Positions 1 to 64,000 of a stretch of 64,000 nucleotides of DNA are shown piece by piece; the first letter of the stretch is position 1; each line of letters starts with the position of its first letter. Origin of the DNA: Bispira polyomma. Taxonomy: Eukaryota. A program made the translations under genes and the position numbers. The notes beneath the pieces are model-generated. The model saw only the letters and a program-made list of their open reading frames with translations. It was not told the DNA's origin and searched no databases. The stretch is taken from NCBI GenBank assembly GCA_965649765.1, contig OZ287752.1, positions 81,902,001-81,966,000 of the forward strand. The letters run 5' to 3'.

Positions 1-2445
1 AATTCAATAGCTGAAATTTTCAATGTACCAAGTAGTCAAGGCATTGTTTCACTACTGCTACAGTTTATGTGACTAAACAGGAAGCAAGTTCAATATTTGG
101 ATGTCTTGACAAGAGTGTTGCGTCAGTTGGCCAGCCACACAGACAGATTCCTTTCCACATAAGGAAGAATGTTAAAGATGAACTACATAGGCTGCAAGAA
201 TTGGATATTAATTAAGATGTCAAAGGATCTACCCATGGGTTTCAGCCATTGTAGCGGCTCCTAAGCCATGAAATTCATATCAATAATAATTTGTGTTGAC
301 ATAAGATGTGCTAATTTAGCAGTTCAGAATATCCGGCACATCACCCCAAGGTGATCTTGATGGAGCTACAGTTTTCTCAAAATCGGACTTGAACAAGGGT
401 TATCATGAGTGTGAACTAGAGGAATCTTCTCGTTACATCACAACATTTTCAACTCATATGGGACTAAAAAGATACAAGCAACTCAGTTTTGGGATATCAT
501 CAGCAGCAGAAATATTCCAGAATACAATAGAACAAACTCTGAATGGTTTAACCGGTGTGAAAAATATGAGTGACAACATTCTGATCTGGGGTAGCAGTCA
601 AAGTGAACATAACAAAAACTTAGAAACAATTTTTAACAAGGCTGGAGCAAAGTAATCTAACACTAAACCAGAGCAAGTGTCAATTTAATTTAGACAGAAT
701 AAATTTCTTTTGACATATCTTGTCAGAGGAGTAGAATGTAACCCTCAGAAAACATTGTCAATACTTCAAGCACAACGCCTCCAAAACACAGAAGAAATAA
801 GGATCTTTTTGGGATGGTGAACTTCTCTTCCAGGTTCATCCCACATTATGTCATAGTAAATGAGCCATTGTGAAGGCTAACCAGGAAAGAGCACAGTGAG
901 TGTGGAGTGAGAAAGAAGCTTTTACTACTCTAAAGCAGAGTCTAACCAGTGCAAAAATGATGAGCTATTATGACTTCAATAAAAACACCGAGGTCATTGT
1001 CGACGAAGTTCAATAGGTCTTGGTGCCACCACAGTGTAGAAGCATAAATTTGGAGACCCAGGACAAGATGTAGCCTATGCATTACGATCCCTTACTGATG
1101 TAGAGCAGCAATATATGTTTTCACCTGTACTTGTTTGGCAGACGTTTCACATTGGTTACTGACCATAAACCCTTGAAAGGCATTTTCAACAAACCAGATC
1201 AAAACCACCAGCCAGAATAGAAAGATGGCTACTAAGACTGCAAAGTTACATTTATGATGTTAATTACAGACCAGGAAAAGACAATCCTGCTGACTACTTA
1301 TCACGTCACCCAATCAAGGAGACAACATCTCTGACAAATTCAACAATAGCTGAAAAGTGTGTCAACTATATAGTTTCAAATGCAGTTTCAAAAGTTCCTA
1401 CACTGAGACGCATTGTTATACATACAAGGCAGGACAAAGATTTACAAGTTGTTATAAGGCAGTTCAAACAGGCACTTGCCATACACTGCAGTAAAACTTG
1501 GCTGGCAGGCTACTATGGGGTGAGGGATGAATTAGCCCTTGGATGTGGAGTGGTGCTACGAAATTTGAAAATTATCATAGCATACACTCTACAAAACCGA
1601 CTGATACAGTTTGCACATAAGGGACACCAAGGAATAGTAATGACTAAGATGTTGTTGTGAGAAAAGGTGTGGCTCCCAGGTTTTGATGCACAAGTGGAAT
1701 AGGCTATCAAATCATGTATATAATGTCAAGCCAGCACCCCACAGAATAAAACTGAGCCATACAAAATGTCAGATCCACCCTGGGCACCGTGGACAAAAGA
1801 TTAGGTCAATTTCTGTGGGCCATTCCCAACAGGGTAATACTTAATGGTGGTAATGGATGAATACACATGCTACCCTGTAGTTGAAACTCATCTCAGTGTC
1901 ACACAAATCTGTCATACCGAAACTGGATTAAGAGTTTTCATTATTCTCGATCCCTGAGGTTGTAAAACAGACAATGGTCCACCCTTCTCAAGCCATCAGT
2001 TCCGACAATTGTCTGAATATCTCGCAGTAAAGAATCACAGATAAAGATTGGAGATACTGTGCTTGTAAAACAAACAAAAAAAATAAATTTTCAACACCAT
2101 TTATCCTAAAGCCCTTAAAAGTAATCATAAAAAGGGGATCCATGATAATTGCGGAAAATAGTGGATATGGAATCACGAGGGATTCATCAGACTTCAAACA
2201 ACTCCCAGATTCTCTGAACAGAGCTGTTGCTAAAAATCAAAACACACTAATGGATTATGAGGTGGATGTTCATAAGAAAACAAGTGACAATCCCATGCAA
2301 CACTTACCAATTGAACTGCTCCAGAGCCCCAGAAAGGCTGACTGACACTAGTGAAAATGCCAGTGGAACTTTGCAATACAAACGCCCAGAAAGAATCAGA
2401 AAAAAAACCCAATTAAATTACAAGATAAATGTAATGGGGCAATAA
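1..2445 (+). mobile_element. Degenerate Ty3/Gypsy LTR-retrotransposon pol remnant (RT, RNase H, integrase), with many stops and frameshifts
   Basis: ORF 389-655 reads DLNKGYHECEL...ITTFSTHMGLKRYKQLSFGISSAAEIFQ (Gypsy RT core). RNase H motifs TDHKPL (~1159) and ERWLLRLQ...YRPGKDNPADYLSRHP (~1220-1312). Integrase Zn-finger part AHKGHQGI (~1613) and core DNGPPF (~1970). Domain order RT-RH-IN is Gypsy-type. No LTR identified. Confidence 0.9.
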
Positions 2446-3519
2446 ACATTAATTCAAAGAACTTTAAATGACCATAATTCATAAACCCTGTTCAGGAATG
2501 AGGACCACGTTTACTTATATAATGATAGTCTATGTTTTATTGAATATGAGTGAGCAAGAAATGTGGGATGACCAGCTATTCAAATTTTATATCTGAAGAA
2601 AACAGTGTATATTCAACTTTGTATTAACTTTTTATTAGATGTATGTACTGTGTGACAGACTATGACTAAATTTAAAAAAAGAAACTATAGGTTTTAGGCA
2701 TAACAAATGATGTACAATAGTGTTCTTCTAAAAGTAAAAGTGTACTGACAGTTGTTATTCTGTATTTAGCAAAAACTAATTTGTACAGCACAGTAAAAGA
2801 AACATTTCCTTTGTTATGTGAAGTCCTATTTCAAACAAAATTATTTGTCCAGCATAAAACACAAAGCTCACAAGTCTAACATAGTTACCATGACTACAGT
2901 TCTGGTCCGGCTACTACAAATAATCAACCTGTCAAGATCAATTGAACAACCACTGTGTACAGTGTTTCAAGTATTATGAAACTAGATCTATTTCTGTGTA
3001 GAGCTTTGAGTCATTTAAAAGGAAACATTTTTTTTGTTGTATTACACACTCATGCAAAGAGAGTTAATTAGCAAGTTAGTGAGGGATATAATGTTCCCAA
3101 TGTATCCATATAATATGCTTAGTCTAAACACTATGAAATCTATAATGTCATTTTGTATGATTTGCAATTTGTTGTTTATACCAACAGTAATGTATACTGT
3201 CTCAAATTGAGGTTCATAACAGGGATTCAGGATATAATAGCAGTGTCTAAAAAGAAATAGACTGGCTCACAAGTCTTTGTATTTTTATCCATATCCACCA
3301 TGCAGAAAGTCATCATGATTCCACTATGTGAATTGGGCAGGTCTTCTGTGTGCAAATACAAGTTATTCTCAGCACCAGTATCTGTTTTCAAAGTCATACT
3401 GCCCTCATATAATGCTTGAGAGAAAAGGACTTGAAGAAAGTCTAAAAAAGAAACGACTCAGAGGTCTGTATGACAGCCAAGGTACAACATATAAAACCCT
3501 ACTAAACTTGTGTCGTTGA

Positions 3520-3970
3520 GACATTACTTTTGATTATCCTGGGGTACATATTAATTTGAAGTGGACAAAAAACCTCCAGTCACCAGACCAAAGCCACGTG
3601 GTCAATCTACCTGTACTTAAGAATCCACTCATGTGCCCTGTGTTTAACATCAGGGGATTGTCCTAGACGTCTTACCTACCAGCAGACTCACCATTGTTTT
3701 GGACAGAGGACTATCATATCCTCACCCAGTCTATGTCGAGGCAACAAGTAGTATCAATGCTCTGAGTTTTAAATACTCCCTTGTTGGGACATGGATTTCA
3801 CACATTTAGGTGCTAAGCAGCGACTTTAGCTTATGAGAGTCTAATGTTTCCATGCAAAATATTAGAATGCATGGATGATAGGGGAGAGAGGTGGTTTGGT
3901 CGTATATCAGTCAAAATACATCTCAGTCTCACACTATCCCCCTCACCTTCCAAAGGTTAATTGACAATAC
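3520..3970 (+). pseudogene. Tyrosine recombinase C-terminal remnant of a DIRS/Ngaro-type element
   Basis: Manual translation gives GVHINLKWTKNLQSPDQSHVVNLPVLKNPLMCPV...GHGFHTFRC*AATLAY...MQNIRMHG, matching the KWSKT, CPV, FHAFRRSGAT and IQRHG motifs of the YR at 8983-9549. Contains in-frame stops. Confidence 0.8.
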
Positions 3971-5262
3971 TACTACTCACTAAATATCGCTCTTTGGTCT
4001 TTTTATCTCTATGTAAAATTAACAGATACAAGTTAACAGAATACTTTTTCCAACCCACACACTTTGATTAACTTCTCGTGAGACATCATCATCCCTTCAA
4101 TTCTCACCTAAATGGGATGAGATCTCTGACTATATGCAGAACTAACCAGCAACAAAAGAATCAAACAACTCTTAAAATAAAACATTTACACCAGCAACTT
4201 GCTGAAAATCCAACCCCCAAAACCAGCTTGCAAATCACTGTGCAGATATTACCCACTGACTTCATTTAAAGTTAGACTTTTTGTACTATATATATCCAGT
4301 CATGGCCTAGTTTATTACTAGGCCAGATTTGCATTTATTTGCGGCCGACTTTGTGTCCAGAGTGGCCACTTTTTTCTTGTTGGCAAATATTCATAAAGCT
4401 AGTAACGTATATGATTTCCATGACAATATATATGGCTATAAAAAAAATTTTGTTGAATAAAGAAAAACCCAAACCTTAGTTTCTGTCAAAGCTGAATTCA
4501 GCTTATCTGGCAATTAATGAACGTTTTCAATAAAGAAATTTATAAATATCTTTTAAAATCCAGTACAAGTCAGTATGCAGTATATATTTCTTCATTTTAA
4601 AACGACCTTCTTACACACTGCTACACTTTACTGCCCAAATCTGCTCATCTGTGAGCAGGAGTCAGATTTTCCTTATCCCCCTCCTAAGTTGTAAACCTGG
4701 TATTTAGTGGTCTTAAAACAACATCCACTGGCTCTCCTGGGGTGCATCTGCTGAAAAAGTCTAAACATTTAATGTATGTGTATATTCCTTCATGTCCAGT
4801 TTTATACAGTATAGTACACGTTTGATCATTTTATAACATACACCATTTTGAAGAAAAAGTGTTTTATACAGAATGAGCTGTAGTTTTAGTATTTATCTTA
4901 TCAGTAAGTGATTAGCACTAAATATAGTTACAATTAAATTTTCACTTTGTTTTACTAATACACAATTTAATAGAAAATAATAACCTTTCTCAGGGATGCC
5001 AGGGTAGTTAGGAGCTCTAAGAGGTGGGACCTTCCTCTGCTAGGTGAGTTGGTGCCATAGGTCCCTGGGTTCTACCCGTAGCTAATCTGGGCTATGTCGG
5101 TTTCAATTATTTAGGAAGCTTTCAAAACATGAGTAAAAACAGCAGTACAATAAAGTTTTTTTTAGAGTGATTCTTCTGAAATTTTGCGGGATGACGACCC
5201 GGGCGGCAGCAAGGTCAGTTCTCGGGTACCAGGCTAACTAATTAGCAGGCTGTTTGCAGTAG

Positions 5263-5300
5263 TATAAAAGCCGTCTTCTTTTCAAATTCTCCCGCCATTT
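5263..5300 (+). promoter_or_regulatory. Candidate TATA box plus CCGCCAT (YY1-like) element upstream of the retroelement gag
   Basis: TATAAAAG followed about 20 nt later by CCGCCATTT. A similar TATATAAG...CCGCCAT arrangement precedes the gag of copy 2 (~34837-34887). Confidence 0.35.
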
Positions 5301-5430
5301 CCGAAGTTTACAGAACAGGGAGCATTGTTAAAAAAAAGCGTGGTATCACATTTGGATTTATGTTGTTTTACTATTCTGTTTTCAGTCATTTTAGTCGGTT
5401 TTAATTTATAATTCATAGTGATGCCACGTA

Positions 5431-6446
5431 TTGCTACTGTTTATTGCTCTAAATGTCTTGGGAAACACCAACGACCTGTTTTTTCGAAACTGTAATGTTT
5501 TGGACATATCTTTGGGGAACACCAGCGCTGACTCATTTGAGGTGGACCCGTTAGATTCGGCTTCAGCTTCTAGTGAGGGAAATGTGTCCAATGCTATATT
5601 GAAACAACTACAGTCGATAAGTCAGGCAATGCAGAGTATGGATCGATGGGTTCAGCTCACTGAGGCAGCACTGGCAGGAAATTCCAACAAACAGGCTAGT
5701 ATGAATACAGTTTATAGTGTCAGTTCTGTAAACTTTGGCGATAGCCGTCAGAGTGCTGAGATACCTGAAACCAGTATTGTTCCAAATATCAAATTTCTGA
5801 AACAAAACGTGCAAATTCAAACCCAAGTTGAACAACGGCTTAAAGAGTTAAGACAAATTAATGAGAGCCCTTCACAAGGTAAGATCAAATCTCAGGAGGG
5901 GGGTCGGAAGTTCTAGTCAAACGAACTGTAGAATGGCCCCACAACCATGTCCTATCGGGTAGTACTAAAGCACGTCCTAGCTATGACGACTTAACTGTGG
6001 TTCAATGGGTGTGTGGATTTACGAGAATAATACAAGAAGAGAATAAAACTGCTATGCTCGACTACATGGCAAACTTAATGGAGGACTCTCAGGATATTTC
6101 CTGGGAGGCCGCTAAAGCTTGCCATGCAGTTGTGCTAACGAATATGGAAATGGACAAGTTGAAATGGTCCGAAGTGGAAAAGGTAGATAGAATCCACAGA
6201 GCGCATGCTCAGAGACATATCCATTTAGGCCAATCTGCTGCCGGTGTAGGGCCTCGTAATCTGGGAAATAGCCAAAAGACAAATAACTCTAAGCAGGGTG
6301 CGGTTACATGTTGTTACTTCCAGGATGGTACATGTAAACATTCTGCCAGTCATAAAACGGGTGCACAGTTTTATAAGCATACATGTGAGACTTGCGATAG
6401 TAGTCACAGAAGTAGCATGTGCCCCAAAAAGGCAGTAAAAAACTAA
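5431..6446 (+). pseudogene. Gag-like ORF1 of YR retrotransposon copy 1 (frameshift near 5900)
   Basis: ORFs 5431-5916 and 5997-6446: coiled-coil-like segment, EWPHNHV..., QWVCGF..., and a C-terminal Cys/His cluster CCYFQDGTCKH...HTCETCDSSHRSSMC. Homologous to the degenerate gag at 34975-35690. Confidence 0.75.
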
Positions 6447-7128
6447 GGGGCCACTGCACAAATGCAGTGGGTCAAAATGTGAATAATAAGGTTTTTACTA
6501 GATTTGTATATAATACGCAGTTCAATGATATGGCACTGTTTCAAAAATCGTTTGTACAAAGAACGTTTAGATATCAGAAGGGCACGAGTACTTCTATTAA
6601 GTATAGTGATGTAGTAAAGAATAGTACTAACAAGACTAATTCTATTGAAAGGCGCGTGCATAAAGTGTCAGAAAATGGTAGTACACGTAACATTGTGCAG
6701 AAGTGTAAAAAAGTAATTTCACCCGGCGTTGCAACTAAGTTAGTCGTGGATAAAACAAGTCCTATTAAGAGTGATAGTGAAAGGGGGACAAAAGGGGTGG
6801 AACAAAAACACAGAAAGTGGTGTGAACGCAATTCAACCCGAGGTGCCCTCCCACTACATAATAGGTTTTCGATTCTTGCTAACATTGAAACAATGGGGAA
6901 GGGGATAACAATCAATCTAAAATTCCCAATGCAAAAAGTGACAGAACAAAGAACAAAATACACAAAGCTTCTGTCAGGTGTAGTGAGAGTGGCAGAAGTG
7001 CCATTCACACTGGGCTTGGTAGTGTTAACACAACAAGTGCTAACATACACACAGATGACAACAATGGTGTTAGGTGGCATAAAGTCAATAAAAAGGGCCA
7101 AGGGCTTGGTGAGAGTAATGACATCAGA

Positions 7129-8496
7129 TTGCATACAGGCTTGGCTATCAAAAATGACATTCATGGGGAGGAAAATAGCAGTGAGTGCATTGTGCCTTCA
7201 AACAAATATACATGGGAATTAAAACAGAGGAAAAACAAACGTGTTCTGTTAGATCTGGCTAAAGACAATGACAATTATAAAAGTTGGCAGGCACAGAATG
7301 ACGTGGTCTATGGGTTCACACCTCTCTCTGATTTCATGACAATTGACAATACAGAAAACACAAAGGTCGAGGAATTAGACGTGTTGGAAATACATAAGCG
7401 CGTTAGGGCCTTTCGTCACGTGCCCATAGATCCCGGTGACATGGACCTGTTAGGACTAAATTGGAAAGAATAATACATAGATAAATCGCTGCAGTTCGGT
7501 TATCAGAACGGCAGCACTATCTTTCAAAGAATTTCAGATGCCGTGAGGTACATTATGAAAACTGAAAATCATAACGTCCACAATTATATCAACGACTTTT
7601 TATGTGTCTCGCTTCCTAGTAAAATATAGAAAACGTATGTGAGATTACAAGAACTTTTGACTGTCAGTGAAAAAAAAATAGTACACCCTGGCACCTCTGT
7701 GGTTTGCCTTGGTATTACTATATACACAGTTAATTTCACCACGTCAATTCCACCTGAGAAATTACAGAAAATTAAAAACGTCTGCAAAGCATGGGAAACA
7801 AAGAATGTTTGTACTAAACGTGAACTCCAATCCTTATTGGGCCTGTTACTCTACGTTTCGAAATGTATAAAGTATGCAAGGGCGTTCCTGAATCGTATGC
7901 TTCAGTTGTTGAGAGACAACCACACCAGTAAACGCATAAACATAACCCTGGAATTCAGGAGGGATTGAAATTGGTTCTCTGTGTTTATACAGCAATTCAA
8001 TGGCGTTTCCATTTTCTCTCATATTCCAATCACAGCCCAAGTAGAGCTTGACGCATGTCTAACAGGTATGGGGGGGGGGGGGGTGTATTAAGATCAAGTG
8101 TATCAATTAAAACTCCCGACTCATATGACTGAACTAAATATAGTATACCTAGAAATGTTGAACATACTGGTGGCCATCAAACTTTGGGCTACGCTCTGGC
8201 AAAATAAACGTGTGCTAATTAAGTGTGGTAATCAAGCAGTTGTTAACGTGCTGCAAAGTGGATGCACTAGGGACCACACACTAGCCACCTATACACGCAA
8301 TATTTATATGCTCGCCAGTAAACTTGACATTGACATTAAAGTCATTCACATTTTGGGGGCTAAAAATAAAGTAGCAGATCTATTGTCCAGATGGACTGAT
8401 ACTACCCGAGATCACCAAATATTGCATGACTTGGTAGGGCCTGTCCAATGGTTGCCCGTGCATGATTCATTGCTAAGTGTTAATGAGAACATATAA
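7129..8496 (+). pseudogene. Reverse transcriptase and RNase H of YR retrotransposon copy 1 (stops, frameshifts, N-terminal RT deletion)
   Basis: AFRHVPIDPGDMDLLG, QFGYQNGSTIFQRISDAV, NYINDF (YxDD-like), CLGITI, ELQSLLGLL...ARAFLNRML. RNase H motifs ELDAC, LEMLNI, CGNQAVV, NKVADLLSR. Confidence 0.88.
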
Positions 8497-8523
8497 CTAA
8501 ATATGGTATAGTATATATTGCAG

Positions 8524-9549
8524 GCATTCACCCAGGAGAACTCATGCTGGCTAGACAGGCTTGTGAGAGAGTCCACAGGGCCTTCTCTCTCTCCACTTCT
8601 AGGGCGTATGATAGAATGTTTAGGACCTTCATAGCTTTTGGGGTGTTCATAGACTGGAGCCCGAAAAAGGTGAATGTATTGCAGTTGCTCTCCTATTTAG
8701 AGTTCTTGCACAGTAATAAAGTCTCAGCTTCACAAATTCCAAATCACCTTTCTGCTATAAAGGCTAAATGTATATTATTTCATGTACAAGTAGAAGCGTT
8801 TTCTGATAGCAGAATTAAGTACTTTAATAAGACATTGGCTGTCAGTAAACCGTTACAGGCAATATTGAAGTCATTGTTTGATATCACACTGCTGGAGAAA
8901 TTGGTTGAGAAATGCAATGTGACTTATATGGGATTAATATTCAAAGCAGTATATTTAACTAGTTTTTTTCATTTTCCTGCATTTGTCAAATCTGTGCCTC
9001 CATTCTGTTAGGGCTTTTGACCCCCTGAAGCAGCTAGCACGCGCTGATGTCATGTTTAAATCAGGTTATGCTGTTACATTGGTGAAATGGTCAAAAACCC
9101 TTCAAACCAGAGATGTTGTCAAGCTTCTAACCATTCCAGCCCTTCCTGGTTCCAGCATCTGCCCGGTTGCAGCTATCAAAAATGTTCTGGGAATAACTCC
9201 TAAAGGGGCCAATCTGTCCCTTTTTCAGTTCAAATGTAGGCAAAATTGGGTTCCCCTCACTGATTCCAAAGTACGTAGACATTTAAAAAATGTCCTTCAA
9301 ATGCTTGGCTGTGAGTACACAGGCCTCAATTTTCATGCTTTCAGACGTTCAGGTGCCACGTTTGCATTCAATAACAATGTCAGAGTACAAGACATACAGA
9401 GACATGGCACCTGGACGTCTGACTGCGTTTGGAGATATATTACTGATTCGGCAGTTGCTGGCTCCCAGGTGGCTAATTGTTTTAAGGACTCTATATTACA
9501 CAGCTCCAAGGTTATGGGGGTTTGGTGGTCTAACACTTTTCATGCTTAG
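8524..9549 (+). pseudogene. Tyrosine recombinase of YR retrotransposon copy 1 (one frameshift near 8975)
   Basis: ORFs 8544-9011 and 8983-9549: N-terminal helical binding domain, KWSKT, CPV, FHAFRRSGATFAF (HxxR), IQRHGTWTSDCVWRYI (H/W and catalytic Tyr). Confidence 0.92.
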
Positions 9550-11022
9550 AAAAATCTGGACCAAAGAATATAAATATATTCACAACAGTCAACTAGACAG
9601 TAACCAAAGTCATTACTGTCCCAGGGCATAAGGTCACCTTTAGTACCCAGTACATATTGTACTTAAAATATACGTCCAACTTAAACCCACAAATTTAAGT
9701 TGAACTTACAAAAACGTATTAAGTCGAACTGAAACTCAAATCCTCAACTTAATGCCTAAGTTTGGACTTAAAGTCAAAATTTACTTAAATTAATGTTTAA
9801 GTTTGGACTTAAAGTAAAATCTCAACTTAAACTCCTTTTAAGCCTTAGGCTATGGTAACCTTATGCCCTACCTCAAACTCTACTGTTAGTGTTTTAACAT
9901 AGTAGCTAATAAAATTATTACCGCAACCTGGGTTGATTATTTAGTTTATCATTGGTTAAATGTTAGAATCCTTTAGTATTCCCTTGGCCTGCTACACAGG
10001 GGAACTGTGTAAATATATTCTTTTTAGATCATTGTTTTGTATCAAATACATTGAAGTACACACCTTTTGGAAATATGTGCGGTTTATATCCCCTCAACAC
10101 TTGCACCACAATCAAGCCAAGGATGTGCTAGATAAACATACCTAGAGATTATCTGTAGGCATATCACTCTCAGCATGAGTTTAACTTTACTGAGATAAGG
10201 CCAGAGTAGGGCATTCCTTTAACTGGGCAGTAGGGTAGCAGTGAATACACATGAACACATCACTTGTCCGGTTTTTTCACAGCACAACTTTATATACAGT
10301 GGCCTGCATGTTTAGGCCCTCCACGCTCTCCATCTACTCCAAAATATACTGTATGAGTGGAAATATTAGCTAAAAACTAAGAAACCTACTAATTTACAAC
10401 TTGTAGGAACTGGCTGCACTGAATTCTTACTACAGGTGAGTTTACTTGAAACAGTAGTACAACTACTATAATCTTGTACCCTAAGATATCGTCTCTCATA
10501 GCACTTTAATTATCAGTGGAGAAATATAGCGCAAAATAATTCCTGGCAAAAATGTCCAACTTTACAGCAAATATGCCGATTCTAATGTGTGTAGTTAGGA
10601 GTGGTTTTACTATTTCCGGCTTTCTGGTTACAGAGCATTTAAGGTAGCAACTAAAATTCATAAAAGTAGTAAACAATTATACATTTGTTTAATATTCACA
10701 GCTATTCAAGGGGAATGACTACTTAATAATTTCAAATGCATTCTGAAAGCTAATTCACCAAGATAAATCTTCAGAAGCTATTTTTAAGGGCCTTTTTGTA
10801 ATGTTCAGCCATCTTGGATTTAACAGGAAATCACCTAGTTCTATATTTATCTAGATATCTCAAAAAAACTATAATTCAGACCTATTTTCTTTTATACTGG
10901 AATGTCAGGTTAGGATTGGTGTTCAATTTGATATATGATTTGTATCCAGCTCTTCACCGGACTTTGGTATAACTGCAAAGGCTAAAAGATATTATGTAAC
11001 AAAATTAATAGTGCTCTGACTC

Positions 11023-11507
11023 CTATGGAGCCCTTAATAGGACATCAATATATATTTTTTATTTTATTAAGTGGTGATCACCAGATGATGTGGTGATCAC
11101 CACTTATTAAGTGATGCACACGAGATGATAATTATCTGGTGATCACCAGGTGATCTCATGCTCACGACTTATCGAGTGGTGATCACTAGATGATGTGGCG
11201 ATCACCACTTATTAAGTGGTGAGCATGAAATGATCTGGTGATCACGACTTATTAAGTGGTGAACAAAAGATGATGTGGTGATCACTAGATAATTGTATTA
11301 AGTGGTGATCACCAGATCATCTGGTGCTCACCACTTAATAAGTCGTGATCACCAGATCATCTCGTGCTTACCACTTAATAAGTCATGAGCACAAGATCAT
11401 CTGGTGATCACCACTTAATAAGTCGTGAGCACAAGATTATTTCGTGCTCACCACTTAATAAGTGAAAAATATATATATATATTGATGTCCTAATAGGGGC
11501 TCTGTAG
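11023..11507. mobile_element. Foldback/MITE-like element with ~38-bp TIRs and an internal tandem array that reverses orientation
   Basis: CTATGGAGCCCTTAATAGGACATCAATATATA at the left end is the reverse complement of TATATATTGATGTCCTAATAGGGGCTCTGTAG at the right end. The interior is made of CACTTATTAAGTGGTGATCACCAGATGAT-type units, then their reverse complements. Confidence 0.8.
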
Positions 11508-11918
11508 TCTCCAGTACTTTGGTGCTAAATTTTTCCAGCAGGATTTTTTTAGACAAAGCCAGTCCTTTGTTTATACTAGATGTTGCACTGCAGTAGTAAT
11601 ATTTATGCGATGGTGTTGAGTTGCAGTATATATCTATTAGCTATAGTATTTCACGTGTCTATTTAAAGCAAGAAATAGTAAGATGCATAGTACTGTAGAA
11701 ACATCCTGTTAAATGCTTCATCGGGTAATAAGGTTCTATACACAATATTCTATGCATAAGGTGGGTTGTAACTCTATCTGTGGCTGGATGTCTAACATAT
11801 CTATCTACTCATATACAGTGTATGTTTTGTACTATATACTCTTGGTGTGCCTTTAAGGATAACTAGGTCAAAAACAACACTCAAATATTACAACAGAGAG
11901 TGAGTTGTGATTTCACTT

Positions 11919-12228
11919 NNNNNNNNNNNNNNNNNNNNNNNNNNNNNNNNNNNNNNNNNNNNNNNNNNNNNNNNNNNNNNNNNNNNNNNNNNNNNNNNNN
12001 NNNNNNNNNNNNNNNNNNNNNNNNNNNNNNNNNNNNNNNNNNNNNNNNNNNNNNNNNNNNNNNNNNNNNNNNNNNNNNNNNNNNNNNNNNNNNNNNNNNN
12101 NNNNNNNNNNNNNNNNNNNNNNNNNNNNNNNNNNNNNNNNNNNNNNNNNNNNNNNNNNNNNNNNNNNNNNNNNNNNNNNNNNNNNNNNNNNNNNNNNNNN
12201 NNNNNNNNNNNNNNNNNNNNNNNNNNNN
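11919..12228. other. Assembly gap (N run)
   Basis: Run of N. Confidence 1.
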
Positions 12229-13288
12229 GCTTGAACTGAGTTGCTGGTTGGTATGACTTTATAATTTACTCTCGCAGAACTCTTTAAAAAATTAAATTTA
12301 GACTGTAGTATATGTAGTGATAATTTGTTTCCAATTGTTATGTCAACTAATAAAGTTTATTCCTCAGCTTCTTATGTAGGAAAAGCATGGCATTAAAAAA
12401 TACCTTACTATATAATAAATGTTGAGGCTTTTTTTCTATTGCTACTTTTTAGTATTAATTAAATTTTTTTTTAATTTTATTTTTCTATTTTGTGTGAAAA
12501 TATAAATTGTACAATTCTCTTATAAAATGTCACCAATTTAAAATTTTGACTAAAGTGTCTTATAAGCCTACCCGAGGCTGGTTTTGTTGTATGTAATACC
12601 TTTCTTATTATTTATTTTTGTATACAAACAGGACACTATGATAAACGATATTCTATTCTAGTCTATTTTATTAAGAATTAGGTCAAAAGTTGAGCAAGTA
12701 AAACAGACTTTTATGACGATAGCGGACGAAAACTGCCCCGTAGTGATTCCATTCAACTTGAATTTTCTCAGCTATAATAAAATATATTTTTAGTCTGTAA
12801 AAAGTACCAGTCAGCCTATTCATCTTGCTTCACAGAGCTATGTAATTCATAAATATATATCACCTATACTTATACTATATATATGAGCTTTTAATTAATA
12901 ATTTCTACTGTAAAAGCTTGCATTTTTAACACTTTTGGAAATACAGTCTAACTTCAATGAAAAAAAGCGGTGTCTAAAATGAAAAGAGTCATCCAGTATT
13001 GGCCTTTATTCGTACCAATTAATGCTTGAAACTTTCCTTAATTTGAAGACCGAATCTGAGACTATTTTTTATTTTATTTCCGGTGTTGTACACTTTAAAA
13101 TGATATCATACTAGTTTAAATCAAGCAAGAAATAACCATTTTATTAAATAAATCTTAAACATTTATTATGGTTGCTGTAAAAATGGCCACGCCAACTAGA
13201 CACCAATACAAATATATTTGGGTGTCAAAACGGCCCCATAGCCGATTCGAAACGGCGAGGGTGTTGAAACGGCCCTCAACACTCTAAC

Positions 13289-13559
13289 TTATGGAAATCC
13301 ATTAGAACCAACATTAAAGTAAAAGAAATGGGGTTTATTTCCCGTTTAAAAAATACTATGTTGTTATCATTGTGATAGTAAGTCATAATAACAAGATACA
13401 TATCTCGTAATTACGAGATACTAAGTCATCAATACCAATATTTTATGAGTCATTTAAAAACCAGAAACAAAATTTATAAGTTGTAATTATAAGATAGATT
13501 TTCTTTAAAAAAAAGAACAAAATTATTCTATTTACGTTGTTACTAATGGGTTTCCATAG
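13289..13559. mobile_element. MITE with short TIRs and degenerate internal repeats
   Basis: TATGGAAATCCATTAG...CTAATGGGTTTCCATA termini with internal CTCGTAATTACGAGA-like motifs. The right portion recurs at ~37440-37604. Confidence 0.6.
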
Positions 13560-14311
13560 AATGCTGATCTGGAATGCAGATATACAGCAATTGACTCTAT
13601 GATCATGGATGTTTAAAAACAAGCAATGTAAAAAATAACAATAGGAGGTATTTGTATTGCCTCATAAAATGAGATCACAAATTCACATCACATCAAATGT
13701 TATGCATTGAATTACACAGTAATTTGGGACAATTTCAGTCATATTTATGCTCATCTTCTATATTAGTAGCACACCAAGCTACATGGTGGTACCCACACAT
13801 TGCAATTTAGTTAAACAAACACATTTTTTTGAGTAACATGTGAAAGACGTAAACTGTAATTTTTTTAAACTTAGGACTGACCTACTTAGACTTAAAGATA
13901 ACGTGCAATTAAGTGCACACTAAATAAAAGTTATATTGGTATTCCATACCGCACTGAATGAATTATACATAAAATATGGCTGTACTATGTAATAAATTTT
14001 AAGTAAATCCTGTACTCTTGTTTTACTTCTTGCCAGTAAGTATCTTATAATTATCAGTACGTAATAAATATGCAGGCTTAATATGTGTGTGGACTTTCAT
14101 TTCCGATTGAAGGCATATATTTCATTATTTCGCCAATTGCATGCTGCCATTGTTATACTGCTAGGTTTATAAAGCTATTGGCGGTATCACTACAATATTT
14201 CTTCTCTGAAAAATAAGGTAGAATGCTGCGTAAATTTATTGGGATACACTCATATCACAAATTACAGTAGAACCTCTGTTATCTGAACATTATTGGAGAG
14301 CAAGAGTTAGT

Positions 14312-14553
14312 TAGTTAGTGGTTAGCAAGCATTGCGCTTCACAATCACTGGTCTCTCACCTCTGGGTGGTGTGAGTTCGAATCCTGTCGATGCCTATGTG
14401 GGAAAGGTGGTAGTTCCTTACTGGGGGCCGCTGGTTTCAGTGCAGAACCTTGATCAACTGTATGCAGTGTTTCCTCCAGAGTTTCCAACTACCCGTCCCA
14501 ATATAACCTAAACGGGTACTAGAGTGGACGTTAAATATCCCAATGCAAATTCA
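14312..14553 (+). mobile_element. tRNA-derived SINE, slightly 5'-truncated
   Basis: A-box remnant TAGTGGTTAG, B-box GAGTTCGAATCC. Highly similar to 20826-21100 and 45208-45454. Absent at the paralogous site (~38390). Confidence 0.88.
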
Positions 14554-14697
14554 AGTCTGGATAGTTAAGGAATTTCTGTACAATGTAATAGGAAAACAGA
14601 TAGATAGGGGAGAGTAAGAAAGGAGTTCATCAAATTGTATAGTTCCGATAAGAGAGGATCTACTTTACTGGTAATTTGTTGGTGAAGAGATTACTAG

Positions 14698-14913
14698 TAG
14701 AGTAAGGAATCTAAAATTTGCCACGGTATCTGAAATGTAAAATTTCAGCCAAATCAATAAAAACTGCGCGAAAAATAACTGGAATTTAAGTAAGGCAAAA
14801 TAATCACACAAAAAACTCAATTTCAGCAAATATTATCCACAATTCTACCCAAAAAAAAATTTTCTAGGTGGCGAATTTCAGATACAGTGGCAAATTTTAG
14901 ATTCCTTACTCTA
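14698..14913. mobile_element. MITE with ~40-bp TIRs
   Basis: TAGAGTAAGGAATCTAAAATTTGCCACGGTATCTGAAAT is inverted at the right end. The empty site TTACTAGTAATAC is present in the duplicate (~38535). Confidence 0.85.
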
Positions 14914-15067
14914 GTAATACAAGATCAATTTTACACTAGGATATGAGTTTTCACTGATCAGAAAAATAGCTACAATTAAATCCTTCTAAAAACGTCCAAT
15001 TTTACAGTATGACCTTGTTTTATTGAAGAAATTTGAGGTATAATCAGCCATCCCAAACCATAGCATC

Positions 15068-18000
15068 ATGACATCAAATGTGGAAATGCAGAATTTTATG
15101 GATCAGGAGAAACAACAACCGCTTATCTCCCCACCTCAGCCGCAAGGTAATAAAAATTACATTTAAATATGGTTTAAAAAGATAGCCTGCCACCTTTAGT
15201 TAAGGGTGACTTTGTGATGTTAAAAATATCAGCCGAATCTATTACTATGGATTTGAAAAGTATGGTAAATTTAAAATGTTAGTATTGTGCTAATAAAAAA
15301 AACTACTTAAGGGTTTAATAACGTAAACACATAAACTGATCCCCGATGAACAGTATAACACTAAGAAGATCTTCTTCGGAAATTACATATAGTTTAATTA
15401 TACACTGATTTAAATATTTTGAGTGTCAACCTAATAAGGATTTTATGACATCAAATACATCTAGCAAAATGTAAAATTGTAGTAAAAATGGTTTATATTT
15501 AACCAGTACATGCTTTAAAAACGTGACACAACTCGCATACAAAGAAGGAATCAGTATCAAAGTAAAGGATGTTTTGCTTTAAAAATTGCACAAGCTGCCT
15601 ATTGAGTGCCGAATTAAATTCAAGTTAAATGCCCTCATTTTTACCACTGCCCGTGTGCAGCAGCCTGCCTACTTATCATCTATGCTGTCTCTGAGCTGTC
15701 TTACCAGAGGAAATCTTCTCTCCACCTCTGGCTTCTTACCCAAAAAAACTGGCTAATTCAAAACCAGTCAAGTAACACCTGGTGATTGGAATAGTCTCAC
15801 CACTAGTCTACACACTGAAACAAAGGTCACAGACTTCAGGAAAAATCTCAAAACACATCTCTATCAACTCGCTTTCCCACCTTAACGTTCGTTTGCTGAT
15901 CACAACTAAACTCTGATCACGAACCTTTTTTCCTGTCATACTATTCTATGTGCGAGAATGCCTGGTCATCATTTGTGGCGCAGTAAGTAAAAACATTAAT
16001 TTTAATATACATAACTAAAAAGAAGAAGACTTCACCATTATTTTACATGATTTAGAGTTTCTTAATATGGTTAACATTGTTACTGAAGAACAGTTTCATG
16101 ACCTTTATAGTGTGTATATGGGCTTCAAATAAATATAGTAAATGCAGAATGACGTTTCGGGGGTTTAATTGAGTGTTTACGTTACTTAACCCTTAAATAG
16201 AGAGACATTATTGAACAGTTATATGTCTCTGTATTGTGTAGATTTTTGTTTCGAATATGACCAAGAATGTACCCTAAGTTAGACCGGTTAGGAAATGAAT
16301 GTTTAATATAAATTACCAGACTTAATATCAAACTGAAGCATTGTCAGGTAGAGGATGAAAGTATTTACTACTTACCACAAGAAGATCACATTTAGTATAA
16401 AATATTCATTCGAGGATTCAACTGTGCAACATCTTGGTCTGATCTCAATTTAACCTTTAACCTTGGAAAAATGGCCGGGACCTAAACCTGCTAATTGTGT
16501 GAACTAGATCTAAGGAGCTAAATATTACAGAAAGTTCATATTTTGTTCAAATATTCATTGGACAGCACAGTTGAGCACGGTTATCATTTGACCTCATTTT
16601 GACCTAGGAACCCCACAAGAATTTCATAGTAAAAATTAATTGCCAGTGGTATCCTGCTTAATATTTAGAGATCACCACTCTGTGTCTATTATGATTTTGC
16701 CTAAGAATTTTTTTTCACTGTGCTTCGACTAACTTCCATTATCCAAATATTCAATTTTATGAACTCAATCTAACTCTCCCAAATTTATGTTTTCCTATTT
16801 TTTTATACTTTCTGCCTCTTCTATTTTATGAACCTTTTATTATTCGAACCAAATACTGTTCTCCCATCATCTTTGGATAATAGAGGTTTTACTGTATATA
16901 TATATATATATTCATATATATTGTAGAAACGAACCCAGTGGCCACCCCTCCTAAAGGTGACACTAAAAGAAAGCGTCCAACATGGGACCAAAAGAATAAC
17001 CCTATTGAGTTCCTAAGTACAACCTTGGGATACCTTGTAGGTGTAAGTGTTCTGATACGGATGCCATACATGATATACAGCCACGGAGGTATCGTCTTCT
17101 TGGTACAATATCTGATGTCACTACTCTTGTTTGGATTTCCAGTACTCTTACTAGAGATGTACATTGGACAGTTTACCAGCAATGGGATTTTGACTTGCTG
17201 GGAGATGTTTCCTCTGTTTACTGGAGTGGGCTATGCTATGTTGATTATCTGTATTGTCACATCTTCATCCTATGCAGTGATCAACGCCTGGTCAGTATAT
17301 TATGCCTTCGCCAGCTGGGTGAGCCCTCTACCTTGGACAACATGCGATAATGCTTGGAATACTGACAAGTGCTGGCTTCCCGAGCATGAAGGAACATACA
17401 ACTACTCCGACCAATACAATGATTATGGGAATATCAAAAAGGTGAATCCTTCAGTGGAATATTGGCAACACGAATTTCTGAGACTGGGAGATGAAGCAGG
17501 TGGGCCACTTTGGTACATTGCTCTGCCTCTGTTGGGAACATGGATTATTGTGGCACTTATTTTGTTGTTTGGTCCAAAGGTATATGGTAAAGTTGCCTAT
17601 GTAACCACTCTTCTGCCTTACGTTATTGCTGTTGTCCTTTTTCTTAGATTTGCAACACTCCCAGGTGCTTTTCTAGGACTGCAGTTCCTTTTTTATCCCA
17701 ATATCACATATTTTGCAAAGTCCACATCTTGGATGGCTGCAATTATATCAGCGTTTTTTCACATGGGAATTTCTGTAGGACCGATTATCACCCTGTCCTC
17801 GTACAATAAATTCAGAAATGACCTTGTCCGAGATGCTTTTGTGCTTACTATAGCTCAATTTGTGAGTTGTATTGGTTATGCCATGCTGGTTTTTGCTCTC
17901 TATGGTTTTATAGCTGAAAACAATGGGCAGCCGATTAATGAAGTTGTAGGAGGTGGTGTGGCAGGTCTATTCACAGCTATGGCTAGTGGCTTTGGCTCTT

Positions 18001-18743
18001 TTGTTGGTTCCCAGTTCTGGTGTTGCTTATTTTACCTTATGGTCGCACTTATGTGTACCAGGTCTCTGCTGGCCATGGCAGAGACTGTAATTACTGCTAT
18101 ACTGGACCTTATACCCAGACTTCTCCGTGTCCGGTACATTGTGGCTATTTGTGTCTGCTTTGTCTTGTTTCTGTTAGGACTGCCGTATACGCTTCATATT
18201 GGGTATGCATTCTTCATTGCAATCGATAGCTCTATATACCTTAACATGACATTGGTAGGTCTCATGGAGGTAGTTTGTGTGGCCTTCATGTATGGTGTTT
18301 TCTCTTATACCTTTACCAATCATGCCTTGTTCCGCTTTAAGGATGATTTGAGCTTGATGTTTGGTGGTAAGGCCTGCCATTGTATTCCCTGGGTGATCTG
18401 CTGGCCCTTCTGGGCCTTTATGTGGTGCATTGTGGTCCCCCTGATTTTACTGGTTTGCTGGATCTTGAACCTTCAAGATGGGCCCTCAAGTTTAGGTTAC
18501 TTCGAGATAAGTCAGAGCCTGAAAATGTTTTGCTTTTTCGTAATGCTGTCTCCAGTGCTAGCCATGCTTATTACCCCAGCCGTCTTTCTTTGTATAAAAT
18601 GTATCAAAAACATTCGTCTATCCAGGGGACTGGAGTACCTCATTAAACCTTCCAGGCATTGGGGGCCAGCTTTACCCGAGGACAGAGAGGGAATGAGTGG
18701 ATATTTACCAAACAACAAATTTGAAATTGATCCATGGCAATAG
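15068..18743 (+). CDS. SLC6/NSS (sodium:neurotransmitter symporter family)-like transporter, copy A; two coding exons, about 631 aa
   Basis: Exon 15068-15146 (MTSNVEMQNF...PQPQ, phase-1 donor G|GTAATA) joins in frame to exon 16927-18743 (TTGTAG acceptor). SLC6 hallmarks: R.TW...IEF, RMPY...GG..FL, LLEMYIGQF, PLFTGVGY, LPWTTCDNAWNT..C, GKVAYVT..LPY, TLPGA..G, LSSYNKFRND, ETVITA..D, WGP. About 12 hydrophobic segments. Exon 1 is conserved in the duplicate. Confidence 0.93.
15570..15990 (+). mobile_element. CR1/L2-clade LINE 3' fragment in the SLC6-A intron
   Basis: Translates as LKKLHKLPIECRIKFK...WNSL...FRKNLKTHLY, the typical L2 ORF2 C-terminus. Confidence 0.7.
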
Positions 18744-19244
18744 CTTGTAGCTTTTATTTTTTCAACTGCATATATGTTATAACAATGTGTACTCTGTGTA
18801 CAAATTTAAATCAACAAAACAAAATAAGAGGTGGACACATTTTGCCTAACAAAATTCAGTGGATTGTATAATTATTGCATTTTCGGTTTGTGACCTTCTT
18901 GATGTTGTTTTCTGGGTTTTGTATTATCACCATACTGTCCATGTATTATCACCACCCCTAAAATGTTGAATAGTTTATAAATTAATAATACTGACGAAAA
19001 ATCTTGGTGTTTGTTACAAGTAAACCTATTGAAATAAATTGGTCAAACTGAACACAACAATAATGCAGGAAAGTATAAAATCCACAGCCCATGGATTTGA
19101 ATGTAGTTGAAATTCACGCCACTTTAAACAGCTTAGGTCATATCACAATGGCCAGATTTATTCGTGGAAGAAAACAGTGCTGAAGCTATTTAAACTACCG
19201 ACCTACTGCAAGTTCCTGGCAAACTTTGCCACATGAAGGAATTA

Positions 19245-19557
19245 ATCGGTTTAACGTCACTTTCAACATGTCTTATTTCAGAGGAAATCAAAGAAGGTAG
19301 TTAGTCAAGGCTTTCTGTTCTGCAAACCACCAGCTTGAGGGAAATCTACTGCAAACTTAGCCACAGTGACACCAGGGCTGAGATTCAAACCCCCATCTCT
19401 CACCAATGTGGGTTTGAATCTCAGCCCTGGTGTCACTGTGGCTAAGTTTGCAGTAGATTTCCCTCAAGCTGGTGGTTTGTAGAACAGAAAGCCTTGACTA
19501 ACTACCTTCTTTGATTTCCTCTGAAATAAGACATGTTGAAAGTGACGTTAAACCGAT
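19245..19557. repeat. Near-perfect palindrome: two ~148-bp arms with a 17-nt spacer, built from SINE-like sequence
   Basis: 19245-19392 is the reverse complement of 19410-19557 (one mismatch seen). The arms contain a B-box-like GGGTTTGAATCTC and a TGTTGAAAGTGACGTTAAAC SINE-type 3' end. Confidence 0.95.
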
Positions 19558-20825
19558 ACTGAAACCCACTCTCACTATCCCCAATTGTTATTTTCCAATG
19601 GTTAGATTTAAGAAAACCTATTATCCAAACAATATCTTTCTCCCCCAACCTGTGTGGACAATAGAGGTTTGTCTCTGTATAAAGCCAATGGGCTTTCCAG
19701 GGAGACGCATGGCCAGGAACCGAGGAAATATTGTATTGCAAGATTGTAAGGTGAACAATATGTGTTGCAAAGATCTCACAGATGATCTGCATTGTGGACT
19801 AACAGTACATTATCCTCTATTATCCTAACTTGTTGGGGACTAGGATTTGGTTTGGATAACAAAAGGTTCATGAAATAGAAGAGCCATTTCAGTACAAAAC
19901 AGAAGGCAACAGAAGTTTCGGAGAGTGAAAATGAGTTCATAATAGAGGTTGTACTGTATTTTTGATTTTAAAACTCCAGAAAGACTTGTACTTACTTTGC
20001 ATGGTAAACAAGTATAGCTTTGCTGAAGTCTCCTTTTCACTTTCTTATGTATCATGTTTACTTGTTAAAATACACTTTTTCATATACTTTATGCTTTGAA
20101 CTGAATAAAAGGACATACAAAATTTTAGCTAGCTTTGACTTTTGACTTATTGACACAAGGTAAGTCACACTATAAAAGTACAAGACACAATATGTTTAAA
20201 TGTTTTAGATTAGTTGTTAGGTTATCAACTTGATTGTTTTTGTGCTTTTTGCAGTTCGATGACTGGTGTCCGCCGCACGAGTTTGGCTTCTGAAAATTTA
20301 CGACGAATTTGGGGCTGCATTAATTGTCACAATACATAAGTAATGGGTCTGCATATATATCACCATATAAACATAGCTAATGGGCCTTGTATACGATACA
20401 TAAGTATTGGGTCTGCATAGATATCACTATATAAACATAACTGCTGGGGCTTGTTTGTAATACCCAAGAACTTTGGCAGTATATGTCACTAGGTTAGCTA
20501 TAGTTACCGCCACTTACTGATAAGATAAGATAATCAAATTTTAAAGCTTAATACTTTTGAAATCTAAAAAAAAAGTTAGGGTTTGTAGTTGTTAAGGCTA
20601 AGTGAGATAAAAGTGAATAAACAGTTTTAATGAAACATTGACTTCTGACATTACAATGCATTTTAGGCTCAACTGGAAGACTATTCCATAACATAAGGGC
20701 AAAGACAGCTCTATAATCAGCTTTTTTGGTGGGTTTAACAGAGGAAACCATAACTAACTTTCTTCTCTTAAAGTTACTGAAGGAAAGACAAGTAGCAAGG
20801 TAGGAGGGCTGTTGAGAGGCAACAG

Positions 20826-21063
20826 GGGGTCCGCGGTGGCCTAGTGGTTAGCAAGCATTGCGCTTCACAATCACTGGTCTCTCACCTCTGGGCGGCGTGA
20901 GTTCGAATCCTGTTGATGCCTATGTGGGAAAGGTGGTGGTTCCTTACTGTGGGCTGCTGGTTTCAGTGCAGAACCTTGATCAACTGTATGCAGTGTTTTC
21001 GCCAGCGTTTCCAACTACCCGTCCCAATATGACCTAAACAGGTACTAGAGTGGACATTAAATA

Positions 21064-21100
<37 letters not shown>
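20826..21100 (+). mobile_element. Full-length tRNA-derived SINE with poly(A) tail and TSD
   Basis: GGGGTCCGCGGTGGCCTAGTGGTTAG (A box), GAGTTCGAATCC (B box), ~29-nt A tail. Flanks GAGGCAACAG / GAGACAACAG. Empty site in the duplicate (~45760). Confidence 0.93.
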
Positions 21101-21103
<3 letters not shown>

Positions 21104-21819
21104 ACAACAGCTTTAAAAGTCGTGACATGGAATTTAAAACAGAATTTGATAATGAATGGGAAGCCAATGTAATTTTTTGAGGTATTAAGACTGTCAGTAT
21201 GGATGCCCAGATGAAAAATGACTCTACATAGATAGTTTAGAATGGACTGTAACTTATTATGTTGATAGGTTACACTGTTTATTATATAAACACCAAGTGG
21301 CACTACATTATGTAAACTTAATGGTGTACGAGGGCCTTTTATTAAAATTAAATTAATGAGGCTTCTCAAAATATTCACTTTATTAGATGGTAGAAAAACG
21401 TTACCACTACATTATTTTCTAATGCTACATTATTAGAAAATAAAATATTGTTCAATGACAATGCATACCGCTTGGGTTTTGGTTTTGACACTGGAATGAC
21501 TTGAAATACACAAATCTAAAGAATAATAAAAAAAAATATTGTGTGTTTCTGGTTCAATGAAATTTGTGTGAAATTTGTTTACTGCAGTGTATTAGTCTGA
21601 TGAGCTGTGACCAATGTGTCACTTGCACAGACAGATCAGAACAAGCTGTCTCTAGACGAAACAAATCACAATGAGCTGTTACAGAGTGTTTCTGATGAGA
21701 AACATTTACAAACAAAACCCAAAATAATTGGAAAATTCCCCACCAAGCAACCACATATTGCAAATCCGCGACGGTATCTTTTCCAAAACATTTCTAGACT
21801 TAGGGCCCAGTAGCACGAC

Positions 21820-22023
21820 TACACAGGCGGTCACAAAAGTGTCCAGGTCATAATACTGTCCGTTGCATTTTTAAAGAACTTCCCGACCGAATTAATATTG
21901 AAAACATATGCTACTTTATTCCTATAAAGTATAAGATACTATTTTTGACAAATCTACCTTTTCTACTTTGAAATGTTCGTCGAACAATATTGTGACCTGG
22001 ACACTACTATGACCGCCCGTGTA
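21820..22023. mobile_element. Tc1/mariner-type MITE
   Basis: TA-flanked inverted termini CACAGGCGGTCACAAAAGTGTCCAGGTCATAATA / TATTGTGACCTGGACACTACTATGACCGCCCGTG. Confidence 0.75.
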
Positions 22024-22887
22024 ACCATCACAGATAATTTTTTTGTAGACTGTTAATAAAACCTAGGTATTATTTGTTTTTTTTAGATGGATAACATTTT
22101 TGATTACACTGACATTGTACACATTATTATAGTGAGAACCTAATGCACAAAATGCCAAGTTACAAAATGCCAATCAATTATTTTTAGAGCTAGGACCAAG
22201 AGAGCTATATTATATTTTGGAAGAGTAACTGCTTTTGTGAAACCGGAAATGCGCTTATTGAACATTGCATCCTTATTTGGAAGTTGTTTTCCTGTGCTAG
22301 GTTAAAAAAATCTCATATCATTTGCATAAAAATCCATTGTTGTGTGACATTTATTAAAATAAAAAGATGTCAATGTTAGAAATTTTTAGAAAGTTAGCAT
22401 TTACATGTGGGTTTGATGAATTTAAGCATCACCATCAAAAAGAATTGCAATAATTAATAGTGAGTTTAAAATATATTTTATTTTGTATGTTAAAATAAAG
22501 AAGAAACTAACCACTTTAATGTGGTACTCATTTTGAAATTGGCAGCGGATGAATACTCTACTAATAAGGTAAATTGGTTTAAACCATTGAAAACCAGCAA
22601 CAGAAGAATACATTATCAAAGACACTGTGATAAACCAAGAACAATTATTGGTTGGCAACTTATACTAATTATATACAATAATGGTATAACATTAGTAATT
22701 CTGCAGTAAACTCTGGAGAAGTCAAAATGCATTGGATTTGGTTCTACTTATGGCTAACTTGGATGTACCAAAGTTCAAACTTTTCCCAACAAATTGGTTC
22801 TAATTATACATAATATTTACTTGTACGCTGGTTCCACAAACACAAAATATATTGTCTTTGGTTCATTAATCCGTTTAAAGTTAAGTA

Positions 22888-25800
22888 TTAAAGTTTTCTT
22901 CCATTACTAGAATAAATATTGCTAACAAGTCTTTTCTGGTCTTCCATATCAAATCCAATACCGTGCAGATAGTTGGATACTGAATTGTATCTGAAATAAC
23001 AAAAAAATATCAACTAAAACATTTTGCTCATCACATGTGTGGTCAAGAATGACTAAACTATATCAACACATATTATATAATCACCTCAACATACCACCTC
23101 CTTCCAACAAGATACTGTCTCATTACCTCAACATACCACCTCCTTCCAACGTACTGTCTCATTACCTCCACATACCACCTCCTTCCAACAACATACTGTC
23201 TCATTACTTTAACATACCACCTCCTTCCAACAAGATACTGTCTCATTACCTCAACATGCCACCTCCTTCCAACAAGACACTGTCGCATTACTTTAACATA
23301 CCACCTCCTTCACACAAGATACTGTCGCATTACTTTAACATACCACCTACTTCCAACAAGATACTGTCTCACTACTTTAACATACCACCTACTTCCAACA
23401 AGATACTGTCTCATTACCTCAACATACCACCTACTTCCAACAAGATACTGTCGCCTTACCTCAACATACCACCTACTTCCAACAAGATACTGTCACATTA
23501 CCTCAACATACCACCTCCTTCCAACAAGATACTGTCTCATTACATCAACATACCACCTACTTCCAACAAGATACTGTCGCATTACCTCAACATACCACCT
23601 ACTTCCCACAAGATACTGTCTCATTACCTCAACATACCACCTCCTTCTAACAAGATACTGTCTCATTACTTTGACATACCACCTCCTTCTAACAAGATAC
23701 TGTCTCATTACCTTAACATACCACCTACTTCCAACAAGATACTGTCTCATTACTTTAACATATCACCTCCTTCCCACAAGATACTGTTGCATCACGTCAA
23801 CATACCACCTCATCCACACAAGATACTGTCTCATTACCTCAACATACCACCTACTTACTACAACATATGATCTCATCCCCACAAGGTACAATCTCATACT
23901 CTCAAAATACCATCTCATCCCCACAAGATACAATTTCAGTCCCTCAACAACAACTTCATCCCCACAACATACATTCTCACTCTCACAAGACACCACTTCA
24001 TCCCCACAAGATACCACCTTAACCTTACAAGATATTATCTCATCCCCACTAAATATCATCATGGTTCCCACAAGCTTAAGTACTCCCAACCTACTTTTCC
24101 TCTATATATTCCAGAAGTGCTTCCATGGTGCTGTACTTGGCCCCTCCAAATGAGGGAAGAAGGCCGTGTTCTTGAATGTCTCTATCTATTTCTTCCCTAT
24201 GAGCTTGTCTGCTTTCCTATATTAAAATAGATGGAACAGACTTTCTTTAGTATAGTATCTGTCATGGATTAGAACATTATGATTTTTATCTCAGTAGACA
24301 CCTCTTAATTTACACCTCTGTATTTCACAGAATCACTAAAAATCTGCAATCTGCTGACATTACTATAAGCAAGTGAGGAGGCTACATTTCATAATGGCTT
24401 CATATAATATCAAAAAGCCATTTGTAACCTCTGCTAGTGAATTGCCCTTCTTCCAGTCACCCATTCATACTTTTACTCTTGTCTCTATAGTAGTAGTTAT
24501 ATTTTATATTCCGATATTATATCAATTTATTGTTATTTTAACTTGCTCGGAATAAAGAATGTGAAATAATATAATGGATTTTAACACAATACAGCAAAAA
24601 CAATAGCACTCAGTAGGATGCACCCCTGCGCCATTGGATACAAAATCAACAGGGTTTGTGTTTTACTTACAGACCTAGGCTTCTCTTAAAGATGGCATAT
24701 CAAAAATAGCTTAATAACCTATTTAACCAAAACACATATTTCTTAGAAGGTATACCAGGTAAATACTCATTAATGCACACAGTAAGTACTTAGCTTTATA
24801 CAAATCTATTCTAAAATTTAGTGGTTTCTTCCTTAGCCCTCGCTCTCCAACAGAGTTTATTGAAAATTAGTTTGCATAACCCTGCTACAAACAAACGAAC
24901 AGACAGCCACTAAAACATAACCTCCTTGGTGGAGGTAAAAAACCCAAACCTCTGTTTTACTGTATTCCAGTGCAATCATGTGTTTATCTGCCCCACACAG
25001 CCCCATCAGCAAGGCCGAAATGATCCCTGTACGATCTTTTCCATGAGCACAACACACAATCCCAGGTACATTCTCAGGATAACACATGACATGGAGTACT
25101 GAAAAATAAGCACAGCAGAGCAAAAATACAGCAGTGTGAACAGTCAGAGGATAGAATCTATTAGTGAGGCAACTTTGCATAATGATAATGACCCTGTCTA
25201 TGTTCTAGGACACATCGTTGGTTGATTGATTCGGTTTTTGCACTTTAGAAGATGTCTCTTCTTTATTCAATCTCATCTAGCACACTGTACTTCTATCTTC
25301 ACTACCTGACTAAGATAATTGGCTCTTACCCAAATTTATTGGTCCCTGAAATATTTGGGCAATTGTTTCATGCCCAAAAAACAAACTCCAAGATCAAAGG
25401 TCATTGAGGTCAGACATTGCATCACTTACCCAAACTCCAAGATCAAAGGCCGTGCAGAGATCAGACACTGCATTAATTAACCAAACTCCAAGATCAAAGG
25501 CCATGCAGAAGTCAGATATTGCATCACTTAACCAAACTCCAAGATCAAAGGCCATGCAGAGATCACACATTGCATCAATTAACCAAACTCCAAGATCAAA
25601 AGCCATGCAGAGGTCAGATATTGCATCACTTAGACAAACTACAAGATCAAAGGCCATGCAGAGATCACACATTGCATCACTTAAAATGTCCAATGGTCCA
25701 AATAATAAGTCTATTTTGACAAGAGGATTACAGATCAATCCAAGACGGGCCTTATGAAAACATAGGGACAATCTAAATTACCTTTCTCTATATTCAATTC

Positions 25801-28333
25801 TGAGATATTTCTCACCTCTGAATAGATATGACTCAACAGTTCTCTTCATAATTGTAAGTAAACGCTCTATGGGTAACTGAGTTGCTGCTAAGCTCCTATA
25901 TATGATATCGCGTTGGCTACCTACATATAAAGCCACCCCAGTCAGGAATAAGACCCTCCCTCCTGATACACTCTGGAGTAGGACTTGTGATAGAGATTTC
26001 GGGGAATATACATAAACCATGTGTGTAATTGTTGTGATGAATAAAGGATAGAAATGTGAATGAAATGCTTATGTTCTCCAGCTTCTCCGAACCTGGACTT
26101 ATCTAAGCTCTACTTCACCCCTAGTTCAGGTTAGGACAGCATGCAGTTATTAAAGTGGTCATATAATGGACCCATCAACATGATCAAACAAGCTATTTAC
26201 CCTTAACTGTTGCCGACTATATTTTCAGAAATTGAAGATTTAATTGACAAATTTCATTATTAGCATATGGGAGTAACATCAACAACAAAAATTAACATTG
26301 ATTAGTCATCCACCTGAAACTTTGCAATGACTTGTCAATAACAGAACCTATTGGCTAAAAATCAATAATCTTCACAAAGCTATAACATAAGTTTACTTCA
26401 TAAAATTAGTAAATACATTTCATAAAGGGGCACAAAAGCCCATGTAGTCCCCTTTTATTTCTTAAGTTTGAGTTAACAGTCCATGGCCACACCCTTATAT
26501 AAAAACTGTCATTAGCTACGTTAAGTTTGAGTTAACAGCCCATGGCCATTAGTGGGTAAATCATTTGGGTTAGTGCAGATCAATAATAAACGTAAAATAA
26601 CTTCAATATCGGCCGATATCGGGAGGTAGCAAAAAGTATGAGAACAAACTGGAACGTATCTCGAAAAAAAAGCCATGCCCAAATAAAACCGTGAGTGAGA
26701 ACTGCTAAATAAGTTTATAAGTAAAAATGGATATAAAATGCTTATAATTCATTGTTTAAAAGGTAATAACCCTAAAATATTATTAAAATGGTTGAATAAA
26801 CGTTGTACCAAGATGTAATAAGCGTAATTTATGATATCGATGTGTTGTTATTATACATAGATATCGGCACGCAAAAGTCCAAACAATAAATATTGGCGAT
26901 ATTGTTAAACAATTTACCCACTAATGGCCATACACTTGTATAAAAACTGTCATTAACCACGTAAGGTTTGAATTACCAGCCCATGGCCATACCCTTGTAT
27001 AAAAACTGTCATTAGCCACATTCGACTGGTAAGAAAGATACTTATCTTATTTAATCTGAAAGAAAGATAAGTATGTCTCACTGTTCGTCTGCTTGATACC
27101 CAAAAAAAGATAAGTACCAAAGTTATGCGCATGTCTCACTGCTTAACTTTCTAATAAGTCATGTGACCAGTATACATAGCATGACCAACACTGTGCAGTA
27201 TAACTTCCATACAAGGATATTTAATTGTCAGTGACCTTTGACTGGACAAGAACCGCTAACGATGTGTTGCCTTTCAAAAAATGAAGGAAAAGAAATTGAA
27301 CAATATTAACTGAAATATTAAAGCTATTTCCCAACAGATTTTGATGCAACAAAAAGCACAATAATCGCAGTAAAACCTTCTCATCATATATTAACGAAAT
27401 TTAGTTTAGTTTACGAAGTATAGTTTTTATGTAAAATATTGTTATATCGCCCATCATGCATGTGGTATACTTTGGGTCTTTTCTTCTTCAATTTATGCTT
27501 GCCTTTGGCTGTAGATACTAATTTTTCCTGTGTGACTGGTAGCAAAATGGTTAAGTATCTCTGTTACTGCACAGGTGGGCGGAGTTCACAGATACTTATC
27601 TAAAAAACTACCAGTAGAACAGCCTAACTGTATGTGCATTTATTGTCTGTGGCTATTAACCTTGACAGTGTTAACATTTAAGGTCATTCAGCCCACATGT
27701 CATGATAAAAAACAACATTCACCCAAACGAAAACAGACTAAATGAAATATAAAAAAATCCTTCTTTACCTGCACATATTTCTTTTCCAGAGAAGTCTATC
27801 ATTCCTTTATACAGCCCCAATAATCCATGGTTGTTAATCACATGGTGCACTATGATTTTCTGAAAAAACAAACCTCCAAATATTTTGTACAGTAAAGCAA
27901 CAAAGTATATAATCAGCCTGTACCTGATAGGTGTTTTACGTATTGCTGCCCCAAAGTATCGGTTAGATATTAAATCAAATATAAAATGAGCCTTTCCCTC
28001 TTCATTTGACTTTAAACCTCTGTGGAAATTGTTCACCTCTGCATCTTTCCCAGTTTTATCAATTTTGATAAACTGAAATACATTTGGTCTGTCTTGTGAG
28101 GGTTTTACAACTGTCGGCTGAAAAACCTCATCGGCAAGTTTTTGCCCCGAGGCATTTCGATATTCTTTAAGCGATCTCAAGTCGTATATGGTATTAATGT
28201 TTAACCTTTTCAACTTGTCCAATTCAACTTGACTGACTTTATCCGGCCTCGCCGATCGGAACATATTTGTGCAGGGAATTCTTCGAAAGTTGTTAATACT
28301 TTCAAAACTACAGCACTGATCAGTTGACATCAT
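22888..28333 (-). CDS. Cys-based protein tyrosine/serine (possibly lipid) phosphatase of the IphP/PtpB/LipA (Y_phosphatase3) type; four coding exons, about 312 aa
   Basis: Phase-consistent GT-AG exons 28333-27769, 25098-24950, 24216-24095 and 22990-22888. Motifs INNFR, MFRSARPD, INTIYDLRS..E, active-site VCCAHGKDRTG, IALEYSKT, and C-terminal TMEALLEYIEEKYNSVSNYLHGIG. Confidence 0.9.
23078..23856. repeat. 42-bp minisatellite in the last phosphatase intron
   Basis: About 18 tandem units of CATTACCTCAACATACCACCTCCTTCCAACAAGATACTGTCT, followed by degenerate shorter units to ~24075. Confidence 0.95.
24598..24940. mobile_element. Probable non-autonomous Helentron-associated (HINE-like) element in a phosphatase intron
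   Basis: Starts AACAATAGCACTCAG and ends with a (CAAA/CAGA) microsatellite plus the stem-loop ACCTCCTTGGTGGAGGT, with A/T-run termini. Partly retained at ~46940-47162. Confidence 0.5.
25382..25684. repeat. 39-bp minisatellite (about 7.5 units) in a phosphatase intron
   Basis: Unit CAAACTCCAAGATCAAAGGCCATGCAGAGATCAGACATTGCATCACTTAAC-like. Only about one unit at the paralogous site 47430-47490. Confidence 0.85.
26550..26923. mobile_element. hAT-type non-autonomous element
   Basis: TIRs TAGTGGGTAAAT / ATTTACCCACTA with a perfect 8-bp TSD ATGGCCAT. It interrupts a ~59-bp tandem repeat (26463-27020). Confidence 0.85.
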
Positions 28334-29935
28334 TTGTTCTTTACTAATGCTTACAACAATCTGGAAAGACAAAATATTCAAGCATACAGTTAAACCCCTT
28401 CCAAGTGGAGCCTCAAGAGGAAGCAGGAATATATATATATCTCTACTTTCCATTTTATAGGCTAAATTGGAAAAGAAAATGTCATTGTAGAAGTCTAGAC
28501 TTTTCTCCAGATACAATGGGTACAAGAGTTCTACTTAAAGCTGTGCCAGATAAAAGTACACACATACCTATTGTTTCAATAACACTTTCAGTAAACCCAC
28601 TGTGAAGATATCATTGCATTGGTGCATATATTTCTACTTAACCATAGCCAGAGTAATAGCAAAACCAAAAAGCAAATATATTTACAGTAGTGAACAAACA
28701 TCAATACGTACCGATAAATTGCTTTAATATAGTTCTACTTGGTTCAATAATATTTATAATAAACACTACTGTGAAAAATCTGCAGTGGTGCATATATACC
28801 TACTTAGCAATAACTAGAGTAATAACAAAGAAAATAAGGAAATTAATTTACAATTGAACATCAATACATACTGTATGCAGTAGTTTGCCAGTCAGTCTAT
28901 AATACTCAGCCAACAATAACAGGTAGATATCAATTACTGCCACTTTTTATTGAATCATATCCTGGGTTCACGAGTAGAAAGTACATGTATTGTATCTATT
29001 GATATTGTGTTTCTGCTCTTCACAGCATTATATCTATAAATAGACTACCACTACATTACTTAAATTATTCAAAATACATTTCTGCACATATATCTATATA
29101 TTAATCCAAGTGTGTATATTATATGATCAATATGGTGCTTTCATTGTGGTGTAATTGATCAAAGTGTGTATTGTGTGCTGTTTATACTCTAGAATCATTT
29201 TAGTGAGACTGGTACTCCCAATTGGAGAATCAGTGTGTTTATATACTGTGTTATTTATACTGGCAACCTTCACCTTACATTGTTTATGCACTGGGCAAAA
29301 ACATTAACCTGTTTATGGCTCTTATTTTGTACCGGAACTGTTTATTGGTGTAACACTATAAGAACATACATAAACAGTGATACCTGTCATATCTCTATGA
29401 AAATTAGATATAATGTGGGTTTTTATCCCTATATTTACAAATGTGGGTTATTTATCCCTAGCCACGTTTACTTGTGTCTTGAAATTATCTGTTCTTCTGC
29501 TTTTAAAATTTCATTTATTTAAGTTAAATGAATATACAAAAGATTTTTTTTTCAATTTTAAATTGAATATTCGTATTAATTGGATTTTAGTTATCTATAC
29601 AATTAAAAACTAGATTTCATATAAGTTTCCCACTTAGCTTTAGCTTTATTATGATTAACGCCGATGTTTATTAATAGCAGATATCACTTGTGCATTAGAA
29701 TGGATTGTACCAAGGGGGCATATTTATAAAAAAATTGCATTCTTACCAAGAGATAGTTTAGTAACAGTAAAGTATTTCTCATTTATTCCCTACAGCCTAC
29801 GTCTCTATCTACACATTCTTACCGAGAGCTACTTTAGTACACAGTAAAGTATCTCATTTATTCCCTAAAACCTACGTCCATATCCACATAAGTTAAAACA
29901 AAATAGAGGCAATGTTATTAAATTATATCTTATAC

Positions 29936-30005
29936 CTATTTAACATATTGTCATGTTCGCCGAGTATTGATCGGCGTGGTATTTACTGTATTCCGCCATT
30001 TTGAA
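29936..30005 (-). promoter_or_regulatory. Candidate non-coding first exon / promoter of the phosphatase gene
   Basis: Locally CpG-rich, CAAAATGGCGG (YY1-like) motif, AG|GTATAA donor at 29935. The first coding exon starts with a strong acceptor (TTTTGTCTTTCCAG, 28361), so an upstream exon is required. Confidence 0.4.
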
Positions 30006-31982
30006 ATGAGATCTTGAAGGGTGAGATCTCTGTCACAAAATCTCGTTCGTCGGCGATATTTCGGTAGTATAAAAGGGTACACAAACAGGGCCCAGGGCTG
30101 CATTTTTAAAAGAGAGAACCGACCGACCAACATCAACCTACATCAACCTACAACAGCCATTATATACTGCAAGATGGACAGAGAAAGGTCTAGGTAGGAA
30201 TACACATCCAACTGACAAAATGTTTAGTTACATACAGCCAGTATAATGTTAACCTGCTAGGAATTCATAGTCTAATAGGCAGTTCACACTTTAGGAATCT
30301 GTAGCCATTGGAATTTAACAGCTCAACTAATTTCATTTATCTAGTTTAGGATACACACCACTAAATTTATCACTCTCTGAAGATGTCAGTCCAGTCAGCT
30401 GGGAATGTATATAGTTTTTAGCAACTCTAGTTGACTGTAATTACTTAGTAGGTCTTAGCATTTTATTTTGATAGCTAGTTTAGTCTACTGCTTTAAATGT
30501 TTGTTTGACTTGCATAGATTAGCTTGCTTTATTAGTAAATAGTTAGTGTTTCATTAACTTGTGTTGCTTGAGGTTCATATTTTGCCTGTTTTACACTTAG
30601 GCTTGCTGTGTTGTATTTTATATGCAATAACTATCAAATATTCACATTCACGAACCACCAGACCCTTGGCATGCTACAATATTCACTATTGGTAATTAAC
30701 TGATTATATTGTGAAAAGTAATTAAAAAAAAACAATTCCATGTGGTATCTGTGAGGGATTATTTTACCTGCAAACATGATTTTTACCTGACGTTGTGAGG
30801 ATGAAACAGTTGTAAACTGTCATTCTTAGGATTTTTTAATAGTACCAGCCAATTAGATTTTTTGAAAGAATATTTTTAGCCAATCAAATTGGTTGAGACA
30901 AAAATTAAGGAATAACAATGTAAATACAAGTCGAAAACTGCACTTTTTGTAAGTTTAGAATAGGTTTTATTGGGGACACAAAATGTACTAGGACTGTGCC
31001 ACTCCGAATATTCATGCATGGTCTGATTAAATATGAAAGTATAAAGTTGAACTAGGATTTAGGATATAATAGCAGTGCCTAAAAAGGAAAGAATCACAGT
31101 TTTGTATGGCAGCTAAGGTACAACAAATAGATTAGTGTAGTCAAAAATGTTTATTGGTTTAATTTTTAGCTAGAAACAAGGCAATCAGATGATACAAAGT
31201 TTTTCCATTCATTGTGTTGCCAGACCTCTATGTGATCTTTAATCAATGTTATTTTGGATTTAACAGGGTTGAGAGGTTAAACATGGAACTACTTCATGAA
31301 TTAAGCTTTTTTTCACGCTTGTCTGCATAGTAGATTACAACATTTGGCCAGTATGTAAATACAACGAACATGATCTGTAACAGTCATTTAGGTGTACATA
31401 GTAAGAAACTGTTCATTGCAAGAAATACTTTTAAGTGTCTCATATATAGTAAAAATAAAAACTTCAGCAAATAAATATACCATTATATCAATATTTATTG
31501 TCATTATATATTTGAAAAAGTATATTATCTTTTAGTTTTTACAATTTAGGCTGAGAAGTAAACACATTAATTGCCCCACTTGTTCTTGATCAATATCAGT
31601 TATACGAACACAGAAAATGCAATTTGTGTATCTTTTAATAAAAAAAATAGCATATGGTAATGGATTTAAGGCTTCTCTAGGTTTACATACAATTCAAAAT
31701 ACAGCATATACCACCACATACTTGTGTAATATTTTATCCTTAGTGTAAACTCTACCATGCAAACTATATTTGAGGGATAACACATGACAAAGCATGCTAT
31801 ACAGTAATTTTTAGCACGATTGGAAAAGTAGTAACACGAAGGCGAAGCCGTGTCATGTTAGAATACAGCTTCTGCTCATTGAGAAATAATATAGAAATTT
31901 AAATTGAGCCTACTGCCAGGTTAAGATCATGTGGCTTCTTTCTGCACCCCCTTCCTCCCTTCCCCATCTAAATCCTCAGAGT

Positions 31983-32620
31983 CTTTTGTGTGTGTCTACA
32001 AGGCCATATGTGAACCCTGTGTAAGTAGTGACTTAAGATGTTTTTGTGTGAGTCTACAAGGCTGTATGTGAACTCTGTGTAAGTAATGACTTAAGATGTT
32101 TTTGTGTGAGTCTACAAGGCTGTATGTGAACTCTGTGTAAGTAGTGACTTAAGATGTTTTTATGCGAGTCAACAAGGCTGTATGTGAAGTCAGTGTAGGT
32201 AGTGACTTAAGATGTTTTATGCGAGTCTACAAGGCTGTATGTAAACTCTGTGTAAGTAGTTACTTAAGATGTTTTTGTGTGAGTCTACAAGGCTGTATGT
32301 GAACTCTGTGTAAGTAGTTACTTAAGATGTTTTTGTGTGAGTCTACAAGGCTGTATGTGGACTCTGTGTAAGTAGTTACTTAAGATGTTTTTGTGTGTGT
32401 CTACAAGGCTGTATGTGAACTCTGTGTAAGTAGTTACTTAAGATGTTTTTGTGAGTCTACAAGGCTGTATGTGAACTCTGTGTAAGTAGTGACTTAAGAT
32501 GTTTTTATGCGAGTCAACAAGGCTGTATGTGAAGTCAGTGTAGGTAGTGACTTAAGATGTTTTATGCGAGTCTACAAAGCTGTATGTAAACTCAGTGTAA
32601 GTAGTTACTTAGAATGTTTT
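31983..32620. repeat. ~59-60-bp minisatellite (about 11 units)
   Basis: Unit GTCTACAAGGCTGTATGTGAACTCTGTGTAAGTAGTGACTTAAGATGTTTTTGTGTGA, with a recurring variant pair. Confidence 0.95.
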
Positions 32621-34829
32621 TTTTACAGTCTTGTTTGCCATTTTAAATATAAGTCTAAAAAGACACATTTTAGGCCAAACACAATAAGACTTGTTTCCCT
32701 ATAGGTCCATATGGACCTACTTCAGTATAAATGTGTCACAGAGTTACGAACATTTAAATCATTACTAGTGAATCATATTGAGACCCCATTTTAGTTTTGG
32801 GTAAAGTAGAGCCCAGCTTGGATGTACTGACCAAATATTAAACAAAACCTCCATGAAGTATTGGAGAAAACCCTACCATAACCGGCACAGTTTTATCCAG
32901 GGTGAATAAATGGTTTTACCTTCCCTTTCGAGAAACCGAGAAAATAATAAAACAGACATCAAAAGAAAACATTAGAAGTTTGATCTGTTATCCAAGGGGT
33001 CGCATTCAAAAAGAGTTCTAAACTCTGAGGCCATAATTAAGTAGTCTCAAATTTGAGATTTAGTCACCCAATAAAGTTTCAAGTTTGTATTCACGAAAAG
33101 TGGCTCAGTTCAGAGAGCGATATCAAATCTTAAATTTTAATTTTAATCTACTTAAGTGGTAATTACTCTGGAGCCTTGAGAGTACAAGTAAAAGAGTGAT
33201 CGGGTTTTGGTTTTTCATAATACAAATAACACCATTTTTTTGTAGAACATACAGTTATATTAATTAATGCTCATTTCATACATAATATCAAACGTAAACA
33301 TGGAGTAGTACATGGAATACATGTTCAACTAAGAATTTAGAATAGCATACACAGATTAACATCCCTACCATCCTTAGATTTGGGGGGCTAGATAAACATT
33401 TCTCATTACGTGGTGAACCTTAACTCTCTTTCTCCAGCAACAAGTGTCGGCCATTTTGTTTCTGTGTGCACAAGTCATCTGTAGTACTCTAGATCAATCT
33501 GAGAGAGTGTTTTGTGTGTTAATGTGTGAGACAACAAGAGTATTTCTGTAGGGTATTTTCACTGTTTATGTGTTTTTACTAATTTATGTAAGGATAAGAA
33601 CTACTATAACTAAAACAGATATCTAAAGAGCTGAGTTAATTAAATTTTACTTTTGAATTAAGAAAATACCATTGCAAAAATATAGTTATATATATTCATC
33701 TGAAAGTGAACTTGTACAACTCAGCCAGTTATAACTTGTATGGTTTCAGTTTACCGGAGTTGTACAAGTTATAGCGTGTACAGGTCAAGGTATAACTTGT
33801 ACAACTTTTAGGCTTCCAAAACACTAACCTTTACACCAAGCTGACACAAGTAATCACAGACCAATGACAAGTTACGTTTTGCTACTGAATTAAAAATATA
33901 GTATTGTAACAATACACTTCATAAAAGTGTCTGTTATTACTATTATTATATACATGTGAAAGTGATCACAGATTAATGACAAACTATACCTTGCTTCTGA
34001 ATTGACAAGATAGTATTGTAACAATTTATATGTGAAATATAAATGCGTATATATAAAAGGATTGATCTGCTTACTTGACAAAAATATAGAAATTATATTA
34101 AGTTTGATAGAATTAAAACATAAGTATTAGACCAGACAGTCATATAAAACATATGCAACTTTTGTGAATATTACTAATGACATTGACTTTTAACTATGAT
34201 GATTTGAATACTATATTAATGTTAGCTCAGTAGCCAAAGAAGAGTAACATACAATAAATATTTTTGTTTCTTTCTGTTCTATTTGTGTCGTATTTTGATC
34301 ATTTCTGTACTGTTGAAACAATATATATGCATAAATACGTGAACAAGTAAAATATGTTTTGCCCAGTCAAGCACATTCAGCCAGAGCTTGAGATTTGTTT
34401 TTTCGTAAAAGTTGTCAAACTTTACAAATCAATTAAAAGCCAGTTTTACAAACATTAGATAAATTGATTATGCAATACTGTTGAATATTCAAGTTAGTAA
34501 CTTGTGCAAGGTAGTGCCAAAGCGCTAGTAAGGTTAGTGCTACACAAAATACCACTAGCGTGTATCCCTGGCCAATTGGCCCGACCTGCCATCATTAACC
34601 CCTATCTTGCTGCCAAAAATGCATTTACCTCACTTGAAAAACTAAATCTGAAGTGGCCAGACGCCATCTTAAAAAATATACAGAAAATATGATGTTGTGG
34701 AACTTTTAACCAGATCTTAGTCATTTTAGGCTTCATTTTAATATTTTGATCAACTATATGGTCATCGATTGTGCTTGTGGATCCAGTGGTTGCAGTGTTC
34801 CGGTGTTATAAATAACTCTGTTTTGACTC

Positions 34830-37440
34830 TTGCCATTATATAAGAGGGACGTTATCAGGCTTTTTATATGATTTTCACACCGCCATCCGGTGTCTTTTCT
34901 TGAAATTCTGACAAATTATCCTCTGATTTAATAGTCACATATATCAAGACAGCCCTATCCTATATTTCAAAGATATGGCGCCGAGAAAAACTTATGATTG
35001 TGAGGCATGTGGTGGACACCATCAAAAGCCTATAAACGAGAAATGTAAAGTGATTATTAAAGAAACGGACAGTGTTTCTATAGTGAACAGTGCATCAGAC
35101 TCAGGGAATATCTCGTCAAATGAGATAAACCTGTATGGATAAATTCAAACTAAAAATGGTAACGCAGCCTGATAGGGAACAAACTAGTGTCATCACAGTG
35201 AGTTTCTAGGCATTGTAGGTTCCGACACCAGTGGCAGTTTCGAGGACAACCCAGTTGAGCAACACCGTGGTACCGTCCTTGCAGACCTTGAATCTACTGA
35301 CCTACAGGCAGCTGTGAACACCAGACTGCGAGAGTTATAACAGGCAAATGAGTCAGGTATGTTCCGGTCACAACAGGGCGGCCAGGACACAATATGGGTG
35401 AGATGTAACTCATTGTCCAAAGCTTAGTCGGTAGCTTGATTCAGCTCCATAATTAAAGAAGAGACAAACATTGAAACGAAAAATCAAATGCTCAAATATA
35501 TGTTTTAATTGAGGACTTTCACAATTTCTCTTGGGTGGCGTAAGGAAGCCATGCGGTATTAACTTGTAAAATGGAAGAGGAGAAATTGTCTTGGAAAGAC
35601 ACCTAAAAAATCGACAGGGTCAGAAGAGCTCATGCTAAAACAATTCTGGGGCAAAATTCAGGCTCGGGGGCACCCAAGAGAAATAGTGAGAAATGTAAAT
35701 GTTACTAGAAGGGTTCTTGGGACTTCCATCTGCAAGGTTATTGGGATAAACAGCTACTGTTCCTAATCAGGTATGGTTTTCCCTTGGATTGTCACAAAAG
35801 TAAACCACTTTCGCATAAAGAAGAAAATCGTAAGTCGGCAATTGACTACCCAGATGATATAAAGCATATTTATAAGAAGAATCCAAATTTGGGGCCATGT
35901 TGGGTCTGTACTCAGCACCTCCATGTAAGGACTTGCATGGGTCACATTGCATGACCCGAGAAAAGCCTGGGGCTTCCCATAGAAGGGTGATAATTGATTT
36001 GAGCTTTCCCCAGGGAAACTTTGTATAATCTGCTTGGCCTAAAACTAGACCAGTTGATACAAGTCTCTCTTTCGAGTATTAGCATGGAAACACCATTTTC
36101 CAGCGTCTCAGTGACACGGTTCGCTGTGTCATGCAATGTCACAACTGTGACATCATCAACAATATAGACTATTTTTTTTTATATCGGATATGGCATTCCC
36201 TCCAAAATTCAACACTCATTTGATCTATTACATTCCGTTCTACATGATCTCGGTTTTGATATTAGTGAAAAAATAATTGTATTTCCCAGCGCACAGGTAA
36301 TCTGTCTGGGCACACTCATAGACACTGAGAATTTTATAGTTTTAGTGCCTAAAGAAAAATTGCATGAAATCATTCCCTTGTGCAAAGCCTGGCAAGGCAA
36401 ACATACCTGCAAAAAACGTGACCTTCAGTCACTACTATGAAAACTGTTATATATTTCCAAATGTGTCAGGGTCTCCAGGGTGTTCCTGAATAGAATGTTG
36501 GAGGTACTAAGGTCAGCCTACAGTGCACACATCATTAATTTAGGAATTGACTTCAGTCAAGACCTTTACTGGTTTTGCCAATTTTTACCACCCTTTAATG
36601 GCAAAGCATTCTTCGATCACAGGGCAATCACGGATTGCATAGAACTTGACGCCTGTGTTGAAGGTCTAGGGAGACGCTGTAATGGTCAGGTTAACAAAAA
36701 GCAAATCCCCAAGGGGTATAATAGCTACCATATAACCCACCTCGAAATGTTGAATATACTAGTCACGGTTAGGCTCTGGAAGAAGCAATGGCGTGGTAGG
36801 TGTTTGCTTACACACTGCGATAACAAAGCGGTAGTTACAATACTCAACACTACTCAACTCAACTCACGATCGTACCTTGGCCGCCCTGGCTAGAAACATA
36901 TATATGGAGACGGCAATATCAGCTTATTCATGTCAACAATTCATATGCTAGTTAAAAATAATTTGGTGGCTGACCTCTTATCTAGATGGCACAGACAGTC
37001 ACACTAGGTTAGCCCAGCACATACCGGAACCCCAGTGGGTACAGGTGGAGGACAATATAAATTGTTCTATTTAATTGCAGGTCTCCCTCCTCAACTTGAA
37101 CATTTGGCAGCCATGGCTGCCTCCAGGGCTCACCAAGCTTTTACACTATCCACTCATAAAGCATACACAAACATGTTCAGAGTTTTTCTTGTTTTCATCT
37201 GTTTCACAATGGTTAGAATACAAAGTATTACTCCACTAGTTATACTCTCTTTTCTGGAAGTACTAGTCACAAGTAATGTATCAAATTCGTCCATTGTCAA
37301 TTACTTGTCAGCAATAAAGGCCAAAATGGTATTGTTTGGCCTGGATACATCCTGCTTTGCTAATCAGCGCATTAAGTACTACCAAAAAGCAATAGTGCTC
37401 AATAAACTATTCAGGGCAAAGCTTAAAAGTGTAATATCGT
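34830..37440 (+). mobile_element. Tyrosine-recombinase retrotransposon (Ngaro-like), copy 2, degenerate and 3'-truncated
   Basis: Gag start at 34975 MAPRKTYDCEACGGHHQKPINEKC. RT N-terminus YWDKQLLFLIRYGFPLD...MTREKPGASHRRVIIDLSFPQG (35737-36025). RT/RNase H FLNRML...IELDAC...ITHLEMLNI...HCDNKAVV...VADLLSRW. YR N-terminal half 37081-37440, ending where the duplicated segment begins. Confidence 0.88.
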
Positions 37441-38658
37441 AGTATCGTAATTACGTGATACTAAATTGTAACAAGATAAAAAATCTTGAAATTGGAACCT
37501 AAATATTTAAAAACCAAAAATGAACTTTATAAGTCGTTATTTTGAGAGGTTTCCTTCAAAAACAAACAAACAAATTCTTTACTATGTTACTAATGGTTTC
37601 CATAAAATAATGACCTGGACCTCAGCAGCTATAGTGATACACAGTATATGTTGTAATTGACTCTATCATCGTGGATGTTTGAGCACTGTGATAAATAACA
37701 ATATAGTGGGGGCGGAGGTATTATGTATTGCCTTATAAAGGACATCACAAACCCACATCACGTTAAATGGTTATGCATTAAATTACAAAGTAATTTGGGA
37801 CAATTTCAGTCAGATTGATCCTCATCTTCTATATTAGTAGCACACCAAGCTACATGGTGGTACCCCACACATTGTAATTTAGTTAAATAAACAAATTTTT
37901 TTTAGTAACATGTTAAAGATTTAAACTGCATTTTTTAAACTTAGCACTGACCTACTTAGACTTAAAGATAAAGTGCAATTAAAATGCACACTAAATAAAA
38001 GTCATATTGGTATTCTGTATTGCACTGAATGAATTATATGAGAAATATAAATATACTGTGTAATGAATATTAAATAAGTCCTGTACTCTTGTTATAGATT
38101 TTGCCAGTAAGTATAGTATAATTATCAGTGTGTTATAAATATGCAGGCTTAATATGTGTGTGGACTTTAATTTCCGATTGAAGGCAAATATTTCATAATT
38201 ATGTGAATTGCTTGCCTTCACTTTTATACTGCTATGTTCACACAGCTTTTGATGCTATCACTACAATGTTGCTTCTCTGACAAATAAGGTAGAGTGCTGC
38301 ATATATTTATTGGGATACACTCATATCACAAAGTACAGTAGAGCCTCTGTTATCTTATTGGAGAGTATGAATATTATTGGAGAGCAAGATCTTGTCTGGA
38401 TAATTATGGCATTTCTGTATAACATAATAGGAAAACAAATAGGGGAGAGTAACAAATGAGTTTATAAAATTAAATAGTCTGATAACAGAAGTTCAGATAT
38501 TAGAGGATCTACTGGCAATTTGTTTGTAAAGGTATTACTAGTAATACAAGATAAACTTTGCACAAGGATATGAATTTTATGAAAACGTCCACTTTTACAA
38601 TATGACCTTGTTTTATTGAAGAAACTTCAGGTAGAATCAGCAATCCCCGGACCATAGC

Positions 38659-41600
38659 ATGATGACATCAAACGTAGAAATGCAGAATTTCATAGATCAG
38701 GAGAAACAACAACCGTGTATCTCCCCACCTCAGCCGCAAGGTAATCAAAGTTTCATGTAAATATTGGTTAAAAAGAAAGCCTGCCACCTTTAGTTAAGGG
38801 TGACTTTGTGATTTTAAAAATATCAGCAAAAACTGTTACTATGGAGACAAAGTGCGACATGGTCTGATTAGATTAGATTAGAAAACTATGGTAAATTTAG
38901 AATGTTGGTGTTATGTTTATAAGATGAAGAACTTAAAGGTTTAGTAAAGTAAACACATAAACTGATCGCCGAGGAACAGTTTAACATTGGGTCTTAAACT
39001 CAATGGATGTATTATATAAATCTACATTTTTGGTAGTGGAAATACCAAAGAATTATATATAGTTTAATTATATGCTGATTTAAATATTTTAATAAGGATT
39101 TTATCTAGCAAAGTGTAAAATTGTTGCAAAAATCATTTATATTTAACCAGTACATGCTTGACAAACGTGACACAACTCACTAAGAAGAGGAATCAATACC
39201 AAAGTAATATAAGGTCTGCTTAAGAATTGCAATGGCTGCCCATAAAGTTCCTTATTTTTAAAACTGTCGCAATAAAAATTAATATAGAAAAGAGGAATAC
39301 TTCACCATTATTTTACATGATTTAATTTTATTTAATATGGTTAACATTGTTACCGAAGAACAGTTTCATAACCTTTATATTTATGTGTATATGGGCTCCA
39401 AATAAATATAGTAAATGCAGAGTGACGTTTCGGGGGTTCATTTGTGTGTTTACGTTGCTTAATCCTTAAATAGACATTCTTGAACAGTTATATGTCTCTG
39501 TATTGTGTAGATATTTGTTTCTAATATTACTAATATTAAAAAGATTGTCCCCTAAGTTAGACCATTTAGGGAATAAATGTTGAATATAAATTACCAGACT
39601 TAATACCAGCCTTAAGCATTGTCAGGTAGAGGGTGAAAATATTTACTACTTACCACAAAAAGATCATATTTAGTATAAATATTAATTCGAGGGTTCAACA
39701 AGGGATATAAATATGCAACATCATAGTCTGATTTCATTTCGACCGTGGAGTAATGACCTTTTTATCTTATGTTCACTTGATCTCACTGTTTCAACCTCAT
39801 TTTGACCTAGGAACCCCACAAGAATTTCATAGTAAAATTTTTTTCCCAGTGGCATCCTGCTAAATATTTAGAGATCACCACTCTGTGTCAATTTATGATT
39901 TTGCCTAAGAATTTTGTTTCCTTTTTTTTTACTGTGCTGCAACAAACTACACACACACACATATATATATATATAGATATATATATATTTAAGCCATATA
40001 TATATATAGATACCCATATATATATATATATATGTGTGTGTGTGTAGTTTGTTGAAGCACAGTGAAAACAATATAAATATATATATATATATAGTAGAAC
40101 CTCTATTATCCAAAGTTCCATTTTCGAAATATTCAATTTTATCAACTCACTTTCCCAAATATATGTTTTCCTAATGTTTTATTCTGAAATACCTCTTCTA
40201 TTATATGAACCTTTTATTAATCAAACAAAATACTGCTCTCCCATCATCTTTNNNNNNNNNNNNNNNNNNNNNNNNNNNNNNNNNNNNNNNNNNNNNNNNN
40301 NNNNNNNNNNNNNNNNNNNNNNNNNNNNNNNNNNNNNNNNNNNNNNNNNNNNNNNNNNNNNNNNNNNNNNNNNNNNNNNNNNNNNNNNNNNNNNNNNNNN
40401 NNNNNAATGGCAACCCCTCCTAAAAGTGACACTAGAAGAAAGCGTCCAACTTGGGACCAAAAGAATAACCCAATTGAGTTCCTGAGTACAACCTTGGGAT
40501 ACCTTGTAGGTGTAAGTGTTCTGATACGGATGCCATACCTGATATACAAACATGGAGGCATTGTCTTCTTGGTACAATATCTGATGTCACTACTTTTCTT
40601 TGGATTTCCAGTACTCTTACTAGAGATGTACATTGGACAGTTCACCAGTAATGGGATTTTGACTTGTTGGGAGATGTTTCCTCTGTTTACTGGAGTAGGC
40701 TATGCTATGTTGATTATCTGTATTGTCACAGCTTCATCCTATGCAGTGATCAATGCCTGGTCAGTATATTATGCCTTCACCAGCTGGGTGAGCCCACTAC
40801 CTTGGACAACGTGCGATAATGCTTGGAATACTAAGAAGTGCTGGCTTCCTGAGTATGAGGGAACACACTACTACTCGGACCAGTACAATGATTATGGGTA
40901 TGTCAAAAAGACGAATCCTTCAGAGGAGTATTGGATAAATGAATTCCTGAGACTGAGAGATGAAGCAGGTGGGCCACTTTGGTACATTGCTCTGCCTCTG
41001 TTGGGAACATGGATTATAGTGGCACTCATTTTGTTGTTTGGTCCAAAGGTATATGGTAAAGTTGCCTATGTAACCACTCTTCTGCCTTACCTAATTGCTG
41101 TGGTCCTTTTGGCGAGATTTGTAACACTCCCAGGTGCTTTTAAAGGCCTGCAATACCTTTTTTACCCTAACATCCAATATTTTGCGAATGCCAGATCTTG
41201 GATGGATGCAATTCTATCAGCTTTTTGGAACATGGGCATTTCTGTAGGACCGATTATCACCCTGTCCTCGTACAATAAATTCAGGAATGACCTTGTCCGA
41301 GATGCTTTTGTGCTTACTATGGCCCAATTTGTGAGCTGTATTGGTTATGCCATGCTGGTTTTTGCTCTTTATGGTGTTATAGCTGAAAACTATCAGCAAC
41401 CAATGGATGACATTATAGGAGGTGGTGTGTCATTTCTATTCACAGCTATGGCTAGTGGCTTTGGATTTTTTGTTGGTTCCCAGTTCTGGTGTTGCTTATT
41501 TTATATTATGGTCGCACTGATGTGTACCAGAACTCTGCTGGCCATGGCAGAGACTGTAATTACTGCTATCCTGGACCTGATACCAATATTGCGCCAGGTT

Positions 41601-42176
41601 AGGTACATTGTGGTCATTTTTGTCTGCTTTGTCTTGTTTCTGTCAGGACTGCCATATACGCTTCATATTGGGTATGCATTCTTCAATGCAATTGATAGCT
41701 CTATATACGTTAACATGACATTGGTAGGGCTCATGGAGGTAGTCTGTGTGGCCTTCATGTATGGTGTTTTTTCTTATACCTTTACCAATCATGCCTTCTT
41801 ACGCTTTAAGGATGATTTGAGCTTGATGTTTGGTGGTAAGGCCTGCCATTGTATTCCCTGGGTGATCTGCTGGCCCTTCTGGGCCTTTATGTGGTGCATT
41901 ATGGTCCCCCTGATTTTACTGGTTTGCTGGATCTTGAACCTTCAAGATGGGCCCTCAAGTTTAGGTTACTTTGAGATAAGTCAGAGCCTGAAAATGTTTT
42001 GCTCTTTCATGATGCTGTCTCCAGTGCTAGCCATGCTTATTACCCCAACCGTCTTGCTTTGTATAAAAAGTATCAAAACCAGGAGTCTATCCAGGGGACT
42101 GGGGTACCTCATTAAACCGTCCAGGTATTGGGGGCCTGCTTTACCTGAGGACAGAGAGGGAATGAGTGGATATTAG
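38659..42176 (+). CDS. SLC6/NSS-like transporter, copy B; two coding exons (acceptor hidden in the N gap)
   Basis: Exon 38659-38740 (MMTSNVEMQNFIDQEKQQPCISPPQPQ, G|GTAATC) and an uninterrupted ORF 40407-42176 collinear with copy A, 12 aa shorter at the C-terminus. Confidence 0.9.
40252..40405. other. Assembly gap (N run) covering the SLC6-B splice acceptor
   Basis: Run of N. The equivalent interval in copy A (16874-16936) is a (TA)n tract plus the acceptor. Confidence 1.
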
Positions 42177-43393
42177 CTTGTAGATGGCAATAGCTTGTAG
42201 ATTTCAAGAACTTATCCTATCAGTGTGGATGGTTTGGTTTCTGAGAAAGTACAATTATTTTTGTTAATGAATTTGAACTGGGTTTTACATTTATATGTGG
42301 TTCATGCAGACAGTGAAAGATTGACCTTCATTGTATTATCCAGAGTTTCTCTTACAAATCTGGTAGCAATAATAGAAGACAATACATGTTTTAATAGCAA
42401 TGAGATAGTATTCATGTTGGATTCTTTTATTATAGCGTGAATTGTATAATAATTGTTTGTACAGATGATCTGTTCACATGTTCTTGTTAAAATATATATT
42501 TATAGTTATTCCTGTTCATTTAGTTTATTATGTTTTAACTTCATATATGTTATAACACATTTTGGCAAAATTCAGTGGATTGTACAATTAATGCAATGTC
42601 AGCTTTTGACCTTCTTGATGTTGTTTTTGGAGTTTTGTATTATCACCATACTGTCCATGTACTATCACCACCCCAAAAATGTTAAATAGTTTAGGAATTA
42701 AAAGCAATACTGAAGTACAATCTTAGTGTTTGTTACAAGTAAGCACATCAATATAACTTAAACTTAACTTTATGAAAACCTTCTATTATCCAAACAATAT
42801 CTTTCTCTTCCAACGTGTGTATACAATAGAGGTTTGTCTCTGTATAAAGCCAATGGACTTTCCAGGGGGAAGAATGGCCATTGACCGAGGAAATATTGTA
42901 TTGTATTTTTATATCATAAACTTGCTTTACTGATGCAAGGCATCTTTTACAAGACAACATCTGAATCAATCAACCATTTATGTGCTGTACAACATAGCCT
43001 GGGTACCCAAAATAAATAAATAAATTCTTACATCTATACTTTAGTTCAGATATTGACTAATTTTAGATTGAGCACACATTCTACTTTTCACCAATTGTCG
43101 CCATCTGTTTAACAATTTTATTGTCAAACTCAAGTTGTGAGTAACACGAGTCACAAGGTGTACATACTAGTCGTAAGGTTGGTCTTTGCTCCTAAATACA
43201 ACTTTTGAGAAATGTTTGGAATGCAGCATATTAGTGTATCTGAGTCCAGACTTTTTGTTACTATGGCATGACCTTGAACTTACAATGGTTCTATTTATTT
43301 TCTGACCTTGTATGTATCATAATGGTTTTAGTTGCTGTAGTGATTTCTAGTTCTTTTTGTTTATTGTACATAATTTTGATATAGTCATATATT

Positions 43394-43990
43394 TTACCTT
43401 ATTTATTTAATAATTGTGCAGCACCTAACAAAGAATCAGAAAACTTTTGGCCATTAAATTTTATTCTTCTACTTTGTAGATATTATATATTTTGGTGTTT
43501 TTGAACATTGTTTTCCTACAAAAAAAAAAAAAAAGAAATTAACAATATGTTCCTCGAAGAGAAATATGTTTGGGAGATAAAATTTTCTTCAGAAATATTC
43601 ATTTGGCAACAACTATTTAGTGGCATTTAAAATAATTAATCTATATCGGTTATGTGCAAATCTGTTAGAAATTGTTTTTCATTTTGGTGATATACATTAC
43701 CTTATTTATTTAATAATTGTGCAGCACCTTACAAAGAATCAGAAAACTTTTGGCCATTAAATTTTATTCTTCTACTTCGTAGATATTATATAATTTGGTG
43801 TTTTTGAACATGGTTTTCCTACCAAAAAAAAAAAAGAAATTAAAAGGATGTTCCTCGAAGAGAAATATATTTGGGAGATAAAATTTTCTTCAGAAATATT
43901 CAATTGGCAACAACTATTTAGTGGCATTTAAAATAATTAATCTATATCGGTTATGTGCAAATCTGTTAAAAATTGTTTTTCATTTTGGTG
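43394..43990. repeat. Tandem direct duplication of a ~300-bp unit
   Basis: 43394-43691 is repeated at 43697-43990 with few substitutions. Confidence 0.92.
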
Positions 43991-44867
43991 AATAAGGAAG
44001 GCATTCTAAAATCTTATTGTACTGGTGTTTTGTTGTTATTTTTTTAATTTGTTCCAATATCAGGTGAAAAGTAGGTATCATTTTATAGCTGTTAAAATTT
44101 ATTCTGTTAAGATTTCTCCAAAAAGTGAAATGTAAGGTGTTATATTATAATTGTTTACTAGATTTGTGTGCATCACAATTTATGTTACATTTAAAAGTAT
44201 TTGTAACTATATGAATAAAAAAAAAGAAGAAGAATCCGTCAAAGATGCACAATATGTGTTGCAAAAGTCTCACAGATGATCTGCATTGTGAACTACCAGT
44301 ATATTATCCTCTATTATCCTAACTTGTTGGGGAGTAGGACTTTGTTTTGGATAACAAAAGGTTCATGAAATAGAAGAGCCATTTCAGTTCAAAACAGAAG
44401 GCAATAGAAGTTTGGGAGAGTGAAAATGAGTTGATAAAATTAAATATTTAGAAAACAGAAGGTCGGATAATAGAGGTTCTAGTGTATGTTTGGTTTTTGG
44501 TAAACAAGTATAGCTTTGCTGAAGTCTCCTTTTCACCATTTTGATGTATCATGTTTGATTGTTAAGTATACACTAATACACTTTTTATATACTTGATGCT
44601 TTGAACTGAATAAAAGGATAGACAAAGTTTTAGCTAGCTTTGAATTTTGGCATATTGGCACACTTTTTACAACAACCTGAGACAAGAATACTTAAATGTA
44701 CTTTTAATGCAAGATAAATCACACTATAAAAGCACATGACACAATATGTTGAAATGTTTTAGATTAGTTTATAGGGTATCACTAGTGCATCATTGTTTTT
44801 GTGCTTTGGGTTTCTGATGACTGGGGTCCGCAGCACAAATTTGGATTCTGGTCATTTAAAAGACAAA

Positions 44868-45207
44868 TTTGGGTCTGCATTTTTTGTCACAAGTATTGGG
44901 TCTACATATATATCACCATATAAACATAACTGATGGGTCTTGTACATGATACATATGAATTGGGTATGCATATATATCACCACATAAACATAACTGTTGG
45001 GTCTTGTATATGATACACAATTATTGGGTTTGCATATATATCACCTTATAAACATAACTGATGGGTCTTGTTTATGATACATAAGTATTGGGTCTGCATA
45101 TATATCTCCTTAAACATAAGTGTTGGGTCTTGTTTATGATACACAAAAATTAGGTCTGTACTATTATCACCTTAAACATTGGGTCTTGTTTATGATACAC
45201 TAGAATT
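44868..45207. repeat. ~60-bp tandem repeat
   Basis: Unit TTGGGTCTGCATATATATCACCATATAAACATAACTGATGGGTCTTGTATATGATACATAAGTA. About 2 units in copy A (20340-20470) and about 5 here. Confidence 0.8.
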
Positions 45208-45454
45208 TGAATTTGGATATTTAACGTCTACTCTAGTACCTGTTTAGGTTATATTGGGACGGCTAGTTGGAAACGCTGGAGGAAACACTGCATACAGTTG
45301 ATCAAGGTTCTGCACTGAAACCAGTGGCCTACAGTAAGGAACTACCACCTTTCCCACATAGGCATCGACGGGATTCGAACTCACGCCGCCCAGAGGTGAG
45401 AGACCAGTGATTGTGAAGTGCAATGCTTGCTAACCACTAGGCCACCGCGGCCCC
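45208..45454 (-). mobile_element. Full-length tRNA-derived SINE with TSD
   Basis: Reverse complement of the 20826 family. Flanks TATGATACACTAGAATT / TATGATACGCAAGAATT. Confidence 0.92.
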
Positions 45455-45882
45455 TATGATACGCAAGAATTGGGTGTAGTATATATCACTAGGTTAGCCA
45501 TAGTTACTTTAACTTATTGATAAGATACAACATTCAAATGTTAAAGCTTAATACTTTTCAAACCGAAGAAATAATAAAAGTTAGGTTTTGTAGTTGTCAA
45601 GGCTAAGTGAGAGATAAAACACAGTTTAATGACTGACAGTGAGAAAGCTCTAGATCAAGCCCTCTTGGTGCGTTTAACAGAGGAAATCGTTAGTATCTTT
45701 CCTCTTTTAAATTTACTGAAGGCAAGATGAGAAGCAATGTAGAAAGGCTTTTGAAATACAACAGCTTTAAAAGGCGTGACATGGATTGTAAGCATAATTA
45801 GACAGTGAATGGGAAACCAATGTAACTTGAGGTACAGAGAGATATCCGTACGAATGCCTAGATGAAAAATGACTCCACATAG

Positions 45883-46250
45883 ATCTAATCTCATCTAATC
45901 TAATCTAACTTTTATAGTGCTTAATCTCTCCTTCTTAGGAGATTCTAAGGCGCAGGACAGTATCCTTATTCAATTTGTATTTCCGTTAGACAAGCATGGG
46001 TCAGCACCATTGACACGCCGGGTGAATTTAGGGCTATGGTGGAAAAGCCTTGTCGAATAGGTAGGGTTTTTTCTAAACGATGTGAGTGAGGTTGCACAAC
46101 GAATTTCGGCAGGTAATTCATTCCAAAGTGTTGGAGCATCATGGGCAAAGCTTACGGATGTCAACCTTGGATAAACTTCTATATAGAGAATTACAGTAGT
46201 CAAGACGACTTGTAACCAGGGCATTTGCAATATAGTAGCAGTACTGGCTG
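45883..46250 (-). mobile_element. L2-clade LINE 3' end with (TAGAT)n tail, nested in an older L2 fragment
   Basis: SFAHDAPTLWNELPAEIRCATSLTSFRK followed by a short-repeat tail. The adjacent 45655-45880 reads LKLHWFPIHCLI, which is also present in copy A near 21110-21230. Confidence 0.75.
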
Positions 46251-47171
46251 ATAGATAGCTTGAATGAACTGTAACTTATTGTGTTGCTAGGTTACACTTA
46301 CTAAACCTCTTTATTATCGACTTCTATAATTAATTTTAATTGTTTTAACACAGGAATGACTTGAAATACACAAACCTAAATAATTATAATAAAATGTCAT
46401 GAGTTTCTGGTTCAATGAAATTTATGTCAAATGTCTACAAAAAGGTTCCTAATGACACTGCAAGCTATTTAAAAAGTATTGAACAAATCCCAAAAGAAAC
46501 TGGAAACCCACCACCAAGCGACCACAGATGCTATTTCATTTGCATCAAAATTTATTGTTGTGCGATATTTATTAAAATAAAAAGATGTAAATGTTAGAAA
46601 TGTCAATTTAAAATAACTGTATATATCCTTTTTTTAGAAAGTCAGCATATACACAGGGTTTGATGCATTTAAGCATCACCGACGATAATCAGTGACTGTT
46701 TTGATTTTCAGAAAAGATTTGCAAATACTAGCTTAATAAAAGGAGTACAAAATCATGGATTAGAACATTGTGATTTATATCTCAGTAGACACCTCTTGCT
46801 TTACACCTCTGTATTTCATAGAATCACTAAAAGTGTGCATTGTGCTGACATTAATATAAGCAAGTGAAGAGGTTACATTTCATAATGGCTTCATATAATA
46901 CAAAGAAGCAATTTAAAACCGCTGCTAGTGAATTGCCCTTATTTAACCAAAACACATATTTTCCCAAAAAGTATATCAGGTAAATACTGATTTATGTACA
47001 CAGTAAGTACACAGCACTTTATACAAATCTGTTCTAAAATTTAGTGGTTTCTTCCTGGCCCTCGCCCTCTAACAGAAATTAGTAAAAATTAGATAGGATA
47101 ATCCTGCAACAAACAAACCAACAGACAGTCACTAAAACATAACCTCCTTCGTGGAGGTAAAAAACCCAAAC

Positions 47172-47247
47172 CTCTGTTTTACTGTATTCCAGTGCAATCA
47201 TGTGTTTATCTGCCCCACACAGCGCCATCAGCAAGGCTGAAATGACC
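47172..47247 (-). pseudogene. Truncated copy of the phosphatase catalytic exon
   Basis: Matches 24950-25025 (ISALLMALCGADKHMIALEYSKTE) but the CAHGKDRTG part, the acceptor and the other exons are missing. Confidence 0.85.
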
Positions 47248-48779
47248 CAGTCTATGTTCTAGGACACATCATTGGTTGATTGATTTGGTTGTTGCACTTT
47301 AGAAGATGTCTCTTCTGTATTCAATCTCATGTAGCATACTTCCATCTCCATCACCTGACTATGATAATTGGCTGTAACCCAAATTCATTGGTTTCTGAAA
47401 TATATGGGCAAATGTTTTCCGCCCAAGAAACAAGCTCCAAGATCAAAGGCCATTCAGAGGCCAGACATTGCATCACTTAAACAAACTCAAAGTTTATTTT
47501 GACAAGAGGTTTACAGATCAATCTAAGACAGGCCTTATGAAAACAATCTTATGGGACAATCTAAATTACTTTTCTCTATAATCCATACTAAGATATACCT
47601 CTCCTCTGAATATACATGACTCAGCAGCTCTGTTCATAATTGTAAGTAAATGCTCATTGGGTAACGGAGTTGCTGCTAAGCTCCTATATATATGATAACA
47701 CATTGGCTACCTCTATATAAAATGACCCCAGTCAGGAATAATAGCCGAGCTACCTCCAGATACACACTTGGGTAGGATTTGGGATAGAGGTATTGGGGAA
47801 TATGCATATACTATGTGTGTAATTGTTGTAATGAATAAAGGATAGAAATGTAAAATAAATGTTTATGTTATCCACCTTCTCCGAATCTGGATTTAATTAG
47901 TAGAAGAAACGAGTGCTGAAGCCACTGTAAACCATGGCAACTACATGATTAAAACCCACATTGGTGAGAGGCCAGTAATTATAAAACAGGTGCTTCTGTC
48001 AACTAGATCACCCCAGTCCCACTTTTGCCATGGATGTTTTGAACAGTTCGATACATTTGTCGCACCTATGGAAATATGTCTGAAGTTTAACCGGCTGTTT
48101 ACAAGTGGAGATGCACACTGAAGGAACTCAGACTGTTTACCACGACTTGAAAGGGACACACAGATGTAATGAGCCTCAAACTGGAATGATGTGACCTAGG
48201 CATTAGGTCAGATTTGTAAATATTACTGTAAATTATAATGTCTCAAATATAGCTCAACAGTTTTTTTATCCAAATATTTTCCAATGTCCGTGATAATAAT
48301 TCAAATAAATTTAACTCTGTTAAAGTTCTTCTGAATACAAAAACTAATCTTGACATCAATTATACATGCTTTCAACTTTATAAGAAATATACAATTTTTT
48401 TTATTAAATCATGTATAACGGCTTGCCCAATGCATTAGATTGATGGAGTGCTGCCTTAAAAGTCTGGTAAAATTGTGCCTTTAAAACCCAGAGGCGTAAT
48501 TCACAAAATGTGTTAAGATTTCTTTCTCAGAATTGTTGCTTAGTCAAATATGGCTTCACTAAAATAAAATAAGTATGATATTAGGCATCTGGTTTTCGTT
48601 ATGCCCTAGCTACAAGATGTTTCTAAATTGGAGAGCCTTATTATTTTCCCCCATCCAAACAATGTCAGTACGTACTCAAATATGGAAACTCTACAGATCT
48701 GATTTCAAGGGATGTTAGCCATCCATTTACTGTAGACCTGAACATCACACATACCCATCTTATTGATCAGTTCTTTAAT

Positions 48780-49200
48780 GGATCGAATCTTAACTGGAAA
48801 GCCGTGATAGAATCATCAGGGTGAGCAGAGCCTAGTCCTTTCCTTTTGATCTCCCATTTGGTGTCTCACAGAACCGGTTCTGTTATAGTACCCCTTCTGT
48901 TTTCACTATACACAACTCCACTTGGAGAAGTAATATCAGCTATCATTTTTATGCAGACAATACACTAATCTACTGCTCCCTCACTCCCAAAAATTGTTCC
49001 CGCGTCCCGGAATAATTTTTTAACTTCCTGACACAAATTGAATCTTGGATGAATAGTTCTAAATTGAAATTGAACCCAGACAAAACAGAATTTCTACTTA
49101 TTGGCTGCAAAACATCAGAGGGAAAAGGTTCTACAGCTATTTCCAGCACCTCTACTTGGTAACAGCACTCTTCCTGCCGACAGTGCCAAATCATGGAAGG
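48780..49200 (+). mobile_element. CR1/L2-clade LINE reverse transcriptase fragment
   Basis: FGVSQ..GSVIVPLLFSLYTTPLG...YHFYADNTLIY...WMNSSKLKLNPDKTEFLLIG. Confidence 0.82.
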
Positions 49201-51327
49201 GACTTTTTACTATGTATATGTCAGTATCTTACAAAATTAAGACATTATCACGTGTATTTTAATTCCATGGTATTTCAATGGGATATATATTGGATATTAA
49301 CACAGTGACAAATCATGATTACTTTTATTTTATTACAAAAATAAGGTATGTGATAATTGTGCATTAAAGAACATTTACAATTAAACTGATACAGTTCCTG
49401 TGAATATACAAAATTACATATTAAATACTAAATCATTCTCTTCACTCTGGTAACACGTTCAATACATAATTACACATAACTTATTTCACAGTTTAGATGA
49501 AAAGTAAAACAATGCCAAACCAAATAAATTGAAACATTGCTCGTCCCACAATACAAAAAATAATATCATGCATCAAAATGTTTTTAGTGTTGTAATTCAT
49601 TTTATTGGAAGTACTTAAGCATATTACAATAGTAATCAAAAGCTACACCAGAGAAAAAGAAATCAACCGGAAAGTAAATGATGAGAAAAATAGATACATA
49701 CAATTATTTACATGAAGAACAATTACACTTGAAATTCATCCTCAATTAAGTATCTCTCAGGTAAATGAAGTTCTTTATTTTTCTAATCTGGTACAAAATA
49801 GCATCTGTAAATTTTACATCTAACAGCAGACTTAGTTTGTCTTAAAAGTAAATATTACTTCATTACTATATTCATTTTTACAAAACACATCATGAACAGG
49901 TCGAACAGATCTATTAAGGGAAAAATCGCACATCCCATTTTGATAAGATATGGTTTAATTATAACTCAACATTTTAGCAAAAACATTTCAGACATTCACA
50001 GATTCCTTCTTCATGTGAAACAGTTTATCGGGTACTTGCAGTTGGTCGGTGGTTTAAAGTGCATCAGCACTGGTTTTCCCCACGACTAGTCCTGGCCGTT
50101 GCAATATGATTATAGTTGTTGAAAGTGACATAAAACCCCAAATAAATAAAACAAAGAAACAAAGCTCTATTTAAATATTATAAATTTATTTTTATCGTAC
50201 TCAGAGTACAATATGCACAAGTTTAGTCTTAAAGAAGAAGAAAAATGTTTAGTTATATACAAAATATAAAGAAAACAGTCGAAAACGAAATAGTGATAAC
50301 ACACACCCATTTATGTCTAGAATCTTTAGTGCCTTTTGGTAACATTGATAAAAACACATTCGCCTTCATTTGTGGTAAAATTCTTCAGAAAAGTATTATG
50401 TTACTATGAGTTAAAACTAGTTGAAATACCAAACGTATGACCTTATAATAAATTAATAAGTAAATTCAATTACATTAAATATGGGTTTAGTAAATGTGTG
50501 ATACAGATAAATATGGAACACCAAAAACAAAGTTGTCTAGTATTATCACATCTTGCACTAATTGATGTGTAACTCTAGTCCTCTCATGCACTATCTAATA
50601 CCTCTAGTGCCCCAACTGCTAATCATTGTTAAAGTGCTGACCTGTAGATTGAGGCCATTTTTGGTGCTCCATAAGGTCCAATGGAAATTTGTTTAAGGCA
50701 GTATTTTCCACCATCATAATATCTCCTGGAAAATTCCATGAAAGAGCTACAAAAGTTTGTTTTAGTAAAAATTTCTGACTGTACAACTTTCTACAGTATA
50801 TGCATACCTTTGTTGTTACAAAAGTACACATATTTCTCCTATGTTGGCCGGCTCTTCCATGAAATTTTCCAGGCGTTGTTATCAATCTTGTAAAAAGTGC
50901 CTCGAATTACACATCAGCACTCCAATGGTGATTTCCAGTCGGCATAACAGAGTATTAAAAATGGCTACAAATTTAGGTTAGGCATTCTGACAAAGATATA
51001 TGATGTGTTGTACAGTATACCCAATATAAATTAAATATAAATAACTGTGCTAGAAAGATACTATTTTACACATATAAATTTATAGTTGAATCTATACAAT
51101 ATATACCTATACATTACGGAGTTGTACATATTTAACTATTTGTTAATATTCAATTATATGTACATGTAATTACATATTGATAAAAATACCATACATTTGT
51201 TATATTTTCAACAAAGGCAACATCATTAACATTTAGCTCAGTGTGACTGATTAATAATTGTATGATAATAATAATAAATATAATACATTTTCTACAATAT
51301 ATGTTTTTGATTAATATATATATTTCT

Positions 51328-51436
51328 GGGGCCGTATTCACGAAGGGACTTAACCAGGTCTTAGGCTTAAATCAGTATACTTTTGTGCTAGATTTAAGCC
51401 TAAGACCTGGCCAAGTCCTTTCATGAATACAGCCCC
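51328..51436. mobile_element. Hairpin MITE (PIF/Harbinger-like termini)
   Basis: GGGGCCGTATTCACGAAGGGACTTAACCAGGTCTTAGGCTTAAATC arm, inverted after a short loop. Second copy at 54220-54328. Confidence 0.8.
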
Positions 51437-52607
51437 TGTGCAAGATCGGTCATATTTGCACATATTTTTTTACTTACAGCTGAATTATGCAAAAGATACC
51501 CAAATATGATACAGAGTTTTACACACTTCATACAGCTGCACAAATTCTATTCTTTTTGCAGGTATCAATATGATATATAAATCATATCATTATATTATAT
51601 ATCATTTATTTCATATAGAATATTTTATGTAGAATGTTTCATGTATTAATTTGATATATTTCAGCTGGTCAGCGACACAATTTTCACTGAAAACCAGAGA
51701 AGGAGATTATAACTTTCTACCATTACAATACATTGATGAATATATACAACATTTTTAAACATTTGCAGAGTAGTAACATATATCTATATACCCAATAGTA
51801 AAATACACAAGCATAAATACATACTATATATATAGAGCATGACACACTGGAGTTAGCCTTGACATAACACAAACTATGAACATTATACAAATGTAACAGA
51901 AAGAGTTGTTCATTGATTTAGACTTTTTTTAAATATTGTCAATCTAAAGTACAATTTCAAGATGTAACTATCAATTAGCTAAACACATTTAAAAAAACAT
52001 TGTGCATATTTCAATTTTATATTTACATTCATTTTAATTTGTGACTTAAATCATAACTGTGTCTTCACGTAGAGTGCATTGTTGCAAATTGCATTAAATG
52101 AGTACATTATATGAAAATCCAACATTTATACATTTAAATATATATGTTGTAATGACAAATTACAACATATAATTGGCTGTATAGACAACACTATTTATTC
52201 ATACTTTACAAATTGTGCCTATTATACTATTTACAAAATACCGATATATTCACAAAATGTTAACAATGTTGGAAAGTATTATATAACAGCAAAACATCAA
52301 CAGAATAATAGCTACACCAATAATTAATATAAGTAAAGATGGAAATAGTTTAAAAATATACGTGATTAATCATATTTAATAATACTACAATTAATTTCTA
52401 CCACAAACCCCGAAAACTGCCTAACAACATTGTGCACGAAATGCTCATTTTGTAATCAAAATAAACTATACACAGATACAAATACAAAGGTTACAGACCA
52501 GCACCAGAATGAGCTGATCTGTTACAGAAGAACCTTCAGTTTGTCAGCAACTGGCTCAAAGAAACGACTACTAAAAACACTTAAGCTAAGGTTTTGCACA
52601 CATGTAT

Positions 52608-53982
52608 TGAAGAACTGACATTTTGAGGGAATATTGCCGAAATAGTGTAGCTCAGTAATGAAGAACTAACATTTTGAGGGAATATTGCCGAAATAGTGTG
52701 GCTAAGTAATGAAGAACTAACATTTTGAGGGAATATTGCCGAAATAGTGTGGCTAAGTAATGAAGAACTAACATTTTGAGGGAATATTGCCGAAATAGTG
52801 TGGCTAAGTAATGAAGAACTAACATTTTGAGGGAATATTGCCGAAATAGTGTGGCTAAGTAATGAAGAACTGACATTTTGAGGGAATATTGCCGAAATAG
52901 TGTGGCTAAGTAATGAAGAACTGACATTTTGAGGGAATATTGCCGAAATAGTGTGGCTAAGTAATGAAGAACTGACATTTTGAGGGAATATTGCCGAAAT
53001 AGTGTGGCTAAGTAATGAAGAACTAACATTTTGAGGGAATATTGCCGAAATAGTGTGGCTAAGTAATGAAGAACTAACATTTTGAGGGAATATTGCCGAA
53101 ATAGTGTGGCTAAGTAATGAAGAACTAACATTTTGAGGGAATATTGCCGAAATAGTGTGGCTAAGTAATGAAGAACTAACATTTTGAGGGAATATTGCCG
53201 AAATAGTGTGGCTAAGTAATGAAGAACTGACATTTTGAGGGAATATTGCCGAAATAGTGTGGCTAAGTAATGAAGAACTGACATTTTGAGGGAATATTGC
53301 CGAAATAGTGTGGCTAAGTAATGAAGAACTGACATTTTGAGGGAATATTGCCGAAATAGTGTGGCTAAGTAATGAAGAACTGACATTTTGAGGGAATATT
53401 GCCGAAATAGTGTGGCTAAGTAATGAAGAACTGACATTTTGAGGGAATATTGCCGAAATAGTGTGGCTAAGTAATGAAGAACTAACATTTTGAGGGAATA
53501 TTGCCGAAATAGTGTGGCTAAGTAATGAAGAACTAACATTTTGAGGGAATATTGCCGAAATAGTGTGGCTAAGTAATGAAGAACTGACATTTTGAGGGAA
53601 TATTGCCGAAATAGTGTGGCTAAGTAATGAAGAACTGACATTTTGAGGGAATATTGCCGAAATAGTGTGGCTAAGTAATGAAGAACTAACATTTTGAGGG
53701 AATATTGCCGAAATAGTGTGGCTAAGTAATGAAGAACTAACATTTTGAGGGAATATTGCCGAAATAGTGTGGCTAAGTAATGAAGAACTAACATTTTGAG
53801 GGAATATTGCCGAAATAGTGTGGCTAAGTAATGAAGAACTAACATTTTGAGGGAATATTGCCGAAATAGTGTGGCTAAGTAATGAAGAACTAACATTTTG
53901 AGGGAATATTGCCGAAATAGTGTGGCTAAGTAATGAAGAACTAACATTTTGAGGGAATATTGCCGAAATAGTGTAGCTCAGT
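52608..53982. repeat. Highly homogeneous 51-bp tandem array (about 27 units)
   Basis: Unit TGAAGAACT(A/G)ACATTTTGAGGGAATATTGCCGAAATAGTGTGGCTAAGTAA. Internal units differ at essentially one A/G site. Confidence 0.98.
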
Positions 53983-54219
53983 CTGGTGGGTAATCTTTAA
54001 ACTGTATGTTTTGGTGCACTATTAAAGTCGGGTCTACAAACACATTGGAAATATAAATTCATACAATATAATACATTTTTTTTATGAATTGGAATATTCA
54101 CTTAGATTTTAGAGATTCTGTGTACATAGAATTATTGATATTAAGATATTATTTTGAGATAAAAACTTCTACGAATATTGCATCACCTGATCAATATTAT
54201 CTTTAATTATTAATTGTCT

Positions 54220-54328
54220 GGGCCTGTATTCACAAAGGGACTTAGCCAGGTCTTAGGCCCAAATCTAGCACAAAAGTACACTGATTTAAGCCTAAGACCT
54301 GGCTAAGTCCCTTCGTGAATACGGCCCC
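54220..54328. mobile_element. Hairpin MITE, second copy in the opposite orientation
   Basis: Same arms as 51328-51436, with the loop reverse-complemented. Confidence 0.8.
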
Positions 54329-54573
54329 TAAATATTTAAGGTGTTTCCGTCTGTAAATCTTTGATACAAATTTGGACCATGTGATTGCCTAAAATGTTAT
54401 ACTGCTCCTATTTAGCATATTAATCAAGGTTCGTATAGCAACTACTATAAACTGGAACAATGATACTAATATAGATTATAAAGTTCTCCATGAAACTAAT
54501 ATAGTTTTATAAGTACTCACGAATATACATAATATTCCAATAATAAAACATCTGAAATCATAATTCCAATATT

Positions 54574-57500
54574 TTAGACCGGTGTGCCCTCTTCTTTTAC
54601 TTTATCATCTAGTCGTGGAGGTAGAACAGGTCTGTGGGGGGCTGGATTGGGTCCTGGAAGGTATTCAGGGACTTCTGATGAACCCTGGTTTTAACAAAAC
54701 AAGTAAAGTATCATAAAAAAATAAATATATAACATATATGTTAAAATATAATATAAGGCTACATGAACAATATTAAAGTGGGACTAAAATCCCAACAAAA
54801 GGGGTTCTATATTGATGTTAACTGTTAGATGTTATTGATGGCAATAAGATATTGCTATTAAAAGACTGACTAACACTATATGATAGTTTCCATCAGAAAA
54901 TTATAAGTTGTAATAATTTGTAAGATAGAAAATTATTATTTTCATTTATGTTTTTATATAATACAAGTTCAACTCACGTTGTGCCTTTTTACCTGCACAG
55001 GCAATGGTTGTGGCTGTTTAAATCTGAAACCACTTTCCATCAATGCCTTCTTCAAAGTGGCTGCCGTTTTTTCAGCATCACCAGTTTGTCTTAAAAGCCA
55101 TCCCTCGAGCATGCTGTAGATTCTGTCCCATGAATGATGTGGATTGTCCATCTCAATCTGATCCATTTGGCCCTTAAGAAGTCCCAGACGTCGACCAACC
55201 ATCTTCCAATGTACTCCAATATGGTCAGCAAGTTCACACAACACAGTTTGCTGAACAGCTAATTAAAATAACAAAACTGGAATTTGTATGGATAAAGTTT
55301 GAGGTGAAATACCCTAAGCTATAGAGAGCAAGGTTTATCGTTAAGATACTATGACCAGCTTGCCAAATTTGTAGTTGGCAAAATGTCGGTGTCAGGGTTA
55401 AGCTAGCATTTTTGTGTTTTACATATCTCAATAGACATGACTTTGCACAGTAGTATTGATACAAAGAAAAAGAAATATACTTTAGCCAGCACAATTAACT
55501 AAACACTCGTTGAAATTGTTTTCTAGAAACTGTATTAACATTTGTCACATTTGGAGACCACTTTGACCAATAGACCTGAAAGACAAATAACTGAATAAAC
55601 ATAACATTGCATACTTTCAAAGTTGGACAGATTACTTCCTTCTAATTCCAAGCTGCTGCTGCTGCTGCTGAATTTCACCTGTGAAAACATAATCACAAAA
55701 TGCTTTCTAAAGATTGTAAGTGCAATGTTACATTTCCATACATCTAATCTGTCAAATTACTGTTTTTATCTGGTATCTTCATTTTCACATGAGTAAAAAC
55801 TTGTGCACTCAATTTTTTAGGTTTTAGTTAGCAACTAAAACATTCGAAAGTGTGATACTGTAGGATATGTTTAATTTTTCAACACTATTTAGTACAAATT
55901 TGTTACCACCAAAAGTAAACTATTCATTGTGATGCTTTAAAAGAATGACAACGTCATGCCAAATGTTTTACATCTTAATCAAAACAAACCAAGCAGCCGA
56001 ACAAGAAAAATACTAACTTTACTAACCGTACAAAACTACTGAGAAATCAGCTCTTAATAGTCTCAAAATAAGATAAACATTAGCTTTAATAACTGAATGT
56101 TTTACATTATTTGTGAACATTATTTTAACATATAGTGTGTGTAATAGAATAGACAGTGAAAGCAATAGTTTGCAAAAATTCTTACATTGTGAGCATGGGT
56201 CTTTAAGTATTCTTCCAAATATGCAACTTGTTTCTGTGCAACTTCTTTGTCTGAAACGTGATCAGAACTTTACACAATAGATAAAACTGGTGTAAAATAT
56301 CACAACAACTGAGGTAAATATATACCAAACAGCAATTTTAAAAGTATATTAGGGTTACTTAGTCATCACCTGATTATATCATGAGATACTACATTTGTAG
56401 ACAAATGGTTACAGCAACACATATATTTATATATAGAAATACTCCAGTCCTCAAAAGAGGTAATGAATTAAAAACGTTATCAACCTTTTGCTTATGACAA
56501 ATATTGGTATATTATAGAATATATTATCGTATCAGATTGGTGTATTATAAAATTTGCAAATACAAAGTGATAAACTCTAAATGTGCAGTATACAATTATT
56601 TAAAGCTTCAATAGGGTTCGCAATCGTCTTGATAAGTTATTCTACATTTATAAGAAATAATTTATGATCCATAATCATCTTTGATTCAATTTTTGTCCAT
56701 TGTTTTTATTATATATCGATTTGCCTTAATAATCAATATGTGGAATAATTAACTTAATTTATTCAACATTTCGACACTTACATACACATATCACTATAGA
56801 TTCATGAAGTACCTTTTGATGGAGGTCTTACAAATAAGGATGGTACAGCCATTGTGGATGATGCTAGAGGACAACCAGCGTTAATAGCATCATTTTCTAC
56901 TGCTAGCACTTTCCGTAGGAGCCACTGTTGCACTTGACCAACATCTGATGGACAGAGATTTCTTAGGTGACAATGTGAGCAGTCTACAGTTATACTGGGT
57001 ACCAGCCCAGGCCACCAAGTCCTTATCAGTTTAAGCATTATGTTGCAAATGGTATCTGCTAATTTCCACACTCGATGAATTGGTTCAGTTTCTACCTTTC
57101 CTCTTATCATGACCTTCAAGGAGTTTTTCATTAAATGTACAAAGAGAGACAAGTTGTCCACGATTGCCCATAAACCATTTTTGAACACGATTCGTTGTTG
57201 TGTCTCCGATGCATCATAGAGATTGCGCATGACCTCTACACAAAATTGATGCCAATACGTGCTTGGAATGCTGCCTTTAAGTTGAAAGTTCAGGGCCAAT
57301 TCATCTTGGCTACAGACACACAGGTGTGGAATCTTGTCTTTTAGGTCAGTTGGAATGCTTTTTTGGTCAACAAACCAAGGAATAAACATTGATGGGTCGG
57401 CACCAGCTGGATGACCAAAGTCATATGCAATATTTAAGTGCTGGAGCAACTGGGCAACAGTTTCTGCTTCTTCATCGAAGTTCCTATTGTGAAGAAACAC

Positions 57501-60500
57501 CTTCAGTAAAGACCTGCTGACCAGACCTGTCCTTTTCACTCTTTCTAGAGAAAGTTTGTAGTTATCCTCCACATCCTCAAAAAGTTGCTTTCTTAATATC
57601 TTTACTATTTTGTGAAATGGGACTTCCAGTGCCTCATGGTGAAACAAACAACTCAACAGACCTTTGAAAAAGTCAAAGTCGAAAAAAATGTATTTTTCCA
57701 TGTGTGGGTTCCCTTGAAACCAAAGAGCCATACCATAGCTATGCAATTGCTTTAAACAAGCTTTGAGATCATCAGAAGATTCTGGATATTGCTTCAATAA
57801 TTTGGTATATAACTCAGCAGCATCGGTGAATAAAACAATCTTTTTCTGTTTTATAAGCATGGGTATCCTATCCGAAAAGCTGGCTTCTGAATAATTTGAT
57901 GCCTTTTTAATCTGGAGTTTAGATCTGTTCTGACTGGTTAATGGGTAATTTGATATACATGTATTTCCAGAAGACGTGTTTGTGGTTTTATTTGTTGTTT
58001 CATTGTTGGCATCTGTTTCCCCCTCAATGTGCATCTGATTTCCTGTATCTGCTTTTTTTTCTTCTGAATTTGCCTTTATATTAAGTTTCACTTCAATGAG
58101 TTCTGGTCCGGTCTTGTCAGATGTTGTACTTTGCTCCACCTTCTTTACAACATCTGCTATTGTACCAATTTTGCCAAATTGAGAATAGAAGTCCACATAG
58201 ATTTTAGGTATTTCAACCTGATAAATGTCCTTTTCGCTGAGATCTTCTATGTACTTGCTCAACTTTATTAAGTTCTCACAGCATGGATGATCTTGTTGCA
58301 CTGATGTAACAAATACTCTTGTTTCAAAGTTATCATACAATGATTGATAGGTTTCCATCTTGCTTCTGGTTAATGTCTCATCATCAGCAGCATAAAAATC
58401 AGCAGTGACCATTTCCAAGAGATCCATTTCATTTTTCAATCTTGCTTTTATCTGTTCAGTGAATTTTACCACCGTTTGTGGGATTTGGTCTTGATAGATT
58501 TCATCTGCTTTGGTTAACACTGGGATAACCATACACCTTGGAGACCTAGAAAGTGTTGCCTGGAGCCACTGGAAAGATACGTCATAGTTGTCAGAGGTTA
58601 CAGCATGGCAAAATAGCACTACATTCTGAGAAGAGTTATAGTGAAGAAATTGGCTGGTATAATAATACCCAGGGTGACCTCCGAGATCAAACGCCAGGAT
58701 GACCTTTCCATTCTTTAGTGTCCAACTCCATACATCAAACACTACTGTTCTATCATCTGTCCCAGTTACATGAATCCTTCCAAGTAAAATGGTTTTAATT
58801 AATGATGTTTTACCAATACCTTGGTCACCAATTGTCAGAATTCTTAAAATACACAGTGCAACAAGTTGCTGGCGTTGGTCTTCAGTCCAGTTGACCTTGC
58901 TGTCATCAGTACCTGTAGTGAGAGGGTGGAATGATTAAACATTGAAATATATGCTTTTAAAAGTGATACATTTTCAAATTTATATAATAAGGTACATATA
59001 AACTTAAAGTGTAACTATAAGCATATTACCAATAGGGATAAATAATTCTCTTATGTAAACACATTCTCTTATGTAAACAATGTAAACATGGTTTTACATA
59101 GTTTTAAGCTGGGTTTTCAATCATTGTGATAAATTATTCTACATTGAAAAAAAAGAATTTTCGATCGATACCATTATCTTTGATTTAATTTTGGAACAAA
59201 TTAAATGTCCATGCAGAAAGTACAGTCTTTCACACACAAATTGATCTAGAAGCATAAATATATATAATAATTAATCGACCTATTTTATAGATTTTTGTTT
59301 CAATATCTTTCCATCAATCTAAATACAGTATCACTTGCAACTTACATTCCTGAGTTTGCAGTATTTCTACAATATCCTTAAATCCATTTTCCACTGCATA
59401 ATCCAATGCACTCTTCCCATGGGCATCCTTTGTGTCTATTTCTGCTCCACAGTCCAAGAGAAGGGATACATTGTTGCTGTGATTGTACAATGATGCAATC
59501 ATCAATGGAGTCATCCTAAAGTATTTAAACACATACAGAATAGTGCCATGAGAATTGGTTCAGTTTAGGTGCTTTAGGGATAAAGGAAAATCACACTGAG
59601 TGACTGCTAATCAGTTAAATAGTTCACATTTTAAACCAAATATGTCCAGATTTATATTTTAAAATAAGAAAGGACATCCTGAAAAAAAGCCAATATCTGA
59701 ATTAGTTTCTTTTCACTGATAATATTAAAAAAAAATCATATTTGTATGTAATGTAAATAAACTGCTTTTAAAAGCTATATATCATAATGGAATATTTATA
59801 TAGTGCAGAATCCACTTGATAGCATCAAGTGATCGGTGTCCATAGAATGATTAAGGTCACAATATAAATAAAAAATTTAGTTTAAAGATTACAAGCTTCC
59901 TTAAAAAGGTATGCTTTAATTGTTTTCAAAGCTTTTAAAATTTGGTTTTAAAGCTATATATATTAGGCTACTTTTAGAATACATGTAAATTGTCTATTAA
60001 AAGGTTAAAAGATTAATTTTTCAAAATTTCTATACTTACTGAGATTCAGACTTTGCAGAAACATTCTTGTTATATGAGACAATGAGCTTCAGAAGGTTGT
60101 TTTGTCCTACAGCAGCCGCATAGTGCAGTGCACTATAACCTTCCTTATCAGTGTTCAAAACATCAATCTTTTTCTCAAGAAGCCATTTCACAGTTTCAAT
60201 AGTACTGTAGCCCTGCAGTGCAAACACTAGGGCATTGTTCTTATCAGTTGTTTGTGCATTAATATCAGCTTCATACTTGGCTAACAGGTCCAAGATCTGT
60301 ACTTTGCCTTTATATGCTGCATAATGGAGGGCACTAAGTCCATTTATATTACAATAGTTTACATCAATGCCTTGATCTATCAACCACTTGATGGATAAAC
60401 AGTCTCCTGAATTCATTGACACTGCCATGATGGGATTATAACCATTATTATTTATTGCCTTTATGTTTGCTCCATTTTCCTGTAATAGTTTTAAGACATC

Positions 60501-63500
60501 TAGGTGACCTTTGTGAGCTGCATAAAGAACAGCAGTTGAACCATTTGTGTCACATTGGTTCACATCAACACCTTGTTCTATCAACCACTTGATGGATAAA
60601 CAGTCTCCTGAACCCATTGACGCTTCCATGATGGGATTACAACCATTATTATTTACTGCCTTTATGTTTGCTCCATTTTCCTGTAACAGTTTTAAGACAT
60701 CTAGGTGACCTTTGTGAGCTGCATGAATAGTAGCAGTAGAACCATTTGTGTTACATTGGTTCACATCAACGCCTTGATCTATCAACCACTTGATAGATAA
60801 ACAGTCTCCTGAATCCATTGACACTGTCATGATGGGATTAATACCATTATTATTTACTGCCTTTATGTTTGCTCCATTTTCCTGTAACAGTTTTAAGACA
60901 TCTAGGTGATCTTTTGCAGCTGCATAAAGAACAGCAGTAGAACCATTTGTGTCACATTGGTTCACATCAACACCTTGTTCTATCAACCACTTGATGGATA
61001 AACAGTCTCCTGAACCTATTGACGCTTTCATGATGGGATTACAACCATTATTATTTACTGCCTTTATGTTTGCTCCATTTTCCTGTAATAGTTTTAAGAC
61101 ATCTAGGTGATCTTTTTCAGCTGCATAAAGAACAGCAGTAGAACCATTTGTGTCACATTGGTTCACATCAACACCTTGTTCTATCAACCACTTGATGGAT
61201 AAACAGTCTCCTGAACCCATTGACACTGCCATGATGGGATTAATACCATTATTATTTACTACCTTTATGTTTGCTCCATTTTCCTGTAATAGTTTTAAGA
61301 CATCTAGGTGACCTTCGTGAGCTGCATAAAGAACAGCAGTAGAACCATTTGTGTCACATTGGTTCACATCAACACCTTGTTCTATCAACCACTTGATGGA
61401 TAAACAGTCTCCTGAACCTATTGACGCTGTCATGATGGGATTACAACCATTATTATTTACTGCCTTTATGTTTGCTCCATTTTTCTGTAATAGTTTTAAG
61501 ACATCTAGGTGACCTTTGTGAGCTGCATGAATAGTAGCAGTAGAACCATTTGTGTCACATTGGTTCACATCAACACCTTGTTCTATCAACCACTTGATAG
61601 ATAAACAGTCTCCTGAATCCATTGACACTGTCATGATGGGATTAATACCATTATTATTTACTGCCTTTATGTTTGCTCCATTTTCCTGTAATAGTTTTAA
61701 GACATCTAGGTGACCTTTGTGAGCTGCATGAATAGTAGCAGTAGAACCATTTGTGTCACATTGGTTCACATCAACACCTTGTTCTATCAACCACTTGATG
61801 GATAAACAGTCTCCTGAACCCATTGACGCTTTCATGATGGGATTACAACTATTATTATTTACTGCCTTTATGTTTGCTCCATTTTCCTGTAATAGTTTTA
61901 AGACATCTAGGTGATCTTTTTCAGCTGCATAAAGAACAGCACTATCACCATCTGTGTCACATTGGTTCACATCAACACCTTGTTCTATCAACCACTTGAT
62001 GGATAAACAGTCTCCTGAACCCATTGACGCTTTCATGATGGGATTAATACCATTATTATTTACTGCCTTTATGTTTGCTCCATTTTCCTGTAACAGTTTT
62101 AAGACATCTAGGTGATCTTTTGCAGCTGCATAAAGAACAGCACTATCACCATCTGTGTCACATTGGTTCACATCAACACCTTGTTCTATCAACCACTTGA
62201 TAGATAAACAGTCTCCTGAATCCATTGACACTGTCATGATGGGATTAATACCATTATTATTTACTGCCTTTATGTTTGCTCCATTTTCCTGTAACAGTTT
62301 TAAGACATCTAGGTGATCTTTTTCAGCTGCATAAAGAACAGCAGTAGAACCATTTGTGTCACATTGGTTCACATCAACACCTTGTTCTATCAACCACTTG
62401 ATGGATAAACAGTCTCCTGAACCTATTGACGCTTTCATGATGGGATTACAACCATTATTATTTACTGCCTTTATGTTTGCTCCATTTTCCTGTAATAGTT
62501 TTAAGACATCTAGGTGATCTTTTTCAGCTGCATAAAGAACAGCAGTAGAACCATTTGTGTCACATTGGTTCACATCAACACCTTGTTCTATCAACCACTT
62601 GATGGATAAACAGTCTCCTGAACCTATTGACGCTGTCACGATGGGATTACAACCATTATTATCTACTGCCTTTATGTTTGCTCCATTTTTCTGTAATAGT
62701 TTTAAGACATCTAGGTGACCTTTGTGAGCTGCATGAATAGTAGCAGTAGAACCATCTGTGTCACATTGGTTCACATCAACACCTTGTTCTATCAACCACT
62801 TGATAGATAAACAGTCTCCTGAATCCATTGACACTGTCATGATGGGATTAATACCATTATTATTTACTGCCTTTATGTTTGCTCCATTTTCCTGTAATAG
62901 TTTTAAGACATCTAGGTGACCTTTGTGAGCTGCATAAAGAACAGCAGTTGAACCATCTGTGTCACATTGGTTCACATCAACACCTTGTTCTATCAACCAC
63001 TTGATGGATAAACAGTCTCCTGAACCTATTGACGCTAACATGATGGGATTATGACCATAGTTATCTACTGCCTTTATGTTTGCTCCATTTTCCTGTAACA
63101 GTTTTAAGACATCTAGGTGATCTTTTGCAGCTGCATAAAGAACAGCAGTAGAACCATTTGTGTCACATTGGTTCACATCAACACCTTGTTCTATCAACCA
63201 CTTGATGGATAAACAGTCTCCTGAACCCATTGACGCTTTCATGATGGGATTAATACCATTATTATTTACTGCCTTTATGTTTGCTCCATTTTCCTGTAAT
63301 AGTTTTAAGACATCTAGGTGACCTTTGTGAGCTGCATGAATAGTAGCAGTAGAACCATTTGTGTCACATTGGTTCACATCAACACCTTGTTCTATCAACC
63401 ACTTGATGGATAAACAGTCTCCTGAACCTATTGACGCTAACATGATGGGATTATGACCATAGTTATCTACTGCCTTTATGTTTGCTCCATTTTCCTGTAA

Positions 63501-64000
63501 CAGTTTTAAGACATCTAGGTGATCTTTTGCAGCTGCATAAAGAACAGCAGTAGAACCATTTGTGTCACATTGGTTCACATCAACACCTTGTTCTATCAAC
63601 CACTTGATAGATAAACAGTCTCCTGAACCTATTGACGCTAACATGATGGGATTATGACCATAGTTATCTACTGCCTTTATGTTTGCTCCATTTTTCTGTA
63701 ATAGTTTTAAGACATCTAGGTGACCTTTGTGAGCTGCATGAATAGTAGCAGTAGAACCATTTGTGGCACATTGGTTCACATCAACGCCTTGATCTATCAA
63801 CCACTTGATAGATAAACAGTCTCCTGAATCCATTGACACTGCCATGATGGGATTAATACCATTATTATTTACTGCCTTTATGTTTGCTCCATTTTCCTGT
63901 AACAGTTTTAAGACATCTAGGTGATCTTTTGCAGCTGCATAAAGAACAGCAGTAGAACCATTTGTGTCACATTGGTTCACATCAACACCTTGTTCTATCA
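54574..64000 (-). CDS. Roco-family protein: ankyrin array - Roc GTPase - COR - Death domain - Pro-rich tail; 5' end lies beyond the window
   Basis: Phase-consistent exons: >64000-60040 (donor CA|GTAAGT), 59515-59346, 58912-56813, 55258-54993 (or 54978), 54684-54574. Junctions downstream of COR are less certain. Confidence 0.85.
54978..55258 (-). CDS. Death-domain exon of the Roco gene
   Basis: LCELADHIGVHWKMVGRRLGLLKGQMDQIEMDNPHHSWDRIYSMLEGWLLRQ...ATLKKAL matches the death-domain pattern (W..l.r.LGl....id.I..d........ML..W). Confidence 0.88.
56813..58912 (-). CDS. Roc-COR exon of the Roco gene
   Basis: The frame is open upstream of ORF 56802-58742. P-loop GDQGIGKTS (58803-58829), DDRT (G2), FDLGGH..YYYTSQFL (Roc G3 region), VLTKAD (G4). 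COR-like LKQLHSYGMALWF, FIPWFV, VFKNGL, WPGL...CSHC. Confidence 0.88.
60040..64000 (-). CDS. Giant ankyrin-repeat exon: at least 18 near-identical 201-nt (67-aa, two-ankyrin) units plus 3 divergent ankyrins
   Basis: ORF 60036-63980 alternates a 33-aa repeat DTNGSTAVLYAAxKxHLDVLKLLQENGANIKAV and a 34-aa repeat NNNGxNPIMxxSxxSGDCLSIKWLIEQGVDVNQC. No stops or indels. It continues past the window edge. Confidence 0.96.

Follow-up and report, generated by a model that had tools for sequence, protein, structure and literature searches.

Two decayed tyrosine recombinase (YR) retrotransposons of the Ngaro-like type lie in the window, the whole 64,000-nt stretch of the Bispira polyomma contig OZ287752.1 that was analyzed. 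Both copies are dead elements and both are read from the forward strand. The features of copy 1 are listed below, with a slash marking exon borders.

5190 to 10008, forward: decayed retrotransposon (copy 1) with gag-like ORF1, RT/RNase H, and YR
5190 to 5330, forward: 5' end, likely repeat A1, with an approximate right border and TATAAA at 5263
5421 to 5878, forward: coding part of predicted exon 1, the Gag N-terminal module with a Cx2Cx3H finger, a long helix, and a QxxVxxRL helix
5876 to 5885, forward: predicted splice donor AAG/GTAAGA, phase 1, rank 1 of 66 GT sites
5879 to 8523, forward: predicted intron of 2645 nt containing the Gag core, C-terminal fingers, RT, and RNase H
5883 to 6446, forward: Gag core (WP..YDDL..W) and C-terminal Cys/His fingers, matched by a profile of the gags of seven relatives (E 4e-40)
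6416 to 8496, forward: pol with a long variable N-terminal region, RT, and RNase H, interrupted by several stops and frameshifts
6437 to 6473, forward: gag-pol border with the heptamer A-AAA-AAC (6437-6443), the gag stop, and a hairpin (6448-6473)
8497 to 8524, forward: branch-like CTAA (8497-8500) and predicted acceptor TATTGCAG/G (8523), phase 1 in the YR frame
8524 to 9549, forward: predicted exon 2, the YR with SAM-like and catalytic parts, frameshifted near 8985-9010
9500 to 10008, forward: 3' region, likely repeat B, with an approximate left border placed from a contig junction and read depth

Copy 2 is shorter and strongly diverged from copy 1 in its YR.

34975 to 37442, forward: truncated element (copy 2), its YR 43% identical to that of copy 1
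34975 to 35356, forward: predicted exon 1, from the finger through the QAAVNTRL helix, containing stops
35354 to 35363, forward: predicted donor CAG/GTATGT, phase 1, rank 1 of 48 GT sites
35357 to 37080, forward: predicted intron of 1724 nt with decayed gag core, RT, and RNase H inside
37057 to 37081, forward: pyrimidine tract and predicted acceptor TAATTGCAG/G, the best site, with a score of 14.6
37081 to 37442, forward: N-terminal part of the YR, at the end of which the element is truncated

The 5' border of copy 1 at 5190 is based on the contigs of X2 and X3, in which the 3' end of the element (10000) is joined to 5190, and the summed read depth increased in the bin 5148-5321 at the same end. 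Self-comparison of the window revealed no second A copy. Within exon 1 of copy 1, a frameshift near 5490 separates the finger, which starts at ATG 5421, from the remainder of the exon.

A preliminary description of this DNA had proposed that phase-matched splice sites fuse the start of Gag to the YR in both copies, and the sites were recovered as described: CAAG/GTAAGA after 5878 with TATTGCAG/G at 8523 in copy 1, and TCAG/GTATGT after 35356 with TAATTGCAG/G at 37080 in copy 2. Both donors are in phase 1 of the gag frame and both acceptors in phase 1 of the YR frame, where the acceptor sites read IAG-IHPGELMLARQA and IAG-LPPQLEHLAAMA in copies 1 and 2, respectively. Each donor is the top-scoring GT in its own gag region. 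The branch-like CTAA reported for copy 1 is present at 8497-8500, and copy 2 contains no match to the branch-like search pattern used. The location of the acceptor just past RNase H was borne out in copy 1, where it follows the RNase H stop by 27 nt; it is a weak site, and a further in-phase TAG located 12 nt upstream scores practically the same (8.0 versus 8.1). The Cx2Cx3H finger noted for copy 2 is indeed there but is not peculiar to it, since copy 1 begins with one too. Neither copy can now make the fusion: stops and frameshifts interrupt both, and copy 2 breaks off within the YR.

Relatives were collected by a YR search, which gave 52 proteins with 38-65% identity, and with a profile of 49 of these proteins, which gave 31 metagenome loci with 26-39% identity. 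The 26 loci retaining the YR N-terminus were analyzed and the five that lacked it were dropped; with the two window copies they form a set of 28 sequences, falling into 17 groups at 60% identity and 12 at 50% among the groups listed. Among relatives with a species name, the closest are gene models from Glandiceps talaboti and Mytilus coruscus. The N-terminal half of the YR had no match in a protein search, and no relatives of the element were found in viral and prokaryote collections.

The elements have an RT/RNase H ORF followed on the same strand by a YR ORF (Pfam RVT_1/RVT_3, then Phage_integrase/SAM-like), with a gag-like ORF1 upstream of pol, the label gag resting on position, as in the literature. 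Pfam scans found no methyltransferase family match 3' of RNase H in copy 1 or in the intact relatives, and pol ends about 35-40 residues past D.LSR in the 19 tails listed. In L001 and L006, the 5' sequence is repeated 3' of the YR in direct orientation, and contig joins of the 3' to the 5' end are a further partial sign of split direct repeats. A full B1-A2-B2 arrangement was not seen, copy 1 is without an internal repeat, and no inverted terminal match was found around this decayed copy. In an RT tree of 12 loci and 5 protein records, which held no labelled Ngaro reference and excluded the fragmentary window copies, fish-type records branched apart; judged by layout, these are taken to be DIRS1-like. 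In gene order and in having no methyltransferase match, the elements agree with Ngaro-like elements of the order DIRS, as defined in passages of PMC4157794, PMC8547959, PMC13465315, and PMC6681497, with which they share the gag-like ORF1, RT/RNase H and YR on one strand, the absence of a methyltransferase match, and partial signs of split direct repeats. RT/RNase H plus YR is also common to DIRS1-like and PAT-like elements, and a passage of PMC4157794 describes PAT-like elements with split direct repeats and, in some, Gag zinc fingers; those groups encode a methyltransferase, however, and none was seen in the present elements.

The acceptor is the more deeply documented end of the predicted intron. 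All 28 sequences carry a phase-1 YAG 24-33 codons upstream of a fixed YR anchor residue, preceded in most of them by a T-rich tract. Inside the YR, 3.8% of codons carry a phase-1 YAG, equal to 0.32 per 10-codon window, so the placement exceeds chance. The best acceptor in a 40-codon window was in phase 1 in 27/28 sequences, compared to 57/50/50 across the three phases in control windows inside the YR (n = 157). Scores were obtained with a simple scheme of our own, the weights of which were set after the sites were known; their median for the acceptor was 12.75 versus 10.8 in controls. The conserved site was the best site in 24 of the 28 sequences (23 at codons 24-29, one at 33) and was outscored or tied in the other four: by a phase-2 site in L018, by phase-1 sites farther upstream in L026 and L027, and in copy 1. 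The conservation of site and phase by which the preliminary description proposed to judge the splice signals therefore holds for the acceptor throughout the set. Branch-like motifs were moderately enriched (14/28 versus 26% in controls). The protein records point the same way. Of 202 YR proteins, 120 could be aligned at the N-terminus and 60 extended as far as 30 codons before the anchor; a [STAPLIV][GDE] dipeptide, as encoded by YAG/G, was present at codons 24-30 in 53/60 versus 28% of control windows, and a looser pattern in 59/60 versus 57%.

Donors could be compared in a small set, the seven loci with a complete ORF1 in addition to the two window copies. These ORFs of 316-419 aa contain Cys/His fingers and are homologous to the gag pieces of the window; a QxxVxxRL-like helix, SGR, the WP..YD/ExL core, and C-terminal fingers are common to all seven, and six start with Cx2Cx3H. 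Between the QxxVxxRL helix and SGR lies a variable linker of 24-60 residues, in which the best donor is in phase 1 in 7/7 gags, ranking 1-4 among 39-86 GT sites, so that the donor, too, is kept in every further gag. It is located 13-19 codons past the helix motif in six gags and 36 codons past it in L030, where the helix motif is uncertain. GTAA is present at all seven sites, and several are without G at +5. When segments of equal length from other parts of these gags were put to the donor test, the pass rate was 0-38% (mean, 16%). The donor codon is GGT in 6/7 gags, compared to 34% of their other Gly codons, and CGT in L014, i.e., the GT dinucleotide outlasts the amino acid. As the linker limits, the weights, and the donor threshold of 4.2 were set after the sites had been seen, these figures are descriptive and do not amount to a blind test. 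Donor and acceptor occur together within one element in five loci and in both window copies, and in these five loci (5/5) the predicted introns span 2597-3926 nt. On the contigs of L011 and L030, gag is situated downstream from the YR and seems to be part of a neighboring element. No genomic copy lacking the intron precisely was seen; a joint of 5878 to 8524 is not among the 15 of 44 read joints listed for three runs that look like genomic DNA and comprise at most two samples of one study, a result that bears neither on splicing nor on intron-less copies.

This difference in depth, nine donor sequences against 28 for the acceptor, leaves some room for a real acceptor paired with a different donor, whether in the 5' leader, at some other point of gag, or where RNase H ends, in which case the product would not be a Gag-N/YR protein. 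Other GT sites of gag score above the linker donor in 5/7 gags, and the NCBI model P0205 connects RNase H to YR. These stronger gag sites nevertheless shift in position and phase from locus to locus, and the RNase H end shows no conserved donor, the best sites there being distributed 8/7/4 over the phases in 19 elements. A non-coding leader would need an ATG past the acceptor, which is absent within 8 codons in 25/28 sequences, and would leave the fixed phase unexplained. With donors scanned in gag and at the RNase H end, another partner for the acceptor is considered distinctly unlikely, and the donor in the gag linker is retained as the preferred one.

Recoding was compared at both borders of pol. 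Near the gag end, the heptamer A-AAA-AAC is present in the gag frame of copy 1, L014, and L020, with the -1 frame open into pol; in copy 1, this frame is open from 6416, and a hairpin 3' of the heptamer has a z of -3.9, with 0/200 shuffles folding as well. In L001, L006, L011, and L013, gag ends with UGA and the next ORF continues in the same frame, and L030 was assigned to neither group. The pol-YR border carries no heptamer, and recoding signals are thus seen at the gag-pol border only. A conserved pol acceptor was not evident in 5 loci.

For the YR of Ngaro elements, a probable -1 frameshift, attributed to Poulter and Butler 2015, is quoted in a passage of PMC13003380 (2026). Translation of a Gag-Pol-YR protein by such a frameshift or by stop read-through at the RNase H end would agree with the 4-52 nt overlaps in the -1 frame in copy 1 and four other elements, with the single in-frame stop in L015 and L027, and with four single-chain pol-YR records (P0005, P0203, P0204, and P0205). 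Yet pol and YR do not overlap in 14/19 elements, with gaps of up to 764 nt, and in these a -1 frameshift from RNase H into YR is impossible because the YR frame is not open before the pol stop. None of the five overlaps contains an X-XXY-YYZ heptamer, compared to 3/8 gag ends, every single-chain record is a one-member cluster, and the pyrimidine tract and YAG would be left unexplained, which makes this route highly improbable. Initiation at a start codon of its own, from a separate 3' transcript or by re-initiation, with the splice-like signals as by-products of an A/T-rich spacer and codon bias, is just as improbable: an in-frame Met occurs before the acceptor in 8/28 sequences and within 8 codons after it in 3/28, and called YR starts peak at 23-24 codons upstream of the anchor (26/120), but 17/28 sequences have no Met at either place, Met positions are scattered, called starts range from 12 to >50 codons upstream and the caller likely takes GTG/TTG too, and control windows show no phase preference. 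The clustering of 26/120 called starts suggests that some YR subfamilies may have a start codon of their own. A conserved YR ATG, which the preliminary description had named as the observation that would speak against splicing, was not found.

The donor separates two parts of Gag in a predicted structure. The AlphaFold model of the L013 ORF1, built with 8 sequences (mean pLDDT 67, pTM 0.35), has a finger at about residues 1-30, a 42-residue helix at 62-103, a helix at 159-177, and a low-confidence linker at 177-207 with the donor at residue 183; beyond the linker follow a compact core of helices and the C-terminal fingers. With the donor in this linker, the splice would cut between domains and give the N-terminal module, not the core, to the YR, and because the linker is predicted to be disordered, the fusion would carry an intact finger and a predicted coiled coil. 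Its length would be approximately 440-510 residues by arithmetic from the three loci with a whole YR. The Gag core was modeled with a pLDDT of 86, its best structural match being an unrelated helical protein (Z 6.1, rmsd 3.4 over 89 residues), and fold searches gave no capsid or other clear match. In the ESM Atlas, Gag-N had no usable match and full Gag matched unnamed clusters only. A Gag-N/YR fusion was present in 0/356 retrieved proteins, which are mostly ORF calls on genomic contigs, the profile search spanning 621-2000 aa and the 390-620 aa range being covered by a single-sequence search and the best 150 of 17,824 matches. Among the listed cluster members of 10 YR proteins, which are unnamed ENA members, none exceeded 367 aa. 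Since neither the conserved Gag core nor the C-terminal fingers are encoded in exon 1, loading into particles would have to use the N-terminal module. Co-assembly with Gag by way of the long helix is the preferred putative function, and DNA targeting by the N-terminal finger is a putative alternative.

Taken as a comparative argument, the conserved sites, their phase, and the absence of a conserved YR ATG support the proposal that the YR is made from a spliced mRNA. The family keeps an in-phase donor in gag and an in-phase acceptor at the start of the YR, and probably uses them to make the YR as a Gag-N/YR fusion. Unspliced RNA would give Gag, and Gag-Pol either by -1 frameshifting at A-AAA-AAC or by read-through of UGA. 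One GT-AG intron of 2.6-3.9 kb, in which the Gag core, RT, and RNase H lie, would be removed, and the spliced mRNA would encode the YR fused to the first 110-190 Gag residues, with the intact N-terminal finger and the predicted coiled coil. This module would most likely tether the YR to Gag, so that the enzyme is packaged together with the cDNA.

In retroviral and gypsy env expression, one splice skips gag-pol for the 3' gene, and gag-pol is made by frameshift or read-through. In comparison, the 3' gene here encodes a tyrosine recombinase, and its predicted donor is placed deep within the coding sequence of gag. Plant Ty1/Copia elements use a conserved alternative splice that produces a subgenomic mRNA beside the genomic RNA, as described in PMC5580714; there, the spliced RNA gives Gag alone, whereas here it would give the integration enzyme fused to Gag-N, with Gag coming from the unspliced RNA. 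The present elements differ from described Ngaro-like elements, for which the quoted YR route is the probable -1 frameshift, in that most of them cannot use that route and have a conserved donor/acceptor pair. Spliced YR expression in the Ngaro-like group was not found in the literature searched, which includes passages of PMC9341512, PMC7192593, PMC13003380, PMC4157794, PMC9210276, PMC3783388, PMC6681497, PMC8547959, PMC3266345, PMC12440569, PMC13465315, PMC5890265, PMC5633606, and PMC5580714; the early Goodwin/Poulter papers, the 2015 review, and the Repbase notes lie outside this scope, and the novelty of this expression route is provisional.

A broader reading, possible but doubtful, is that Ngaro-type elements follow a three-way, retrovirus-like program, with Gag from unspliced RNA, Gag-Pol by recoding of either kind, -1 frameshift alternating with UGA read-through, and a subgenomic spliced RNA that grafts finger and coiled coil onto a start-less YR, which would co-assemble with Gag and travel with the cDNA; this might be a general solution for the YR across the group and might also yield RT-less, mobilizable spliced copies.

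Expression of the third ORF, the YR, in YR retrotransposons has so far been left to a frameshift guess, and the conserved donor/acceptor pair defines an exact predicted junction. If the proposed splicing is true, the YR has an N-terminal module of 110-190 residues that is absent from the ORF calls retrieved, which bears on biochemical and transposition assays. The splice route would then replace the ribosomal frameshift assumed so far, and the balance between genome RNA and integration enzyme would be determined by the spliceosome, as in retroviruses and plant Copia elements.

The gag-pol border, judged by its sequence, switches within the family between a putative -1 slippery site and a single in-frame UGA. 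The first type was found in three elements, copy 1 in the window and those at the distant metagenome loci L014 and L020, and the second in four, all from such loci.

Gag-pol border sites among family elements
Window 6437-6473 (+), copy 1, -1 slippery site
L014 1057, -1 slippery site
L020 1041, -1 slippery site
L001 1562, single in-frame UGA
L006 2699, single in-frame UGA
L011 2566, single in-frame UGA
L013 1317, single in-frame UGA

The L006 pol (2702-5986) carries approximately 550 additional N-terminal residues, rich in CxxC pairs, ahead of the reverse transcriptase, and L011 looks similar from 2569 onward.

Copy 2 is truncated by another repeat (window 37445-39500), which shares 73-88% identity with the stretch at 13405-16231. 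Of a third tyrosine recombinase (YR) gene, only a remnant of the 3' half is left (3520-3980, +), separated by about 1.2 kb from copy 1, which lies downstream of it. On the other side of copy 1, about 1 kb past its end, is a cluster of palindromic repeats (11056-11469). Tandem arrays of 42 nt (23009-24022) and 201 nt (60242-63975) were also present. A 51-nt tandem array (~52450-54130) is flanked by 109-nt inverted arms, each palindromic in turn, and the whole (51328-54328) resembles a non-autonomous DNA element. Further ORFs in the window were as follows.

Further ORFs and their matches
16884-18743 (+), sodium:neurotransmitter symporter (SNF/SLC6) gene, long single ORF, 619 uninterrupted codons
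40221-42176 (+), sodium:neurotransmitter symporter (SNF/SLC6) gene, long single ORF, 651 uninterrupted codons
56802-58934 (-), 710-codon ORF, Roc match, weak COR match

No clear B1-A2-B2 order could be made out in the terminal repeats of L006 (1-1267 and 7045-7754) and L001 (1-211 and 5288-5498). Because these repeats are near-identical (99.5-100%), they suggest that both elements are young. At L003, L011, and L030, ORF1 of a second element begins ~0.6-0.9 kb or less past the YR gene, and this proximity suggests that elements may have inserted there in tandem or in clusters.

Follow-up and report, generated by a model that had tools for sequence, protein, structure and literature searches.

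Background

Canonical ankyrins contain 24 ankyrin (ANK) repeats and, further downstream, ZU5, UPA, and Death domains, and their repeats differ among themselves but have been conserved across species. [quoted passage not shown] In fungi, NLRs that act in allorecognition and immunity are marked by near-identical repeats whose binding residues are hypervariable, and few animal proteins have such repeats. This high-internal-conservation (HIC) type accounts for about 0.8% of the metazoan ANK, TPR, and WD repeats (PMC4986451), and one study noted animal cases only for ATPase-containing proteins (PMC13449251). In the literature, no paper was found that describes an animal protein with HIC repeats on a ROCO/Death chassis. 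Here, we describe a locus of Bispira polyomma that appears to combine these features.

Organization of the gene

The analyzed window is a stretch of 64,000 nt of contig OZ287752.1 (C5), and all features of the gene are on the minus strand. At positions 60357–64000, Tandem Repeats Finder detected 18.1 copies of a 201-nt period, with 0% indels and 93% matches. The HIC ANK array at 60351–64000, for which unit alignment, Pfam, and AlphaFold2 gave further evidence, includes the complete units U6–U23 and part of U5. The array overruns the window by about 1 kb, to about extended coordinate 65003; by sequence reading, U1 extends to 64973 and the N-cap and the open frame extend to about 65111. The assembly contains 23 near-identical units without gaps, 18 of them complete within the window; this number is an assembly count, as the read-derived contigs break inside the array. 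The first-pass annotation had described at least 18 tandem units in one intron-less exon, and the ANK exon was indeed found to be intron-less, with a single open frame of 1,691 codons. Each unit encodes 67 amino acids (33 + 34) and comprises two ANK repeats, A and B. The 23rd unit is followed by a divergent unit, which together with about 1.5 repeats forms the divergent C-terminal part of the array exon (60040–60350), ending at the donor CA/GTAAGT.

Three further exons complete the order array exon, small ANK exon, Roc-COR GTPase exon, and Death-domain exon. The small ANK exon (59346–59515) encodes two repeats (Pfam Ank_2, 8.6e-12), and its AG acceptor and GT donor, read from the sequence, are phase-compatible with both neighboring exons. 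The Roc-COR exon (56813–58912) has about 700 codons, and a low-complexity insert separates Roc from the putative COR region. The P-loop (G1) of the Roc GTPase, GDQGIGKTS, is encoded at 58803–58829, with DLGG (G3) and TKAD (G4) downstream. The Death-domain exon (54969–55258) contains the stop codon; its acceptor was read, and an alternative GT donor is present at 54992. The domain order ANK-Roc-COR-Death that had been proposed at first reading was retained, with COR as a candidate domain.

Domain identity and fold

Domain searches were run exon by exon and not on a joined spliced model. Pfam Ank_4, Ank_2, and Ank matched the last array units and the divergent C-terminal repeats (60036–60752) with E values of about 1e-37 to 1e-41. 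An AlphaFold2 model of four units had a pLDDT of 96.8 and showed a canonical ANK solenoid with two helices per repeat. The best Foldseek matches of this model were DARPins and DARPin fusions as well as ankyrin solenoids, including ankyrin-B/R. By Pfam and by the modeled solenoid fold, the window gene is one for an ankyrin repeat protein.

The results for the GTPase exon were less uniform. PF08477 (Roc) scored 31.7 bits at a cut-off of 27, and a family profile had the Roc domain of LRRK2 as its best match (5e-7); the similarity of Roc to solved ROCO proteins is weak. COR-A (18.9 bits, cut-off 35.3) and COR-B (18.3 bits, cut-off 27) occurred in the right order, both below threshold, and COR-B reached 2.2e-6 in one homologue. 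The nearest Atlas clusters have Roc plus COR-A, with COR-A present in 71–82% of their members. The homologue search yielded nine matches, all with at most 49% identity. The AlphaFold2 model of the Roc-COR exon, built with 10 homologues, had a pLDDT of 40 and was too poor to read the fold, and a comparison of this exon with NCBIfam gave no match. NACHT and NB-ARC were absent from the nucleotide-binding exon in Pfam searches, which found Roc/COR there instead, and ZU5 and UPA were absent from the exon-by-exon Pfam scans of the window gene. The Death domain PF00531 was found at 5.8e-10, and Death exons are also present downstream of paralogues.

The units form a recombinant mosaic

The mean pairwise nucleotide identity of the 23 units (1,541 amino acids) is 93.5%, and blocks of four units are 85–86% identical in protein. 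The array thus lies within the HIC definition, according to which repeats of one protein are 80–100% identical over at least 100 amino acids. Repeat A varies as N/D, ST/DS, VLY/TIH, A/H/E, K/E, and D/G, and repeat B as N/Y, I/H/C/Y, A/L/K/T/E, M/I, and D/G/N, so that every variant listed in the first-pass annotation was found again. It had also reported two pairs of non-adjacent units with identical proteins (3 and 5, 8 and 15, corresponding to U8/U10 and U13/U20), and these turned out to be identical in DNA as well; 21 of the 23 units are distinct. Little silent variation and almost invariant outer helices had been noted at first reading, and the quantification agreed on both points: the minimum number of events among the units was 6–7 synonymous versus 46–47 non-synonymous, and pN/pS was 0.18 over the 37 codons that remain when the first 15 residues per repeat are set aside.

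All four gametes were observed in 84 of 171 informative site pairs, Rm was at least 6, and a PHI-like test gave p = 0.0008. These sequence-based tests support the earlier proposal that the units are a recombinant mosaic generated by unequal crossover or gene conversion. Such recombination might also be somatic: mitotic recombination could act on tandem identical units, and repeat shuffling would then create receptor diversity within one individual. Apart from the substrate itself, this idea has no direct support: on the compared stretch, the contigs from two samples contained no alternative letters or indels, and germline concerted evolution accounts for all observations. We therefore give somatic shuffling hardly any credence.

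Paralogous arrays and a second species

A genome search, which the first-pass annotation had suggested, revealed the same architecture at six other Bispira loci. Paralogous arrays were found at C11:34.19 Mb (30 units), C2:12.74 Mb (24 units), C11:54.27 Mb (8 units), C10:56.05 Mb (43 units), and C12:48.02 Mb (26 units, a distant member), and variation was measured in these five and in one array of a second species. The sixth locus, at C11:55.57 Mb, has an open frame of 1,105 amino acids, and its units were left uncounted. The nucleotide identity is 0.91–0.96 within arrays, 0.81–0.84 between paralogues, and 0.56–0.60 to the chromosome-12 member. This comparison of sequences shows that each array has been homogenized internally, i.e., concerted evolution.

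The member at C11:34.19 Mb is intact: 2,175 codons lie between its start codon and the donor, its Roc-COR exon is open, its Death exon is undamaged, and the protein begins with MGNCC. Other members are disabled: the C2 array has a TAG at codon 117, and the copies at C11:55.57 Mb and on C8 have many stops. The exon plan recurs in the second species, where the measured array has 13 units at 91% identity. At its first homologue locus, no array was found within 10 kb, and two other loci have arrays. The locus appears to belong to a family of cytoplasmic ROCO proteins (ANK-Roc-COR-Death) that evolves by birth and death, which we judge fairly likely jointly with the whole explanation given below.

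The recurrence of the design also bears on whether the array exists at all. Collapsed or duplicated reads could in principle have produced an assembly expansion or a chimera, and no read or contig spans the array, as the public runs consist of short contigs that break inside it. However, zero indels, the intact frame of 1,691 codons, and the high fraction of distinct units would not be expected from such an error. In addition, exact (100%) unit-specific contigs were present in three DNA runs from two samples, both flanks are single-copy, and a like design occurs at the six other loci and in the assembly of the second species. Because of the exact contigs, the single-copy flanks, and the six loci with the same architecture, we take the array to be real, and an assembly artefact is extremely improbable.

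Variation at the binding face

The units align in register with DARPins (PDB alignments). The variable sites were mapped by this DARPin register, DSSP of the model, and published surface classes (PMC8415598), and the outer helices were near-invariant while the variable residues lie on the concave face through which ANK repeats bind, in agreement with the first-pass annotation. The same positions are concave, interaction-enriched, and specificity-determining in 176 ANK structures (PMC8415598). The hypervariable positions common to the arrays are B5, A13, A5, A1, A10, A3, B13, B33, B3, B10, A14, and B14. The entropy at surface positions versus the rest was 0.68 versus 0.16 in the arrays of the Bispira genome (p = 3.6e-5) and 0.86 versus 0.20 in the second species (p = 5.5e-6).

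A first dN/dS partition, into the first 15 residues per repeat and the remainder, had been chosen post hoc, and the analysis was therefore repeated with a-priori DARPin positions as the surface set and parsimony-style event counts. For the 15 a-priori surface codons of the window array, the ratio of surface non-synonymous to whole-unit synonymous changes was 4.0 (p = 3.8e-4). The ratios of the five other Bispira arrays were 1.6, 2.0, 2.5, 0.9, and 2.1, and three of them, at 2.0–2.5, had p < 0.05. The fully intact paralogue was at 1.6 (p = 0.17) and the 43-unit C10 array at 0.9. With a surface-only synonymous baseline, no single array was significant. Framework ratios were 0.18–0.55 in the five other arrays. 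For the 52 non-surface codons of the window array, the ratio was 1.14, and this value near 1 is mainly due to positions beside the surface (A6, A8–10, A15, B10, B11). The results support an omega above 1 at pre-defined surface codons of the window array and a weaker effect in the paralogues. For the window array, this agrees with the dN/dS above 1 at variable sites on which the first-pass reading depended; the excess did not reach significance in every paralogue. Relaxed constraint on exposed residues, combined with purifying selection on the fold, could be the source of much of the pattern.

Relaxed constraint is also the core of a different view, in which the solenoid is a structural or scaffold spring or platform, as in ankyrins and NOMPC, whose self-similarity stems from recent unequal crossover. 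Ankyrin-B/R and other long ANK solenoids among the close structural matches fit this view, as do the surface omega values of about 1–2 that are non-significant in several arrays and the range of array lengths from 8 to 43 units. A scaffold does not readily account for the elevated surface ratios of the window array (p = 4e-4) and of the three other arrays, for the multi-step codon changes at B5, A13, and B10, for variation at the same positions in a second species, or for the birth-and-death turnover and the Death domain of the family. We consider a purely structural role improbable and prefer a recognition surface.

State of the window copy

In the window copy, the family start codon reads TTG instead of ATG, and 16 codons past the lost start a 4-nt deletion shifts the frame. 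Both lesions were matched exactly by read-derived contigs from two samples. In three paralogues, the intact one and two others, translation begins in the same exon at a conserved ATG that precedes the ANK N-cap by a few codons. Unless an upstream exon supplies a start, the TTG and the deletion make the window copy probably a very young pseudogene or a null allele, as judged from the sequence. The strongest diversification signal is found in this copy.

It is conceivable, but rather doubtful, that the copy still works, either through an upstream exon spliced to an acceptor AG near extended coordinate 65096 or through another start. The remainder of the gene is open, with 1,691 codons in the ANK exon, about 700 in the Roc-COR exon, and an open Death exon, and a pyrimidine-rich acceptor, ttttcaacag, is present in the right phase. 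Against this possibility, the ATG of the paralogues is replaced and the frame is broken; the sole in-frame ATG of the window copy is followed by four stops, a transposon-like ORF lies upstream, and no RNA run was found to contain the gene. A mini-intron of 34 nt that would rescue the in-frame ATG was ruled out on account of its wrong phase and insufficient length. We retain a null copy as the probable state.

Proposed mechanism and significance

The analysis shows that about 50 ankyrin repeats make up a very long N-terminal solenoid. Unequal crossover or gene conversion keeps its 201-nt double-repeat units near-identical within each gene, and a dozen concave, ligand-contacting positions stay diverse and are reshuffled between units. 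The groove may serve as a germline-diversified recognition surface. Ligand binding would then control the Roc-COR GTPase switch, and the Death domain might recruit death-fold adaptors and thereby trigger cell-death or inflammatory signaling. The overall logic would be that of the fungal HIC NLRs, transferred to a ROCO chassis. From these sequences, we infer a receptor or immune function of the family, and the complete explanation, a shuffled ANK groove sensor on a ROCO/Death chassis with a window copy that is probably null, seems fairly likely to us. More tentatively, lophotrochozoan worms may possess an unrecognized class of intracellular receptors, in which ROCO GTPases with a Death output carry a giant ankyrin sensor that germline repeat shuffling and diversifying selection at the groove have made diverse, convergent with the fungal HIC NLRs and with null alleles segregating, of which the window copy would be one.

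The replication in paralogues and in a second species on a Roc-COR/Death chassis suggests that the use of repeat shuffling to make recognition diversity arose independently of the NLR architecture. For ROCO proteins, this would mean a receptor role, open to testing, in cell death or immunity of invertebrates.

Comparison with known systems

Canonical ankyrins are structural neighbors and likewise carry a Death domain besides a long ANK solenoid, but the Bispira gene has a Roc-COR GTPase in place of ZU5-UPA. The DAPK1 group (kinase-ANK-Roc-COR-Death; PMC6337361) is similar in having ANK repeats before Roc (with COR a putative domain in Bispira), a C-terminal Death domain, and no LRRs. In contrast to DAPK1, the Bispira family lacks the kinase and the calmodulin-regulatory segment, and the intact paralogue begins at the ANK N-cap. 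Furthermore, DAPK1 is a single conserved gene with 8 ANK repeats, whereas Bispira has a multigene family with about 50 or more highly self-similar repeats.

The LRR-ROCO candidate immune receptors of brown algae (PMC11378527) share with the Bispira family a ROCO GTPase, a shuffled repeat sensor, and diversifying selection, and in both cases, the immune role has been proposed from sequence data. In the algae, the repeats are LRRs, one per exon, that are shuffled as exons and by alternative splicing, and a Death domain is missing, whereas the Bispira ANK repeats reside in one intron-less exon and are shuffled by unequal crossover or conversion. DARPins have a similarly invariant, consensus-like framework, with diversity at positions 3, 5, 13, 14, and 33 and their neighbors. 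They are man-made and have 2–3 internal repeats, whereas the Bispira array is natural and has 46 or more. The arrays represent natural DARPin-like libraries, which might guide the search for ligands.

A further parallel in evolutionary logic is given by the fungal HIC NLRs (HET-E/HNWD with WD40 repeats, and NACHT-ANK proteins, e.g., Pa_3_8560; PMC4986451, PMC13449251), and this parallel, drawn already in the first-pass annotation, holds at the level of the family and in the second species. In both systems, near-identical tandem repeats evolve in concert, and a few hypervariable positions lie on the concave binding face. Both also have families that mix HIC and low-conservation members, many pseudogenes, turnover, and a link to cell-death domains. 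The differences concern the switch, for which Bispira has a Roc-COR GTPase and the fungi have a STAND ATPase (NACHT or NB-ARC), and the domain order, since in Bispira the repeats occupy the N-terminus and the Death domain the C-terminus, opposite to the fungal NLRs. Finally, the host of the Bispira family is an animal, and two ANK repeats together form the unit that is repeated.

Structure of the array and its gene

A single array was detected with Tandem Repeats Finder at 60357-64000, with a period of 201 nt, 18.1 copies, 93% matches and no indels. The window lies at G000:C5:81902001-81966000 in an assembly of 1.04 Gb and 75 contigs. The coding strand of the array is the minus strand, and the whole stretch is open in the correct frame. 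Cutting the translation every 67 residues yielded units of two ankyrin (ANK) repeats, A (33 aa) and B (34 aa). Five more units lie in the next 10 kb past the window edge, where the array ends at about extended coordinate 65003 (window numbering carried on past 64000), giving a total of 23 near-identical units from U1 (64773-64973) to U23 (60351-60551). An N-cap stands before these units, and a divergent unit and more ANK repeats come after them, all in one open frame of 1,691 codons. The residue variants listed in the first-pass annotation are all present in the units, and the unit pairs that it had described as identical in protein are identical in DNA as well. In run X3, from a second sample, one contig departs from the reference within the array, with 15 loose letters, at position 1312 of the sub-stretch L015 (window about 61112); either a paralogue or, in that sample, another neighbouring unit could account for this, which is too weak a sign to call a polymorphism.

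The gene comprises four minus-strand exons joined by canonical, phase-compatible GT-AG junctions, i.e., the large ANK exon (donor at 60040/60039), a small ANK exon of 170 nt (59515-59346), the Roc-COR exon (58912-56813) and the Death exon (55258-54969). Domain searches were run exon by exon. The Death exon matched PF00531 at 5.8e-10. Once the true 5' end of the Roc-COR exon was taken, the P-loop GDQGIGKTS and the DLGG and TKAD motifs were present, and the exon scored above the Pfam cut-off for Roc. COR-A and COR-B matches in the right order, both under the Pfam cut-off, point weakly to a COR domain. The best match of a profile of this exon and nine homologues was the LRRK2 Roc domain. The nearest ESM Atlas clusters were eukaryotic and carried Roc and COR-A, some with Death, and molluscs were their commonest phylum. 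The architecture is ANK-Roc-(COR)-Death. Roc and COR are separated by a long low-complexity insert (residues of about 230-345 of the exon), whose sequence is enriched in Asn, Thr, Glu and Lys and shows poor conservation among homologues.

Several other features were observed in the window. An intron-less ORF of 589 codons at 40407-42176 (plus strand) encodes a sodium:neurotransmitter symporter (Pfam SNF, 5.6e-96), and a run of N at about 40220-40400 lies directly upstream of it. A 51-nt minisatellite at 52604-53982 (27 copies, 99% identity) generates a spurious minus-strand ORF of 431 codons with a 17-aa repeat. A 42-nt tandem repeat at 23083-23876 (19 copies, 89%) overlaps a strong negative GC skew at 22-24 kb.

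Paralogous arrays

The genome contains at least 74 matches to the Roc-COR exon, and the close relatives (76-77% aa identity) as well as the distant relative (38%) each have a 201-nt array of their own. On other contigs of the assembly, arrays were found at C11:34.19 Mb (30 units, 95% match between units), C2:12.74 Mb (24 units, 96%), C11:54.27 Mb (8 units, 91%), C12:48.02 Mb (26 units, 92%) and C10:56.05 Mb (43 units of 201 nt, 93%; L018, G000:C10:56049000-56057660). The C10 array is the largest of the family and has an open frame of 3,108 codons. Its 3' end passes into unrelated sequence, and the 10 kb downstream contain no Roc-COR exon. This ANK array may have been orphaned or re-attached. 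An additional array at C11:55.57 Mb adjoins a decayed Roc-COR exon. Unit identity was 0.91-0.96 within arrays versus 0.81-0.84 for units of close paralogues, and it fell to 0.56-0.60 in comparisons with the C12 gene. The higher identity within arrays than between paralogues indicates concerted evolution.

The C11:34.19 Mb array (L009, G000:C11:34192861-34202860) shows a higher-order periodicity of 3 units and has only 14 distinct units. On C9, two inverted, near-identical remnants of a family member, at 43645211-43648677 (L003) and 43678003-43681469 (L002), lie about 30 kb apart, each with 2.4 units of the 201-nt repeat, an ANK exon and a Death exon.

A second-species assembly (ENA ERZ22147071) has genes with the exon plan of the window gene and Roc-COR exons that are about 48-50% identical, one member with 13 units at 91% and another with 5 units at 74%. 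Their variable positions also fall on the surface (p=5.5e-6) and are correlated with those of the window array (rho 0.47). The array pattern is replicated across paralogues and in the second species.

Variation at the concave face

The units align to DARPins without a shift, and a four-unit AlphaFold2 model is a confident ANK solenoid (pLDDT 96.8), in which helix 1 spans residues 7-14 in repeat A and 7-13 in repeat B. Its structural neighbours are DARPin fusions and the ANK domains of ankyrin-B/R, RNase L and espin. An analysis of 176 ANK structures assigned the concave face to its positions 32-12 and identified its positions 1, 3, 8 and 33 as specificity-determining (PMC8415598). With an offset of +2, these are positions 2, 3, 5 and 10 in DARPin numbering, in which the most diverse positions of that study are 3, 5, 13 and 14. 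The top-ranked variable positions across our arrays were B5 (position 5 of repeat B), A13, A5, A1, A10, A3, B13, B33, B3, B10, A14 and B14, and all 12, mapped by DARPin register, belong to the concave class. Entropy was 0.68 bits at the a-priori surface positions versus 0.16 elsewhere (p=3.6e-5), and the per-position profiles were correlated in all array pairs (rho 0.28-0.53), the arrays not being fully independent samples in either analysis. Unit diversity is confined to the concave face.

Selection and recombination

The 18 units that lie in the window differ at 40 of 201 nucleotide columns; the variable codons number 30, of which 24 change the amino acid. In a data-driven split, pN/pS was 5.5 for the first 15 residues of each repeat versus 0.18 for the rest, with minimum mutational events of 40 non-synonymous and 2 synonymous versus 7 and 4 (events were counted by a parsimony-style method that takes no account of recombination). 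This split was picked after the data had been seen, and the test was repeated with an a-priori split of 15 codons, the DARPin randomised positions and their beta-turn neighbours. With surface-only synonymous sites as the baseline, no single array was significant; the pooled counts were enriched for non-synonymous events at the surface (odds ratio 3.3, p=2e-4). With the synonymous events of the whole unit as the baseline, the surface ratio of the window array was 4.0 (p=3.8e-4). The surface-to-synonymous ratios of the other arrays were 1.6, 2.0, 2.5, 0.9 and 2.1. These patterns make diversifying rather than merely relaxed selection likely for the window array and are suggestive of it for the others.

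All four gametes occurred at 84 of 171 informative site pairs among the units, at least 6 exchanges are needed within 201 nt, and neighbouring sites were less incompatible than others (p=0.0008). The units are distinct in 21 of 23 cases, and similarity between units does not fall off as they lie farther apart in the array. The array units are recombinant and self-homogenising; somatic shuffling of units is unsupported.

State of the gene copies

Three paralogues share a conserved ATG start in the same exon, a few codons upstream of the N-cap. The intact C11:34.19 Mb copy begins with MGNCC, which resembles an acylation motif and is a possible N-myristoylation and palmitoylation signal; other paralogues begin with MSD or MAD. 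The window copy has TTG at the family start codon (extended coordinates 65152-65150), and a 4-nt deletion at 65105/65104 shifts the frame of the 16 initial ancestral codons. In the ANK frame there is just one ATG (65135-65133), and four stop codons come after it. The stretch is matched without any difference by exact contigs from runs of two samples, and therefore the lesions are real. Downstream of them the copy is open everywhere, and thus two readings are left, a pseudogene or null allele of very recent origin, or a gene served by a putative upstream exon, with a possible splice acceptor near 65096. Changes are distributed in a strongly non-uniform way, which shows that selection shaped the window array before any inactivation. 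In the sub-stretch L006, upstream of the array, an ORF resembling a transposon-derived protein (L006:4114-4449, extended about 67114-67449, about 2 kb upstream) and a 147-nt tandem repeat (L006:7589-8410) may have a bearing on the 5' damage.

The state of the other copies is not uniform. The C11:34.19 Mb copy is fully intact, and in that at C11:54.27 Mb the ANK exon is intact and the Roc-COR exon open. Decay is seen at C11:55.57 Mb and in both C8 copies, and the C2 copy carries a TAG at codon 117. The family is under birth-and-death turnover.

Putative function and comparison with known systems

The ANK groove might act as a ligand sensor, with a Death-domain output that would be gated by the GTPase, and the protein could have a role in immunity or cell death. 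The literature searched yielded no description of an animal ROCO-Death protein whose ANK array is self-similar and varies in the groove. The DAPK1 group of the reviews has the order kinase-ANK-Roc-COR-Death (PMC6337361), and LRR exons are shuffled in ROCO genes of a brown alga (PMC11378527). Repeats with high internal conservation are known from fungal NLRs (PMC4986451) and also from animal ATPase-containing NLR-like proteins (PMC13449251). The evolutionary device of the fungal NLR repeats equals that of the ANK array in the window.
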